DNA of 64,000 nucleotides from positions 558,001 to 622,000 of the forward strand of contig PPNB01000002.1 in NCBI GenBank assembly GCA_003707115.1. Reading direction: 5' to 3'. The position numbers were made by a program, and so were the translations under genes. The notes under the pieces are model-generated. The model searched no databases. It saw only the letters and a program-made list of their open reading frames with translations, and was not told the DNA's origin. This DNA is from Tortispora ganteri (lineage: Eukaryota). The first letter of the stretch is position 1, and every line of letters starts with the position of its first letter. Shown in pieces: positions 1 through 64,000 of the stretch.

Positions 1-615
1 TTATGAGATCGTACATCTTTATTGGCATAATGGGTTTTCCTTGAGCATCAGCAACATACTTAAAAGGCATCTCCACCGTCTCCCGCTTATTGATATGTAT
101 TTCAGGGTATGTCACATACGGGATTTTATCTAGCGGTGTACCTTCTAGCACGAGCTTTGTGACTCGCACAGCTGTGTCCGTAGTCATCTGGATATCACCT
201 AACCGTCTACCTGCGAATCCGTACTTCCTCAACTCGCCAGTCCTGTCCTGAGGAGGATCATCTCCTGTGTGTGAAAGTTAGTTAGAATGTTTGTAATAAC
301 GCATTATATTGAGAACTTACCTAAGATGCCGCCAAACAGCAGCCATTCAAATTGTTCAGCATCTTCTGGAGATAGATCTATTTCTGCTTTAGGGTCTAAT
401 AAACATACTTTGACCGGATCAATGCCTTCAATGCTTCGAACATCTTTGGTAGTGCGCTGAATGTCTTCGAGCTCTTCAGGGAACAGATCTATGGTCTCCT
501 GTGGAACTGAAGTCAACATGAAGTTCTCTTTACCAACTAAATTGCTGATCTCTTTGTATTCCAACTTGACCCAGTCCGATACGCCAGCCTCTAAATGCTC
601 AATAACCACTTTCAT
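1..615 (-). CDS. SFM1: SPOUT-family protein arginine methyltransferase (Sfm1-like); 2 exons (615-321, 264-<1), 56-nt intron 320-265; 3' end runs off the window
   Basis: N-terminus VIEHLE..W..LEY. The GTAAGT...CTAAC...CAG intron joins FGGILG to DDPPQDRTGELR..RRLG..QMTTDTAV..YPE..E.VEMPF, the typical Sfm1 motifs. Confidence 0.88.
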
Positions 616-1015
616 GGCGGGGTGTAGCTAGTGAAAAAAGGTATTTGCAAAAGTCAATTAGAGTTTTTACCAGATCAAAATGATATTTCTTTATATACGC
701 CTATTAAGACCCATATAAATACCAAGAATGTAACTATATAAATACATATTGTACTCTTTTCTAGAGGTATTATATGGGTAGTGATATTTTGTGGATAGCG
801 ACATCTGTTTTCATGTACCATTAAAGGAAAAAGCAGGTGCAAGTGTACACTCATATAAGTGAATTTCCCGAATTGGATTCTTGTCCGGATTAACGCGTAT
901 ACAGACTATAATGCGGCAAGTAGACCACGGCTTACATGATGATATAATCATATACTATAATAAGACAACCAAAATTAACAATGCGATATTATATTTGGAA
1001 CTAGACACAAATAAA

Positions 1016-2239
1016 TTAATCAGAAGCTACTGCAAACATCAAAGTAGCACCTGCAAACATTGCGAGAATTTGAACTAACATTCTTTTCAACTCAGTCTGC
1101 GGAGGGTCACCTTTCTGCAGCTCCAGGAGTTCAGGGACCGCACCCACTGTTCCAATATATAGGAATGTGCCGGCAGTGAATGGTAGAACGAGATCTGATG
1201 CCGAAAGCCCTGTTCCAAACAGTCCGATGCTGTTCAATGAAGAGACAGACGGGTCTGCGCCAATGAAACTTTGAATTGCAATTCCTATGAGTGTTCCGAG
1301 GAATGCGCCAAGTGCCGTTATGAACTGGGCACCCATTGCCTGGAACTTAGTCATTCCACCAGAGATCAGGAGGGCAAAGTCGCCGACCTCGTGTGGGATC
1401 TCGTGAAAGAATACAGCCATTGTGGTAACAGAACCGACGCTAGTCGAGATATAGAAGGAGGCAGCGATCGCCAGACCGTCAGTGATATTGTGAGTAAAGT
1501 CTGCAGCCATATTGAGGTATGCAGAAGGTCTAATTACGGGGAGCGGCTCGGGTGCCTTTTCAGCTTTTTTATGTGCGGAACGTAGAGATCTTTTTCGTGG
1601 TGTTTCGAGCTCCTGTCTCGCAGAGGAGACAGCCGAGTCAGACTCGAGGTGCGAGTGCGAGTGCGAGTGCGAGTGCGAATGCGAATGCGAGTGGTCGTGC
1701 GCGTGGTCGTGGCCGCCGGAGGTCAGAATTCTAAGAAGTTTGTCAAGGAAGACGAAGAGCGCGAAACCAAAGAAGATGGCAGCGCCGAGGACGAGATTAC
1801 GCTTCTCATAGACCAAAACAAAGCGAACAGAGTCGTGGTCACCTTCACCAAGGAAAGTTTGCGGGAGCAGGTGGAAGAACACGTCACCGAGAAGGCCGCC
1901 AATTGCGAAGGAGACGAGCGTTGATAGACTGGCTGGGTTAATATCTTTAGGAATGAACATAAGAATGAGGTTAGGAGGTCCTGAAATATACGCTGTAGCA
2001 AGCAGCGCATTGCCGGCACTGCCGAGCGGGAAGAGGAAGTCCATGGCGCGGTCGAATCCATTAGAGACCGAGTGGTGAGCATGAATATTAGCGAAACTGG
2101 ATTGCAAGCTCTTAACGACATCGGAGTCATGGACCGCATCGTTTATGGCATTAAAATAAACATTGCCGGACTTGTCAAAAAAATCTATACAAAAAACACA
2201 CAAGGAATAACAAATTACTGCTGCAAGTATTTTATTCAT
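1016..2239 (-). CDS. YKE4: ZIP7/KE4-type ER zinc transporter
   Basis: SFAIGGLLGDVFFHLLP, His-rich loop, HNITDGLAIAASF and HEIPHEVGDF motifs; signal-peptide-like N-terminus. Confidence 0.9.
   Translation of the reverse strand: MNKILAAVICYSLCVFCIDFFDKSGNVYFNAINDAVHDSDVVKSLQSSFANIHAHHSVSNGFDRAMDFLFPLGSAGNALLATAYISGPPNLILMFIPKDINPASLSTLVSFAIGGLLGDVFFHLLPQTFLGEGDHDSVRFVLVYEKRNLVLGAAIFFGFALFVFLDKLLRILTSGGHDHAHDHSHSHSHSHSHSHSHLESDSAVSSARQELETPRKRSLRSAHKKAEKAPEPLPVIRPSAYLNMAADFTHNITDGLAIAASFYISTSVGSVTTMAVFFHEIPHEVGDFALLISGGMTKFQAMGAQFITALGAFLGTLIGIAIQSFIGADPSVSSLNSIGLFGTGLSASDLVLPFTAGTFLYIGTVGAVPELLELQKGDPPQTELKRMLVQILAMFAGATLMFAVASD
1647..1692 (-). repeat. (CACTCG/CATTCG)n hexamer repeat encoding the (His-Ser)n loop of the zinc transporter
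   Basis: gtgcgagtgcgagtgcga... on the + strand; translates to HSHSHSHS in YKE4. Confidence 0.9.
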
Positions 2240-2330
2240 TGTTGTTGTTGTTGTTGTCTATATCTCAGTTCACAGTAAAAACCTTGAACCCCACAACCCC
2301 CTTTTTCTTGTTCTAACTACACTACCACTA

Positions 2331-5309
2331 ATGGACTTTTTTGGCCTTTTACCGCAGCCAAAACCCCAATCTGCCTCTGAAACAATTAGTAAGTTATGCG
2401 ACAGACTGTCACATGCGACACATCTTGAAGACAGGCGTGCAGCCGTCTTGGGTTTGAAGGGGTTCAGTAGAGAATATAGAGAATCCGTCATTGCTGGTGG
2501 TGTCAAGCCGCTCATAATGGAACTCCACCGCGACACTGAGGACCTCGACACTGCAGTTCTTGTTCTTGAAACGCTATCTATACTATTAGAACCTGCATCC
2601 CTTGATAAGGCCGCTGAAGACCCAGATTACCTCGTCTTATGGCTCGCTGACGAACTCACACAGAAACAAGACAACATGGATCTCTTGATTGACCTGCTTC
2701 AATCCGATGACTTCTTTATTCGCCTTTACGTTCTGCAGCTTATACGTTCTGCGCTACTCTACCGCGTTGAACGCACTCAGCAATGCATCCTCGCCTCCCC
2801 ACTCGCCATATCCCGTCTTGTCTCACTTCTCGACGACCCGCGCGAGGCTATACGCAACGAGGTCGCCATCCTTCTCGTCCTCCTTGTTGATTCTCACGCA
2901 GATATACAGAAACTTGTCGCATTTGAAAATGCTTTCCCTAAAATCTTTGACCTTCTTGACTCAGAGGACGGCGTCTTAGGTGGTCCTGTAGTCTACGACT
3001 ACTTCCATCTCCTTTACAGCCTCCTCAAATTCAACATTTCGAACCAGAATTATTTCCGTGAGACAAACTGCATTACAAGAATAAACAATCTTATAGTGAT
3101 TCCAGAACCAGACGAGTCAGACCCCAACGCATCCCCCTGGGACCCACAAACTACCGACAACATGGTGATCCTTCTGGACATATGCAGGCTATTCCTCATA
3201 CCTGACCAGTCCTCTACCAATGTCAACCAAACTGCCTTCATTCAAAGCGGAATACTCCTCTCTATCCTCCGTCTCACATTCGCTCCCTCCAGCAATATCA
3301 AAATTAGAATAAACTCCCTCCTCACAGCTGCAGACCTTATAAGGGCAGCACCAGAAATACAAGACAAAATAAACAGAATCGACGTGCCTCTGCTGGAAAT
3401 ATCAAATTCAGCAGAACAGGGCCGAACATCACCCCATCCTGATACTCTCATATCCGTTACACAGGCACTGATAAACTGGGTAGTGCAACCAGCTTCTGTA
3501 CACGTGTTCGACCTTAGAATGGCCGCCTTCACCTGTCTAGACGCATATTTGTATGACAACTACGACGCAAAAACTGCTTTTCTCGATTCAGTTATCTCAG
3601 TGTACAACAAAAACGACACTGAAAATAAGATCAAAACTACCGATGTCCTGTCGGTGATACTGAACTATACCAACGAAGACCGCAAATCAGATCCGTACAG
3701 TGCGTGGTTTGCCTGCGTGCTCATGCTGCATATTCTTGACAACGAAAATGATTTGAAAAGTAAACTTGCACGAATTACGAGCGGGAATGCCGATGCTGGG
3801 GAAGAAGTGGTTACTGCCGTACAAATGACAATTGCCAACCTTATAACTGCTATTGAAACAAACCAAAACTCTCGCATACCTGTCGCTTATCTGATGCTTC
3901 TTCAGATATGGATATTTGAAGAGCAGGACTTGGTGAACGAGATCCTCGATGATAAGGCTAATGTGTCTGCCCTGATTGCCGCAGCTGCAGATTCCTCTAC
4001 CTGTATACCAGCCATTAAGAGCATGTGCTCGTCTCTTTTGTGCGTGTTGTACGGATTTTCTGGAAAATCATCTGCAATACCGAGGAAGGAACTCATGCAG
4101 ATGATCTCTAGCCGCATTCCTCGAGACCAGCTGGTTCTGTCTCTACAAAGGCTGAGAGATGATCCTAATATAAAAGAATTCGAAACAATACCTATATTCG
4201 AGGCACCTAAAGACGCGACCGGACTTCCTGAAGTCTATTTTGATCGTCTATTTGTTGATTTCTTCAAGGACGTGTTTTTTCAGATTTACAAGGCCATAGA
4301 CGAAGATCCAGAGTCTGAGCCGGTCATATACGGCCGAAGGCTCCCTGGCGGCAACAGGCTCACGCAAGTGCTGGACACGATGAACACCACTATAAAAGCT
4401 AAAGATGACCTTATTGCCGAACTTCAGCAGACAATTGTGGAGAAAGATACTGCTGCCGAGAATACCAAGAAACTTTTTGACGACCAAATAGACCAACTGC
4501 GCAAACAGATTACAGACCTGCAAGCTGAAAAGTCAGAAGTGCAAGGCAAGTTTGAAAAACTACAAAAAGACACCAGTTCTGCCACGGAAACAATTCAAGC
4601 GTCTCAGCGTGAGTCAGAGGCTAAGAGCGATCAGATCAAGATGTTGAATGAGACTATTGAAAAACTAAGAGCTGAGGTCACTGAAAACCAGAAGACAATT
4701 TCTGAACTTACACAGAATGTTGCAGATTTAGAAAAGAAGATGGAAACTGAACGAGTTAAATCCGAGCAGGAACTTGCCAATGCTATTGATCATGAAAAGC
4801 AAGGTATCGAGCTGCTAAAACTGGAACTGAGTGCCAATAGGAAAAAGGCCAAAGACCGTGAAGCCTTGCTAGAAGAGAGACAAAAACAAATACAGGATCT
4901 TATAGGTCAGGTTCAGCAGTTGACTGACGAGAAGACATCAATTACTGCACAGCTGGCGCAGAGCAAGGATACGAGTGCTAGTGACGCGAAACTCAATAAA
5001 CTTGCAAGTTACTTGCAAAGTATTGGAATTAGCGTGGAAATGGATGAAACGGTTATTGCTGCTCGTATTTCTGAGATACAGAGCCAATCGCAAACTATAA
5101 ATGAACTGCAATCCAAGGCTGAACTGTGTAATGGACAAAGCGGACACGAAAATGAACTTGAAGAGGCACAAGCGACTATTGAAAACATGCAAAATGAATT
5201 AGACAACTTGACGCTTCTTATAGCGTATGTTGATGAAAAGAATGAAAAATACAAAACTCTTTTAAAATCTCTTGGACAAGAAGTATCTGAAGATGAACAA
5301 GAGATGTAA
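2331..5309 (+). CDS. USO1: ER-Golgi tethering factor Uso1/p115
   Basis: ETISKLCDRLSHAT.LEDRRAAVLGLKGFSR, LDDPREAIRNE and DIQKLVAFENAF in the head domain; C-terminal coiled coil and acidic tail. Confidence 0.93.
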   Translation: MDFFGLLPQPKPQSASETISKLCDRLSHATHLEDRRAAVLGLKGFSREYRESVIAGGVKPLIMELHRDTEDLDTAVLVLETLSILLEPASLDKAAEDPDYLVLWLADELTQKQDNMDLLIDLLQSDDFFIRLYVLQLIRSALLYRVERTQQCILASPLAISRLVSLLDDPREAIRNEVAILLVLLVDSHADIQKLVAFENAFPKIFDLLDSEDGVLGGPVVYDYFHLLYSLLKFNISNQNYFRETNCITRINNLIVIPEPDESDPNASPWDPQTTDNMVILLDICRLFLIPDQSSTNVNQTAFIQSGILLSILRLTFAPSSNIKIRINSLLTAADLIRAAPEIQDKINRIDVPLLEISNSAEQGRTSPHPDTLISVTQALINWVVQPASVHVFDLRMAAFTCLDAYLYDNYDAKTAFLDSVISVYNKNDTENKIKTTDVLSVILNYTNEDRKSDPYSAWFACVLMLHILDNENDLKSKLARITSGNADAGEEVVTAVQMTIANLITAIETNQNSRIPVAYLMLLQIWIFEEQDLVNEILDDKANVSALIAAAADSSTCIPAIKSMCSSLLCVLYGFSGKSSAIPRKELMQMISSRIPRDQLVLSLQRLRDDPNIKEFETIPIFEAPKDATGLPEVYFDRLFVDFFKDVFFQIYKAIDEDPESEPVIYGRRLPGGNRLTQVLDTMNTTIKAKDDLIAELQQTIVEKDTAAENTKKLFDDQIDQLRKQITDLQAEKSEVQGKFEKLQKDTSSATETIQASQRESEAKSDQIKMLNETIEKLRAEVTENQKTISELTQNVADLEKKMETERVKSEQELANAIDHEKQGIELLKLELSANRKKAKDREALLEERQKQIQDLIGQVQQLTDEKTSITAQLAQSKDTSASDAKLNKLASYLQSIGISVEMDETVIAARISEIQSQSQTINELQSKAELCNGQSGHENELEEAQATIENMQNELDNLTLLIAYVDEKNEKYKTLLKSLGQEVSEDEQEM

Positions 5310-5391
5310 TTTATGATTATGAGGTGAATTATTACATAATTTTATTTTATTTTAAGAACCACCCATGTTATATTATGGATATCGGTTATTA

Positions 5392-7155
5392 TTACTCCAA
5401 AATAACCGTATCATGTGATTGCGTGTCTGAGAATGTTTCTTGATCTATTTTTGAAGAGACGATTTCAGAAGATCCTGAAGTTGTTGCAGCTCGATATTCA
5501 GCATTCATATCTGGAGAGTGTGTGCTGCCAGACTCTACAATATTAGTTTTGTAGTCGGAAAAAGGCGTGTTTTCTTCGTCTTTGGAGTGCGTGCTTACAG
5601 CTTCCTGGCCCCGGATGTCAGGATCAAGCGCGTGCATTGCAGCGTATTTGCTGGAAGCGCGAAGCCGTCGGCCGTATTTTTTAATGAAAAAAGGTGTAGG
5701 GAGAAGAAGTATAGCTGCGATTGCCGGCACAGTAGAGCCCCAGTGGACACCTAATCGTTCGTACATTACTGGGGTAAAAATGGGGAAGGCTCCAGCCATG
5801 ACACATCTCATGAAAGTATTTGCAGCAATAGCAGATGCTGCAGTAGTCGGATAGGCGTTGGTCAAGTAGGACATAATGCTCTGAAAGAAGCAAAACACTG
5901 AAAATCCGATAGTAGAGAACCCAATTACCGGGATGATCCAGGGAATGTTAGGGTAAGAGGTCCAGCCAAACCAGAAAAGCGAAATAGGAACAATAGGAGC
6001 GCCTAAACAAGCATGAAACATATATATCTCAGGCGGGACAGCTGCACCAAGTTTGGCCTGTTGGGGCAGGTACCGGTTATTTATCCACCAGACGTGAACG
6101 CACAGGCCAACACAGATGCCGATAAACAGACTAGTTACGGGAATTGTGGAGATTAGTTTGCTCCAATGGTAAGTGACTTGAAAGGAATAAGGGACTGCGG
6201 CAAAGCTTAAGAACATAAGGCTGTATACGAAAGCAAGGTATATGGAGAGGACTATAGCGATTGGTTCGCGTAGAAGCATTTCAAAAGGACGGACAAGGTA
6301 AATGGTAGCGAGTCGTTTGAGAGAAAGAACAGCAAGGTCTGAGGGTGCCATTATAGTCTGCGTAGGATGTCTTGCACGAAGGCGAGCGGATTTGTGGCGT
6401 AAAAGCTTCTCGTGAGATGTTTCTGGCAGGAATAAAATTATGACTAACAAAACTATGAGGGATATAATGAGAATAATCCAGACTGACCATCGCCATGTTC
6501 CTGCTTTGACTATAGCTGAGCCGACTAGAGGGCCAGCAGCTGGTCCAACAGCGGACAAGGAGCCCCATATACCTAGTGAGTAAGCCAAAGCTGGACCTCT
6601 ATACATATCACCGAGTGTAGCACCTGCAACTGAGAGCATAGGACTGAGACACAAAGCTGAAACAAATCGTAAAACGAGGAGTGTTTGTATATTATGAGAC
6701 AACGCCAAAGGAACTTGCAAAATAGCAAAGATTGCAAGAAGCGGTATGTATACGCCGTTTCTGCCTATTGAGGGTACTTCGGACATGGGACCCGCGATCA
6801 TGGGACCCAATCCATAGCCAAAAAGCGCGAGTGATACCGAGAGCGACGAGACGTATGTATTCACATGGAACGCATCTTGAATGTAGGAGAGAACACCTGT
6901 AAGTGCCGAGGTATTGAAAGCACAAACGAATGTTGAAACACTGATTATGATAGTTACATAGATCTTGTATCGTTTAGCCCAGTTTCTTGGGAATTCTGGA
7001 TCAGTGTCGGTCCATTCTAGGATTCCATCAGGAGTAATATAAGTATGCGAATCTTCAATTGATATTTCGGGATATTTTAGTAGCTTTCCTTTAGATATCG
7101 AACGTATGCAATGAGCAACAAATGTGTAGTTCAGCGCGGGATTAAATTCCTTCAT
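5392..7155 (-). CDS. MFS drug:H+ antiporter, DHA1 family (Flr1/Mdr1-like)
   Basis: DPEFPRNW, GPMIAGPMSEVPSIGR, WRW, LPET, RPFEMLLREPI, ASAIAANTFMR; N-terminal LLKYPE typical of the Flr1/Mdr1 subgroup; about 12 hydrophobic segments. Confidence 0.88.
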   Translation of the reverse strand: MKEFNPALNYTFVAHCIRSISKGKLLKYPEISIEDSHTYITPDGILEWTDTDPEFPRNWAKRYKIYVTIIISVSTFVCAFNTSALTGVLSYIQDAFHVNTYVSSLSVSLALFGYGLGPMIAGPMSEVPSIGRNGVYIPLLAIFAILQVPLALSHNIQTLLVLRFVSALCLSPMLSVAGATLGDMYRGPALAYSLGIWGSLSAVGPAAGPLVGSAIVKAGTWRWSVWIILIISLIVLLVIILFLPETSHEKLLRHKSARLRARHPTQTIMAPSDLAVLSLKRLATIYLVRPFEMLLREPIAIVLSIYLAFVYSLMFLSFAAVPYSFQVTYHWSKLISTIPVTSLFIGICVGLCVHVWWINNRYLPQQAKLGAAVPPEIYMFHACLGAPIVPISLFWFGWTSYPNIPWIIPVIGFSTIGFSVFCFFQSIMSYLTNAYPTTAASAIAANTFMRCVMAGAFPIFTPVMYERLGVHWGSTVPAIAAILLLPTPFFIKKYGRRLRASSKYAAMHALDPDIRGQEAVSTHSKDEENTPFSDYKTNIVESGSTHSPDMNAEYRAATTSGSSEIVSSKIDQETFSDTQSHDTVILE

Positions 7156-7371
7156 GATTTTCTGTAAAGAGGGGTATACAAAGTTTCAGGGGGTATTGAA
7201 TCAGAGTTGAGTTGCAGGAACAGTGATAATAGTCGAATATATGTGAAATAAAGTACCAAAAAGTGAAATAGTAAGATAAATTGAGCTGAAAAAGAATCAA
7301 ATTACTATCTCATGTACTTTATAAGTCGAATGTAGATATCAAAAAAAAAAGTTTTTATCCCCGCAAAAGTG

Positions 7372-7410
7372 CGATATTAAAGTTCGCGGACGTTCGATAT
7401 TAAGGTTCGC
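7372..7410. promoter_or_regulatory. 16-bp direct repeat CGATATTAA(A/G)GTTCGC x2 upstream of the DHA1 transporter
   Basis: Copies at 7372-7387 and 7395-7410 with one mismatch, about 220-255 bp upstream of the ATG; regulatory role inferred. Confidence 0.45.
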
Positions 7411-7718
7411 AACCTTTAGCCGTCGGTCTCGGCAGTGCGTATTGATGAATTAAATGCGTAAAAATGACACATTAAGCCAAGACTTGTTTAGATTTTAAGC
7501 AAGCATATTCCATAGAAATTGGTCTTAATTCCGTTGTGTAATTAATTTTCATAGGAATTGTGACCCACTGTTGAATATAGCGTCTTCATGATTGAGAGCT
7601 AAGATAGTGGGGAAGGATGGGGTAATGACTCTTAAATAGAGTTGTTCTCCCACCATCGGATACCCATACAAATGAACCAATCCAATATAGTATAGACCAG
7701 ACTTTCAAGTATTGATAA

Positions 7719-9023
7719 TTAAAGTAATTGTGAGGCAATTAACCAGAATTCATTGACATTATTTCGGTCAAGAACTTCTTTAAGTTCTATACGATCCCGT
7801 GGCACACGTGTCACCCACTGAGGGAATGTCCGCTGTTTGATCTGTCCTTCCCATACCAATTGACAATTTCCAGAGCTGTCGCTATTGTCATTACTACTCG
7901 ATTCTGATTGATTAGAAAGCTCATCGTCTTCTTTAGAATCGTCTGCCCATTTTATCCGGTGCAGCATTAGCCGTTTATAGAACCTCATAGATTTGGGATC
8001 TCCCTCGGCCACAACAAGACTCATATCATCGTATATAATCACCAGTCCAGTCATGTACCGCTGTTTTGCATTCATAGTTACCTTGTACTGATTCTTATGG
8101 CTAGAAAAATCGCGGATAACATAAACTGAACATATAGTTTCTTTTTCGGCATCCCTAATAATCTTCTCCTTCTCCTTATTACGACGCTCTTCATGTGACA
8201 GCATCCGCGCATGGTTCTCTTCCTCGTGTTTCTTGCGTCGCGCCTCTACTTCTCGTCTGACACGCGCCTCCACCTCTGTGGGATCTCTGATCGCTTCGCT
8301 CGTCAGTACGTTCATCAGGTTGCTCAATTTAACTTTGGGTGGTGGCGGCGGATCTAGCCCCAGCCTGATACGGTCTTGTTGTTCCTGATGTTTCTCGGCG
8401 CGCATCTGACGTGTAAGCCGTTTTTGTTCTTTCTCAGTAAGTGGCATAGGTTTGATCTCCAAATATTTTTCCCATGGCGCAGGGATCGGCACAGGATGCA
8501 ACACTAGCCCCGTGACCGGTCCTCCCGGGTCCTTCAGTATTTGATCCATGCGCGCTATTGCGTCCTCATAGTTCGCAGTATTATAAAACTCTTTATCCCA
8601 CCATTCAATTACAGGTGGTGTTGCCGGTAAAACTAGTTTAAACACGGGGTTCAAATCCTCTCGGGCTTTCTTCTCGAGGATGTTCCTATCAATTTTTTGT
8701 TTCAATTCAGCAAGTTTTTGTTTCTTATTTAGCGCCTCCATCTCTTTCACATACTTACCCGGCTCGTTAAACTTCAGTGGCCGTATAGGCCGAGTAATAA
8801 CTGACGGGTCAAAGTATGGATTATCATTTGGCGGGTTTGGTGCTGTTTTTGCCTGCGCTTGTACCAACCGTGCCTTCGACTGACGGATCCGTTCAAGTAA
8901 ATTGGCCGGTACTGCAGGGGCAACATTCCGAGTAGCCTCAAAATCTTGTACAGAATCAGGTTTTATACGTTTACGATTATTGTTTGCATCCAACGACGAC
9001 GCGTTTGGACGCTTCAGCGTCAT
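7719..9023 (-). CDS. PRP3: U4/U6 snRNP protein Prp3
   Basis: NPYFDP, IEWWD, LTEKEQKRLTRQ, IRLGLDPPPPPKVKLSNLMNVL, YKRLMLHRIKW, CQLVWEG. Confidence 0.93.
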   Translation of the reverse strand: MTLKRPNASSLDANNNRKRIKPDSVQDFEATRNVAPAVPANLLERIRQSKARLVQAQAKTAPNPPNDNPYFDPSVITRPIRPLKFNEPGKYVKEMEALNKKQKLAELKQKIDRNILEKKAREDLNPVFKLVLPATPPVIEWWDKEFYNTANYEDAIARMDQILKDPGGPVTGLVLHPVPIPAPWEKYLEIKPMPLTEKEQKRLTRQMRAEKHQEQQDRIRLGLDPPPPPKVKLSNLMNVLTSEAIRDPTEVEARVRREVEARRKKHEEENHARMLSHEERRNKEKEKIIRDAEKETICSVYVIRDFSSHKNQYKVTMNAKQRYMTGLVIIYDDMSLVVAEGDPKSMRFYKRLMLHRIKWADDSKEDDELSNQSESSSNDNSDSSGNCQLVWEGQIKQRTFPQWVTRVPRDRIELKEVLDRNNVNEFWLIASQLL

Positions 9024-9137
9024 TGTGGTGATGAGGGAGGGAGGTTGTCAGTGGTGTAGCTGGGAGCATAGACAGTATTATATAGTACACAAGGGGACAG
9101 AACCGCTCGGTAAAATGCGTGCTAGAACAAAAAAAAA

Positions 9138-10928
9138 CTAGAACTGTATCAGCTGGAGAATATCCTCGGGAATATCTACCTGCATTCCTGAATCCATTGA
9201 GGGAGACGCCGCTTGTCCACTGGCGCTCGCGTTCAGCATCGGGCCCGTGTTAGTAAACATGCCCACGTCGTTCTGCGGTTTTATTGGTCCAAGTTCGCCA
9301 GTATTAAGAACATTAGATCCAAAATTAGGGTCAAATAAATTTGAAGTGACACTCGTATTGTTCGGTTGAACACCAAATGTACTTAGTGACCGCTGTTGCT
9401 GCAGTGGTTGAGATTGTTGCTGTTGTTGGCGCATTTCTCTCTGTTGAATTTGTCTTTGTTGCATTTGTCTTTGTTGCATCTGTTGCATATAGTTGGCCAC
9501 CGCGCTAGGATCCTGCCCTTCGCGCGAAAATTGATCGCGGTTGTTTCCTGCTTGACTAGCGTTAAACGTAGATCTCGGCAGCAAAGGTTTTGGGCCTGAC
9601 TGAGACATTTGCATCTGGTCTAATGTGAGCTGATTCTGATTTGGTTGTTGTGATGACGAGCGAAACCGTTGCATTTGTCGTAATTGGTTCTGCAACATAT
9701 CCACTTGGCTTGCAGCCGGGTCCATCTGTTTGCTATGATCTTGCGGTCCATCTATCCTCATATCATTTGGCTGTTTGTTCATGGTCCGCGGCATGCCGGT
9801 TGCACTAAACTTTCCTTGCAGATCACCCTGAGTCAGTGGAAACCCCTGAATGTTCTGTGGAAGCATTTGCTGGTCTTGGTCAAACATCATAGATTGCTGT
9901 GAGACATCTCTTAACATATTTCCTTGAGACACATAACCTTGCGGGTTCTGCTGATTAGTACGAGTTCCAGAGTATTGGTCGACCATTATTTTCGGTATCC
10001 CGGAATCTGTATTCACAGGCAATACGTTCATTTGCTGAGTATATTTAGGATCAATTTTTGCCTGGAACTGTGTCGATCCAGCCATATTTTTGTTGGCAGA
10101 TTTTGGCGGCCGTCCAGGCTTTGCTTTCCTAGCCACAGGTGCAGGTGATGAAGCAGGCGGTTGTTGAAGGTTGAATTGATTTCCTTTCATGTCCATGTTC
10201 ATGTTATTCATGTTCACATTGTTTGCGCCTATGTTCATGTTATTCAAGTTCACATTGTTTGCACCTATATTCATATTGCCCATATTCATGTTGTTCATGT
10301 TCATATTGCCTATATTCATATTGTTCATGTTCATATTGTCCATATTCAAATTGTCCATAGTCATATTGCCCATATTGTTCGTATTCACGCCCACACGATT
10401 CATATTGTTCACGTTCACATTATTAGTACCCATGTTGTTCATATTATTCATGTTATTCATATTGAAACCATTCATGTTCATGTTAGCGGCGTTCGTGCCA
10501 AGTTTCAGGCCTTGAGTGAACCCGGGTTGCGATAACGGTTCCTTCCTAGCGACTGGTCGCGGCGGGATATTCATTCTGTAAGGCATCTTTGCCGTTGGAT
10601 CAAAATCATATGGTAAAATTCCAATGTTCTGGAAGATTCGAATGAGCTTCGCATAGCAAGGTATCAGCGACGGTACCTCAGGAGGAGCTGTGAGAATGCG
10701 CGGAGGATTGATAGGTGGTTTGTTTACATTTTCTGTAGATTTTCTTGGGAAATCGCTAGAAAGACCGGCAATAAATGACAAGTTCGCTTCTAATCGAGCC
10801 ATACAGCTGGCGAAAGTCGGATCAACGATCTTTTCGGGGAAATTGCATCGATCGTATCCGTAAGTTGCTTCTCGCAGCAGCACGCCGTTGATGCCTAAAA
10901 TAAGTTGAACAGCCGCCTTTTCATCCAT
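9138..10928 (-). CDS. Low-complexity N/M/Q-rich protein with a putative N-terminal SSXT/SNH (SS18/Snf11-like) domain
   Basis: 596-aa ORF. N-terminal VQLILGINGVLL...CMARLEANLSFIA..S...PP.ILTAPP...YAKL..IF pattern, followed by Met-Asn repeats and Q-rich tracts. Confidence 0.6.
   Translation of the reverse strand: MDEKAAVQLILGINGVLLREATYGYDRCNFPEKIVDPTFASCMARLEANLSFIAGLSSDFPRKSTENVNKPPINPPRILTAPPEVPSLIPCYAKLIRIFQNIGILPYDFDPTAKMPYRMNIPPRPVARKEPLSQPGFTQGLKLGTNAANMNMNGFNMNNMNNMNNMGTNNVNVNNMNRVGVNTNNMGNMTMDNLNMDNMNMNNMNIGNMNMNNMNMGNMNIGANNVNLNNMNIGANNVNMNNMNMDMKGNQFNLQQPPASSPAPVARKAKPGRPPKSANKNMAGSTQFQAKIDPKYTQQMNVLPVNTDSGIPKIMVDQYSGTRTNQQNPQGYVSQGNMLRDVSQQSMMFDQDQQMLPQNIQGFPLTQGDLQGKFSATGMPRTMNKQPNDMRIDGPQDHSKQMDPAASQVDMLQNQLRQMQRFRSSSQQPNQNQLTLDQMQMSQSGPKPLLPRSTFNASQAGNNRDQFSREGQDPSAVANYMQQMQQRQMQQRQIQQREMRQQQQQSQPLQQQRSLSTFGVQPNNTSVTSNLFDPNFGSNVLNTGELGPIKPQNDVGMFTNTGPMLNASASGQAASPSMDSGMQVDIPEDILQLIQF
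10180..10490 (-). repeat. Degenerate coding minisatellite encoding (Asn-Asn-Met)-rich repeats
   Basis: Recurrent gttcat/attcat units on the + strand; protein reads NMNNMNMGNMNIGANNVN... Confidence 0.85.
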
Positions 10929-11066
10929 GATACGCTACAAAACTTCCGTACCACGTTAAGATTTAAGTATCAAAAAAATATAGACAAATATAAAAGCAAA
11001 CTATGCCGATAAAACACGTGATTTAACCTGTCAGCGGAAAAGTCAACCTTTTTGATTCAAGGTGTA

Positions 11067-11116
11067 GTGGGAAGCAGGTTCGATGGGGTGGGTGGGAAGT
11101 AGGTTCGATGGGGTGG
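11067..11116. repeat. 25-bp tandem repeat x2, G-rich (GTGGGAAG[C/T]AGGTTCGATGGGGTGG)
   Basis: Copies at 11067-11091 and 11092-11116 differ at one base. Confidence 0.9.
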
Positions 11117-11311
11117 GTTGGCCTGGCTGTTGGGACCTATACAGGTAATTAAGTAAAACGGTTGCTATGTGAATTGTATATACGATTATAATACTGAATA
11201 TATCATTGATTTACTCTTTCTATGTCTTTTCTAATTATCTTGTATAAATTCTACTTAGCTTATTGGTAATATTTAGGTAAATACTAACTACAATTCAAAT
11301 TGAAATGCAGA

Positions 11312-13660
11312 TTAGTAGGTAATAGTGGCTGAGACATCAGACTTGCCAATTATTGTGGAGGTTGCTGAACCTGCAATTTTGATGCGCCAATCAGATTTCA
11401 TTGTTCCATCAACTTTGACAGAGATATTGCGACCTTTTGGTGACAGAATGATTGTCGCAGCAATCTCGCCGAGCTTTTCCTGGTGTGGAATTACAACAGT
11501 CATATCTGTAGTGCTGTCTTGTGCAGGGTTGACAAGCACAGTGAGACCGTCAGTCCAGTCATAGTCTCGCTTGGTTTGGCCAATAGCGATCGCCGTGCCT
11601 GGACGAAGTAATAAAGGGATTGAGAAGTAGTTGTGAGTCTCGCTGATGTAACCGGGACCTATACGGAACTTTTCATCTAGTATGCCGTACCATTTACCCT
11701 CAGGGACGTAGTATTGCACATCACCTTCGTTGTTGAATATAGGTGCTACTAGCAAACGATCGCCAAGCATGTATTGAGTATCAAGGTTCCAGCATGCGGG
11801 ATCTTTATCGAATTCCAGGAACATTCCACGCAAGATTGGGGTTCCGTGTGAATGCGCGACAAGAGCCTGACTATAAATGTACGATCGTAACGTGTGCTTG
11901 TTGTCGACAAAGTATTTTAAGACTTTGTCGGCCTCACCCGTGTTATCGATAAGCCATGGAGCGCGGAATGACCCGGATCCATGCAGACGAGAGTGTGACG
12001 ATAATAGTCCGAACGCGATCCAGCGCTTGTAGAGTCCCGGGTCAGGATTACCTTCGAATCCACCTATATCGTGTGCCCAATAACCGAAACCGGTCAAACC
12101 AAGACTAATACCGCCGCGCAGCTGCTCAGACATTGCCTCATATGTCGAGAAAGGGTCACCACCCCAATGAACAGGGAATCGTTGAACGCCGGCAGTAGCG
12201 GATCTTGCAAAAACAGCCGCATGATTCTTGCCGTACTTCTTTAGTAGAACTTCAAAAACAACTTTGTTGTATAGAAATGGATAATAGTTGTGCATACGCG
12301 CTGGATCCGAGCCATCATGATACACAACATTGCCAACAGGGATACGTTCACCAAAATCAGTCTTGAATGAATCTACGCCGATATCGCAAAGAGCTTCGAG
12401 TTTCGATTGATACCATGCAACAGCTTCAGGATTAGTAAAATCGACAAATCCCATACCAGCTTGCCAGAAATCATACTGCCAAACACCGCCATCAGGGGTC
12501 TTAAGGAAGTACCCATTCTTTGCACCTTCATCGAACAATTTACTTTCTTGAGCGATATAGGAGTTAATCCAGACACAGATATGTTTGCCACGTTGTTTAA
12601 GACGTGCTAGTTGTGCCTTTGCATCAGGGAAGAATTCAGCATCAAATTCAAAGTCACACCATTGGAAACCTTTCATCCAGAAACAGTCATAGTGGAAAAC
12701 GTCAAAATCGATTTCACGGTCGTGAAGGCCATCAATAAAAGAGTTGACAGTGTTTTCATCATAATTTGTGGTGAAAGATGTGGACATCCATAAACCAAGT
12801 GTCCAAATTGGAGGTAATGCAGGCCGACCTGTCAAAATAGTATAGCGGTCGATGATTTCCTTTGGTGATGGCCCATACACTATATACGCGTCAAGTTCTT
12901 CACCAGGGATAGCAATATTGACACGTGCAGTTCTTTCACTTTGAAATTCATATGACAAACGAGCTGAAGAATTAATAAATACTCCGTATCCACGGTTAGA
13001 AATATAAAAAGGAACATTTTTATAGGAAATATCTGAACCTGTTCCACCATCTTCGTTAAACAGATCAATTGATTGACCGTTACGGATAAGCGGGCCAAAT
13101 TTCTCGCCCAGTCCATAGATTTTTTCACCTACACTCAACTGGAACTGATAAGTAGTATACCGAGATCCTTTTAATGGATCAGTGTACTGCGCTTGTGGGT
13201 TTGTAGCGTTTGTGTTGTCTTTAATATAGCCAAACGAACGCCAGCCCAATTTAGTTAGAAGTTTGCCTTCGCCTTTGATCTCAAGACTGTACGATTTTTG
13301 TGCGGTATTAATATCAACAGCGAGAGGACCTGCATTCATATGTAGACCATTTTCGGATTTTGATGTAGAGATCTTATTATTTTGTGGTTGTTCATCAGGG
13401 AACAGCTCAAAGAAAGGACCTTTACGTGAATTTGCCTGCGCTTTCCAATGATAACCAAATAACCGTAAAGTATTATCAGCAGGTGAACTGACTTCCATAG
13501 TCAATGTCGGATTGTTCAAAGTATCACCTCTAAAATTAATAGGTTTAGAACAACTCATGGCATACAACGAATCCTCGCGAGCTTCGCCCTTAAACACTTC
13601 GGTCGCCCAATCGATAACGACACCTACTCTTGTATGCCAGCATCCATCAGTGAATTTCAT
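11312..13660 (-). CDS. GH31 alpha-xylosidase, YicI/AgdD type, intracellular
   Basis: MKFTDG.W start, YGLGEKF, YKNVPFY, GLWMSTSFTTNYDE, VFHYDCFWM, nucleophile motif FKTDFGERIP, acid/base HWGGD, HDIGGFE, SHSRLHG; no signal peptide. Confidence 0.9.
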   Translation of the reverse strand: MKFTDGCWHTRVGVVIDWATEVFKGEAREDSLYAMSCSKPINFRGDTLNNPTLTMEVSSPADNTLRLFGYHWKAQANSRKGPFFELFPDEQPQNNKISTSKSENGLHMNAGPLAVDINTAQKSYSLEIKGEGKLLTKLGWRSFGYIKDNTNATNPQAQYTDPLKGSRYTTYQFQLSVGEKIYGLGEKFGPLIRNGQSIDLFNEDGGTGSDISYKNVPFYISNRGYGVFINSSARLSYEFQSERTARVNIAIPGEELDAYIVYGPSPKEIIDRYTILTGRPALPPIWTLGLWMSTSFTTNYDENTVNSFIDGLHDREIDFDVFHYDCFWMKGFQWCDFEFDAEFFPDAKAQLARLKQRGKHICVWINSYIAQESKLFDEGAKNGYFLKTPDGGVWQYDFWQAGMGFVDFTNPEAVAWYQSKLEALCDIGVDSFKTDFGERIPVGNVVYHDGSDPARMHNYYPFLYNKVVFEVLLKKYGKNHAAVFARSATAGVQRFPVHWGGDPFSTYEAMSEQLRGGISLGLTGFGYWAHDIGGFEGNPDPGLYKRWIAFGLLSSHSRLHGSGSFRAPWLIDNTGEADKVLKYFVDNKHTLRSYIYSQALVAHSHGTPILRGMFLEFDKDPACWNLDTQYMLGDRLLVAPIFNNEGDVQYYVPEGKWYGILDEKFRIGPGYISETHNYFSIPLLLRPGTAIAIGQTKRDYDWTDGLTVLVNPAQDSTTDMTVVIPHQEKLGEIAATIILSPKGRNISVKVDGTMKSDWRIKIAGSATSTIIGKSDVSATITY

Positions 13661-13775
13661 ATTTGCAGTTTATTAGTAGAAGATACTGTAAGTATGAGCT
13701 GGATTAATACAAATGTCTATTATATGTATGAGACAGAAGTTAGGAACAATGAGCATTGGAGTTCCCGCTAGTTCA

Positions 13776-14673
13776 GGCTAAAATAGATCTTAAAAGTTTA
13801 TTTAAGTTAAACTTTATTATACTCAGGCAAAAATCTGGGGTAAACCGTTTAGTAGGAAAGTTACTCGGCTCTTAAAAGCTTTAAAGTGCATTAATGAGAG
13901 ATGATTTAGTGAAATGTGAAAGGAGAATAGCACGCGAGAACAGAGATTGGAATTTATAGGTTACTATACTATTTCGTGGGGTTGAAGCGGTTAATATATT
14001 GTATAACATGAGAACGACAATTGAGTTAATGCTTTGATTATTGAACTGTATGAGACTAGATTTTATAATTAATCGTATTAAAATTAAGCTAGTTGTAGGT
14101 AAGAGTCACTCAAAAGATTTCAAAAGATTACTATATATGTAACAGAATGATAAAGATATGTATCTATATGTAGGTATAGTAGGTATAGTAGGTTAGTAGT
14201 TATAAGTATCTATAAGTATCTATAAAACACGTAACTTGTACTATTAATCGTAAGTTCACGGAACTAATCTAATCATCTACACGACGATCGATAATCGGAT
14301 ATTTAGTATAATATCACATGAAGGACGCTTAAATTCATGGAAGAACCCTTCAAAAATCGGATAAATTAAGAAACTCCCAAAACCTGTCAAAAGATTAATA
14401 TACAATTATGATTGGCTGAGAAATAAAGGCTCACCGGTTAAATAAAAAGTTTAATTTCAAAATTATATGAACTATACAATCATCTTTAAACCTTTACACC
14501 ACCAAATTTACCGTGATTAAGACTTCACCGGGTATTTTGAGAATCAGTAAGGCTAAATAACGGGAACTCTCGTTTTCTCATTTAATCATTTTATCCAATA
14601 AAATCAACTTCTCTCTCCGATATCTCCCCTTTTAGACTCATTTGCCCCGGACTCTCCCCACAAAATACCCCAC
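13776..14673. promoter_or_regulatory. Divergent promoter with Mig1/CreA-type SYGGGG boxes and GGCTAAA motifs
   Basis: AAAAATCTGGGG (core 13835-13840), GTGGGG 13976-13981, CCCCAC 14656-14661 and 14668-14673; GGCTAAA at 13776-13782 and 14551-14557. Confidence 0.5.
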
Positions 14674-14835
14674 ATAGAGAATCTTAAATAGCCTGTATAC
14701 ACTGCGCATCTTCTCGGTTATTGGCTCTCCGGTCTTTCTTATTTAAAACTTAAGTTCCGATCTACTTTACACACACCTATATATATAAACTAGGTCGTCT
14801 GCATCTTCCCGCAACACAACAGACTCGATTTAAAA

Positions 14836-16353
14836 ATGTTCAAGTTTATATCGCGAGGAATCAACGGCTATACTTGGGGTATAGCCATATTCGCGTCTGT
14901 AGGCTCTATGCTCTACGGTATCGACTCCGGTATCATATCCACTACCATCGGTCATGATAGCTTCCTCGAATATTTCGATCCCTTCACGCCAAATATCAAG
15001 GGCGCTGTAGTGTCTACCTTCTCTGGCGGTGCCTTTGTTGGTGTCATTTTTGCCGGATGGGCTAACGACTTCCTCGGACGCAAAAAAACAATCTACGTTG
15101 CTGCGTTCATATCGCTTGTCGCAGGCGCAATACAAGCTGGCTCCGTCAATGTCGGTATGCTCATCGCTGGCCGTATTATTGGCGGTTTCGCTGTCGGTAT
15201 CCTCAACTGTATTATACCTATCTATGAGTCAGAGATCTCTCCGCCTGCACACAGAGGCCTCATTTCCGGTCTCCATTCGCAGTTCGTCGGTATCGGTTTT
15301 GCTGTAGCTAACTGGGTCGGTTTCGGTTGTTCATACGCTTCAGGTGATTTCCAGTGGAGATTCCCACTTGCTTTCCAGTGCATTCCCTCTTTGCTAATGC
15401 TTGCAGGTACTTGGGCGCTCCCTGAGTCTCCACGTTGGCTCATCGAAAAAGAACGCGAAGAAGAGGCTTACCGTGTCATCAAGCGACTCCACTCCAACGC
15501 ACTCGATGAGACTCTTTACAAGGCAGAGTTCAACCAAATCCGCGAACAGCTCCGTTTCGAGAAAGCTTCCAATGCCAAATCATGGAAAGAACTCTTCTAC
15601 AAGAAGAGCAACCGCAAACGTCTTATGCTTGCTATGCTGGTCCAGGCTTTCACGCAGTTAACCGGTATAAACGTCATCAACTACTATCAGATCAGCATCT
15701 ACAACTCCCTCGGCATGTACGGCCACATGGCTCAGGCCATGGCAGGTATATATGGTCTCTGTGGACCCGCCGCCAATTTGGTTTGTATATTCTTCGTTGA
15801 CAGATGGGGTAGAAGGATCACATTGATTATTACCTCGTTCTTGCTTGCTATCGACATGTCTATCGTTATGGCTCTTATCGCGACAGTCGTCGATGGCGGC
15901 AACAACAAAGCCGGCCAAGGTTTCACTGTCTTGTTCATCTTCATGTTCTCAGTCATATATTCACTCGGATATAACGCTATCCACTATATTTACGTACCCG
16001 AGATCATGAACCAGGCTGTCCGAAGCCGCGGTACCGCTATCGCTACAGATACCAACGTTGCCATCAATGTTTTGCTCAACCAGGTTTCACCTATCGCTTT
16101 TGCACACGTACAATGGAAGTACTATTCGCTCTTTATCGCCACGAACTTCACTGGCGCTTTGGTTGTTTGGTGGCTGTTCCCTGAAACCAAGGGCAAGACT
16201 CTCGAAGAGATCAACGAGCTATTCGGCGATGAAGTCATGATCACACTCGATGAAGCTGCACAAACAACTTCCGATGAAGATCTCCTGGACGAAAAAGTTG
16301 TTGATGCAGAGCATAAAGAGACTACTATCAAAAAACAGACTCAGCATGCTTGA
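14836..16353 (+). CDS. MFS sugar porter
   Basis: YGIDSGIIS, DFLGRK, GRIIGGFAVG, YESEISPP..RG, WRFP, PESPRWL, QLTGINVINYY, DRWGRR, PETKGKTLEEI. Confidence 0.93.
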   Translation: MFKFISRGINGYTWGIAIFASVGSMLYGIDSGIISTTIGHDSFLEYFDPFTPNIKGAVVSTFSGGAFVGVIFAGWANDFLGRKKTIYVAAFISLVAGAIQAGSVNVGMLIAGRIIGGFAVGILNCIIPIYESEISPPAHRGLISGLHSQFVGIGFAVANWVGFGCSYASGDFQWRFPLAFQCIPSLLMLAGTWALPESPRWLIEKEREEEAYRVIKRLHSNALDETLYKAEFNQIREQLRFEKASNAKSWKELFYKKSNRKRLMLAMLVQAFTQLTGINVINYYQISIYNSLGMYGHMAQAMAGIYGLCGPAANLVCIFFVDRWGRRITLIITSFLLAIDMSIVMALIATVVDGGNNKAGQGFTVLFIFMFSVIYSLGYNAIHYIYVPEIMNQAVRSRGTAIATDTNVAINVLLNQVSPIAFAHVQWKYYSLFIATNFTGALVVWWLFPETKGKTLEEINELFGDEVMITLDEAAQTTSDEDLLDEKVVDAEHKETTIKKQTQHA

Positions 16354-16499
16354 CAAAAAAACACGACGGTTTATTGAACGTATCTAGACGTATCAACAAT
16401 TCACATGGGTTTAATCCACAATAAGAATGGTCCATTTCAGTTAGTTACGTCCACGTACAGAACGTAGACACCCAATAAACATAGTATAAGTACGCACAC

Positions 16500-17819
16500 C
16501 TAATCATCACGGTGTACGTTTAGAGAATCGTTGTGTGAAGTCGACTTTCTAGCGACACCCTCCGATCGGTCTGGCCGTGCTACTGATATCACTGTTCGTC
16601 CGAAAGCAATACCAGGATGCGCTACAGTCAGCACTAGACATGCCAGGAAAAGCATGAGTCCGTCCAGCACAAGGAAGTACCCTTCTTCGACCATGAGATA
16701 ACCCCTCCATCCTCCACCAAGTTCAAATAAGCGATAAACACACCGCGTGAAAATGAACAAAACAGCAACAATAGTGCCTATTATAAAGTACTTGAAGAAT
16801 GGTTTCCTGGTATGTGCCAGCAGTTCCGGATATAGTTTGTATGAGGAAACATCAGTCGTATTTTTTGGTTTTTCTGACATTTCAGAAACCAGTTGATCAG
16901 CAGAACTTTGCGGTTCCTGCTCAGTTTGTTTATCTACAGGATAGTTATCAAGAACTGCTGTATAATAGCCCGCTTTATAGGCCCGCCTTATTCTGAAGTA
17001 CACCAGAAGAGAAACAAGCATAAACAGAACCATTACAGCAACCTGCAAAGCAATACCTGCAATCATGACGTTCGTGCCAGGATCGACGTTTTCATAGTTC
17101 TGTACAGCGACGGCGGCCATTCCGCCGCCCACACCTTGGAGCACGAGACAGCCTATATCGAGGGCAATGAAAACATAAGAGTAGGTAGCCGGTTTAAAAT
17201 GAGAGACAAGATTTTGGCCGTATATGACGACAATTTTTCCTACTATATTGTAAATACCGCCCATCATGAATGCAGGTGCAATTGTGAGGCAGATTATCTG
17301 GACCAGGAACGGATTGATTTGCCACGGGCGATAATGTGACACGAGACGGGCGACGTAACCGGTGGTTTCGAGGGCACAACCAACGACTAGAGCTGTGCCA
17401 AACCACCACTGAAAAAAGTAGCATCCTATAGCGAGATGAATGGCTGTAAGAATGCCGAAAAGAATAGTTCCTGCGAGGTTGGAATCGAAGTCGGGCGTGT
17501 AGTCATAAACTTCGTAATCAGTGTACTGAGAAGCGGCATAATCAAGTAGAGGGTTGATAGCGTTCAAAGTGGATGCTAAAGTGGGATCAATATTGACAAT
17601 AGTATATGCGAGTCCAGGATCGATAGTTGTCATTGTGTATACGGCATTAGGGTCGAATTCGGTCATTGTTGCGAATGCCGGATTTGCAGAAACGATTGCT
17701 CCGGCAAGATCCGACAATTCCGACATTGTAGCCAGTTTCGTATTTGCAGCGGTAAGTTCGCTCATGAGCGGGAACCATGTTGCTACGGCCGTAGCTGAAA
17801 CTACAGAAGTGATACTCAT
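16500..17819 (-). CDS. RTA1/Rsb1-family lipid-translocating exporter
   Basis: Y.Y.P, LETTGYVAR, QIICLTIAPAF..GIY, FIALDI.CLVLQGVGGGMA, G.NVMIAGIALQ, RCVYRLFELGGGW.G.L..E.YF.VLDG, HPG. Confidence 0.9.
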   Translation of the reverse strand: MSITSVVSATAVATWFPLMSELTAANTKLATMSELSDLAGAIVSANPAFATMTEFDPNAVYTMTTIDPGLAYTIVNIDPTLASTLNAINPLLDYAASQYTDYEVYDYTPDFDSNLAGTILFGILTAIHLAIGCYFFQWWFGTALVVGCALETTGYVARLVSHYRPWQINPFLVQIICLTIAPAFMMGGIYNIVGKIVVIYGQNLVSHFKPATYSYVFIALDIGCLVLQGVGGGMAAVAVQNYENVDPGTNVMIAGIALQVAVMVLFMLVSLLVYFRIRRAYKAGYYTAVLDNYPVDKQTEQEPQSSADQLVSEMSEKPKNTTDVSSYKLYPELLAHTRKPFFKYFIIGTIVAVLFIFTRCVYRLFELGGGWRGYLMVEEGYFLVLDGLMLFLACLVLTVAHPGIAFGRTVISVARPDRSEGVARKSTSHNDSLNVHRDD

Positions 17820-19063
17820 TTGTATAGATCGGTAAACCGGGAAGTTTCGCCGTTCTTTTCAAATGGTGTTTATTTGTGCTATTTTTTTTTTCGTAGACCT
17901 AATACGATAATACTTTTCTTTCTTTGATATAAAAAAGAAAAAAGACGAAATATTCGTCTAAAAACCAATGATAAATTAAAAAAAAAAATGGCCTTTTAGT
18001 TTATATACAAATAAGTGTTAATGTGATGTGTTATTCTCGTGTGGGTAATCCAATAAGAAAATCTAATCAAACTTTAAATAAAGTTAGAATAGTTGGCCGC
18101 CATAAACACTATATTGCACTGTTTGTATAACGAATGGACAAAAATGTGCTCTAAGTAAGTAAAGTAATATTTAAAAATATTATTATTAATATGTGTTAAA
18201 ATAGTATACCTCTTTAGTGCATCATTAGTGAACAATTTGTAGTGAAGAATTTACTACCCAATCACATTGCGGCAGAACTGTATCTGTTAAGACTAGCCAA
18301 TAAATTACTCTAGTTAGAAAATAAGGTTTACAGATTATAGATCCACTAATCATTGATCTTTTTTCTGTAATTGCGGCTTAGCATTTAGACTTGTATATTA
18401 CACTTAAATATGTCAGCATTTATTTGAACGAACAAAATGTCAGTTAAGGCTTAGAGGAACCTATACCGGTTTCGGGTACTGTTTTTTCCGGACATCTAAA
18501 CTCTCTTTATGTTAGAGTTTTACATAAGAAACGCCTTCCCTTCATCAAGATGCACCTACAACACACCAACTAAAGGCTACACGTTTATTAAAACAGCGAA
18601 TGATGACTTGTTGTAAAGGATTAAGAAGTATAATACGTTTATAACTGAGAGGTCCACAATTGAGAGCAAATTTGAACAAAAGTGAGTTGTGGGGGGTATA
18701 CGGACGAAGCCTAGACCCAGCTTGTTAGCCCTGTAGATCTATAGTCTTACTGCACATGACTGTCTGATACTGCTTACTTTATTTATATAAGTATTAATGT
18801 ACTTATCACTTTACTGATATGGTACTGAATTATTCAATCGATCTGTCGAAATAGAATAGGTCATTTCGACAATGCACCCCATTGGTTAATAAAGCAGAAT
18901 AAAGTTTGATGAAGCAACTCATCGCTTAAGTCCGCTAATTTCCGTTTCTCCCAGAACCATACCCCTTCTCTGATCCACGTTTTTCCACTTTTTATCCCAT
19001 AAGACATAGATACCGACACAACACCTCTACGACTCTTATTTGTAGTTTTACTACCGGACAAAT

Positions 19064-21814
19064 ATGACCGAGGAACTATATCCAAGACGCCGTAATCGTG
19101 TCCCTGTATCATGTGCACCATGTAGACTTCGCAAACTAAAGTGCGATCGATCACGGCCATCTTGCGGGTCATGCATACGCAGGGGCATTATTGATCTCTG
19201 CATCTATGAAGAAAAGTCACGGATTCAGAAGTATGAGAACAACGACATTAAACGACATGACCATGTAGTTGTTAAAAAGATCAACTCTATTGAAGTTCAG
19301 GACGAACTCGATTTTAAGGATTTGCCCGTTGCATTAGATCAAGAACATCTCGAAACATCCCCACTTGACGCAATCGCACCACTAATGTATAACGTCGCAA
19401 AGGCAAGATCTTATATGCGTCAATCATATGACCAGAAACCTTTATCGCCCAACTGTGATGATCTCTTACAACTTAAGGAAGAGAACGCCCGTCTAAAGCA
19501 AATCGTTGAGTCCTTTATCAATTCCGCCAATTCATTAACTTCAGAAAGCACAGTTAGTACAATTCCTTTCGATTTGCCTTCTTTCAGTACCCCGCAAGAA
19601 ACTGCTTCTACTTCCTCAACTTACAAATCTAGCACAGACAACTCCCCGCAAACTCCCGAAGATACAGACATCGAAATACAGTCTATTGCTAACAGACTGG
19701 GGACTCTCAAACTGAATTCTAGCCACATAAGGTACTATGGACCTTCCTTCTTCTTCAGCTTGTTTTTCATCGACCCGGAACTCGCAAGAATCTTTCCTAT
19801 ATACATGCAGTTTAAGCGCCGCGTCCACCGCACTATCGATTGCATATGGAAGGGCTTCGATGTACAGACATTTTCGCAACACGCAAAACCTACAAATCTC
19901 CTGCCGGAAGACAAGGTTCAACAATATGAATCCGATATACTCCGCTCACATCCTCATAATTTTCTTATACCGAAATCTGTCCCCACTGATGATATTGCAG
20001 GAATGATGTCAATCTTCCCACCTCGCCAGGTCTGCAATTTCCTCTTTCAAAGGTTCCTCTCTCATGTTTACCCTATATATCCCTACATTGACGTCGCAAG
20101 GTTTAGCTCACTTACTGAGTCCTCATGGGCCGCTTACAATAACGGCAAAGCTAACAGTATTCAGCGCTATTGGCTAGGTACGTATGCCATCATGCTTACA
20201 CTTGCTAGACTATCTTTGCCTTGTTCATGGTATTACGCGGAAAATCCTAATGAAACGACAGGACCTCATTACCATCTTGGAGAAGAGTATCCGACAATTG
20301 CAAAAAATTGCTTGTTCTACCACAGTAAGCTCGACAGAATACCAATCTTAGGCTTGCAATGTGTATTATACCTCCGTATATACAACAGAATTGCGCCTGG
20401 TGATGGTGATATCGGTGACTTTGAACTGTCTCCGCTTCTGCATGGAGTTGCTGCTGAAATCGCGCTGGGCATAGGTATGAACAGAGACCCTTCGTTTTAT
20501 TCACAGCTTCCTGAATCACTTTATCTATCTTGGAGAAAACTGTTCTACGATCTCTGCTACCAGGATGCTTACCAGAACTTAGTCTCCGGAAGGTATCCTA
20601 GACACGATCTTGCGAACTCAGATTTGAAGATCCCTTCCTTATCTGATATACAAGTCGGAGTCAACTGCCTGAATATGAGCAGCGAGTCTCAGTTGCTTTC
20701 ATTCTACGCCGCGAAAGCCCAAGCTACCACAATAATGCGTCGCGTTGCAAGCAAGTTAAACAGCATTCAACCAGAATCCTTTACACATGCGCGGATTAAG
20801 GCTGAACTTCGTGATATTAACGACTTCTTGTCTAAACAGGTCTTGCCTACAAGTATCGTCATTACGAAAGGCCCATCTGAGTCTTTAGCCGATACAATTG
20901 TTCGTGTTAGAAACTTTGAATTGATCGCAATGATGAGCGTCACAAAAATTTCACTTGCAATACAGCTGATCAACAAATCAAAGACGTTGGCTTCGCCATC
21001 TGAGTATTTGGAAGATCTCTGCGAAGCAAGAGCTTATGCACATGAGGCTCTCGAGATAATTGCTGCTTCAATGAAAGAGGAATGTTTCCCCAATTTCACT
21101 TTCATTACTTTTCCAGTGTGCGTCAGACTTCAACTCACGACAATGTTTGCCATAACTTCAACTGCTTTAAAAGTACACCTATACGTCGGCAATGTCATTG
21201 ATCCTCATACCGATCAGCCTATCTATCAAGAACTTCGGGAAACATTCGAGTTGTCTACATTAATTGCTAAAATGCTGACTGATAAGGCAAAGACTTCGTT
21301 TGCTGCTTGGAGATGCGCTTCTTTAACTCAGATTTTGGCTTTTATTTCAAAGGAGATTCTGAACAAAAAAGGCTCAATTTTAGCGGCACCTAACCAAGCT
21401 GAGGAGGCACCTCAGAAATTAAACGCAGATAATAATGATTTCTTAATGGAGGATTTGGATTTTTCAATTGCCGATGAAACTAATATGATCGGAGAGTTCA
21501 TGGTTCCACAATTCAAAGATCAAAGAAGCTCATCCTCTGGCTATTACAGCGCTTCTTCTAACAGCATTCCACCGGATCCACCCAATCAATTCAACAATTC
21601 TAATCATCAAACTATCAAAGATATTATGGGCGACAGACTGGACCAAGAGTCTGCTTTTTACAAACAGGTTTTCTTTGCTAACCCTCAGGAGAATAATTCT
21701 TCATTGATTGATCCTAATAATGATTCGTTTGATATGGTGCCAACGGATATCGAATCACAAATTAATTTGTTCACTGAAGATGATTGGAAAAACTTTGTAT
21801 ATAGCCAGACATAA
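19064..21814 (+). CDS. Zn(II)2Cys6 transcription factor with fungal TF middle-homology region
   Basis: RRRNRVPVSCAPCRLRKLKCDRSRPSCGSC...C.Y (Mrr1/Hap1/Oaf-like N-terminus); ALGIGMNRDP and WRKLFYDL..D; acidic C-terminus. Confidence 0.9.
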   Translation: MTEELYPRRRNRVPVSCAPCRLRKLKCDRSRPSCGSCIRRGIIDLCIYEEKSRIQKYENNDIKRHDHVVVKKINSIEVQDELDFKDLPVALDQEHLETSPLDAIAPLMYNVAKARSYMRQSYDQKPLSPNCDDLLQLKEENARLKQIVESFINSANSLTSESTVSTIPFDLPSFSTPQETASTSSTYKSSTDNSPQTPEDTDIEIQSIANRLGTLKLNSSHIRYYGPSFFFSLFFIDPELARIFPIYMQFKRRVHRTIDCIWKGFDVQTFSQHAKPTNLLPEDKVQQYESDILRSHPHNFLIPKSVPTDDIAGMMSIFPPRQVCNFLFQRFLSHVYPIYPYIDVARFSSLTESSWAAYNNGKANSIQRYWLGTYAIMLTLARLSLPCSWYYAENPNETTGPHYHLGEEYPTIAKNCLFYHSKLDRIPILGLQCVLYLRIYNRIAPGDGDIGDFELSPLLHGVAAEIALGIGMNRDPSFYSQLPESLYLSWRKLFYDLCYQDAYQNLVSGRYPRHDLANSDLKIPSLSDIQVGVNCLNMSSESQLLSFYAAKAQATTIMRRVASKLNSIQPESFTHARIKAELRDINDFLSKQVLPTSIVITKGPSESLADTIVRVRNFELIAMMSVTKISLAIQLINKSKTLASPSEYLEDLCEARAYAHEALEIIAASMKEECFPNFTFITFPVCVRLQLTTMFAITSTALKVHLYVGNVIDPHTDQPIYQELRETFELSTLIAKMLTDKAKTSFAAWRCASLTQILAFISKEILNKKGSILAAPNQAEEAPQKLNADNNDFLMEDLDFSIADETNMIGEFMVPQFKDQRSSSSGYYSASSNSIPPDPPNQFNNSNHQTIKDIMGDRLDQESAFYKQVFFANPQENNSSLIDPNNDSFDMVPTDIESQINLFTEDDWKNFVYSQT

Positions 21815-22018
21815 ACGATTACCGCCTTTACTGAATTCTTGGTCGTTGTATTTGATATCATCACCTCTTCACTCTATGTTGTAAATATGAATATTCTACA
21901 AAACTTCAAAGATAAAAAAATAAGATCACAATCTATTATATGTACCATCATATGAAAAAAAATTATTTATAGAGAAAAATGAAAGAATGTCTATCCAAAT
22001 GAGCTAAACAAAATCCAA

Positions 22019-25000
22019 TTATTCGTTTTTAACTCTGTCTTTCTTTTTAGGCACACGCGCTAACCAATAGAGGAAAACAGTTCCAATGTAGTTAAACGCG
22101 ATGAAACAAATAAAAATTCCAATGTTTCGCCATGCTTGTGAATACAATGCATCAATAGATTCCAGGAAGACATTCGTTGAGGACATAGAGCAAAAGCTGC
22201 ACTCGGTAGCTGCGGGGTCGAGAACATAACCTCCAGCCAATGACATGTATGTAGACAAATATTCCTCGCAAGTGGTACCCGGAACAGCTTCAAGACTAAC
22301 GTATTCATAGCTGGCACACTCAACTGTAGAGTCTGCTAAACCAACACTAAGAACACCTTGAATGAAGTAAGTGAGTGGATTGCATCGATACATGAATATC
22401 CAAAATCCAGGAAGACCATCTTTTGTAACAAGAACACCACAAAATGCCAAACACAAAGTAAAAAGTAAATTAGCAATATTAGCAGCATTCTCCGCAATCT
22501 CAATACCAGCAACACACAACTGTCCCATAGACGTCGAAAAGATGAAGAAAGCTGAAACGAAGAAATACATCATACCGCTTCGATGAGTAACACTGTCGGT
22601 TAGTTCTGCATTACGATACAATCCCACAGGGTAGTACCAAGACAAGAATGACAGGGTACCAACAATAAGCTGCCAGGGAATCTCAACAGTCATCTGTGCG
22701 GCTATAAAAGCCTTCCAGCTAAATGTCTTTGAAGGACGTTCACGAACCTCATATAACGAGCGTTGCTGCACATAATACGGCAACATCTGTTGCACAATAT
22801 TGTTGAAAATAATCGTGAACATGAAAACGGAAAACATCTGATTCTGTAGTCCTTGCAAAGTGTTGTCAGCCTTAAAGAATGAGAAACCATTAAACAATGC
22901 AGAGAGAGTACACAAAGTAAGCTTAGCCCAGATATAAGACGGTGAGCGCCAATATTGCTCAAAGACTCGTTTAGTAACATAGATATATTGCCTTAAAAGA
23001 GGAGCTGCAAACTCGCGCTTATTCTCAGGACTCTCATCAATGGGTAATTTAGAAAGTTCTTCTTGCATTTTATCCAATTCGGCTCTAACAGCAGCACGTT
23101 CTTCAGATTGGAGCCACACTTGATGGTAATCCTGAGAAGCCTTAGATCCAGGAGCAGCACCAATTACTTCCAACATCCATTCTGTAGGGTTAGCATCATG
23201 AGGGCAAGGAGGAGCACCATACTTTTCGAAGTAGCCGGTCAACGTAGAGGAGTTTTCTCCGATATCTCCAAAATAGACAGTTTGTCCTCCACGAGCCAAA
23301 AACAATAAACGGTCAAATTCTTGAATTAAAAGAGCTGAAGGCTGATGAATAGTGCAAAGAATGGCCTGTCCAGAATCGGCAAGCTTCCTAAGTAACTGAC
23401 AAACAGACCAGGCAGTTTGGGAATCAAGACCAGATGTAGGTTCGTCAAGGAAGAGAAGCAGTTGAGGTTTCGCAGCAAGTTCAACACCAATAGTTAGACG
23501 CTTGCGCTGCTCCACATTCAGACCTTCACCAGCAACACCAACCACGGCATCGGCATAAGGAGCCATATCCAAAATTTCAATAATGTCATCAACGTAACGG
23601 ACCTTCTCATCGTAAGGAATGCTGCGTTCTTGTCGCAAAACAGCACTAAAAAGAAGAGCTTCACGCACTGTAGAAGTGGCAAGATGCAAATCTTGCTGTT
23701 GAGCATAACCTGTGCTGCGTTGGAAAGATTCGTCGCGCAAGTGACCGTTAACATACATACCACCAGTAACAACACCCATTGTCACACGATTAGCCAAAAC
23801 GTCAAGCAAAGTAGTCTTACCAGCGCCGGATGCACCCATTAAAGCAGTCAAAGTACCGGGCTTAACCCATCCATCAACGTGGTCAAGAAGACGACGAGGC
23901 TCACCTTTAATCTTAATATCGTAGCAAACATCTTTCCAGTGGAAGATATCGGTACCGGTTTGAATAACGTGACTCAGGTTCTCATGATTGGCAAGATTGG
24001 TAGTAGTGCGAGCAGCAAGAAGTTCATCAACTTTAGCTTCTTCGTCATTCTGTAACATGGCTTTGCGTTTCCTGTTAAGTTTCTTCAAATAAGATCTCTG
24101 GAACAGTAAGATTTCTCCTTTCTGTCGAGTACCTTGATTCAATTCGACGGCTACAAAATAAGCGATCAGGAAAAAGACAGCAAAAGCAACACCAATACCC
24201 CAGTTACGCCATAAGTGAGAGTAAGTGTAACGGAACGATTCCCAGATATAATCAGTGCCCAAAACTGAAGTAGCACCAGGAACAGCGGAAACAGCACTGC
24301 AGACAAAATAAGGGTCGCCTGGTTGCAAACCATTCGTACCAGGGCCCGCAGGAATGTAACTCGAACAAGGGAATTCGCGATTATGAAACTCTATGGAGAT
24401 CAAGTTCTCGAACATGTAAGCTAGTGGATCAAGATAATTAATCCACCTGGACCAACCTAACATGCTTCTAGTAGGAATGACGAAGCCAGTGTAGATAACC
24501 AAAGCCAACATTAGCAGAGAGGCTGGGGTCATAGCAGCTGCCAGTGAACGGGTACAAGCTCCAATGAAACGGAAAACGTGAGACATAATCAAAGTGGCCG
24601 TGAATACATTCAACAAGTACAGGAAGAATGCACCAGGTTCTCTTCGAAGATTAGCCATGAAGTATAACGTCAAATTGAACACAATACTAACTATTATTTT
24701 TTGAGGCATTTCAACAATGACAGACGCGACAGCATCTGCAGAAGGATGATAAAGAGCATATTCTTTATGTTTTTCCACAATCGGTCGACCTTCATACAAT
24801 GCAAAAATTTCCAGGAGCGATGAGAAAGCATTGAACAATACAGCAAAGAACAAAGCAGCTGTACGAAGGTAAAAAGATCCAGTATCATTCGGCAAATTGT
24901 AGAATATAGACCCAAGAATTAAAGCCATGATAGTATTTCCAAGTGTACCTGAAAGAGGCATAGTAAGATCACTGAGAGTACGTCTAATACCACGGCGTAC

Positions 25001-26509
25001 ACAATACTTGACCTGCATACCATAGTTGACGATATTGGAAGAGCCAGGAAGACTATGCTTAGCTTGGCGAGCACGGTGACTCTCCATGAAGGCTTGATAA
25101 TTTTCACCATGATAAGGGTGCTCCGCGTTGAATTCATCAATCTCCTTAATCAGGGCGGCGTATTCAGGAGATTCAAGCCAGGCACGTTCAAACTCATTGG
25201 GGGTTCTAGGTACGCGATCTTCGAATCCAGGACGGACAATTCTTTCAGCCGGGTTAGTCAATGAGGTCAAGAAATCAGCAGTAGTTTGACGGCTAGGGCA
25301 GTCATAACCCATATCTAGGAAGTATTGCTTAGCATCTTGAGTTGATCCAAAGAAAATTTGACGACCTTCGTAGAGCAACACAACTTTCGTGAACATATCA
25401 TATACTTCTTGAGAACATTGGTAAATAGCGACTAAAGAGGCAACACCCATAACTTCAGATGAAACTGCAAGAGACTTGACAAACTCAGCAGCAGTAGCAG
25501 AGTCAAGACCTCTGGTTGAGTTATCCCAGCATTGTAGAGGAGCTCCAGAAAGAGCCAGTTCAGCGATTGAAACACGCTTACGTTCACCACCGGAAACACC
25601 ACGAACATAGTCGTTTCCAACTTTAGTATTCATAGTATGAAGAAGACCATAAGAGGCCATAACGACATCACGCATATGCGTAGCATAAACGTCTCGTTTG
25701 ATTCCAGCTGGTCTGTTTCGAGGAACACGAAGCGAAGCAGCAAATTGCAAAGTTTCTCCTACAGTAAGATGGGGGTAATGAATATCGCTTTCAGCATTGT
25801 AGACGACATCACCTCTGAAATTATTTATAATATCCTTGGAGTCCATTCCAGAATAGTTGATTTCAGTTTTTTCGTCAAGATAGAAGCCGAAGGTACGACC
25901 GGCAATGGTGCGAAGGAAGGTAGTGCAACCAGCACCAGGACGTCCAAGAACAACGACCAGCTCACCAGGACGAATTAAACCGTCTACCCTTTTCAGAATA
26001 GTAACACGACGACCTTTGCGATTCAATAGTCTGTTAAGTCCATCATTGAATCGGCGCAAAAGAACGTTGTAGACAGTAAGTTGATAGGAGGTATCACTTC
26101 CGTAACCAAAAGCGTTCAGATTTTTCCACGAGACACCCAAAGTCCGAACCTTAGAGGTTGCAGAATCAGACATCATTAAATTGTAGTTGTTGCGAACCCA
26201 AGATTTAGAAGAAAATAGAGGCGAGTTAGGATCAAGTCTAGGATCAATTTCTACATCATCGACATCTTCGGCCAAAAGGTAAGTATTCTGAGGAGCGGAT
26301 CCAGGATCAAAACCAGTGGAAACTCTTGAAAGTCTTCGAGAAAGAGAATCGCCTTCATTGACGCTGATTTGCGTTGAGAAGCGTCTTGCCAATTCGCGGA
26401 TATTCTCTTCGGCCTCCTCGTTCAAACCTTTGTACTCAACGACATTGTCGACATCTCGGTAAGATTTTTCAGAGTTAGAGGATTGAGAAGGGTCCTTTAC
26501 GTCAGCCAT
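22019..26509 (-). CDS. Full-size PDR (ABCG) multidrug transporter, Pdr5/Cdr1-like
   Basis: GRPGAGCTT (degenerate Walker A), VRGVSGGERKRVSIAE, WDNSTRGLD, GASGAGKTT, LNVEQRKRLTIGVEL, FLDEPTSGLD; NBD-TMD-NBD-TMD. First ATG is 26509 (the ORF track starts at TTG 26512). Confidence 0.95.
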   Translation of the reverse strand: MADVKDPSQSSNSEKSYRDVDNVVEYKGLNEEAEENIRELARRFSTQISVNEGDSLSRRLSRVSTGFDPGSAPQNTYLLAEDVDDVEIDPRLDPNSPLFSSKSWVRNNYNLMMSDSATSKVRTLGVSWKNLNAFGYGSDTSYQLTVYNVLLRRFNDGLNRLLNRKGRRVTILKRVDGLIRPGELVVVLGRPGAGCTTFLRTIAGRTFGFYLDEKTEINYSGMDSKDIINNFRGDVVYNAESDIHYPHLTVGETLQFAASLRVPRNRPAGIKRDVYATHMRDVVMASYGLLHTMNTKVGNDYVRGVSGGERKRVSIAELALSGAPLQCWDNSTRGLDSATAAEFVKSLAVSSEVMGVASLVAIYQCSQEVYDMFTKVVLLYEGRQIFFGSTQDAKQYFLDMGYDCPSRQTTADFLTSLTNPAERIVRPGFEDRVPRTPNEFERAWLESPEYAALIKEIDEFNAEHPYHGENYQAFMESHRARQAKHSLPGSSNIVNYGMQVKYCVRRGIRRTLSDLTMPLSGTLGNTIMALILGSIFYNLPNDTGSFYLRTAALFFAVLFNAFSSLLEIFALYEGRPIVEKHKEYALYHPSADAVASVIVEMPQKIIVSIVFNLTLYFMANLRREPGAFFLYLLNVFTATLIMSHVFRFIGACTRSLAAAMTPASLLMLALVIYTGFVIPTRSMLGWSRWINYLDPLAYMFENLISIEFHNREFPCSSYIPAGPGTNGLQPGDPYFVCSAVSAVPGATSVLGTDYIWESFRYTYSHLWRNWGIGVAFAVFFLIAYFVAVELNQGTRQKGEILLFQRSYLKKLNRKRKAMLQNDEEAKVDELLAARTTTNLANHENLSHVIQTGTDIFHWKDVCYDIKIKGEPRRLLDHVDGWVKPGTLTALMGASGAGKTTLLDVLANRVTMGVVTGGMYVNGHLRDESFQRSTGYAQQQDLHLATSTVREALLFSAVLRQERSIPYDEKVRYVDDIIEILDMAPYADAVVGVAGEGLNVEQRKRLTIGVELAAKPQLLLFLDEPTSGLDSQTAWSVCQLLRKLADSGQAILCTIHQPSALLIQEFDRLLFLARGGQTVYFGDIGENSSTLTGYFEKYGAPPCPHDANPTEWMLEVIGAAPGSKASQDYHQVWLQSEERAAVRAELDKMQEELSKLPIDESPENKREFAAPLLRQYIYVTKRVFEQYWRSPSYIWAKLTLCTLSALFNGFSFFKADNTLQGLQNQMFSVFMFTIIFNNIVQQMLPYYVQQRSLYEVRERPSKTFSWKAFIAAQMTVEIPWQLIVGTLSFLSWYYPVGLYRNAELTDSVTHRSGMMYFFVSAFFIFSTSMGQLCVAGIEIAENAANIANLLFTLCLAFCGVLVTKDGLPGFWIFMYRCNPLTYFIQGVLSVGLADSTVECASYEYVSLEAVPGTTCEEYLSTYMSLAGGYVLDPAATECSFCSMSSTNVFLESIDALYSQAWRNIGIFICFIAFNYIGTVFLYWLARVPKKKDRVKNE

Positions 26510-26602
26510 CAATTATGAGTATAAAAATGATTAATACTCTGAGGAAGAGAGAAACAAAATAGAAGTGGGGAATGTAAGGTAAAGTAGAGATAGGATATCA
26601 AA

Positions 26603-26797
26603 CTAGCGGCGTTAGAAAAAGAACATACAACTAGAGGAGCTCCAAACAAGTTAAACTAGAGCGAAATCGGAAAATCAGATCAAAAAAGAAAACTTTAGAT
26701 CGAATCGATTCAGTGGGATTAATACTTGCGCATATGCGATATTATTTGGAATTCAAAGTTCGCGATAAGTAATAATCCCGCTTGTTTGTATACGTAC
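26603..26797 (-). other. Putative 195-nt 5'UTR intron of the PDR gene
   Basis: Minus strand: G|GTACGT donor at 26797, TTCTAAC branch at 26617-26611, TAG acceptor ending 26603; TATA-like box near 26957-26968. Confidence 0.5.
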
Positions 26798-27756
26798 CAG
26801 GAGAGTGTGCGAAATAAAGTCTATGAAGAATCGAGCACGTAAACCAGTAATAGAACAGGGAAAGAAAAATGTTAATCAATAACTAGCAGAATCCCTAGTT
26901 CGTACTCAAGGGTATAGAAATATTGTAGTAGAATTGCCCTTTGCGGAGGGCAGGCATATATTTATATACTAGCACCTCAATGGTCCCGGAACTGGAAAGA
27001 TCCACTACGTGGGTAGCTTATGTTAAAACCTTAATTAGTAAAAGCATCCAATAGCAGAGCTCCATTAGAAGCCTCCGGAAGAGCAAGAATCCGGTCAGGA
27101 GGTTAGTCGCGCTTAACAATAAAGTTCACGAGGCACAAAATAGGGAAAAGCATTTGATTGCGACCTAGAAGACCAAACAATACACATGCCAACAAACCTT
27201 TAAAGTTGTGACTTAGGGGTTTCGAAAAATGTAGCATTGATAGGCGTTCCGGGTGGGTTTGTTGACGGTAAGAAATAAGGTCCTCATCCGGGCCGTCGAC
27301 TGGCCATGGAAGCACACAGAATTCAATACCAAAATCAACTTAAAATTCCTTACTGTATGGAAATAAGACGCTTGGCGTTTTATTTCAGATGAAGCGAAGT
27401 ATCCACGCTCGGGGATAAGTCACCATAATCACTGTCGAGCATTATTCGATTCAGTCACATGGCATTAATAAAAAAAATTGCAAGCGATAATCTAATTGGA
27501 TATGCAATTATCAATTTCAAGCAGAAGAATTGCATCGCATGGAGATCGCAATCCGTTTTCATGATTTATGTTCCATCAACCAATAATAACCAATCATAAT
27601 AGAGTTGACCCAATCAAAAGTGTTTATTTTACACTCAACTTTAGAAGATTACTCATTTTGCATAAGGATGGGTATTGCCTTGTTCGGTTAATAATCAGCT
27701 TGACATTCCGAACTCTATTTGATGAGAAAGCATCATTAGTGCATTGATCGACGTGA

Positions 27757-29643
27757 TTAAAATATCACGCTAGTGCGATTGCTCGATCCTTTAGCGCTGG
27801 AAGAGTTTCTAGCTGATCTCTGTCTGGTAAGAGAAAATTCTCTTAGTTCATTTTGACCACTCATAGCAGAACTGCTATTGCGTCGAGCCCTCAATATTTC
27901 TTGCAGTTGCTGTCTTGTTAGTTGTAATTGATCTTTAAGTCCTTTGACCTCCAAGGTCAGATCGCGAATCTCGCGTTTTAACAGTCTGTTATTTTCCTGA
28001 TGGACTTCGTTCTCTTGCTGTAAATCTTCTATTTGTTTATGTAGATCTTTCTGCGTTTCTATTTCTCTGCAAATTTTCTCGTCATCGTTAACGCTGAGTT
28101 TCTTCATAGCTAGGTTCAACTTCATACTCATTTGATTCATTCGATTGTCTTCATTGTCTTCATGTAATACTTTCAGTATATCATGCAACAGCCCAGCCAT
28201 GACTTCGCGCTCTTTCTCCACTTCTACGCGATAAGAACTGAACTTCTCGCTGAGATCTTGGTATTCTCCTTGCACAGCATTTAATACCAAACCCAATTCT
28301 TCTTCTTTATCTGTTCTTAGTACACTAGAACATTCTTCCATGTTTGCAGGCCTGCCTGCAGCTTGATTTGATGAAGACGGCTGTAGCGACGCGCCTCCTC
28401 CGAGGCTAGGAATAGACACTACTGACGACCGAGCGCTTTCATCTCTAGCAGTGAGTTTCATCGCTGTATTAAGTGCACTTTGAGACATACTCACAAACCC
28501 TGATTTTACACGCAAAACCAAAGGGCGGCTTGGCAAGTCTGTAGTTACTGTGCTATTTGTTTGCAAAGACAAAGCCTTTTGCATCTGCGATTCTCTCAAA
28601 GTATCTTCCAGTTCATCAAGCGTACTTACCGTTACTAGAGACGTTAACTCCTCTAGGTCTTTGATGAGTTTTTCCGCTCCATCACTGCCGTACACATCCC
28701 ATATAGAAGCGGAATAAAGTCGCTGAAGGAGTTCTTCATGTACCATGATATCGAGCAGGATAGTTTGGTTGCGTTTGAGCAGGCACAATGCAATGCGAAT
28801 TATCGTTTCAGGAATACCTTCTGACAGGTAAAGATCGTAGAGACGGAATACTATATTTAGAGGGCAAGTTGTGCAAAATAGGGTCAGGAACCAGCCTGCA
28901 GCATACGTGAAATCGATGCCCAAGTCTGCAAAATGAGCGTACAATTCAGGTAGTTCACGTGCCATGAGGTTCTCCAGCTGAAATAGCCGGACATCTAAAC
29001 CGCCCATAGTTGCGGTATAGCTTGATCGTATGTCGTAGGACTCCATAATCTGGACCAGCACGGCGAACGAGGTCTGTTCATCGAGCACCATCAACAGAGG
29101 TGCTACAAGGAAAGACATACCCTGACAGTATCCGACCTCTGGATCGTAAACACTGAATGCACGTAAAACTCTTCCCAATTTGCGTTGAAACTCCGGGTCT
29201 TTGCATTCGTCAACCTGGGGGAACGTTCGATGCAGATCACGTTTGATTAAAGACTCGAATTTTGCTGGTTCTGTATTGAGCAGGTCGTACAACACAGTGA
29301 AGTCGCGTTCTGTGCATCCAGATAATGCTTTCCAGCAACCTGCGCGAACATTAGACGGTACATCAGTATGAATGGATGAACAAACCAAATAGGGCAAAAC
29401 AGTCGCAACAGCAGGGTAGTTATTCTCAACTAGTTGCCAGAATAATGACTTGTCTGAGTCTGCATTAGAGGAGATGCAAATATCTTCAAGGATCAACTTA
29501 CATTCATCATAGTCGATATCATGTTTAGGATGTACTAGACTGAGACAGCTCTGTACGAAAATAACCTGGCGATCATAGTGGCCTTTTAAGTCGTCATTTT
29601 GACTGATGAGGGCATTAAGGTTTGGCGTATAAGACATTATCAT
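27757..29643 (-). CDS. Rab-GAP TBC-domain protein with coiled-coil tail (Gyp5/Evi5-like)
   Basis: IKRDLHRTFP, VLRAFSVYDPEVGYCQGMSF, YAAGWFLTLF, RLYD; first ATG at 29643. Confidence 0.85.
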   Translation of the reverse strand: MIMSYTPNLNALISQNDDLKGHYDRQVIFVQSCLSLVHPKHDIDYDECKLILEDICISSNADSDKSLFWQLVENNYPAVATVLPYLVCSSIHTDVPSNVRAGCWKALSGCTERDFTVLYDLLNTEPAKFESLIKRDLHRTFPQVDECKDPEFQRKLGRVLRAFSVYDPEVGYCQGMSFLVAPLLMVLDEQTSFAVLVQIMESYDIRSSYTATMGGLDVRLFQLENLMARELPELYAHFADLGIDFTYAAGWFLTLFCTTCPLNIVFRLYDLYLSEGIPETIIRIALCLLKRNQTILLDIMVHEELLQRLYSASIWDVYGSDGAEKLIKDLEELTSLVTVSTLDELEDTLRESQMQKALSLQTNSTVTTDLPSRPLVLRVKSGFVSMSQSALNTAMKLTARDESARSSVVSIPSLGGGASLQPSSSNQAAGRPANMEECSSVLRTDKEEELGLVLNAVQGEYQDLSEKFSSYRVEVEKEREVMAGLLHDILKVLHEDNEDNRMNQMSMKLNLAMKKLSVNDDEKICREIETQKDLHKQIEDLQQENEVHQENNRLLKREIRDLTLEVKGLKDQLQLTRQQLQEILRARRNSSSAMSGQNELREFSLTRQRSARNSSSAKGSSNRTSVIF

Positions 29644-30100
29644 GTAGAAAAAAATTAAGCCACAGTAGCAGACTCTTTTTAGCAAAACTGTAGACTTGCT
29701 TGATTCGAGATAATAAACAGTAAATAGCAAATTATACTGGAAATGAAAGAAAAAGGGACCCTTAGAAAAAGCGTTGTCGCGGCTTGAAAGGGGGGCGGAA
29801 GCTTATCCCGTTTGTGAAGGATGTCTATTTCAGGAACCACTACTATTTTAGGCCACCTAGCATTGCAACTGCTCGGTCAGTATATTACAACAATAAATAC
29901 TATAAATAATATTGCAATAAACAAATTAAATAATTCAATAAATTAATACACCGTAATAATAACCAAAATTCGCTGGTGACACTGCAAAATAAAATCCAAA
30001 AAAAAACAACTTTCGCAGTTACCCGGCTTTTAAGAAAGCCCATTTGATATTTACTTTTCCACATTCAGCCCAAACATAAACAATAATCAACTATTCACGC

Positions 30101-31801
30101 ATGTACAGTACTGTTACTGCACGAGAAGCGTCCTTTCGCAAAGGCGCAAAACCATTAGCCGACGACGGTTCAAGGAGTAAAGTGAGAAAATTCTCTCATT
30201 GGCCTCACCAACAACCTTCAATCGCCAAGCTCGCAAATGCAGGATTCTATTACTCGCCAACGGTTTCTCACCCAGACAACGTCAAGTGCTTTTTCTGCGG
30301 GTTCTCATTGTACAGCTGGGAACCTACTGATGACCCCTTATTACAGCATAACATATACGCTTCAAAGTGTGCCTTTGCTGCATCACAGCTCGGAAACATA
30401 GATGACAAGGAACTCGCGCTCGCTAACAGAATCGAAACTTTCGGCGATAGTTGGCCTCACGATAACAAGCGCGGATGGCTGGCTACTAGTCGTAAAGTGG
30501 CCGAGGCAGGATTTCACTATGTCTCTTTAGTGCCTGAAGATGACAACGCAGTTTGCACCTCGTGCGGCCTGGCGCTCGAAGGGTGGGAACCCAAAGATGA
30601 TCCAATCGAAGAGCACCGTAAGCGTGCCCCAAAGTGTGATATGCTGCCTGAAAATAACATAAAACAGAATTCTCAGCCAAGAAGACGGTCTTCTCGCATA
30701 AAAAGGAAATCTGAAGCACTGTTACAAATTGAATCCGAACAAGAACAAGCGACTGAAACTGAAAAACCAAAGCGTCGACGTACGGCTTCAACAAGAGGTT
30801 GCAGATCAAGTACAGCAGATACCATTAAAACGGCCAAACCAAAGGCAAAAAAATCTACTAATGCAAAGACCGAGCTAGAAAACCAAGAACAGAAAGCGCA
30901 TGAGTTGTCTACTCTAGTAGAACTCCCCTCCCCAGTCAAACAGTCTCCAGTTAAAGAATCTCTGTGCAAAGAGACTCCTGTTAAAGTGTACAGAAAACTA
31001 AATTCTATTACACCAACACCTCCGTCAACAAAATTTGTCACAATTACTAAGACTGATGCGATAGAATTGCCGTCAAAATTGCCATCAGAATTGCCTTCTT
31101 CGCATAGACTATCTGTCGAACCGTCTGAACAATTGGAAGAAGCGTCGCATGTACATGAGACGTCTCCTATAAAGGAAACGATGGAAGAGGAAAATGATAA
31201 CAAAACCGATATTCTCTGTCCTTCCATTCATTATGATGATGTTGAACAAGTCATTGGCCAACATACTCCTAAAGATGACCAGGAAATTTCGATTCAGCCT
31301 GAACATGAGGACTCATTCACCAACGCATCTAAATCTAATGAAGAAGCAGGCATTACAACAGATCAAGAAAATAGCAGTCAGCGAGCTAGATCCAAAGAAT
31401 CGTTGTTAGAAGAAATTCAGCAGGAATTGAGACTCTCTCGAACCACTAAAGAAACCAAATTCACGCCGTCGAAGCCTTCGCCGCTGGGCAAAGGAGCTAT
31501 GCAAATGAGTGACGATGAGCCAGATTTGAAGGAGCTGATACAGACTCCGAGTAGTCGCCAAAAAGAGAACGTAGTATGGGAAGATATTGATCTTGACAGT
31601 GTTTTTGGAAGCAATAATGATTTAGGATTGAAAGAGCTGCATAACATACCGGAAGAGTATTTGGACAAGACGGTGGAGGAATGGCTGGAATTAAATAAGC
31701 AGATGGCATTAAGGAATCTGAGGAGAGAATGCGAAGAAAAGATCAAGATTTTGAAATACCATGGTAATCGGGCTTTAAATACATTGAAATCTTTGCGATA
31801 A
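30101..31801 (+). CDS. BIR1: Survivin-like chromosomal passenger protein, two BIR domains
   Basis: LANAGFYY...DNVKCFFC...WEP.DDP..H...C and AEAGF...D.A.C..C...L.GWEPKDDPIEEH....C; C-terminal TVEEWL...CE.KI survivin helix. Confidence 0.9.
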   Translation: MYSTVTAREASFRKGAKPLADDGSRSKVRKFSHWPHQQPSIAKLANAGFYYSPTVSHPDNVKCFFCGFSLYSWEPTDDPLLQHNIYASKCAFAASQLGNIDDKELALANRIETFGDSWPHDNKRGWLATSRKVAEAGFHYVSLVPEDDNAVCTSCGLALEGWEPKDDPIEEHRKRAPKCDMLPENNIKQNSQPRRRSSRIKRKSEALLQIESEQEQATETEKPKRRRTASTRGCRSSTADTIKTAKPKAKKSTNAKTELENQEQKAHELSTLVELPSPVKQSPVKESLCKETPVKVYRKLNSITPTPPSTKFVTITKTDAIELPSKLPSELPSSHRLSVEPSEQLEEASHVHETSPIKETMEEENDNKTDILCPSIHYDDVEQVIGQHTPKDDQEISIQPEHEDSFTNASKSNEEAGITTDQENSSQRARSKESLLEEIQQELRLSRTTKETKFTPSKPSPLGKGAMQMSDDEPDLKELIQTPSSRQKENVVWEDIDLDSVFGSNNDLGLKELHNIPEEYLDKTVEEWLELNKQMALRNLRRECEEKIKILKYHGNRALNTLKSLR

Positions 31802-31821
31802 CTTTTCTCCCGCAAGAACAT

Positions 31822-32640
31822 TCATGGCAGTCTTCTGCCCATACTTTCGATGAGAAGTATACCGCCAAATACTGGACCTTCGTTGCGTATAGCCTTTGCT
31901 GTTTTCCATGGGATTGGAGCAATAGATGAAGATTGCAATAAAGTAATGATGTGATGTGGTATCTGAGGAAATTCGTGGAATATGGAGCCTGTGAATATTA
32001 TATTTTGCAATAACTTAGCGCGCGAGTCGTAGTTGAGGCTATTAATACATTGTGTTATAGCTGCAACCAAGGAAGAGTCACCCGGCTCGTCTGAAATGGA
32101 ATCGCGAACGAATATAGATTGGACGTGATCGTAAGTGTAATCGGGTATCTTGTGGAGAAGTGAAAGTCCACGATGCACAAGCACTTGGTTTGATTGCATA
32201 ACTCTTAGGTCATAGACAGGTGTAACAGTAGAGATAGACCAGTCTACATGCACTACAAGAGCGTTCCTGGAGCCTGCGGAGATCGCAGCTAGGGACGGGA
32301 GAGGGTATAAAGTGAAAGAGGAAACGTATAATCGAGATTTGAGAACATGGATCAGCACATTTTTGATTGGATCAGTAAGTTCCATTGATTCACATACCAA
32401 TACTTTAATTTTATCAGACGAGAGGTTCAATTTGTATAGAATTGAGCGGATAAGTTGATATATGGCATTGAGTGTATTAGTGCGATCAAAAGCTAAAGGA
32501 GTGTCGTAAATTTGCGTGTAAGTAAACAAAGGTGCCTGTGCGGGGAAAAATAATGTTTCGCAGGATCCAGAAACACCAGCAGACACGCCATTTGATGAAA
32601 TTTGGATCACCAATACGGGTGAATGGCGCTTCGATACCAT
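31822..32640 (-). CDS. Divergent actin-related protein (Arp10/Arp11-like)
   Basis: VLVIQIS...AG.SG, KVLVCES, AAISAG.RNALVVHV.....VTPVYDLR, D.RAKLLQNIIFTG. Confidence 0.65.
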   Translation of the reverse strand: MVSKRHSPVLVIQISSNGVSAGVSGSCETLFFPAQAPLFTYTQIYDTPLAFDRTNTLNAIYQLIRSILYKLNLSSDKIKVLVCESMELTDPIKNVLIHVLKSRLYVSSFTLYPLPSLAAISAGSRNALVVHVDWSISTVTPVYDLRVMQSNQVLVHRGLSLLHKIPDYTYDHVQSIFVRDSISDEPGDSSLVAAITQCINSLNYDSRAKLLQNIIFTGSIFHEFPQIPHHIITLLQSSSIAPIPWKTAKAIRNEGPVFGGILLIESMGRRLP

Positions 32641-33578
32641 TTATATAGGTTTCGCAGATTTAAGGCTTTAAATGAATGGGGAAAAGAGTAGTATTAACGT
32701 GGTGCCTCGTTGGTGAGCAAACTGTCACATAGCAACGAACTGCTTCTCGGCCTCGGCTATCATGTTCGGGGATGACTGCGGAGGACTATTATGAGATCTA
32801 TACACATTAAAGACTAGAAATATGTTGAACATGATACAATAAAATATTATATACATTAATTTAATAGTTTAATAGAAATTCATATAGGAAATAATCGTAC
32901 AGAAATAGACTGGGTCGGAGTTCTGGAGAAATAAAGTTTACCCCGGAATTTTTTAGTCTGTCCACTCATGTGACCCTTTAACTTCTTCCCCCGACCTAAC
33001 GTCTGCCACGTACAACTTTCTGTTTGCAAAGTCGTACGATTAACCCTTTTGCTTACGATCTTTTGTAATTTAAGAGAGATTTTTATTTTGGGTTGCTGCT
33101 ATTTAAAATACAGACAATAGTCTTTACTCATAGTTGTCTCTTGAAATACACGTCAACTCGCGAACGAAGAATAGTGGGGTGTACTTTTATTTTGGTACCC
33201 TTTTTTTTTTTTGAGCATTCCCCCACCCTAAATTTCTTCAGATTGACGAAATTAATAGAATAGTCAAGTATTTAACGGTAAATATCTAAATACAGTTAGA
33301 TCATAATTTCTGGCGTTAAATCATTGCACGCGAATTACACTGTCTGACTGATATACCTTACGGTTCCATTCCCCCCGCCTTTCTTTCCTTGGGCCACTAG
33401 CAGTTAAGAAAAAGAGCACTGTATAGTCAGAAGAAATAGAATAATTTTTTTACTTTTTTTTTTTCTTTGCTCTCTTTCTCTATTTTATTTGGCGTTTCCG
33501 TCTTTTGGTTTCACGACGTTTGCTCATTCGAAACGGAGCTGGCTAAGAGCCTTATTCCAACATCAGCCTGATTCAGAA

Positions 33579-34823
33579 ATGTCTTGGAAAATGACGCCTA
33601 AATTGGCTGAAAGGATTCAGCATTATGCGCGATTCCCACCAACTGGCGTATCTCTACGGCAAATGGTGCAGTTCGGTCAACATCCTTCACCCGGAACACT
33701 TTTCCGTGGTGCACAATTTCTTGGTGAGGAATTACCTATACGGCTCGCTCACAGAGTACAGGAACTTGACCACCTACCGGATGGACTCAGTAATATGCCA
33801 TCTATCCAGAAAGTCAAGAACTGGTATGCGCAGTCATTTGAAGAGATTACATCCATGCCACACCCTAAAATCTCACCCGAAGTGCGCGAGATTCTATACA
33901 GCACAAAGCACAATCTGAGCGAAAACACTCATAATCCGGCGTTGCCCTTGAACGAACAGAAACAAACTACTAAACGGTACCATTACCATTTCGACAGCAA
34001 TACCACTTGGCCGCCAGAAATACATGATTTTAATCAACGATTTACACGAATGCTCATCGGTATAAAACGAAGACACGACGCCGTCGTAACAACGATAGCC
34101 CAGGGAATTAACGAATATAAGCATTCAAGGCAAAGATTGCAGATAGATGACACTATTCAGGCTTTCTTAGACAGATTTTACATGTCTAGAATTGGCATAA
34201 GAATACTTATAGGTCAACATATTGCTCTCAACACCGAAAAACCTCGCGAAAATTACGTCGGAATCATATGTACAAAGACAAACGTTCGGGAACTGGCAAC
34301 TGACGCTATCGATAATGCTCGCTTTATATGCGAGGACCATTATGGGATTTTTGAAGCACCTAAAGTCCAGCTTGTGTGCGACCCAGACCTCACTTTCATG
34401 TACGTCCCCGGACATTTAAGCCACATGCTTTTTGAAATTCTTAAAAACTCTTTGCGCGCTGTTGTCGAAAAGGAAGGCACAACAGCCGATCAATACTCTC
34501 CCGTCAAGCTTATTGTCGCCGCAGGCAAGGAAGATATTACTATCAAAATATCAGACGAAGGCGGAGGTATTCCAAGAAGCGCTATTCCTTACGTTTGGAC
34601 ATATATGTATACTACTGTCGAATCTACGCCCGATCTAGATCCAGACTTCAATAAAAGCGATTTCAAAGCTCCAATGGCTGGATTTGGCTACGGTTTACCT
34701 ATCTCAAGGCTTTATGCCAGATACTTCGGCGGTGACCTCAGACTTATAAGTATGGAGGGCTACGGCACCGACGCCTATCTGCATCTTAACCGTCTCAGCA
34801 GCTCCTCTGAGCCCTTGCCATGA
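33579..34823 (+). CDS. Mitochondrial pyruvate dehydrogenase kinase (PDK/BCKDK family)
   Basis: HYARFPPTGVSLRQMVQFG, ELPIRLAHR, FLDRFYMSRIGIR.LIGQH, FEILKNSLRA, IKISDEGGGI, AGFGYGLPISRLYARYFGGDL; first ATG at 33579. Confidence 0.92.
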   Translation: MSWKMTPKLAERIQHYARFPPTGVSLRQMVQFGQHPSPGTLFRGAQFLGEELPIRLAHRVQELDHLPDGLSNMPSIQKVKNWYAQSFEEITSMPHPKISPEVREILYSTKHNLSENTHNPALPLNEQKQTTKRYHYHFDSNTTWPPEIHDFNQRFTRMLIGIKRRHDAVVTTIAQGINEYKHSRQRLQIDDTIQAFLDRFYMSRIGIRILIGQHIALNTEKPRENYVGIICTKTNVRELATDAIDNARFICEDHYGIFEAPKVQLVCDPDLTFMYVPGHLSHMLFEILKNSLRAVVEKEGTTADQYSPVKLIVAAGKEDITIKISDEGGGIPRSAIPYVWTYMYTTVESTPDLDPDFNKSDFKAPMAGFGYGLPISRLYARYFGGDLRLISMEGYGTDAYLHLNRLSSSSEPLP

Positions 34824-35527
34824 TCCACACTACTCCCTCATACTTTTAATGTTTACGCTACACCTTGCAAACCCTCTACGTAGACTCGTGTTTCCTGTAT
34901 TATAACGGTTAATTTATTTTTAGTGGCTTTGCAAAAGGACCCAGAACGAAGGCCGTTTCCGCGTTAATACACCGTATACAAATATATATATCCTCATATT
35001 CAATATAATGCCGATGTTGGCATGACAACGAACTTTAAAAAATTCCTTAATTGGGTAATTTTCCTAACACAACTTGCCCTTTTTACTGGTTGATTTATCT
35101 ACCTTCACCCTTTCATCTGAACTTCTTTTTCTTTCCTTTAGCTTTTGACTAGATCACTTGTTTTGCGAGTTAAAGCGGAATCTCACACTTGACCTACATC
35201 GAGTACATTGAGCTACGCAAATCGACTACAAAAAGCACAAACTTCACATCTTTAAACCCCATCAGTCGGCGTTCAAAACATCCTCAAACGCTTCAGCCTA
35301 GTTCTTCTCCCTACCCTCCAGCTAGTCTTTCCTTTAACTTGCCTCTTATAACTCCATCGCGTCACCATAATCTTTAATATCATACAGGTTAGCTAAACTA
35401 TTGGATTTTGTATAGTTCTCGCTGTTTGAATCAAACTGAATTCTGCGAATCTTATACCCTTTAATAAATCTCATCTTGACACCCTTGCTTGATCACCAGG
35501 TACAATCTTGTCCTTTTATCTGTAAAA

Positions 35528-37423
35528 ATGGTCGCTGATACTTTACCAGATTTGCCGTTAAAGATTGCTTTCCACGACTTCACTAGAAGAACAGAGGATG
35601 AGCTCACTATTCAAAAGGGCGATCAAATAAAAGTCCTTAAAACAGACGAAGGGTTCAATGACGGCTGGTACCTTGGATTCAACTTAAGAACTCGCGAAAC
35701 TGGCGTATTTCCCTGCGTCTATACTAGTGACGTCCAGCCAACTCCAACTATGAATGCACGTAATGAATACGTTTCTTACTTTGATGACGGTTCAGGTCAA
35801 AAGCGTGGCTCGTTGGGCGATAGGTCAACTTCGAGCCACGCCTCTCCAACCGTAGATCAAGCCCTATCAGATATAGATAAAGCCATATCTGATCTTCAAA
35901 CGACCTCAGAACCTGCCGCCAATTTTGTTAATGAAACTTCACCTTTGGCTTCTTCATCTAACATTCGATCAGAAAGTGTTTATACTTGGACTCCAGAGCA
36001 AGTGTCGGAACATTTTGCTCAAGTCGGTTTTGAACCTGATGTATCACAAGCAATGATAAAACACAAGATTTCTGGAAATATTTTATTGGAGCTAGATCTC
36101 GGTCATTTGAAGGAACTTGAAATCTCAACTTTTGGTACTAGATTTGAAATCAATAAAGAGATAACTCGTTTGCGAAATGTTGAGCTAGCACATTCACAAC
36201 AACAAAAATCCAATTTGTCTCCTTCAAAACCTCTCTCACCCTCATCTGCGACTACAGTCACATCTGTTGTTTCCACTCACCAATCTTCTACCCCACCTCT
36301 CATGGCACCGCCTCAGCCACCCACTCATCTACGAAAGACTCTGTCCACTATAAGGAGAACAGCGGCAATAGATTCTCGTGGTGGCATAATAGGCGACAAT
36401 ACTGCAAACTCAGAAAATAATGGTTTAATGCCTACGTATCCTGAGAATTCCAACCATCGCCGTTTTGATTCTGCGATTTCACAAATAACGGAAGATTCCG
36501 AATACTCTGTTTACAATGGCTCTAGAGATGAAGAGGCGAAACTTGAGCATACATCGGAAACGAGTATGAGCACAGAGCATACTGAAAGTGCTCCCAATAC
36601 GCCGACACTGGAATCCCTTAAACGCAAGAGTGGAGGTGGAAATTCTTTTACCGGTAATGGTAACATGACTTCTAAACTGGTTAATTCAAACGGGTTAAAC
36701 CAAGGAGATGTTACACCTACGGGATCGCCCTATGAACAGTCGTCCGCTGAAGAATCCGTTAATCCAGGCCAGACTCAGGTTCACAGTTTTATTTCCGATG
36801 CTCAAGTTTTAGCCAAGCTGCCCAACCGACCTCATCTCAAAAAGTCTAACTCGAAAAAGAATACATCTGCATTTCTTGAAGGCTTGCAGAATGTTAGCCC
36901 TGATGTGGCTGCTAGTACTGCTGATCACTCTGGATGGCTTTACAAGCGAGCGGGTAAGATTGGTGGATGGAACAAGCGATTTTTCACACTCCATGGGACG
37001 CGACTCTCATATTTTGTTACCATGGAAGACACGCGAGAAAAGGGATTAATTGACGTGAACTCTCATAAAGTTTCTGTGCTGGACACTGATGATGCACTGA
37101 TTGCTTTGCATGCTGCTGGATTGGGACACGGCAGACACTGTTTCAAGCTTACACCTCCAGGACCTGGTGGTCGTAAAGGGGTGACATTCACGGCACCTAA
37201 GACGCATTATTTTGCAGCTGAGAGCCGTGAAGCGATGAAGAAGTGGACCGACGCATTTTTGAAAGCTACTATTGATAAAGACGACTCTGTTCCGGTGATC
37301 TCTACGTGTGTAACTCCTACTATTTCTCTTGCTAAAGCGCAAGAAATTTTTGGGTCTTCTGAGCCTGTTGGAAGTATAGGAGCTGATACTAGAGAAACTT
37401 ATCATGAGAATGAATTTGCTTGA
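35528..37423 (+). CDS. Boi1/Boi2/Pob1-like polarity protein (SH3, SAM, PH)
   Basis: SH3 HDF....DEL.I.KGD...DGWY.G...G.FP.VY; SAM WTPEQV...HKISG.ILLELD..LKEL.I..FG.RF; PH GWLYKR...W.KRFF.L.G.RLSYF; first ATG at 35528. Confidence 0.88.
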   Translation: MVADTLPDLPLKIAFHDFTRRTEDELTIQKGDQIKVLKTDEGFNDGWYLGFNLRTRETGVFPCVYTSDVQPTPTMNARNEYVSYFDDGSGQKRGSLGDRSTSSHASPTVDQALSDIDKAISDLQTTSEPAANFVNETSPLASSSNIRSESVYTWTPEQVSEHFAQVGFEPDVSQAMIKHKISGNILLELDLGHLKELEISTFGTRFEINKEITRLRNVELAHSQQQKSNLSPSKPLSPSSATTVTSVVSTHQSSTPPLMAPPQPPTHLRKTLSTIRRTAAIDSRGGIIGDNTANSENNGLMPTYPENSNHRRFDSAISQITEDSEYSVYNGSRDEEAKLEHTSETSMSTEHTESAPNTPTLESLKRKSGGGNSFTGNGNMTSKLVNSNGLNQGDVTPTGSPYEQSSAEESVNPGQTQVHSFISDAQVLAKLPNRPHLKKSNSKKNTSAFLEGLQNVSPDVAASTADHSGWLYKRAGKIGGWNKRFFTLHGTRLSYFVTMEDTREKGLIDVNSHKVSVLDTDDALIALHAAGLGHGRHCFKLTPPGPGGRKGVTFTAPKTHYFAAESREAMKKWTDAFLKATIDKDDSVPVISTCVTPTISLAKAQEIFGSSEPVGSIGADTRETYHENEFA

Positions 37424-37566
37424 TGATTGGGAAAGCTGAAGTGCGACGTTTATGTATATTACAGAGAAGAAAGAAAGAAAGAAAGAAGAACGAGCGATTG
37501 TTATTAGATTAATTGTTATGGATTTGATTAAGTAATTACTATAAACTAATTTGATTGTCGTGGACA

Positions 37567-39108
37567 TTAGGTGCCGGCTAGGTCACGCAATTGGCGGATC
37601 CGTAGCAGCTTTTCGTAGGTATTATTATCGGTAGGAGTATACTCTATTGCTTCTCTGAAGACGTTCCAGGTACCAGACACAGATACTGCACGGATAAGCA
37701 GTTGCCATTCTTGAGGAGAAATAAAGTGAGAGTCGCGGGTAGAGACGTAAGCGATCCATGCATGACGGATAGTTGAATCGTCTAGTGGAGATATGTAAGC
37801 TTCGCGTAAGACCAAGGTAGCATATTTTCTTCGTAAGGATTGTTCAATTTTGTCGCCAAGGAGGTATTTAAGAATAATAGATTGATTATAAGTGAGAGGG
37901 CGGTCAAATGCGATAGATAGTAGTGTTTGAGTTAGAGAAGCAGTTAAGACGGAGGGCTTGTTATCCAAGAATATTAATTGCAACAGGTCTTTTAGTAGAC
38001 TTTCTCGATCTCCGTCATTAGAGGGGCCAGAAATGATAGTTTTTAGGAGAAAATGCGGGATTGCGTCAGGATAGGCGAAGTGGTAGGACCTTGTTTTATG
38101 GTAGAGAGAGATTAACAAAGGCAGGGACAGTGATTGTGATTTTGAATAAGAGAGAATTCTATCGAAGAGTGCAAGTATTGCATCAGACATAGGGCGGTGA
38201 AATGGATGCGGAGGGATCCTGGAAGGCTCAGTTTTTGCGAAACATATCTCAAAGAGCGAGATTATCTGGTCGATGTCCAACTGTGAGACGAATATGTTAG
38301 CATAGATAGACTGGAGTTCAACGGAGGAAAGGAAAGAATGCTCGTAGAGGAATAATTTATATATGGGGAGAATAAAATGAGCATAATTTTTCTTGCTGAC
38401 AATAGAAATAAGTTCTGCATGGAATGCGAGATTGTCGCTCAGTCTGATGTTCTGGTGGGTAGCGAGAACTGAGGCTCTATATTGCAAAACAGGAAAAATT
38501 TCATTATCTGGCGAGGTGGCAATAAGGACTCGAAGTCCAACCAAAGCGTTAGGAATTGAAACTAATTCAGGATTGTTTGAGAGAGCCCAAACTATGAGAT
38601 CAGTGGCAGTTTGATGCATATGGAGGGAGTATGCCAGACCTATTAGCGCTGAGAAATTAGATCTAGAAAGAAGTGTCGAGCCATCTATACATGACTTTAT
38701 GTGCATATTGACAAGAGAAGTGACCATTTGGAGTCTAAAGTTTAGTGATAACTGATTGTATGGTTGTGTGAGTAATAGATCAGCATTGTCAGGTCTAGTG
38801 ACTGCATTAGAAAGCATTGAGAGCATTGTTCTTTGTAAATTATGGAAATTTCCAACAAGTTTATAAAGTTTTGGATATATATCGTGAACTAGAGCAAGAT
38901 CTCCATCAATTATAGCTTGTCGAAACGTTCGAACATAATCATAGTGTTTCCTATATAGTTTTCTCTTGCGTTTTGCCGAGAATTCAAGATTGACTTCTAT
39001 TACATTTGAAGGTACCTTATTATATTGTGGATTTGGACGATAATAAACTAAAGGTAAATTCGGTTGTATTAGCGCCTTTGAATATCTCCTTAAGTGGTTC
39101 AATGACAT
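37567..39108 (-). CDS. Uncharacterised protein, possibly mitochondrial and alpha-helical
   Basis: About 513-aa ORF from ATG 39108 (MSLNHLRRYSKALIQ, presequence-like); Leu/Ile-rich; no recognised motif. Confidence 0.6.
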   Translation of the reverse strand: MSLNHLRRYSKALIQPNLPLVYYRPNPQYNKVPSNVIEVNLEFSAKRKRKLYRKHYDYVRTFRQAIIDGDLALVHDIYPKLYKLVGNFHNLQRTMLSMLSNAVTRPDNADLLLTQPYNQLSLNFRLQMVTSLVNMHIKSCIDGSTLLSRSNFSALIGLAYSLHMHQTATDLIVWALSNNPELVSIPNALVGLRVLIATSPDNEIFPVLQYRASVLATHQNIRLSDNLAFHAELISIVSKKNYAHFILPIYKLFLYEHSFLSSVELQSIYANIFVSQLDIDQIISLFEICFAKTEPSRIPPHPFHRPMSDAILALFDRILSYSKSQSLSLPLLISLYHKTRSYHFAYPDAIPHFLLKTIISGPSNDGDRESLLKDLLQLIFLDNKPSVLTASLTQTLLSIAFDRPLTYNQSIILKYLLGDKIEQSLRRKYATLVLREAYISPLDDSTIRHAWIAYVSTRDSHFISPQEWQLLIRAVSVSGTWNVFREAIEYTPTDNNTYEKLLRIRQLRDLAGT

Positions 39109-39172
39109 TTGATGATGGTGGGGGGTGGAGGAAGTCAAGGTTTTTCTTATACTTAAACAACGACAAATACTA

Positions 39173-41143
39173 ATGACTACCAAAGAATTGAGCTTGATCG
39201 ATGCCCCTATTGGTCAAGGCAAATTGAATACTTGGCAGAAACGCGGACGAACATTGAAATTTAAATGGCATCCTAGCAGACTTCAAGGATATGCATGGAT
39301 TGACAGTTCTAAGGGGAAACCAGTCAAGTTCTTGAATAACGAATCTTACCTTTATGCAGTAAACATCGAAAAGTTCACTGACAAATATCGTCAATTTGTT
39401 ATAAATGTTCATGAAATTGTCAAAGAAACTTACCAAATTGATGACTACGATGAAATTGATGATGAACTTGTAGATACTTATTTTGATCAACTATTACGAT
39501 CATGCAACTCTACTTACAAAGATCTTCAACATGAAACAGTAGACATCGACGCGTTCACAGAGGCCGTAGTGACTCTTAGAATGCTTGGTGCAAGGTATTT
39601 CTCGAATAATTTTGCTACTTCACTTCTTCAATGGGTAAACAGAACAGTACCGCAACCTACACAGAGAGACTGCAAGGAAGTAACTACTTATTCTCCACCT
39701 ACACGCTATCCAAAGTTTTGGCCCTACATGTACAAGTGCGTTTTACGTGGCAAGTTTCATCTGGCATTAGCTTCAATTCAGATTTCTGATATCGCAAATG
39801 AAGACCCTGCCGCAATCTCAACCCTCGATAGGATCATTGATCTACTGAAAACATGGTCAGAACCTAGCGACTCCGGCATGTTAGACTACGGCTGGCGTGT
39901 AAAAGTAAACGAACTGGCTGAAGACGTCTTAGCAATCCACAATGACACTTCTATACTAAATGTTCAGCTCAGAACACTTATAAAGATCCTCCAAGGCGAT
40001 TTCGATACTATCATTTCGCTTTCAGAAACCTGGTTCGAGGCGTTGGCGGCTTTATTCGTCTTCCATGATCCAACAGTTAGCAGATTGCCGGAATATTTAT
40101 CAAAAATTGAACCATTTCTTCCCGTTAAATCGTTCCAATGGGAGAATGCAGCTTACGATATCCTTCAGGGCAAGATTGCCCGCGCCTTAGCACAATTAGG
40201 CACAATGGATTCGGCTATTGCTGCTGCCGCTGCAGAATTTTGCGACAGAAAGGGCCTTCTAGACGCTTACGTGAGTTTTGTTCCTAATACTCAATCAGAT
40301 ATACGTGGCAGTCTGATCATGCAACATGCTATTGAATGCCTCAACCATCCAATGACTTATTTAACAGGCATATCTTACTTGAAATCAGTCGATCTGCTCG
40401 AAGCTAAAAAGGCAGCTTCTGCTTCTATTATACACATTCCTTTAAACTCATCAGAAGACGCTGCCACCTTGTTGCAAGTATGCGATGATCTCCAGCTAAA
40501 AGATGAAGCAAAATATATAACAGTGATGTGGACTGACAAACTTTACTATAATGAGCAAATAGGAGAATCAATTCTGTTTGCTGCATCCGTTGGACAACTT
40601 GACCGTGTCAGAAATTTAATGTGGAGGGCTTTTGAGCATATGTTGGTAATCGGCGATTCCGTATTCAATAAGGATATCATTCTATCTCAGATCTTTCAAA
40701 GTCCAAGCGCGAGTCCACCACAAATAAGAGAAGCGATTGTCCCGTTAGCAGTATTAAACAAGATTTATGAGGCTAAACATGCGAATGATCATTCAGAGAT
40801 ACTCATCGCTCTAAGGAAGCTGATCACATTCCCTTATATACCCTCACATCTGGTTTTACTACTCCTTTGCGAGTTTATTCCATACATGGGCGAAGAATTC
40901 GCAGATCAGCTCGAATTAAGTTACGTGACAGATATACTCACTACATTAGAACGAGTTAAAACTGAAACCAGTTTGGTGGATATCGCGTTACAAAGCAGAA
41001 ACCGCCGTGAAACTATTGATGAAGCTGCTGATGTTTCTGCTTGGCACAAATTCGTCACTGGTGATACAGCCGAAAGTGTTATAAAGCAATTACGTACACA
41101 GATCAGTCGACAGGTGGCATTATGCTACCTTGAAGGGAGTTGA
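39173..41143 (+). CDS. NUP85: Nucleoporin Nup85
   Basis: LLQWVN...P...FW.Y...VLRG, IL.GD...I...S.TWFEAL.ALF...P pattern; about 656 aa; first ATG at 39173. Confidence 0.75.
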   Translation: MTTKELSLIDAPIGQGKLNTWQKRGRTLKFKWHPSRLQGYAWIDSSKGKPVKFLNNESYLYAVNIEKFTDKYRQFVINVHEIVKETYQIDDYDEIDDELVDTYFDQLLRSCNSTYKDLQHETVDIDAFTEAVVTLRMLGARYFSNNFATSLLQWVNRTVPQPTQRDCKEVTTYSPPTRYPKFWPYMYKCVLRGKFHLALASIQISDIANEDPAAISTLDRIIDLLKTWSEPSDSGMLDYGWRVKVNELAEDVLAIHNDTSILNVQLRTLIKILQGDFDTIISLSETWFEALAALFVFHDPTVSRLPEYLSKIEPFLPVKSFQWENAAYDILQGKIARALAQLGTMDSAIAAAAAEFCDRKGLLDAYVSFVPNTQSDIRGSLIMQHAIECLNHPMTYLTGISYLKSVDLLEAKKAASASIIHIPLNSSEDAATLLQVCDDLQLKDEAKYITVMWTDKLYYNEQIGESILFAASVGQLDRVRNLMWRAFEHMLVIGDSVFNKDIILSQIFQSPSASPPQIREAIVPLAVLNKIYEAKHANDHSEILIALRKLITFPYIPSHLVLLLLCEFIPYMGEEFADQLELSYVTDILTTLERVKTETSLVDIALQSRNRRETIDEAADVSAWHKFVTGDTAESVIKQLRTQISRQVALCYLEGS

Positions 41144-42650
41144 CTGCTCCTTTACGCCTGAAGCTCTTTAAGGCGTATAGCTCTTCCATTAAAGTTTGCG
41201 TCACGTTTCATTAACACCTATGACCGTTGCAAGACCCATGCCTTCGTTGGCTTGTGATTTCAGGTGTCAAGGAATCGGCATTTCTTAGCCACATAGTCAT
41301 TCAAAGTTAGTCGATCACATGTCTTAGTCTCATCTTATAATCCATACTGATAAGATAAGCTAGCACTTTTTCACTTGAGCCCTGAAACCTCACTTCTCAG
41401 CCCAGCGATCTCAGTACCTCGACTGAAACACGATCATTTTTGCAATATCCAGATTACCATAACAATCTCCTTATTTTCCGTTCATCACAATTATGAAAGA
41501 TACTAGTTTCGCTGTTGTGCCTCATGTGCCAGTTTCGCTATACTTTTTTGTCGTACAAACGGCCTATGGACGGCAACGCTTTCGCATTTTTCGCCGAAGG
41601 GGACCGACAGCCTCATTACCGTTGAACCAATGAAGTGAATGTTTAAGCAAACGGAAAGCTTATTTAGCTCGACACCAATACAGTTTTGGTTTGTTTGAGT
41701 TTTCTTTTAAGCCCTTATGAATTCAAAGTGGAAACGGCGGAAAACTCTGAGAGATTGGCCATCCACGTCCTCAAGCTTAGTCAGATCTGTTCGTCAAGCA
41801 AATACTTATGTACTAAAGTAATACTTCTGCTAATGTGAATTCTGCATATGACACATTGCATAAACTCCTCAGATTTTTAATGAAAGATTTGTGTTTATTG
41901 ATACGCCACTATTGATATCGAAAAACCTCTATTAGTGGCCCTTAAGGGACAGGGTTTTGGGCTGGCTAGTAAGAATATTTCCTTTTAGCACATTTCCCTA
42001 TTAGAGTTTTCTGGAGCTAAAATATATATGTGTTGCTATGGATACAGCGGAAACCACCGCATTATAAGGCCTTGTAGGGTATAATACCCTTGACCCGGCA
42101 TTGATTAGAGTTTGCAGGCAAAAAAATTACCCCTTTCACGGAGAGAGCTAAGTAATAGAGCTTGTAGCTAATTCTTATTACAAATTATTAATTATTTATT
42201 TATTTTTTTATTTTGAAATATTATATAAGACAATATATTACTAATATTATTTGATGTACTTTGTTTATGCTGATGATCGGTATGTGCCTTGAAAGGTATA
42301 CTGAACGTGCGTGCCAGTATCCCGAGATGTGTCAAACTTTAATAGTGTAATTAAACATTAGCTTCTGAGGTTTCCCCATTAGGTAAGAACCCTAACTAAA
42401 AAGAAACGGTAAACCATCAAACACATATTTTTTGTGTTTATATATATATATATATACCGCAGAATATACCTCGCTAGTTACCTACTCAACTTTGAAACAG
42501 GCATTTTATAGACATAGAGTATAAATTTAACTGGTTTTTACTCATACCAAACTATCAGATACAACCTATAGACGTTCAGATCGTAAATTTTATTCAGTTT
42601 TTATTACATATCTTTTTATCGTTCCTTTTTATCTGCAATTCAGATCACCA

Positions 42651-43946
42651 ATGACCGATTTACTACTTTCTCCTTCTGTCAGTGCACAAGACACATTTTT
42701 ATCTCGCCGCCGTCGAGATCGGACTGCTTCGAGAATCCGAGGTACTAGTGCTTCACCATCACCTGCCCGTCGCGCATTCTCGATGTCTCCGGCACCTTAC
42801 CGCCGCCGCCGAAGCTCTATACTTGCTGAGCCTGGTTCTGATATGAACGAGACTTTAAGTCAGTATCTTCCTAAGCCTACACCGAAACAAGCTGCTGAAC
42901 CGATTGTTGGATCATATGCGTTAGCATTTGACATCGATGGTGTTCTTATGCGATCTGGCGATCCTATTCCCGTTGCTCCTGAAGCGCTGCGCATGCTGAA
43001 TGGCGACAACGAGTACAATGTTCGTGTCCCGTATATTTTTGTGACTAATGGTGGTGGCAAGACCGAGGAGCAGAGATGTAAAGAGTTTTCCGAAAAGATG
43101 GAGACTCCTGTTTCCCCGAATCAGTTCATTCAGGGACATACTCCTATGCGTGACTTGCGCAAGAAATATGGTACCGTTTTAGTGGTTGGTGGAATTGGCG
43201 AGGCCTGCAGACAAGTTGCTGAACAATACGGATTTGCTGATGTTGTTACTCCTGGTGATATTTTGAAATGGAACCCGAACGTGTGCCCATTCCGTACATT
43301 GACTGAGGAAGAACACAAGAATAGTCGTTTCCGTGACTTTTCGAAAGTCAAAATCGAAGCTATTCTTGTGTTTGCTGACTCACGAGACTGGGCTGCCGAT
43401 CAGCAGATCATTTTGGACTTGCTATTGTCTAAAGACGGTGTCATGGGTACAGTTTCCGACACGTACGAGGAAGGTCCTCCTTTATATTTTGCGCACAACG
43501 ATTTTGTATGGGCGACAAACTACGACCAGTCTCGTTATGGTATGGGCGCGTTGCAAGTTTCTATTTCTGCGCTGTACAAAGCGCACACAAACAAAGAACT
43601 CTCTGTGACGAAGTATGGTAAACCGAATTACGAGACGTTTAAGTACGCTAACAACCTGCTGGCGGAATGGCGTGAGAAGATCTTTGGACACAAGTCTGAT
43701 CCTACGACCGTGTACTTTGTTGGAGACACTCCCGAGAGTGACATTCAGTTTGCGAACAAGTTTGACGATACTTGGCATTCGATTCTTGTTAAGACAGGTG
43801 TTTATCAAGAAGGAACTGTGCCTAAACATAAGCCCAAGGTTATTGTTGACAATGTCCTTGAGGCTGTAAAGTACGTGCTCGAGAGAGAGCATGGCGTGCA
43901 TGAAGAAGAATACATTTTAGAAGAAGACGAAGAAGATTTGGAATAA
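42651..43946 (+). CDS. HAD-superfamily class IIA hydrolase (CECR5/HDHD5/YKR070W-like)
   Basis: AFDIDGVL, IFVTNGGG..E, Q.HTP, DSRDW..D.Q, GKP...F.YA, YFVGDTPESDI, SILVKTGVY. Confidence 0.88.
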   Translation: MTDLLLSPSVSAQDTFLSRRRRDRTASRIRGTSASPSPARRAFSMSPAPYRRRRSSILAEPGSDMNETLSQYLPKPTPKQAAEPIVGSYALAFDIDGVLMRSGDPIPVAPEALRMLNGDNEYNVRVPYIFVTNGGGKTEEQRCKEFSEKMETPVSPNQFIQGHTPMRDLRKKYGTVLVVGGIGEACRQVAEQYGFADVVTPGDILKWNPNVCPFRTLTEEEHKNSRFRDFSKVKIEAILVFADSRDWAADQQIILDLLLSKDGVMGTVSDTYEEGPPLYFAHNDFVWATNYDQSRYGMGALQVSISALYKAHTNKELSVTKYGKPNYETFKYANNLLAEWREKIFGHKSDPTTVYFVGDTPESDIQFANKFDDTWHSILVKTGVYQEGTVPKHKPKVIVDNVLEAVKYVLEREHGVHEEEYILEEDEEDLE

Positions 43947-44067
43947 GTTGCAGGATTCAGCTATTCATTCTTTTCTAGTATACATTTTTAGAGTACTATG
44001 CATTTTTTTTTTTTCTTATTTAAGGACTAAGAAAAGTTCTCACCGTAATAAGTAACCTTAAACACCT

Positions 44068-45117
44068 ATGGACCCATTACTGGATATTTGCACATGGAAG
44101 AAGTACGATGAAAACACGCGGAAGAAGATGCTTGCGCTGCTGAAGCAAGGGATTCCTGCTACAGTGAGTGGTGAGGACGAGAAGACACCGTTACATTTGC
44201 TGGTAGAGAACTTGCCTGTTGATGCGAGTGATGAGGAAGTGCAAGGATGTTGTGAGATGATCCAGATGTTGTTCCAAAGAGGTGGCGGATGGGTGCATTT
44301 AGATTGTAATAACGAATCACCTGGGTGTATAGCACTTCGTCGTGGAGTAGCGCGATCGGTATATGATATGTTCGTAAATGAAGGAGTACGATCAGAAGTC
44401 CTGCTGCGGAAACTGGGATCGTTGATGGCAGTGGACAGCGATTCTGAGACTGCTCAAGAGGATGAAGTGGCTTTGAATACAAGCAAGTACCTTGAAGACG
44501 AGCTCCAATACAGAGAACATGATTTAATTACCAGCGAAAACGATGGGGTTATGATGGACTGGGAAGACGGGATCATGAAACGCAGTGCAGAAATTTTATG
44601 CGCGAAAGAGCACGGCTGTGTATTGAATGTAGGATTCGGTATGGGGATAATTGACCGATACATTCAATCGCACAAGCCATCAAAACATTATATTGTAGAA
44701 GCACATCCACAAGTACTGCAACGAATGCGTGATGAAGGATGGTACGAAAAAGAAGGGGTTGTGGTGCTGGAAGGCAAGTGGCAGGATACATTGCCGAAAT
44801 TGCTGGAGGAAAATGTGGTGTTTGACGGAATCTATTACGATACATTCTCTGAGAATTATGAGGCACTTTTAGAATTCTTTGAAATTGTTGTGGGACTTTT
44901 GAATGGTGACAATGGTGTGTTTTCATTCTTCAATGGACTCGGCGCAGACAGACAAGTATGTTATGATGTTTACTGCAAGGTCGTAGAACTAGACCTAGCA
45001 GAGTTCGGACTTTCTTTAGAATACGAACCGATGGAAATCAATAAACAATCTTGGACACATGTCAAACGGTCTTATTGGAATGTTAACCCTTATATGTTGC
45101 CTATATGTCACTTTTAA
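44068..45117 (+). CDS. RMT2: Arginine N(delta)-methyltransferase Rmt2
   Basis: Ankyrin-like TPLH N-terminus; [49 protein letters not shown]. Confidence 0.92.
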
Positions 45118-45487
45118 CCGCCTCTTAGTGCAAGTACTAAATGCAACGTAGCCCCACCTTGTATACCGTAATGACGCGCATCTTCCATATCGTTCATTTG
45201 TTTGCCACCAAAAATAAGTCGTTGTTGAGAAGGTGGTATACCTTCTTTCTCTTCAACTTTCTCTTTAATTTGTGATATCTGTCGTTAGTAGTTGGTCCGT
45301 CAACTTCAAATTCAAATATTTACCTTGTCTGATGCCTCAATATCAAGTGAGATCTTAAACAATGTTAGTCTCAAGATTTCACCATTATTAATATTTTAAA
45401 CCTACCTCTTTTCCAGTCAATGTCTTTTAGTTAGTATTGATTATTCAGTGTTAATAATTATTCACTTACCTTCACTTTGACCTGCAT
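45114..45487 (-). CDS. RUB1: NEDD8/Rub1 ubiquitin-like protein, 76 aa; exons 45487-45470, 45423-45406, 45353-45324, 45278-45114
   Basis: Absent from the ORF track. Three introns of 46, 52 and 45 nt (donors GTAAGT, GTAGGT, GTAAAT; ACTAAC branches). Spliced product: [76 protein letters not shown]. Ala72 is the NEDD8 signature. Confidence 0.95.
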
Positions 45488-45612
45488 GGTTGTGGAGTGC
45501 TGGGAAAAATAGGCCCCCAGTAGTGCAACAAAATCACTTTATAATAGCAAAAACTACACTAGAAAGTCACTTATTCATTAATTTCATTCAATTCATAATA
45601 ATAATCTCAAAT

Positions 45613-46029
45613 TCATTTATTCATCGCCATACGAACTTCACGCCGCGCAAGCAAACTTTCCTCTAGCTGAATCATCCATAATCTCTCCAACTCACTCACG
45701 TCAACCTTCCGCTCATACACCAGCTTCTCACCAGCCAGCCGCCTCATCATCCGCTTTTCCATATCAGTCACATGCCAACATACTTCCTTTTTAATCTGTA
45801 TCCGCCGTCGTAACTGTTTAGGATCATCTTTAAACACATACGGGTTTACAGTCGCCACAAGCGGAATGTTCTCCTTGTCGGGATACCACTCAGACGGCGG
45901 CGCAGGCAATAGTCCGCTCTTTACTATCGGGTTTACGACCAAATCCAGCTTACGTGCTTTCGATTTAACTTTCTGCCACGTACGCGCAGCTTTTAATGGT
46001 TTAACATCTTTGCTATACCATCTTATCAT
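45613..46029 (-). CDS. Uncharacterised basic 138-aa protein, possibly mitochondrial
   Basis: ATG-started ORF filling the gap between RPT2 and RUB1; basic N-terminus MIRWYSK; no recognised domain. Confidence 0.55.
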   Translation of the reverse strand: MIRWYSKDVKPLKAARTWQKVKSKARKLDLVVNPIVKSGLLPAPPSEWYPDKENIPLVATVNPYVFKDDPKQLRRRIQIKKEVCWHVTDMEKRMMRRLAGEKLVYERKVDVSELERLWMIQLEESLLARREVRMAMNK

Positions 46030-46116
46030 GACTTTGACAAGCTCTTAAAGTGAAGCAAGTGTGTCTCTCTTGGGACTGGAAAATGTTAGTCCCAAAACAA
46101 CTCAGCTTCATCTGAA

Positions 46117-47454
46117 CTAAAGGTACAGGCCCTCAATGGACTCTTCAAGCTTGTTCTTCATAACACGGTCTCTAGCCGACCGGAAATCAGACGCTGTAAC
46201 ACGCATCCTTCTTTCTCTTAACGCTAGCAAACCAGCTTCCGTACACATGGCTTTAATATCGGCGCCCGAAAGGTCGTCTTTCAACTGCACAAACTCTTCC
46301 AAATCAACATCAGATGCCAGCGACATCTTAGAGGTGTGAATCTGGAAAATCTTTCTTTTCGTGTTCTGGTCAGGGTTCTCAAACAGAATCTTTCGGTCAA
46401 TTCTTCCCGGCCTGATAAGCGCAGGGTCAAGACTTTCGATCTTGTTTGTAGCCATAATCACTTTAACGTCACCGCGATCATCAAATCCGTCTAGTTGGTT
46501 AAGTAGCTCAAGCATAGTTCTCTGGATCTCACGCTCTCCGCCTGAGGATGATTCATATCGTTTTGTGCCAATAGCATCTATTTCGTCAATGAATACAATT
46601 GAAGGTGCGTGCTCAGCAGCAACTTGGAAAATCTGTCGGCACAATCGCGGTCCATCGCCTAGATATTTCTGAATTAGTTCAGAGCCGACAATTCTTAAAA
46701 ATGTAGCAGAAGTTTGATTAGCCACAGCTTTAGCAAGTAGTGTTTTGCCTGTGCCTGGGGCACCATACAAGATAACACCTTTAGGCGGTTTAATGCCCAT
46801 CTCTTCGTAGAGCTCAGGATGTGTCAAAGGAAGCTCAACAGCTTCTTTAATTTCTTGAATTTGCGATTCGAGACCTCCAATATCAGCGTATGACTCTGTA
46901 GGCGCTTTATCTAGTTTCATAACACTAACCATAGGGTCGGCGTCGTCCTGCAAAACTCCTACAATAGATACCGACTTATGGTGTAGCAACACCGTACATC
47001 CAGGTTCGAGCAAGTCCTTATCAACAAATGACATTATAGAAACGTAATATTCAGGTCCTGTAGCTGAAGACACGATTGCATGATCATCATCAATAATCTC
47101 CTCTAATGTGCCTACACCCATAGGACTGCCACGAATCTCATCAACTTTAGACCGCTCTTCAGCCACACGATCATCTGTAGATTTCAGTTGTTCTTGGTTT
47201 CGAACAAACTCTTCTTCCATTAAAAGATGATCTTTAACGCGTTCCATTTTAAGAAGTTTTAGTTTGCATCTCGTGGAAGGGTGAATCGCGGGTAGTCTAT
47301 TAGAAGCATCTGGACCTCTCCTCTTCTTCTTACCAACTCTAGTGGCGACAGGAGGCTCGTATTTTGGTTTATCCTGTTTCTTTTTCTTTTTACGATCTCC
47401 ATCGCCAAATATATTCGGTGGAAGACCAAATTGACCACTTTGTCCTTGCCCCAT
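46117..47454 (-). CDS. RPT2: 26S proteasome AAA ATPase Rpt2
   Basis: MGQ myristoylation start, [38 protein letters not shown]-terminal EGLYL (HbYX). Confidence 0.97.
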
Positions 47455-47565
47455 ATTGCCACTGTTGTTAATGCTTGATGACTAGGTGTGTTGAATTGGT
47501 GAACCGGGAAATAATAGAAACAACCCTGAGCCCTTCCACCATTAGTCAAACCTTCGACAAACACA

Positions 47566-48177
47566 ATGGCATCAAATGATGAGATAATACAATTGGCTAA
47601 ACGTGCCGCAGAGAAATTAAAAATTAATGATACAGAGACTAATCCACGTGGAATACCTAAAGCACCATTTATCGATCAAGTAGAGAAGTTTGTGGCAAAT
47701 GCTAATGAGGCTGAAGCTATGCTACGTATGCTGCAATCGATGCTCGATAAATACCAGTCCATGGAAGCAGTGACTTTGCAGAAGAAAGCATCTTTAAATC
47801 AAAGGGTTCCTGATATAAAAGAAACTTTACAAACAGTCCAGTTTCTCAAAGAACAGGCTGCGGAATCAAAGTCTACTGTCACCACCTATGAGCTCGATGA
47901 GACCATGCATGCTCATGCGCAAATAGACCCTACAGACGCTGTATGTTTATGGCTTGGCGCTAATGTTATGCTTGAATATCCGATTGATGAGGCAATCGAG
48001 CTTCTTACTGAAAGGCTGGATGCTGCAAATAGGAACCTCAAAGATTGCGATGAAGACTTGGAGTTCCTACGAGAAGCCATTACTACTGTTCAAGTAAACA
48101 CTGCTCGTGTATATAACTGGGATATTCAAAGACGGAAAGCCCAGAAATCAAGTACTGCGAACGAAGTTGCCGTCTAA
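47566..48177 (+). CDS. PAC10: Prefoldin subunit 3
   Basis: NPRGIPKAPF, VCLWLGANVMLEY.IDEA, DLEFLRE.ITT..VNTARVYNWD. Confidence 0.93.
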   Translation: MASNDEIIQLAKRAAEKLKINDTETNPRGIPKAPFIDQVEKFVANANEAEAMLRMLQSMLDKYQSMEAVTLQKKASLNQRVPDIKETLQTVQFLKEQAAESKSTVTTYELDETMHAHAQIDPTDAVCLWLGANVMLEYPIDEAIELLTERLDAANRNLKDCDEDLEFLREAITTVQVNTARVYNWDIQRRKAQKSSTANEVAV

Positions 48178-48435
48178 TTCAGTGATTACTAAAGCGACGC
48201 TAATGTTCACCTATGCTAAATAGTCTGCAGAGTCTACTTCTGATTATCACAGAGCCTTCAGACTGTATGAAAACATACAACAATACTGGCATGAATAATT
48301 TACGCAATATTTAATGATATATTACTCATATAAACGTTCTGTTCATGTCAACATGTATATTTATCGGATGAACAGGGTTAGGGCAATAGAGTTAAATGGG
48401 TCGTTAATTTATGAGGTTCTGATCTACCGACATAC

Positions 48436-50103
48436 ATGGACAATATTGTCGAGATATCGGACTCATCTGATGATGAGATCGTTGAAATTTTAAAGGACGA
48501 GGTCAATAATGCTACAAAGTCAAGTATTCTTGGGTTAGACAGGGCTGCGATGGAACGTGAACGACTAGCGCGTAGAAAGAGGATGGCTAGCGAATCAGAA
48601 CGACAAGATGGCAATATTACGAAAAGAATTAATAATGGGTCTTCAAGGCCGGTAATTGCTACTCTTTCATCTATAATGGCCGCTGAAGAGAAGGTAGAAT
48701 TATCTACACGGCTAAATGAACGATTCTGGGACGGAGTAGTCCTAAAAATTGCCGTCCAAGGCTATCCACGGGAGGACGATATCACGATCGAGGAGCTATG
48801 GGACGCAGAGCACATAGAACATGCCGTTTTGTCTTCCTTCTGCACGCACTACCCGTGGGTATTGTCTAAGCTGTGCAAGGGAATCAGGAAAGATCTGACA
48901 TTCATCACAGTAGACGATGCCATGAACGACAAGGACGTCATGGACCACGCTGGCAAGCATTTAAAATCGGTCAACCAAGTACGTCCGTATTTGGGTGGTA
49001 ATGTACGTACAATGCATTCTAAGTTGCAGCTTCTGTTCTATAAAGACCGGCTGCGGCTGTGTATTCCTTCTGCGAACCTCACGGATTACGACTGGGGTGA
49101 AGCTGGCGGCGTACTGGAGAATATAGTGTTCATTCAGGACTATCCACGCAGTACTGAGAACAACAACACAGAGTTCTGTTTCTCATCAGACAGCGACCGA
49201 TGGGACTCGTATGATGATTTTGAAGGACAATATCAGCAAGTCAAGCAGCCGTTCCTTCGCTCACTGGTCCTGTTCTTAGAAGCACAAGGGGTTGACTACA
49301 ATCTCGTGTCTGAACTTATAGAACAAGTGGACTGGTCTAAAGCAGAAAATCTGCGGTTTATACACACAATTGGTGGAACTTTGCCCATGGAAAAAGAGGC
49401 CTTAAGGACGCGCGACAAGGCTAGAAGCCAGTGGTCAAGCGACGACTCACATCGATCACTAAACAGAGTTAACGACAGCATCAATGTGGCGTGGCAAACA
49501 GGGTTTTTAGGACTTACTGAAGCCATAAACTCGCTGAAACCGGGATTGACAACAATGTCGTCTATGAAGTACATTACTTCATCGGTAGGCGACCTCACTG
49601 ATCTGTATTGCTACACAATATACCTCGCGGCGCACGGGGTTGATTTGTCGTATGGCTGGAAGTATTTCCCTGGTCCCGGCCGCAGAGCGGTTAATTTAAA
49701 CAGCACAGAGTCTGAGACCCTTAACGGACTTGAGATTTTTTTCCCTGCTAGAGCAGATGTCGAAGCCTCTAAAGGTGGTGTTGATGCGGCAGGCACTATA
49801 TTTCTATTGAACCGGTTCTGGAGTTCGTCCAGTTTTCCTCGAAGATTGTTTCGACCATTGAGGTCAAAAAGACAAGGATGTTTGAGCCATTCGAAGATGT
49901 TCTGGACGGACCATTTTGTTTACGCAGGAAGCCATAATTTCTCACCCTCAGCATGGGGTAAACTGAACAAGAATGGTACTTTCTCATGTGCAAACTGGGA
50001 ATGCGGTGTACTTATTCCAACTGATTCTGGTGTATTTACGTGTACACCAGTAGATCTTGATATCAAAGACCAGCTTAGACACCCGTTCATGCAAAACGAG
50101 TGA
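48436..50103 (+). CDS. Tyrosyl-DNA phosphodiesterase 1-like (phospholipase D superfamily)
   Basis: Two HxK(x)nN motifs: MHSKLQLL...IPSANL and SHSKM...YAGSHNFSPSAWG...NWECGV; SSVG motif. Confidence 0.85.
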   Translation: MDNIVEISDSSDDEIVEILKDEVNNATKSSILGLDRAAMERERLARRKRMASESERQDGNITKRINNGSSRPVIATLSSIMAAEEKVELSTRLNERFWDGVVLKIAVQGYPREDDITIEELWDAEHIEHAVLSSFCTHYPWVLSKLCKGIRKDLTFITVDDAMNDKDVMDHAGKHLKSVNQVRPYLGGNVRTMHSKLQLLFYKDRLRLCIPSANLTDYDWGEAGGVLENIVFIQDYPRSTENNNTEFCFSSDSDRWDSYDDFEGQYQQVKQPFLRSLVLFLEAQGVDYNLVSELIEQVDWSKAENLRFIHTIGGTLPMEKEALRTRDKARSQWSSDDSHRSLNRVNDSINVAWQTGFLGLTEAINSLKPGLTTMSSMKYITSSVGDLTDLYCYTIYLAAHGVDLSYGWKYFPGPGRRAVNLNSTESETLNGLEIFFPARADVEASKGGVDAAGTIFLLNRFWSSSSFPRRLFRPLRSKRQGCLSHSKMFWTDHFVYAGSHNFSPSAWGKLNKNGTFSCANWECGVLIPTDSGVFTCTPVDLDIKDQLRHPFMQNE

Positions 50104-50203
50104 TAAAACTTCTGAAACGAAGACAAGAAGACTATTTACGAAGAATGACGCAACTACGAAAACGTACAATAAAACTAAACACTATCACTCAAAAATAACA
50201 AAA

Positions 50204-52371
50204 CTAAACAGAGTCTTCAAGGTATTTGTATTCGAATTGAAAATTGGCTTTGCGCCTTTGCAGCCACATGCCTTCATAATCAAAATACCGGTAAGTACCT
50301 TGCTCATAGTCATCAGTTATAATGTCAGGCTCATCATGCCTTTGAAACCATGTTAAAAATCCTTTATGATACCTCCAATTCTGACGTTTCAACTCCTTGG
50401 CCGCTAAGTATTGCTGATACGTCCCCTGACGATAGTAGAAAATGTAAAACAGAGTTTCGAAATCCAGTTTGCTATAGAGCGCGGGGTCATCAAACACAGC
50501 TAGCGGTACCTGCGGATAATATGATGCCATCGGATAAGGATTTTGAGGCCTGTAATGTTTCGGTTTCTCTGCATCTCTAGAATCTGGGCAATTAACTAGC
50601 GAACTTTGAAGCAAATCTGAGATCGAAGAAATCGGCGGAGGGTTTTCGGCCCGTTTCTTTGCTGAATCTAAACTTGATATTAAGTCTTGTAATCCTGGTG
50701 GTAAGTGTGCAAAAGAGTCATCAACTGAGGAGAGTGTGTCTGCACGAGTTAAATCAGGAGTCCTTGTACCGACTGTACTGTCAGTAGCGGACGATTTGTT
50801 TGAATCATTGGGTTCGGTTCGATCGCTAGCGCTCTCGCCTTGCCCGTATGAAGAATCTTTTCCGGCGAATAGTCCAGCAGATGAAGCGGCAACAGCAGCT
50901 GCAGTCAAGGGAGTTGTACCGTTCGACATCGAGCCACTGGACGCCTTATTGGCATTACCGGAGCTACCACTACTGCTAGTGGCTTTGGAGGCGGGCGGGG
51001 GTAACGGGACCAGGCCAGTTGAAGCAACTGTGCTGGTAGTTGTGTTGGCAGCAGCGGCAGCAGCAGCTGCTGCAGAGGCGTACTTGAGTGTTTCGCCAAC
51101 AGTACTAGCAGGCGGCACAGTAGGCTTTGATGATGATCCGCTAGCAATAAAGGCTGAAGCGGTCGATGGAGGCTGTGGCGGATGCGGGAGGTGCGGCTGT
51201 GACTGAGGTTTCGATATCGACGGCGAGGCAGTTGCAGCAGCGGATAATGGGCCTGAAGGTCCCCTAGACGGTGGTTCTGCTTTCTTGGTGTTTACAGCTG
51301 AAACCGCAGCGGTGTTATGAGATGTTGCAGACGATGAAGACGGGGCACCTGAAGCCGCCGTTACGGTGGCATTAGATGCGGCTGGAGCAGTAGAAGAAGA
51401 AGATACTGGAGCAGATGTTGCTGAATTAGAAGTCGTTGATGCAATAGCATTAAGGCTATCGGCTTTATCTGGGTCATCGCGGCGCTCTGCGGCGGTGTAC
51501 CCTAAACCGTCTTCATCATCTTCGAGGTTAAGTTCATCATATATTTCCTCATCTTCGGCGAATTCCAATTCTTGATTTGATTCGACGTAGTAGGTGATAT
51601 CTTCCTGAATGTCCTGGATCTGAGATATATCTAGAGCATCATTGTCCAGCATACGCATAACAACTTCGAGTTTCTTTATATGCCATTTATGACGCTCGAT
51701 GAAATGGTCAAGTTCTGATATCCGTTCCATTTTGGCGGTATCTTTGCGGCCTTTCTTCATTGTAGACTGAATACTTTCCTGCTCAGACTCGAACTGGTCA
51801 ATCTGGCTTTCGAGATCTTCGATGATTCCATTGATCCAATTATTCATTTCAGCCTTCTCCTGATCCCGCGGATCAGCCTTCGCTGAAGCTGTAAGACCTT
51901 CTCGTGAGTATGCTTTTGTTTTCATTTCACGTTCTACGGCCTTAAACCGTTCCATTTCGGTTTCAATGAGTTTACGGTTGTCAGCGAGCGATTTCTTGTC
52001 CTTAACATCACTACTACCTTGCCACGTTTTTATTTGATCGCGCAACCGTTGTAGTTTCTTAATTTCACGTTTCAGATCTTGTTCAAGTTTGTCTTTTTGG
52101 CTCGGGTTCGTACATGACTGCACTTTCTCGTAGAGTCCATCAAAGATGGCGACGCCTTCGGCCACCCGTTTGAACACGCGGTCAATCTCTCTTGTTAATG
52201 TTAGTAGCTGGTTATTTTCTTTTATAAATAAACGAGGAAAAATTATATTAAACCAATCAGATTAGTCCAAATCGTACAGCTTGGCGCAATGATAAACATA
52301 TTAGATTATCAACGAGCGCGGCAAGGCTATTATATAGGTATTACTTACTGTTGCAGCTTTCGCGCAGACAT
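50204..52371 (-). CDS. NOT3: CCR4-NOT subunit Not3/Not5; exon 1 52371-52349, 158-nt intron 52348-52191, exon 2 52190-50204
   Basis: Splicing GTAAGT...TACTAACATTAACAAG gives MSARKLQQEIDRVFKRVAEG; DLKREIKKLQRLRDQIKTW; NOT-box ETLFYIFYY.QGTYQQYLAAKELK..WRYH. Not3 and Not5 cannot be told apart by eye. Confidence 0.92.
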
Positions 52372-52662
52372 AGCGGTACACGGAGTTTATGAAACCTGTC
52401 AAAGATGTTGAAATCTGCTGATATTGCCGTAAATATATATTATTAATAAAACCAATAACCGAAAAACGAAGTTCTCCGGTAAACAAGTACTGTAGGTTTA
52501 TTTATATTTTTTTCTTTTTTTTTACCGATAGTTATCTTGTGTGAATTGGTGGTGATCCTAAGGATTACGCAGGGTAACAAACCCTTAGGGCTCCTAGGAG
52601 GGAGTTGACTTACTCCCCAAATCAGGGCCATTATAGTCAAAATTACTGCAATAGAAATCTCT

Positions 52663-54597
52663 ATGTACCGATGTTTCTTCAGACGATGTATTGGTTTGAC
52701 GCGATATAATGTGAAATTGCATTACAAAGGATACGCTAAACGTGTTGATCCAACAAAACCAGATCCTGAACTCATAAGTCGGATTGAAAACATTCCTATT
52801 GATAGGTACCGTAATTTCTCTATTGTTGCACATGTAGATCACGGCAAGTCTACGCTTAGTGATAGACTACTTCAGTTAACTGGAACTATTCCTATGAACA
52901 GTGATAAGCAGTTTTTAGATCGCTTGGAAGTTGAACGCGAGCGTGGAATAACTATCAAAGCTCAGACTTGTACTATGATATATTCTTACAAAGGCGAAGA
53001 CTACCTTCTAAGTCTCGTCGACACACCTGGTCATGTAGATTTTCGTGCTGAAGTCTCGCGCAGTTATGCATCTTGTAAAGGAGCGCTTCTTATAGTTGAT
53101 GCATCACAAGGAGTTCAGGCACAAACCGTTGCGAACTTCTATATGGCATACGCCCAGGACCTTAAGCTCATTCCGGTCGTTAACAAGATCGACCTGCCGC
53201 ACGCCGATATTGACCGCGTGCTAGACCAGATCGAAGAAATGTTCGAACTTGATAGAAATGAGTCTATTGCTATATCGGCGAAAACAGGTCTCAATGTCGA
53301 ACAGATCCTTCCTGCCATCATCGAGCGCATCCCGCCACCATCGGGTCTTAAAACCGACCCACTTAGATGTCTGCTAGTCGATTCCTGGTTCGATCCATAT
53401 ATGGGAGTTATTTTACTTGTATATGTCACCGACGGTTCGCTCAAAAAGGGCGACAAAGTCACTTCAGCATTCACACGAAGACGGTATGATATTAAAGAGG
53501 CTGGGATCATGCATCCAGATAGAACCCCGACCGACGCGCTGGTCGCCGGCCAGGTTGGATACATTGCACTAGGAATGAAAGACTCTTCAGAGGCACATGT
53601 AGGCGACACTATTCTACACATCACCGACATTGACAAGGTCCAGCCTCTTCCTGGATTCGAAGAATCGAAACCTATGGTGTTTGTGGGCGCATACCCTGCT
53701 GAAGGTACTGACTTCAAGAAGATGGAAGAGTCTATTGAACGACTAGTACTTAACGATAGATCGGTAACAATGCAAAAAGAGACTTCTGTTGCTCTTGGTC
53801 AAGGCTGGCGTTTAGGATTCCTAGGAACGCTTCATGCATCAGTATTCCAGGAGAGACTTTCTAAAGAATATGGAACCTCTTTGCTCATTACAAAACCTAC
53901 TGTTCCTTACAAGGTTCTGTACAAGGACGGAAGTGAAGTCATAATAGATCGTCCAGATAAGTTTCCGGATCTGGCTACACAAAAGACGAAAGTAAAACAG
54001 CTGCTGGAACCTATGGTCGACACAATGATGACGTTCCCGCAAGAATATATTGGGAACGTGATATCGCTTTGCGAAAACGGACGTGGTACGCAACTCGAGT
54101 CGACATATTTGAATACAGGACAAGTACTTTTGCGGTACAGGATGCCGCTAGCGAGTCTGGTTAACGACTTTTTTGGTAAATTAAAAGGAATGACAAAGGG
54201 GTACGCGAGTTTGGATTATGAAGAGAGCGGCTACGATGAAGCCGAGTTACAAAAATTAGACTTGTTAGTTAATGGAATTGCAGTTGATGCTTTGTCGGCT
54301 GTAATGCATAAAAGCGAGGTGCAAGCTGCAGGAAAAGAATGGACAAGCAAGTTCAAAGAGTTTCTAGGGAACGAACTGTTTGAGGTGATTATTCAAGCTG
54401 CAGTTGGAGCTAAGATTGTTTCAAGGGAGAGAATACGCGCTAAAAGGAAAGATGTACTGCATAAACTGCATGCATCGGATCTTTCACGTAGGAAGAAACT
54501 GCTCGAAAAACAAAAAGCAGGTAAGAAAGCGATGAAGGAGATTGGAAGAGTGCAGATCCCGCATGAAGCATTTGAAGGGTTTCTTGCGAATAGGTAA
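52663..54597 (+). CDS. GUF1: Mitochondrial translation factor Guf1 (LepA/EF4)
   Basis: [66 protein letters not shown]. Confidence 0.96.
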
Positions 54598-54612
54598 GTT
54601 TTGTTTGTTTTC

Positions 54613-55203
54613 TCAGACCGCTTCGGGATCGAGTTTGTATGATACAGATGTTTCTATTTTCTGATTAGAAGTATCGAAACTGCGCAGTTTGACAAGTTCC
54701 GCATCTGCGATTTCCTTGGCCTCTGTATCTGCCCATTCAGTAGGCACTTGCGCGTCAGAATTTGTATATACTAGGACGTTGAATGTGTATTTGTCTTGTA
54801 GTACCGGTAAAAAAGTAACAGATGCAGTGATTTGTCTTATTAATGCACGAATATCGTTTTGTATATCTTCTTCTGATCGTTGTTGTTGTGAGTGGTCATC
54901 GATCATATGAACGTCAAATTGCCATTTTTCAACAACATCTCCAGTGTCGACATTGGAAATAGTCAGTACAAATTTCGATAGTTTGCCTACAGTAAGCCAT
55001 TTACTTATTTGTCGTAAAAACCTGCGAATATATGTCTTGACTTCAGGATCAACGCTAATGAGCATATTTAGGCCATACTTCTTCACATTCACGAAATCTT
55101 CGGGCGGATATATACCCCGCTGATAAAGTATCGAATTTACTGAATATTCAAAAAACTCCGCTATAATTTTAGCATCTCCTTTCAGCGATAATGACTTTGA
55201 CAT
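54613..55203 (-). CDS. MAD2: Spindle checkpoint HORMA protein Mad2
   Basis: LSLKG...EFFEYSVNSILYQRGIYPPEDF..VKKYGL, E.WQFD, IRQITASVTFLP; first ATG at 55203. Confidence 0.95.
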   Translation of the reverse strand: MSKSLSLKGDAKIIAEFFEYSVNSILYQRGIYPPEDFVNVKKYGLNMLISVDPEVKTYIRRFLRQISKWLTVGKLSKFVLTISNVDTGDVVEKWQFDVHMIDDHSQQQRSEEDIQNDIRALIRQITASVTFLPVLQDKYTFNVLVYTNSDAQVPTEWADTEAKEIADAELVKLRSFDTSNQKIETSVSYKLDPEAV

Positions 55204-55380
55204 TGCCGCTTTTAAAATAAAAAAGAGTGTACAATTTGTCAACATTCGTGCACGGGTCTCTAATCAGATATAACCCAATATCAAATACCCTAACCTTGAT
55301 AAACAGCAAAGGTCGGTAAAGCCAAGTTTGTATCAAGAACCTCTTCTTCTTCATAACCGCCTGCACTGCAAAATAACACC

Positions 55381-56979
55381 ATGGAAGAGGAAGTGCTTAT
55401 TAAACAACTGGGGACTTTATCGACTAAGCTTATGGAGGCGATAAATCGTCAGGGCGATCTTGAGAATGCATTGAATGCTGCCAACCACAAACTGGCCATT
55501 AGTGAATCAAAAGTGTTTGAACTAGAGTCTAAAGAAAACGAGTTCCGTCGAAGATTGAATGAGGGATCTTTGCTTGACCGCGAAAACGTTGATCAACAGA
55601 AAGAGACACTTATGAAACTTATAAACGATTTGTCGGAAGAAAAAGGTGAGGCTCTGAAGGCAAAAGAAACAGTAGAAAATGAGCTTGAAGACCTTTCTCG
55701 TAACCTGTTTGAAGAAGCAAATAAACTCGTTGTTTCTGCTCGATTAGAACGTGAAGAAGCTTTAAAAAAATGCGATCAGTTATCACAACAAATAGCTGAA
55801 CGTGACTCTCTTCTAGAATCAATGAACGCTCAACTCTCTGACCTCAAATCTATCCTGAAAAAGCAAATTCATGTGACTTCAACTTCTTCTTCTAGTACAT
55901 GGATAAACAATGACCCTGCTCACCTTAACGCTATTTCATTTGATGAATTACAAATATCTGCTGAGAGAAAACTACACAATGTTTCCGCATCAAATGATAA
56001 CAGTGACGACGACGGCTATGCCACTGCCGAATCCACTGCATCTACTGTCGACAACAAAGATGTTGCATCTCCAACACTTGTGGCTCCTGAGTCTCCAAAT
56101 ACTGCCAAGAACTCCATAATACCACCGTCATTCCCTACCTTTTTTACTAACTTGATCCACCCTGTTTTACGCTTTGACATAACTCAGTACCACGACTTTC
56201 TGGCGTCTCTCCCTCCCTCCAAAACTTCTAACGACCCCACAACAATTGCTTCTAACTCATCGACAGCACAAAATGACCAATCAACTAATAGTTTGTCTTC
56301 TCTAACTGAACAAACAAAGTCGAATTCTTTCTCAATAGGGCTCAACTCTTCAGCATCTTCTTATTCTCTGAAAGAGACAAAATACTATAAGCGCCTCCTA
56401 TCAGAAGACCTCGAGCCCACACTTAGACTAGACATTGCCCCTAATATATCATGGTTAGCTCGAAGGTCTATTATGAATGCTATTATAGATGGTTCGCTGC
56501 TTATCGAGCCTGTCTTTGAACCAAAGGCGGCTACTGAAGAGTTTCGACCTACTACCTCCAAACTGGAAAACTCTGAAAAACCGCCCATGACCGGTATAAT
56601 TCCTTTAGATATTGACTCGTCAGTGTACAATAATGATTCGAGCAGTTCTGCAGTCACACAACGCCCTGTTCTCACACCTTGCTCTTTATGCGGCGAAAGC
56701 AGACCAGAAGAAAAGTATCTTCGAAAATACTTCATGCGCGTTTCTGCCAAAGAAGATGCTACTAAGTACTATCTTTGTCCGTACTGTGTTGCACGGGTGA
56801 GAGCGTCATGCAATCTCATGAGCTTTCTTCGCGCTATCAGAGACCGCGTATGGCGCGTTGACACTGAAGAAGAACTACGTAAAGCATGGGAAGAAAGCGT
56901 GAAGCTACGCGAACAAATGTTCTGGACAAGAATTGGAGGTGGTGTCGTCCCTACAGAATCACTGTCTATCAATCAGTAA
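55381..56979 (+). CDS. SEC2: Rab GEF Sec2
   Basis: ELEDLSRNLFEEANKLV coiled coil; EDLEPTLRLD.AP.ISWL.RR; CSLCGE...LCPYC..R.R..C; LRE.MFW.RIG. Confidence 0.9.
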   Translation: MEEEVLIKQLGTLSTKLMEAINRQGDLENALNAANHKLAISESKVFELESKENEFRRRLNEGSLLDRENVDQQKETLMKLINDLSEEKGEALKAKETVENELEDLSRNLFEEANKLVVSARLEREEALKKCDQLSQQIAERDSLLESMNAQLSDLKSILKKQIHVTSTSSSSTWINNDPAHLNAISFDELQISAERKLHNVSASNDNSDDDGYATAESTASTVDNKDVASPTLVAPESPNTAKNSIIPPSFPTFFTNLIHPVLRFDITQYHDFLASLPPSKTSNDPTTIASNSSTAQNDQSTNSLSSLTEQTKSNSFSIGLNSSASSYSLKETKYYKRLLSEDLEPTLRLDIAPNISWLARRSIMNAIIDGSLLIEPVFEPKAATEEFRPTTSKLENSEKPPMTGIIPLDIDSSVYNNDSSSSAVTQRPVLTPCSLCGESRPEEKYLRKYFMRVSAKEDATKYYLCPYCVARVRASCNLMSFLRAIRDRVWRVDTEEELRKAWEESVKLREQMFWTRIGGGVVPTESLSINQ

Positions 56980-57008
56980 CCTCGCTGTAGAGAGCATTAT
57001 GTATTAAT

Positions 57009-58484
57009 CTAATGTTTTTGTAATCGGGCTAGCTGCTCCATTAAAGATTGTAGTTGCGACGCCTGTGCAGGAGGGTTCTGAGGAACAGTGAACCCAGATG
57101 TTTGACCATATGGCGACTGCATATTATAAAATGGCAATGGTTGTATAGGGGCTGGGCCTGACATCTGAAACTGATTTCCTCCTTGTTTCATAGTGACCAC
57201 CATGTTAACGCCCGCAGGTATCTCGACATTCGTAAACTCTTTGTAGGGAGGGCTCTGACGGTCAGATATAGGCGTCAGCATATATACCGATATTTTATTT
57301 TGAGATTGTAATCGAGAGTCCAACATAATAAGAGCAACAACTCCTTCTCGACGAAGAGCAGTGATCGTATCTACAAATGGTTCCTGCGGCTGACGCTTGA
57401 TGTCTGTAGTGAGCAGCCGTTCACGGAGCGCATTCTCAACATAATTCGTAAAGTTCTTATCGAGATCACCGTGAAGGAGAATCTGACATTCAGGAATTTC
57501 GTTAGGAGGTCGATTGCCCAGGCGAGAGACAGACCGCATAGGAGATCGGCTCCGGTACGTAGAAGATCTACTGTCTCTAGGCGACGGAGACCGTCTCGAG
57601 GAGTTTTGGCGCCTGCTATGCCTGTCATCAGAATCTCTAGAATCTCTGGAGTCTCTGGAACCTCGAGATTGCCCTTGAGGCTTTGAAATTTCAAGTTTCA
57701 TCTCACGGTTTAAAAGATAGGCTCCATTTTCGGCGCGCTGGGCATTAAGACAGTCGTTAGGTTTAACAAACTGAACAAATCCGTAATTTGCTTTATATGT
57801 TATTTGAGCTATCTTACCGTGTTTAGCAAATATCCTCCATAGATCACTCTTAGTGACTCTGGTTCCAGCCAAGTTGCCGACAAAGAGACGCGTACCGGGT
57901 CCATAGTAGCTCCAATCGCCTCTAGCAACGTATTCTTCCTCACGGTCTAGATATTTCTGGTAGTCATCACGTTCCTGGTCTGTAAATGGAGATGGGTCGG
58001 GGTATTCTGGTAGTTTCTTTCTATCGTTGTAGGTGGTTTGGCGATTGGGGTAGGAGTTGGCAGAAGAAGAAGAGGAAGATGATGACGATGCAGGGGCAAC
58101 AGGCATTGCGGACGCTACAGGGGTAGGAACAGTAGGCATAGCTGGGATTGCAGGTATAGCTGGGGAGGAAGAATGACCAGTTGCAGGAGGAGTGTTAGCT
58201 ACGCCGTTTGCAGCCGAGCCGATTGTAGAAAGAGACGCCATGATCTTCTGGAAATCTACACGATGGGACACATTCTGGGAATTGTTGACTGGAATTTCAG
58301 ATTTAGTAGGTTCAGATTGAGTGGGCAAATCTTTGGATTTGGATGGAGAAGGGTCAGAGAGGTCAGGGGGCAGTTCAGGTTCGTAATAATCGTCATCGTC
58401 ACTTTCGAGTACATTGTCATTCTTGGGAGATGGCTCTATTGCATTGGGCATGGAATCTTTGGATTCTTGCTGAGATTGACTCAT
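57009..58484 (-). CDS. RRM protein, Nab3/NCOA5-like
   Basis: RLFVGNL, IFAKHG.IAQI..K.NYGFVQF, LEISKPQ; RS-rich linker; PECQIL domain; LQSLMEQLARLQ tail; first ATG at 58484. Confidence 0.8.
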   Translation of the reverse strand: MSQSQQESKDSMPNAIEPSPKNDNVLESDDDDYYEPELPPDLSDPSPSKSKDLPTQSEPTKSEIPVNNSQNVSHRVDFQKIMASLSTIGSAANGVANTPPATGHSSSPAIPAIPAMPTVPTPVASAMPVAPASSSSSSSSSANSYPNRQTTYNDRKKLPEYPDPSPFTDQERDDYQKYLDREEEYVARGDWSYYGPGTRLFVGNLAGTRVTKSDLWRIFAKHGKIAQITYKANYGFVQFVKPNDCLNAQRAENGAYLLNREMKLEISKPQGQSRGSRDSRDSRDSDDRHSRRQNSSRRSPSPRDSRSSTYRSRSPMRSVSRLGNRPPNEIPECQILLHGDLDKNFTNYVENALRERLLTTDIKRQPQEPFVDTITALRREGVVALIMLDSRLQSQNKISVYMLTPISDRQSPPYKEFTNVEIPAGVNMVVTMKQGGNQFQMSGPAPIQPLPFYNMQSPYGQTSGFTVPQNPPAQASQLQSLMEQLARLQKH

Positions 58485-58686
58485 TACTACGACAATCCGC
58501 AAGACGTTTCAAGTAGACGAATAAATTTATAACGTAGAAGTGGATGGTAAGGGGGGCGAAAGTGGTAAAGGATAAGTTTAAAGTCGGTGTGACAGGTCAA
58601 TGTAAGTCTCTAGCAGTGCCCTATATAGGGTTAAGGGTTAATATAATAATTAGGTCTAACTTAGGAGAAAATTCTTGATTAAGTAG

Positions 58687-59240
58687 ATGTTTAGGCATGT
58701 ATTGCGCAGAAATATTTCGAGCAAGAAATATAACGCAGAGGATGTAAAACGAGCTAAAGAATGGATTAAAAATATAGAGGTTGATTCTGTGCCTGTAGCG
58801 GAGTTCTCCGTAATAAGGTCGAGATCGTCAGGTCCAGGTGGTCAACATGTGAACAAGAGTACGTAGCACACGCGACTATGCAAATCAACATAAACTAACA
58901 AAAAGCGAATAGTAAGATTCAAATAAAACAAGACTGGCACTCGATTAAATGGATACCCGAATTGTGCAAGGAAATGCTGGAAGAGAAGGGGTTTCGGTAT
59001 CTGAAGGGTAAACAGCTGATAGTATCTTCGGAATCCTCCAGAAGTTCAGAAGTGAATCTTCGGGACTGTATTGCGAAGCTTGTTAGATTGCTAAAGGATG
59101 AGATCGAGTTTCCGAAAGAGATAACTAAGGATGAGCTTGAGAAGATTGATCGCAATAGAAAAAAAGCTGATTTGAGACGGCTCACAGGAAAGAAAGAGAG
59201 ATCAATGAAGAAACAATTCCGAAAAGTCGTGGATATGTGA
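58687..59240 (+). CDS. PTH4: Mitochondrial peptidyl-tRNA hydrolase, Pth4/ICT1 (ArfB-like), 168 aa; exons 58687-58858 and 58906-59240
   Basis: A 47-nt intron (GTACGT...AACTAACAAAAAG) joins SRSSGPGGQHVNK to TNSK; presequence MFRHVLRR; basic C-terminal tail. Confidence 0.88.
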
Positions 59241-59264
59241 ATCATTATTTCGAGGTTATAGCAG

Positions 59265-60419
59265 TCATGATTTGGAAGCTATAGAGTCAGCAATTGCAGT
59301 TATAGATTCTCTGAGTTCGTTGTTAGTGTCATCGGTGAGCAATGAAGTCAAATAATTAGAATACTCTGTAGCTATATCGAGTGACTTCTTCAGATCAAAG
59401 GCTCTCTGGGCAGATATCCTTAGTCTTTTAACGAACTCAGATGTATTGAACGGTACCAATTGAAGAGGTGATATGCAATACAAATAAGCCAGATCAGTAC
59501 TTGAAGAGTATTCGGTGAATGCTGTTGTTATGACATAGTCATATATTGGCCACACATCTATAGTCGAGTCAGCGAATTCACTTATTGTTTTGGCGTATGC
59601 TTTTGTGAAATTGAAAGCGGATTTTTGCGATGATTTAAATACTTTCATACCTGAATCATAAACAAGTTTGACGACAGATCCTTGCAAAGCTGGATTTTGG
59701 TCAACACTTCCTAATACGTTGACTTCGATATCAGGAAGATCGAGCTCAGTTTCGGGCAACAGAAGAGTTGATTCATTATCGTCATTTTCTTTTATTTGAG
59801 TATCTCCATTATCTATGCCTAAGAGTTTTCTTCTTAGAAGGATTTTAACAATATATGACAGTTCCAAATGACCATAAGCGCACCATAAATCAATAGAATC
59901 ATTATTGAACTTAAGACCAGTTTGAAGTAATCTTCTTGCTGAAATTATATCTGAATTATCATTTATTTCGTAGTTTGCTGCAAATATCCACAATTCAGGT
60001 TTTGTAGGATGTAATTTCAGCATCCTATTTATTAAATGATTAATAATTTTAAACATTTTCTGTGATCTTGCGTATTCTATTGCTTCAATCCATAAACTAA
60101 TATCCCCCGGAAACTTTCTCAATGCTCTTTCAAATATGAAATTGATTCGACGTGCACCTGACCAATTAGAGATAGCAGATTTAGTGTCTAAATTCTTTTT
60201 AGATCTTCTTGATTTCTTTAATTCTTCAATATTCTTTTCGTATTCAATATACAACAAGAAATCTTTCACTTTCGATTCACGAATATTGATCCTATTCTCA
60301 AACTCCATTCGTTTCTTAGATATCCTATTTAGCTCATCTTTATTAAATATTCCTTTCTTTTCTAGATCTTTAAGCTCAGGTATCGATTTTTCTATAAAGA
60401 AACGTGCTTTTTCAGACAT
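59265..60419 (-). CDS. UTP6: U3 snoRNP/SSU processome HAT-repeat protein Utp6
   Basis: MSEKARFFIEKSIPEL.DL..KGIF..DE...I.KKR..FE; DFL.YIEYE; IFERA..KF..D..LW; LHP.KP.LWI.AA. Confidence 0.92.
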   Translation of the reverse strand: MSEKARFFIEKSIPELKDLEKKGIFNKDELNRISKKRMEFENRINIRESKVKDFLLYIEYEKNIEELKKSRRSKKNLDTKSAISNWSGARRINFIFERALRKFPGDISLWIEAIEYARSQKMFKIINHLINRMLKLHPTKPELWIFAANYEINDNSDIISARRLLQTGLKFNNDSIDLWCAYGHLELSYIVKILLRRKLLGIDNGDTQIKENDDNESTLLLPETELDLPDIEVNVLGSVDQNPALQGSVVKLVYDSGMKVFKSSQKSAFNFTKAYAKTISEFADSTIDVWPIYDYVITTAFTEYSSSTDLAYLYCISPLQLVPFNTSEFVKRLRISAQRAFDLKKSLDIATEYSNYLTSLLTDDTNNELRESITAIADSIASKS

Positions 60420-60496
60420 TTTGTAATCAAAAAAAAAAAAAAAAATTCCTGTCGATTATCTGCTCTTCGAAGCAAAAAATTGCTTTTTGGGAGGTT

Positions 60497-61123
60497 ATGG
60501 ACTTTCCCGCCCCCACTCTGCTAAGCAAGAAACCACAATTTTTGCCAATGGACGACCCTCCTAGCTCATCGATAAATACTGAACAGCTAAATTTTTTAAT
60601 GAAAGAGAATGGGCTAGTAGAACTAGGTCATCTAGCTAATTGGTCTGTATCAACAGCGCGGTCTGGTTGCGACCAACACGCGTTAAGATCATCTGACATT
60701 AATAAGTACTGGCAGTCTGACGGACCTCAACCTCATTATCTGGATATACATTTCTCAAAAAGAGTGGCAATACAAAAAATTGCTATATATGCAGATGTTA
60801 CTCAAGATGATAGTTATACCCCGACAATAATAGAAGTACTGGCCGGCACTGGACCTAACGATCTCTGTGAAGTACTCACTGTAGATCTGGGCGAACCTCT
60901 AGGTTGGTCCGTAATAGATTTAGGTGTATCAAGAGAAGATGGTACTTTGCAGACATTTTATATGCGAATAATAATTCTTCAGAATCATCAGGGTGGCAAA
61001 GATACTCATCTAAGGGGTCTGTGGATCTTAGGTCTAGATCCTCAATCATCTAGAGATTCCTTTAAAATTTCAGACATCCCGTTCACTTCACAGGCGTTAA
61101 TACAGGAATCATGTATTCGCTGA
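60497..61123 (+). CDS. DOC1: Anaphase-promoting complex subunit Apc10/Doc1
   Basis: A.WSVST, YWQSDGPQPH, DDSYTP, NHQGGKDTHLR, C-terminal IR tail; first ATG at 60497. Confidence 0.93.
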   Translation: MDFPAPTLLSKKPQFLPMDDPPSSSINTEQLNFLMKENGLVELGHLANWSVSTARSGCDQHALRSSDINKYWQSDGPQPHYLDIHFSKRVAIQKIAIYADVTQDDSYTPTIIEVLAGTGPNDLCEVLTVDLGEPLGWSVIDLGVSREDGTLQTFYMRIIILQNHQGGKDTHLRGLWILGLDPQSSRDSFKISDIPFTSQALIQESCIR

Positions 61124-61566
61124 ACTATTATTGGTTTATTAGCTTTAATGCATTTTCGCTTAAGGTACGACATGAGTCCCGTCTCGTTCCGCCAATTCTG
61201 TCTCGATATAGATGTGCACCTAAATAAAGTACTGTCCCAATTTGGCAAAACCCCTCGACCCCATATTTATTCCTTTCCCAATTAGGTATGGTGTTTACAT
61301 AGAACTCCTCATATTAGTATATCCCGTTATACAATACGAAGCTTACCTTCTTATACAGCTATTTCTTTTACCAGCTTTCCTGCGTTTTGCTCATTCATTT
61401 ATAAGAATACGACAGGATTTCTACAGATTGTTGTGTATTTCGATATCGATTTAGCATCGATTCTTCCGAATTGAACGAAACCGCAACAATCATTTACTGA
61501 TCCTTTTCTTTTATTTATTTAAATCGATCGATCTTTCTCAGCCACTAATTCCACATTTAAAAAACT

Positions 61567-63306
61567 ATGGATGAGCAGCATCTTAGTGACTTTATCACTA
61601 ACGAATTACAAATACATGCAAACGAGACTGCAGTAAATCATAATGCTAGCCGAAGCGAAAATTCTCAGCCTCCTCAGCACTTCTCGAGAAAACCAATAGG
61701 CCATCGACCTAGCCTTGAAGAACTAAACTTCGCAACTAGAGAACTATCTTTATTCAATTTAAGCGACTCTCCGGAAATGAAATCTCATAATATTGACACA
61801 TCTCTGACTAATCTGCCGCCTATCATGGAAGACGATATCCAGTTGCTCGATATCCCTTTCGGATTTAGCACCTACGAGGATGATCATATTTTAAAAAGAC
61901 ATGTCAGTATATCCCCTCGTAATACCAGAAATAGTTTTGATATCAGTTTGCAACAAGATTTGCGTTCTTCTGAAATGATTTCTCCATCTCCTAATCATCA
62001 TACAAACCGTCATCGTTCAGAGCCATTCCAATATGGTATACAGGGAGTAATTCCGGGAACAATGCAAGAAGCTACATACGATCATGGTTTTGAAACTGAA
62101 GAGTCAACCGCTGACAATATATCGCCTGTAATTGGCTGCGATGTCGCTAGCTTCACTGCTTCAACAGAAGTCTCTCCTGCTATGTTCTCAATCAACAAGT
62201 TTCCTACAACGAATCTGCAAGACTACCATCAGCAGCCCTCATTAGAGCCATCAAAAAACGATGAATATCTTGCTCGTCATTATAACGTCCCTCATGTCAG
62301 TCATGATGCTCGTTTAGACGCTATGGAACAGCCAGCACTTGAGCCTCCGTCTACCCCTCACAGAGGTCGCGCAGGTCGCGATTCTCCACTGATGTTTGAA
62401 TCCCCTACGTTTTCTTCATCGCCTACTTTATCGAATGGACCGTTCTCTCCAGGAAGAGAGCGAACATTTATTAGTTACCACATTGACAGTCCAGAATCAA
62501 GCCCGACAAGAATCAGCGGCAAAACTATTATGTCTCCTCCGAGAGATATTTCACCAGGACGGTTTTATGGCGAGCTCGATACTCCTGCAATTGTTCAAAA
62601 CTACCTGAATGGCCCGGACTCAGAAGGAAAGTATACTTGCAAGTATGAAGGTTGTCTAAAAGTATTTAACAGACGATACAACGCTGTTTCTCATATTAAA
62701 ACTCATTTGGAATACAAACCGCATATCTGTCATGAGTGCGGGGCTGGATTTGTGCGGCATCATGACCTAATACGGCATGAAAGAATACATAACGAAGATA
62801 AGCCATTCAAATGCCCCTGTGGAAAAACGTTTGTCAGGCAAGATGCTTGTATTAGACACCGTGCTCGACAAATATGTAAAGGCGGAATGGAGGTGCCGAA
62901 GTACCCTAAATCTCCTAGGAAGAAGAAGATCAGAAAAGTGAAGTCTATGCCGTCTATAAAGAAGCAAGCATCAATAAAGGAGCTCAAAGCTAAAGCTTCT
63001 CAAGTTGCATTAACGAGCAAGGAGGACTCACTAAGACGCGGAAGGCCACTTGAAAGCCTTGAACCGCTTCCACCACTTCCAATCAGATTTAATATTGGAG
63101 ATCAAAACGGTACTGTTAAGCTACAGGGAATTCGCGACAGTCAATCTTTAGGTTTTGATCATGTGGGAACAGAGGCCGAAAAGAATTCGCCAATTCATGA
63201 CACAGATGAGACTTCAGAGAGTTTGTTTGGGCAGTTTGTTGAAGCTTATGGAGATCCATTGAGCCCAAATAATAACTTTGTGGAAGATCCGCTGTTTGAT
63301 ATCTGA
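61567..63306 (+). CDS. ACE2: C2H2 zinc-finger transcription factor, Ace2/Swi5 family
   Basis: C....C.K.F.RRYN..SHI.THL..KP..C..C...FVR.HDLIRH..IH...K.F.CPCGK.F.R.DA...HR.R.IC.GG; many SP sites; NLS PRKKK. Confidence 0.82.
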   Translation: MDEQHLSDFITNELQIHANETAVNHNASRSENSQPPQHFSRKPIGHRPSLEELNFATRELSLFNLSDSPEMKSHNIDTSLTNLPPIMEDDIQLLDIPFGFSTYEDDHILKRHVSISPRNTRNSFDISLQQDLRSSEMISPSPNHHTNRHRSEPFQYGIQGVIPGTMQEATYDHGFETEESTADNISPVIGCDVASFTASTEVSPAMFSINKFPTTNLQDYHQQPSLEPSKNDEYLARHYNVPHVSHDARLDAMEQPALEPPSTPHRGRAGRDSPLMFESPTFSSSPTLSNGPFSPGRERTFISYHIDSPESSPTRISGKTIMSPPRDISPGRFYGELDTPAIVQNYLNGPDSEGKYTCKYEGCLKVFNRRYNAVSHIKTHLEYKPHICHECGAGFVRHHDLIRHERIHNEDKPFKCPCGKTFVRQDACIRHRARQICKGGMEVPKYPKSPRKKKIRKVKSMPSIKKQASIKELKAKASQVALTSKEDSLRRGRPLESLEPLPPLPIRFNIGDQNGTVKLQGIRDSQSLGFDHVGTEAEKNSPIHDTDETSESLFGQFVEAYGDPLSPNNNFVEDPLFDI

Positions 63307-63481
63307 AAAGAAAGGGGTCAAGGGAAACAGGGAAGAGCAAGAAGACTAAGCCTTTTATTGTTTTTTGGTTTTTATGTATTATTTTTTATGTATTTTCGTT
63401 ATTTATTTGAGCATTGGGTATTATTTATAATTAAAAATGTGTCATTTTGTAGGTAGTAGACATAAATAATGCATTCTTCTT

Positions 63482-64000
63482 TTAAAGAAGAGAACGAATG
63501 AATCTAACAACATCAGTTCTATTCTCTTTCATTGCTTCTTCCATGACATATATAAGAGTTCCTTTTCCAACTTTTTCTTCTGATCTACGATTATAGATCT
63601 CCTTAATTGCTTGATCAAAACTCTTGCAATCAGCCATTGTACGTAAATGAGTATTGATAATTCTGAACCTGTCTTGAATCAGTTTCGCGGGCAAAAATTT
63701 GCGAGATTGTCTTGTTTTCAGCCACATTTCATATTCCACGCGGACCACATTAGCCAGACGTAGGTCCTTTTGAGTATTAGCAGCCATCATTAGACTGCGG
63801 TATATAATACTATTTCTGAGGATTCTGCTGCCATTTGGCCTATCTTTAAGAGATTTCTCTTGCCGGAAGGATATCTTCTTGGACGTCTTATCGCCATAAT
63901 AGCAAGCAAAAATATCAGCCTGAGAATAGAAAGGAATTTCTGTGAGACGCTGCACTTCGTCAAGGTAGGACTTATAAGAGTCATGCCTAGAGACAGCTTC
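63482..64000 (-). CDS. 3' part of an uncharacterised protein; 5' end lies beyond the window
   Basis: Frame is open from 64000 (EAVSRHDSYKSYLDEVQR...) to TAA at 63482. Confidence 0.55.
   Translation of the reverse strand, partial: EAVSRHDSYKSYLDEVQRLTEIPFYSQADIFACYYGDKTSKKISFRQEKSLKDRPNGSRILRNSIIYRSLMMAANTQKDLRLANVVRVEYEMWLKTRQSRKFLPAKLIQDRFRIINTHLRTMADCKSFDQAIKEIYNRRSEEKVGKGTLIYVMEEAMKENRTDVVRFIRSLL

What the first reader, a model, noticed from the sequence alone, without database searches (positions are those of the whole stretch)
11312..16353. Divergent alpha-xylosidase + sugar porter pair: candidate isoprimeverose/xyloglucan-oligosaccharide uptake and hydrolysis module in a yeast
Seen: an intronless YicI-type GH31 enzyme without a signal peptide sits head-to-head with a sugar porter, sharing a 1.2-kb promoter, while housekeeping pairs here share 64-290 bp. 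Known: this hydrolase-permease layout matches MAL (maltase/permease) and Kluyveromyces LAC4/LAC12; E. coli yicI is paired with the transporter yicJ; YicI hydrolyses isoprimeverose. Inference: the porter imports an alpha-xyloside that is cleaved in the cytosol. That would be a little-characterised yeast route, and the porter a candidate isoprimeverose transporter.
Basis: partly seen in the sequence, partly recalled or inferred. Interest (0 to 1): 0.8.

Follow-up and report, generated by a model that had tools for sequence, protein, structure and literature searches.

The report
Fungal alpha-xyloside uptake gene pair
A yeast carries a sugar transporter gene head-to-head with a gene for an internal enzyme that cuts alpha-linked xylose off small sugars; the same pair sits together in many other fungi, which makes the transporter a testable candidate for the still unidentified fungal importer of such plant-wall sugars.

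Summary
Confirmed. A 782-aa YicI-type GH31 (11312-13660, -) and a 505-aa sugar porter (14836-16353, +) share a 1175-bp divergent gap in a Tortispora-like yeast. Both belong to discrete fungal clades whose trees mirror each other. Of 37 named species in which both genes were listed, 33 have them on one contig (22 with consecutive accessions) and 4 do not; linkage is mostly unseen in Agaricomycetes. The gap holds 6 XlnR-type GGNTAAA sites (0.98 expected), the orthologous gap of a filamentous fungus 5 (0.46 expected), and the genome's xylose reductase gene ranks next among 117 genes. The genome has a xylose pathway, but no GH12, GH1, GH35 or beta-glucosidase-type GH3 was found, so XXXG is unlikely. 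Best reading: xylose-induced H+ symport of an alpha-xyloside disaccharide, cleaved in the cytosol (about 0.85); isoprimeverose as the substrate about 0.55. The enzyme clade has Pro after the acid/base Asp and no characterised member that I could place, so another alpha-xyloside is a live rival. The layout is known (MAL, LAC, S. stipitis YIC1-MAL5); this pairing was not found in print in 10 searches. Nothing was assayed.

The parts
11312..13660 (-). GH31 YicI-type (subfamily 3 by inference) cytosolic alpha-xylosidase candidate, 782 aa; nucleophile D435, acid/base D502; clade marker P503
13661..14835 (.). Shared divergent promoter region, 1175 bp, 33% G+C
13776..13782 (+). GGNTAAA (XlnR-type) site 1 of 6
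13835..13844 (+). Overlapping SYGGGG (CreA/Mig1-type, motif recalled) and GGNTAAA site 2 of 6
13976..13981 (+). SYGGGG (CreA/Mig1-type) site
14359..14365 (+). GGNTAAA site 3 of 6
14436..14442 (+). GGNTAAA site 4 of 6
14551..14557 (+). GGNTAAA site 5 of 6
14590..14596 (-). GGNTAAA site 6 of 6
14645..14673 (-). Three SYGGGG (CreA/Mig1-type) sites in tandem, 160-190 bp upstream of the porter
14778..14789 (+). TATA-like element upstream of the porter
14836..16353 (+). Sugar porter (MFS, SP family), 505 aa; D30 and R113 kept (proton-coupling pair by alignment); clade-specific Y375, H383, V408; highest GC3 and C3 of 29 window genes

Best explanation
The two genes are an uptake-and-hydrolysis module for a small alpha-xyloside, most likely the disaccharide isoprimeverose (Xyl-alpha-1,6-Glc). 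Steps: (1) other organisms in decaying plant tissue release the disaccharide from xyloglucan (inferred); (2) xylose, through an XlnR-like Zn2Cys6 activator bound at the shared promoter, induces both genes, and glucose represses them through CreA/Mig1-type sites (motifs shown, regulation inferred); (3) the porter imports the intact disaccharide by H+ symport (family and conserved D30/R113 shown, substrate inferred); (4) the cytosolic GH31 removes the alpha-xylose by the retaining double-displacement mechanism with D435 and D502 (residues shown, activity inferred from YicI); (5) xylose enters the reductase/dehydrogenase/kinase route found in the genome, glucose enters glycolysis (genes shown, flux inferred). 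Confidence is about 0.85 for 'alpha-xyloside module' in general and 0.55 for isoprimeverose as the main substrate.
For: Enzyme: NF007940 1000 bits over cut-off 606, glucosidase models under cut-off; 23 of 29 listed YicI positions identical, including D185, F277, D306, C307, F308, W345, K414, D416, F417, R466, W479, D482, F515, H540 (the roles of F277 and C307/F308 in xylose-versus-glucose choice are recalled). Linkage: 25 species by accession or locus tag, 22 consecutive and 3 within 2-3 numbers; 8 more named species share a contig length; head-to-head at about 1.25 kb in DNA of a Helotiales-like fungus, L003. Trees: both genes form supported fungal clades (73 rows, 100; 48 rows, 99) with matching subgroups; distance correlation 0.86 over 20 pairs, 0 of 2000 permutations reach it; both genes of one Lipomyces kononenkoae pair nest in Eurotiales (100/100 each). 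Promoter: GGNTAAA, the XlnR motif as written in PMC4021826, 6 in the gap against 0.98 in shuffles (1 of 5000 reach it) and 5 against 0.46 in L003 (0 of 5000; 1 site in the other 16.5 kb); among 117 own-genome genes the porter has the most sites in 600 bp (4), xylose reductase next (3), GH31 and xylulokinase 2 each, mean 0.45. Genome: xylose reductase, xylitol/sorbitol dehydrogenase and xylulokinase relatives; an XlnR-like regulator (likeness recalled). Literature: A. oryzae AxyA is an intracellular GH31_3 enzyme with Km 0.2 mM for isoprimeverose (PMC10792220); import plus intracellular cleavage was proposed for fungi and called unproven (PMC3652757).
Against: No assay or expression data. The enzyme clade has Pro after the acid/base Asp in 72 of 72 rows, against 0 of 125 other close relatives (107 Cys), and K379, D49, Y484 and A485 of YicI also differ, so the aglycone site may differ. 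No A. oryzae, A. niger, A. nidulans, Trichoderma or Neurospora name appears among the clade's rows or the members looked up; the listed A. niger and A. flavus porters fall outside the clade, so known isoprimeverose producers seem to lack this pair. No GH12 and no IpeA-type GH3 was found in the genome, so the yeast would depend on neighbours. 4 of 37 species have the genes on different contigs, and only 1 of 24 named Agaricomycete species with the enzyme shows linkage. Tree mirroring partly follows from shared species history. Several motif spellings were tried; GGCTAA alone was not significant (2 against 0.46, p 0.07). A. oryzae AxyC shows that a fungal intracellular alpha-xylosidase can ignore isoprimeverose.
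Confidence: 0.55

Rival explanations
1. Same module, different alpha-xyloside: the pair imports and cleaves a non-xyloglucan substrate such as the Xyl-alpha-1,3-Ara side chain of glucuronoarabinoxylan, or an alpha-xyloside not yet described.
For: Clade-wide Pro at 503 and an aromatic or Met at 504 next to the acid/base residue; the clade is separate from three other fungal YicI-type clades; the porter clade has its own fixed residues in helices 10 and 11 (Y375, H383, V408); Xyl-alpha-1,3-Ara exists and needs a GH31 enzyme (PMC7176698); AxyC and MeXyl31 point to unknown natural alpha-xylosides (PMC10792220); XlnR-type control fits xylan fragments as well as xyloglucan.
Against: The characterised YicI-type enzymes named in the papers read (AxyA, TmAxy31) act on isoprimeverose; xyloglucan is the main source of alpha-linked xylose in land plants; an arabinose-using route was not checked in this genome.
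Confidence: 0.27
2. The porter carries free xylose or another monosaccharide, and the two genes are linked only because both belong to the xylose regulon.
For: The porter keeps Q149, Q274, N279 and N411, the equivalents of monosaccharide-binding residues of STP10 (alignment; residue roles recalled); the ESM Atlas neighbours include a cluster named STL1; XlnR-controlled xylose porters exist (XtrD, PMC4021826).
Against: A cytosolic glycosidase needs its substrate brought in; the pair has stayed adjacent across Saccharomycotina and five Pezizomycotina classes and appears to have moved as a unit, which co-regulation alone explains poorly, since the xylose reductase and xylulokinase genes carry the same motif and lie on other contigs. 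Several binding-site positions are changed (T273, G310, N380, H383, Y384).
Confidence: 0.09
3. The enzyme is an alpha-glucosidase (maltose, isomaltose, kojibiose or nigerose) and the pair replaces the MAL system.
For: The genome has no GH13 maltase: the two GH13 matches are weak and look like glycogen branching and debranching enzymes; a distant YicI-like archaeal protein proved to be a glucosidase (26% identity, PMC5745559); CreA/Mig1-type sites are present.
Against: F277, C307 and F308 of YicI are kept in 72, 71 and 72 of 72 clade rows; glucosidase models score far below cut-off; the promoter motif ties the pair to xylose genes.
Confidence: 0.05
4. The porter imports larger xyloglucan oligosaccharides (XXXG type) for stepwise cytosolic breakdown.
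For: TmAxy31, a YicI relative, is active on XXXG (PMC12144081).
Against: No GH1 or GH35 match; the only GH3 carries a GNAT domain, which fits a GlcNAc-sensor type protein and not a beta-glucosidase (type recalled); the two GH5 matches are weak. The assembly has 1044 contigs, so absence is not proven, and filamentous carriers of the pair may differ.
Confidence: 0.04

Closest known systems
Scheffersomyces stipitis YIC1-MAL5 (PMC2784038, passages and part of section 11; PMC10500205, passages)
   Same: A YicI-like GH31 gene divergent from a sugar permease gene in a budding yeast; substrate untested and suspected to be something other than maltose.
   Different: The S. stipitis enzyme (P0099, taken to be YIC1) lies in another clade, with Cys after the acid/base Asp, 50% identical; its partner is a maltose-permease-clade protein, and no S. 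stipitis protein is among the 120 best porter hits. The two pairings look independent.
Yeast MAL, LAC12-LAC4 and CEL1-CEL2 permease-hydrolase pairs (PMC10500205, passages)
   Same: Divergent permease plus cytosolic glycosidase on one promoter; sugar porter family.
   Different: Different hydrolase family and porter clade; not subtelomeric as far as the contig shows (position 569-574 kb of a contig that runs past 700 kb); the review describes those pairs as mostly lineage-specific, whereas this one is shared by early-diverging yeasts and Pezizomycotina.
Aspergillus oryzae AxyA and A. nidulans AgdD (PMC10792220 parts 1-3 of 4; PMC12144081 passages)
   Same: Intracellular or leaderless YicI-type fungal alpha-xylosidases; AxyA prefers isoprimeverose and is induced by xylose or xyloglucan oligosaccharides.
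   Different: Neither sequence was in hand. Neither species appears in the window enzyme's clade; they probably belong to one of the Cys-type Pezizomycotina clades represented by P0337 and P0339 (inference). No transporter is named for them in the papers read.
E. coli yicI-yicJ and Lactobacillus pentosus xylPQ (xylPQ known to me from recall and a reference title)
   Same: alpha-Xylosidase next to a cation symporter; 43.9% identity of the enzymes.
   Different: Tandem operon; YicJ is a GPH-family transporter with no similarity to the porter (best E = 3.0).

Membership tests
GH31 YicI-type alpha-xylosidase (subfamily 3) | N-terminal beta-sandwich, TIM barrel and C-terminal beta-sandwich; score over the family cut-off | tested here: met
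   PF13802, PF01055, PF21365; NF007940 1000 bits, cut-off 606. CAZy's own subfamily models were not available.
GH31 YicI-type alpha-xylosidase (subfamily 3) | Catalytic Asp pair and -1 subsite residues | tested here: met
   D416 to D435, D482 to D502; D306, W345, K414, F417, R466, W479, F515, H540 identical.
GH31 YicI-type alpha-xylosidase (subfamily 3) | Residues that favour xylose over glucose (F277, C307, F308; roles recalled) | tested here: met
   F296, C326, F327 in the window; kept in 72, 71 and 72 of 72 clade rows.
GH31 YicI-type alpha-xylosidase (subfamily 3) | Aglycone-side residues as in YicI | tested here: inconclusive
   W8, R44 and D185 kept; D49 to N, K379 to F, C483 to P, Y484 to F, A485 to S. 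D49 is Asn in most relatives too; P503 is specific to this clade.
GH31 YicI-type alpha-xylosidase (subfamily 3) | Hydrolysis of isoprimeverose or pNP-alpha-xyloside; oligomeric state | not testable with these tools
   Needs an enzyme assay.
AxyA/AgdD orthologous group | Orthology to A. oryzae AxyA or A. nidulans AgdD | tested here: inconclusive
   Sequences not in hand; the species are absent from the clade rows; three other fungal clades exist.
Sugar porter (SP) family, MFS | Family score, two-domain 12-helix fold, cytoplasmic motifs | tested here: met
   TIGR00879 314 bits over 237.8; model pTM 0.82; best fold matches STP10, STP6, GLUT3, XylE, TM about 0.8.
Sugar porter (SP) family, MFS | Proton-coupling Asp/Arg pair | tested here: met
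   D30 in 43 of 47 clade rows (4 gaps), R113 in 46 of 47; role by alignment to STP10 and GlcP, recalled.
Maltose permease or LAC12/cellobiose porter clades | Placement among the characterised yeast disaccharide porters | tested here: inconclusive
   No protein named as a maltose, lactose or cellodextrin permease among the 120 best hits, 39% identity and above; no reference sequences were in hand for a tree.
GPH family (YicJ, XylP) | Score on TIGR00792 or similarity to YicJ | tested here: not met
   No GPH model among 19 NCBIfam matches; best E = 3.0 against YicJ.
Permease-hydrolase gene pair (MAL/LAC/CEL kind) | Adjacent divergent genes, kept together in relatives | tested here: met
   Divergent in the window and in L003; adjacent by accession in 22 species, near in 3; orientation unknown for those.
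Permease-hydrolase gene pair (MAL/LAC/CEL kind) | Co-induction by the shared substrate | not testable with these tools
   Only promoter motifs could be counted.
XlnR regulon | GGNTAAA enrichment upstream | tested here: met
   6 against 0.98 and 5 against 0.46.
XlnR regulon | An XlnR orthologue in the genome | tested here: inconclusive
   L142:907-3276 (-), 789 aa, Zn2Cys6 plus Fungal_trans; its zinc cluster and C-terminus match XlnR as I recall it; the Atlas and PDB gave only generic names.

The most novel reading that the evidence does not exclude
The pair defines an unrecognised fungal pathway: a dedicated alpha-xyloside:H+ symporter clade and a Pro-type GH31 clade, coupled since before budding yeasts and Pezizomycotina split (or spread between them as a cassette), controlled by an XlnR-like activator that survives in an early-diverging yeast, and acting on an alpha-xyloside other than isoprimeverose.
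Probability: 0.25. Interest if true: 0.78.

Novelty: new variant of a known kind. Interest (0 to 1): 0.58.

Why it matters
Fungi were proposed to import isoprimeverose and cleave it inside the cell, a scheme called unproven in PMC3652757, and no fungal transporter for it turned up in my searches. This finding names one porter clade, marked by three independent signals (linkage, mirrored trees, promoter motif), that can be tested with one heterologous expression experiment. If right, it gives the first fungal alpha-xyloside transporter that I could find, a two-gene cassette that would let S. cerevisiae use the xylose and glucose left in isoprimeverose by commercial cellulases, and an example of a CAZyme-poor yeast feeding on fragments released by others. 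If the substrate is another alpha-xyloside, it defines a new specificity inside YicI-type GH31.

Tried and rejected
Gap length as evidence: rejected, 4 of 9 other divergent gaps in the window are 457-1244 bp. CreA/Mig1-type sites: enriched against shuffles (5 against 0.34) but common upstream of other genes (15 of 117 have 3 or more in 600 bp) and not enriched in L003 (3 against 1.87), so weak. GGCTAA and GGCTRR spellings: not significant (p 0.07 and 0.06). The neighbouring Zn2Cys6 gene at 19064-21814 as the regulator: rejected; it sits between an RTA1 gene and a PDR-type ABC transporter and no such neighbour is seen in L003. Recent transfer from bacteria: not supported; the enzyme groups with Dikarya proteins (100) inside a mostly fungal group (95), and its GC3 of 0.38 is within the window's range. 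Homology of the porter to YicJ: rejected. Metagenome scan: 79 loci, of which 1 (L003) held the enzyme beside the porter; most were other sugar porters or too short. Placing AxyA or AgdD: not achieved, neither came up. Earlier scan notes: nothing in 4 look-ups. Literature on growth of Tortispora on xylose or disaccharides: nothing useful. Search for locus tags of two orthologues and three recalled tags gave one paper, on AN0280, whose clade I could not establish. Two papers were not held. GH74, GH2 and an arabinose route were not searched. The first tree run did not finish and was redone by a faster method. No supplementary files were read; transcriptome supplements of species that carry the pair could bear on induction.


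Full report
1. Observation. The window holds an uninterrupted 782-codon ORF at 11312-13660 (-) and a 505-codon ORF at 14836-16353 (+), head-to-head across 1175 bp. The first has the three Pfam domains of GH31, scores 1000 bits on the NCBIfam alpha-xylosidase model (cut-off 606) and stays under both alpha-glucosidase cut-offs; its best solved relatives are YicI proteins. It aligns with E. coli YicI from the first residue, 43.9% identical overall and 57.8% in the barrel, and has no hydrophobic leader. The second is a sugar porter whose model (pTM 0.82) matches STP10, STP6, GLUT3 and XylE. The nearest named proteins are from Tortispora caseinolytica, 95% and 92% identical and of equal length, so the genome is a Tortispora-like yeast of 9.6 Mb in 1044 contigs.

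2. The pair is conserved. The porter's relatives fall into a discrete clade (48 rows with the window, support 99), and the enzyme's into another (73 rows, support 100). In 25 species the genes are neighbours: consecutive numbers in 22 (T. caseinolytica; Myxozyma melibiosi, Dipodascopsis uninucleata, Lipomyces kononenkoae; three Morchella; Knufia, Exophiala, Rhinocladiella; Zopfia; Dactylonectria, Mariannaea, five Clonostachys; three Aspergillus; Malbranchea) and 2-3 numbers apart in 3 (Phialemonium, Talaromyces rugulosus, Cylindrobasidium). Eight more named species share a contig length only. Four species have both genes on different contigs (Amniculicola, Tephrocybe rancida, Hymenopellis, Amylostereum). 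That is 33 of 37 named species in which both were listed; species with only one gene listed are not counted. Against universality: of 24 named Agaricomycete species with the enzyme, 1 shows linkage, 3 do not and 20 have no porter of this clade listed. Orientation is known only for the window and for L003, the 1 of 79 metagenome loci that held both genes: head-to-head, about 1.25 kb apart, with introns, from a Helotiales-like fungus (87% to a Cadophora protein).

3. The two genes share a history. Over 20 pairs the tree distances correlate at 0.86, and 0 of 2000 permutations reach that; shared species history explains part of it. More telling, one L. kononenkoae enzyme and its neighbouring porter both nest inside Eurotiales (100/100 in each tree), away from the other Lipomycetales copies; forcing Lipomycetales together is rejected for both genes (AU p 1.5e-5 and 3e-10; the group was chosen after seeing the tree). 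The pair either moved as a unit or the contig is a contaminant. The window's own genes branch deep in their clades, and the porter joins Lipomycetales with modest support (89/80), which fits vertical descent. A wider tree of 67 rows shows four fungal YicI-type clades: this one, a clade of Serinales, Wickerhamomyces and Trichomonascus proteins, and two Pezizomycotina types represented by Fonsecaea and Nemania proteins. There is no sign of a recent bacterial origin.

4. Enzyme anatomy. Of 29 YicI positions listed, 23 are identical, among them both catalytic aspartates (D435, D502), the -1 subsite residues and F277, C307, F308 (active-site set as in PMC5745559; the specificity roles of the last three are recalled, the paper itself was seen only as a reference title). 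That argues for xylose at -1. The differences lie on the aglycone side: the residue after the acid/base Asp is Pro in 72 of 72 clade rows and in 0 of 125 other close relatives (107 Cys, 15 Ser), followed by Tyr, Met or Phe. The leaving group may therefore differ from that of YicI and AxyA.

5. Porter anatomy. D30 and R113 are kept throughout the clade and align with the proton-coupling pair of STP10 and GlcP (role recalled). Q149, Q274, N279 and N411 match sugar-binding positions, while T273, G310, N380, H383 and Y384 differ from the monosaccharide porters; Y375, H383 and V408 are among 21 columns fixed in the clade (47 rows) and rare in 73 outside rows. This shows a conserved, distinct pocket, not its ligand. 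The gene has the highest GC3 and C3 of 29 window genes, which suggests selection for high expression.

6. Promoter. PMC4021826 gives the XlnR motif as GGNTAAA. The gap holds 6 copies, against 0.98 in 5000 dinucleotide shuffles (1 reaches 6) and 0.63 expected from the other 11,265 intergenic bases of the window. In 600 bp upstream of 117 genes of this genome (those in hand, not a random set) the porter has 4, the most; the xylose reductase gene has 3; nine genes, among them the GH31 and the xylulokinase gene, have 2; 28 have 1, among them the dehydrogenase gene; 78 have none. The L003 gap holds 5 against 0.46 (0 of 5000 shuffles), with 1 in the remaining 16.5 kb; 12 control stretches upstream of other porters held 0-3, eight in all. 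I tried five motif spellings; GGCTAA and GGCTRR alone were not significant. A Zn2Cys6 protein of 789 aa on another contig looks like XlnR to my recall; the tools named it only generically. CreA/Mig1-type sites are enriched against shuffles (5 against 0.34) but are common elsewhere in the genome.

7. Genome context. Xylose reductase, xylitol/sorbitol dehydrogenase and xylulokinase relatives are present. No match was found for GH12, GH1 or GH35; the single GH3 carries a GNAT domain; the two GH13 and two GH5 matches are weak and do not look like a maltase or a xyloglucanase; the only other GH31 has a leader and resembles glucosidase II. The assembly may be incomplete, and GH74 and GH2 were not searched. 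On this evidence the yeast cannot make or finish xyloglucan oligosaccharides, but could live on a disaccharide that others release. Nine sugar-transporter-family matches were scored in the genome.

8. Mechanism. Most likely: xylose-induced, glucose-repressed expression of both genes; H+ symport of an intact alpha-xyloside disaccharide; cytosolic cleavage; xylose into the oxidoreductase route. Shown: genes, residues, linkage, motif counts, downstream genes. Inferred: regulation, transport substrate, enzyme activity, ecological source. About 0.85 for an alpha-xyloside module, split into 0.55 isoprimeverose, 0.27 another alpha-xyloside (Xyl-alpha-1,3-Ara of glucuronoarabinoxylan is a real candidate, PMC7176698; AxyC has an unknown natural substrate) and 0.04 larger oligosaccharides; 0.09 for a monosaccharide porter linked by regulation only; 0.05 for an alpha-glucoside module.

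9. What is known. It works like MAL, LAC12-LAC4 and CEL1-CEL2 (PMC10500205) and like bacterial yicIJ, but YicJ is a GPH transporter unrelated in sequence. Intracellular fungal alpha-xylosidases are characterised: AxyA is GH31_3 with Km 0.2 mM for isoprimeverose (PMC10792220), and AgdD is YicI-like (PMC12144081); I could not place either, and their species do not appear in this clade. A divergent YIC1-MAL5 pair is in print for S. stipitis (PMC2784038), but with another enzyme clade and a maltose-type permease, so fungi seem to have paired a YicI-type enzyme with a porter at least twice. Import of isoprimeverose by a fungal disaccharide transporter was called unproven in 2013 (PMC3652757). Searches that bear on novelty: isoprimeverose + alpha-xylosidase + intracellular + transporter, 7 papers; isoprimeverose + Aspergillus + AxyA, 2; sugar transporter + alpha-xylosidase + fungi + gene cluster + GH31, 4; sugar transporter + fungi + isoprimeverose, 0; locus tags, 1; yeast + xyloglucan + GH31 + Saccharomycotina, 5 with 4 listed. 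None of the listings or passages read describes this pair or a fungal isoprimeverose transporter; the yeast transporter review has no mention of xyloside, isoprimeverose or xylosidase. The library lacks most subscription journals, so this is not proof of absence.

10. What was seen of each paper. PMC10792220: parts 1-3 of 4. PMC11975219: part 1 of 2. PMC2784038: passages and part 1 of 2 of section 11. Passages only: PMC3652757, PMC10500205, PMC4021826, PMC12144081, PMC7176698, PMC5745559, PMC4967831, PMC8254220, PMC3526510, PMC12411881, PMC11182611, PMC10833146. Not held: PMC10074150, PMC7059301. No supplements were read.

11. Verdict. A real feature and a new variant of a known kind: a permease-hydrolase pair with an uncharacterised porter clade and an uncharacterised GH31 clade, conserved across Ascomycota and marked as part of the xylose regulon. 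It is not surprising in design, but it makes an open question directly testable. Interest 0.58.

Noticed in passing
L142:907-3276 (-) = G000:C668: A 789-aa Zn2Cys6 regulator whose zinc cluster and C-terminus resemble XlnR/Xyr1 as I recall them; such a regulator is usually thought of as a filamentous-fungus trait (recalled). The xylose genes of this genome carry the matching motif.
   Followed up: partly
L155:3722-9264 = G000:C2: The xylitol/sorbitol dehydrogenase-like and xylose reductase-like genes lie 3.5 kb apart, with a 728-aa zinc-cluster-like gene and a small GTPase gene between them.
   Followed up: partly
P0062 and P0152 (KAK9367892, KAK9367893): A Lipomyces kononenkoae GH31-porter pair nests inside Eurotiales in both trees: transfer of the pair as a unit, or contamination.
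   Followed up: partly
P0059, P0060, P0063 and P0146, P0149, P0150: Lipomycetales hold a second enzyme subgroup and a second porter subgroup that mirror each other in the trees, as if the pair had duplicated; their adjacency was not checked.
   Followed up: no
window 16500-26509: RTA1-like gene, Zn2Cys6 regulator and PDR-type ABC transporter side by side, with 1244- and 1247-bp upstream gaps rich in CGG: a likely drug or lipid efflux unit.
   Followed up: no
window 9138-10928 (-): 596-aa Asn/Met/Gln-rich protein with an imperfect repeat region and no Pfam match; possibly a transcription coactivator subunit.
   Followed up: no
L082:1453-3960 (+) = G000:C446: The only GH3 match in the genome is a GH3 plus GNAT protein; with no GH1, GH12, GH35 or GH13 maltase found, the genome looks very poor in sugar hydrolases.
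   Followed up: partly
P0074, P0077, P0080, P0085, P0092, P0099, P0289, P0295: A separate YicI-type clade is widespread in Serinales, Wickerhamomyces and Trichomonascus; in S. stipitis it is paired with MAL5, which is a second untested candidate for an alpha-xyloside porter.
   Followed up: partly
window 41144-42650, 31822-32640, 45118-46116: Long gaps and partial ORFs (an actin-like fragment, a 138-aa ORF) suggest small or intron-containing genes that a plain ORF list misses.
   Followed up: no
L115 = G000:C613:12501-12860: An alcohol dehydrogenase match with an in-frame TGA: an intron or a broken gene.
   Followed up: no
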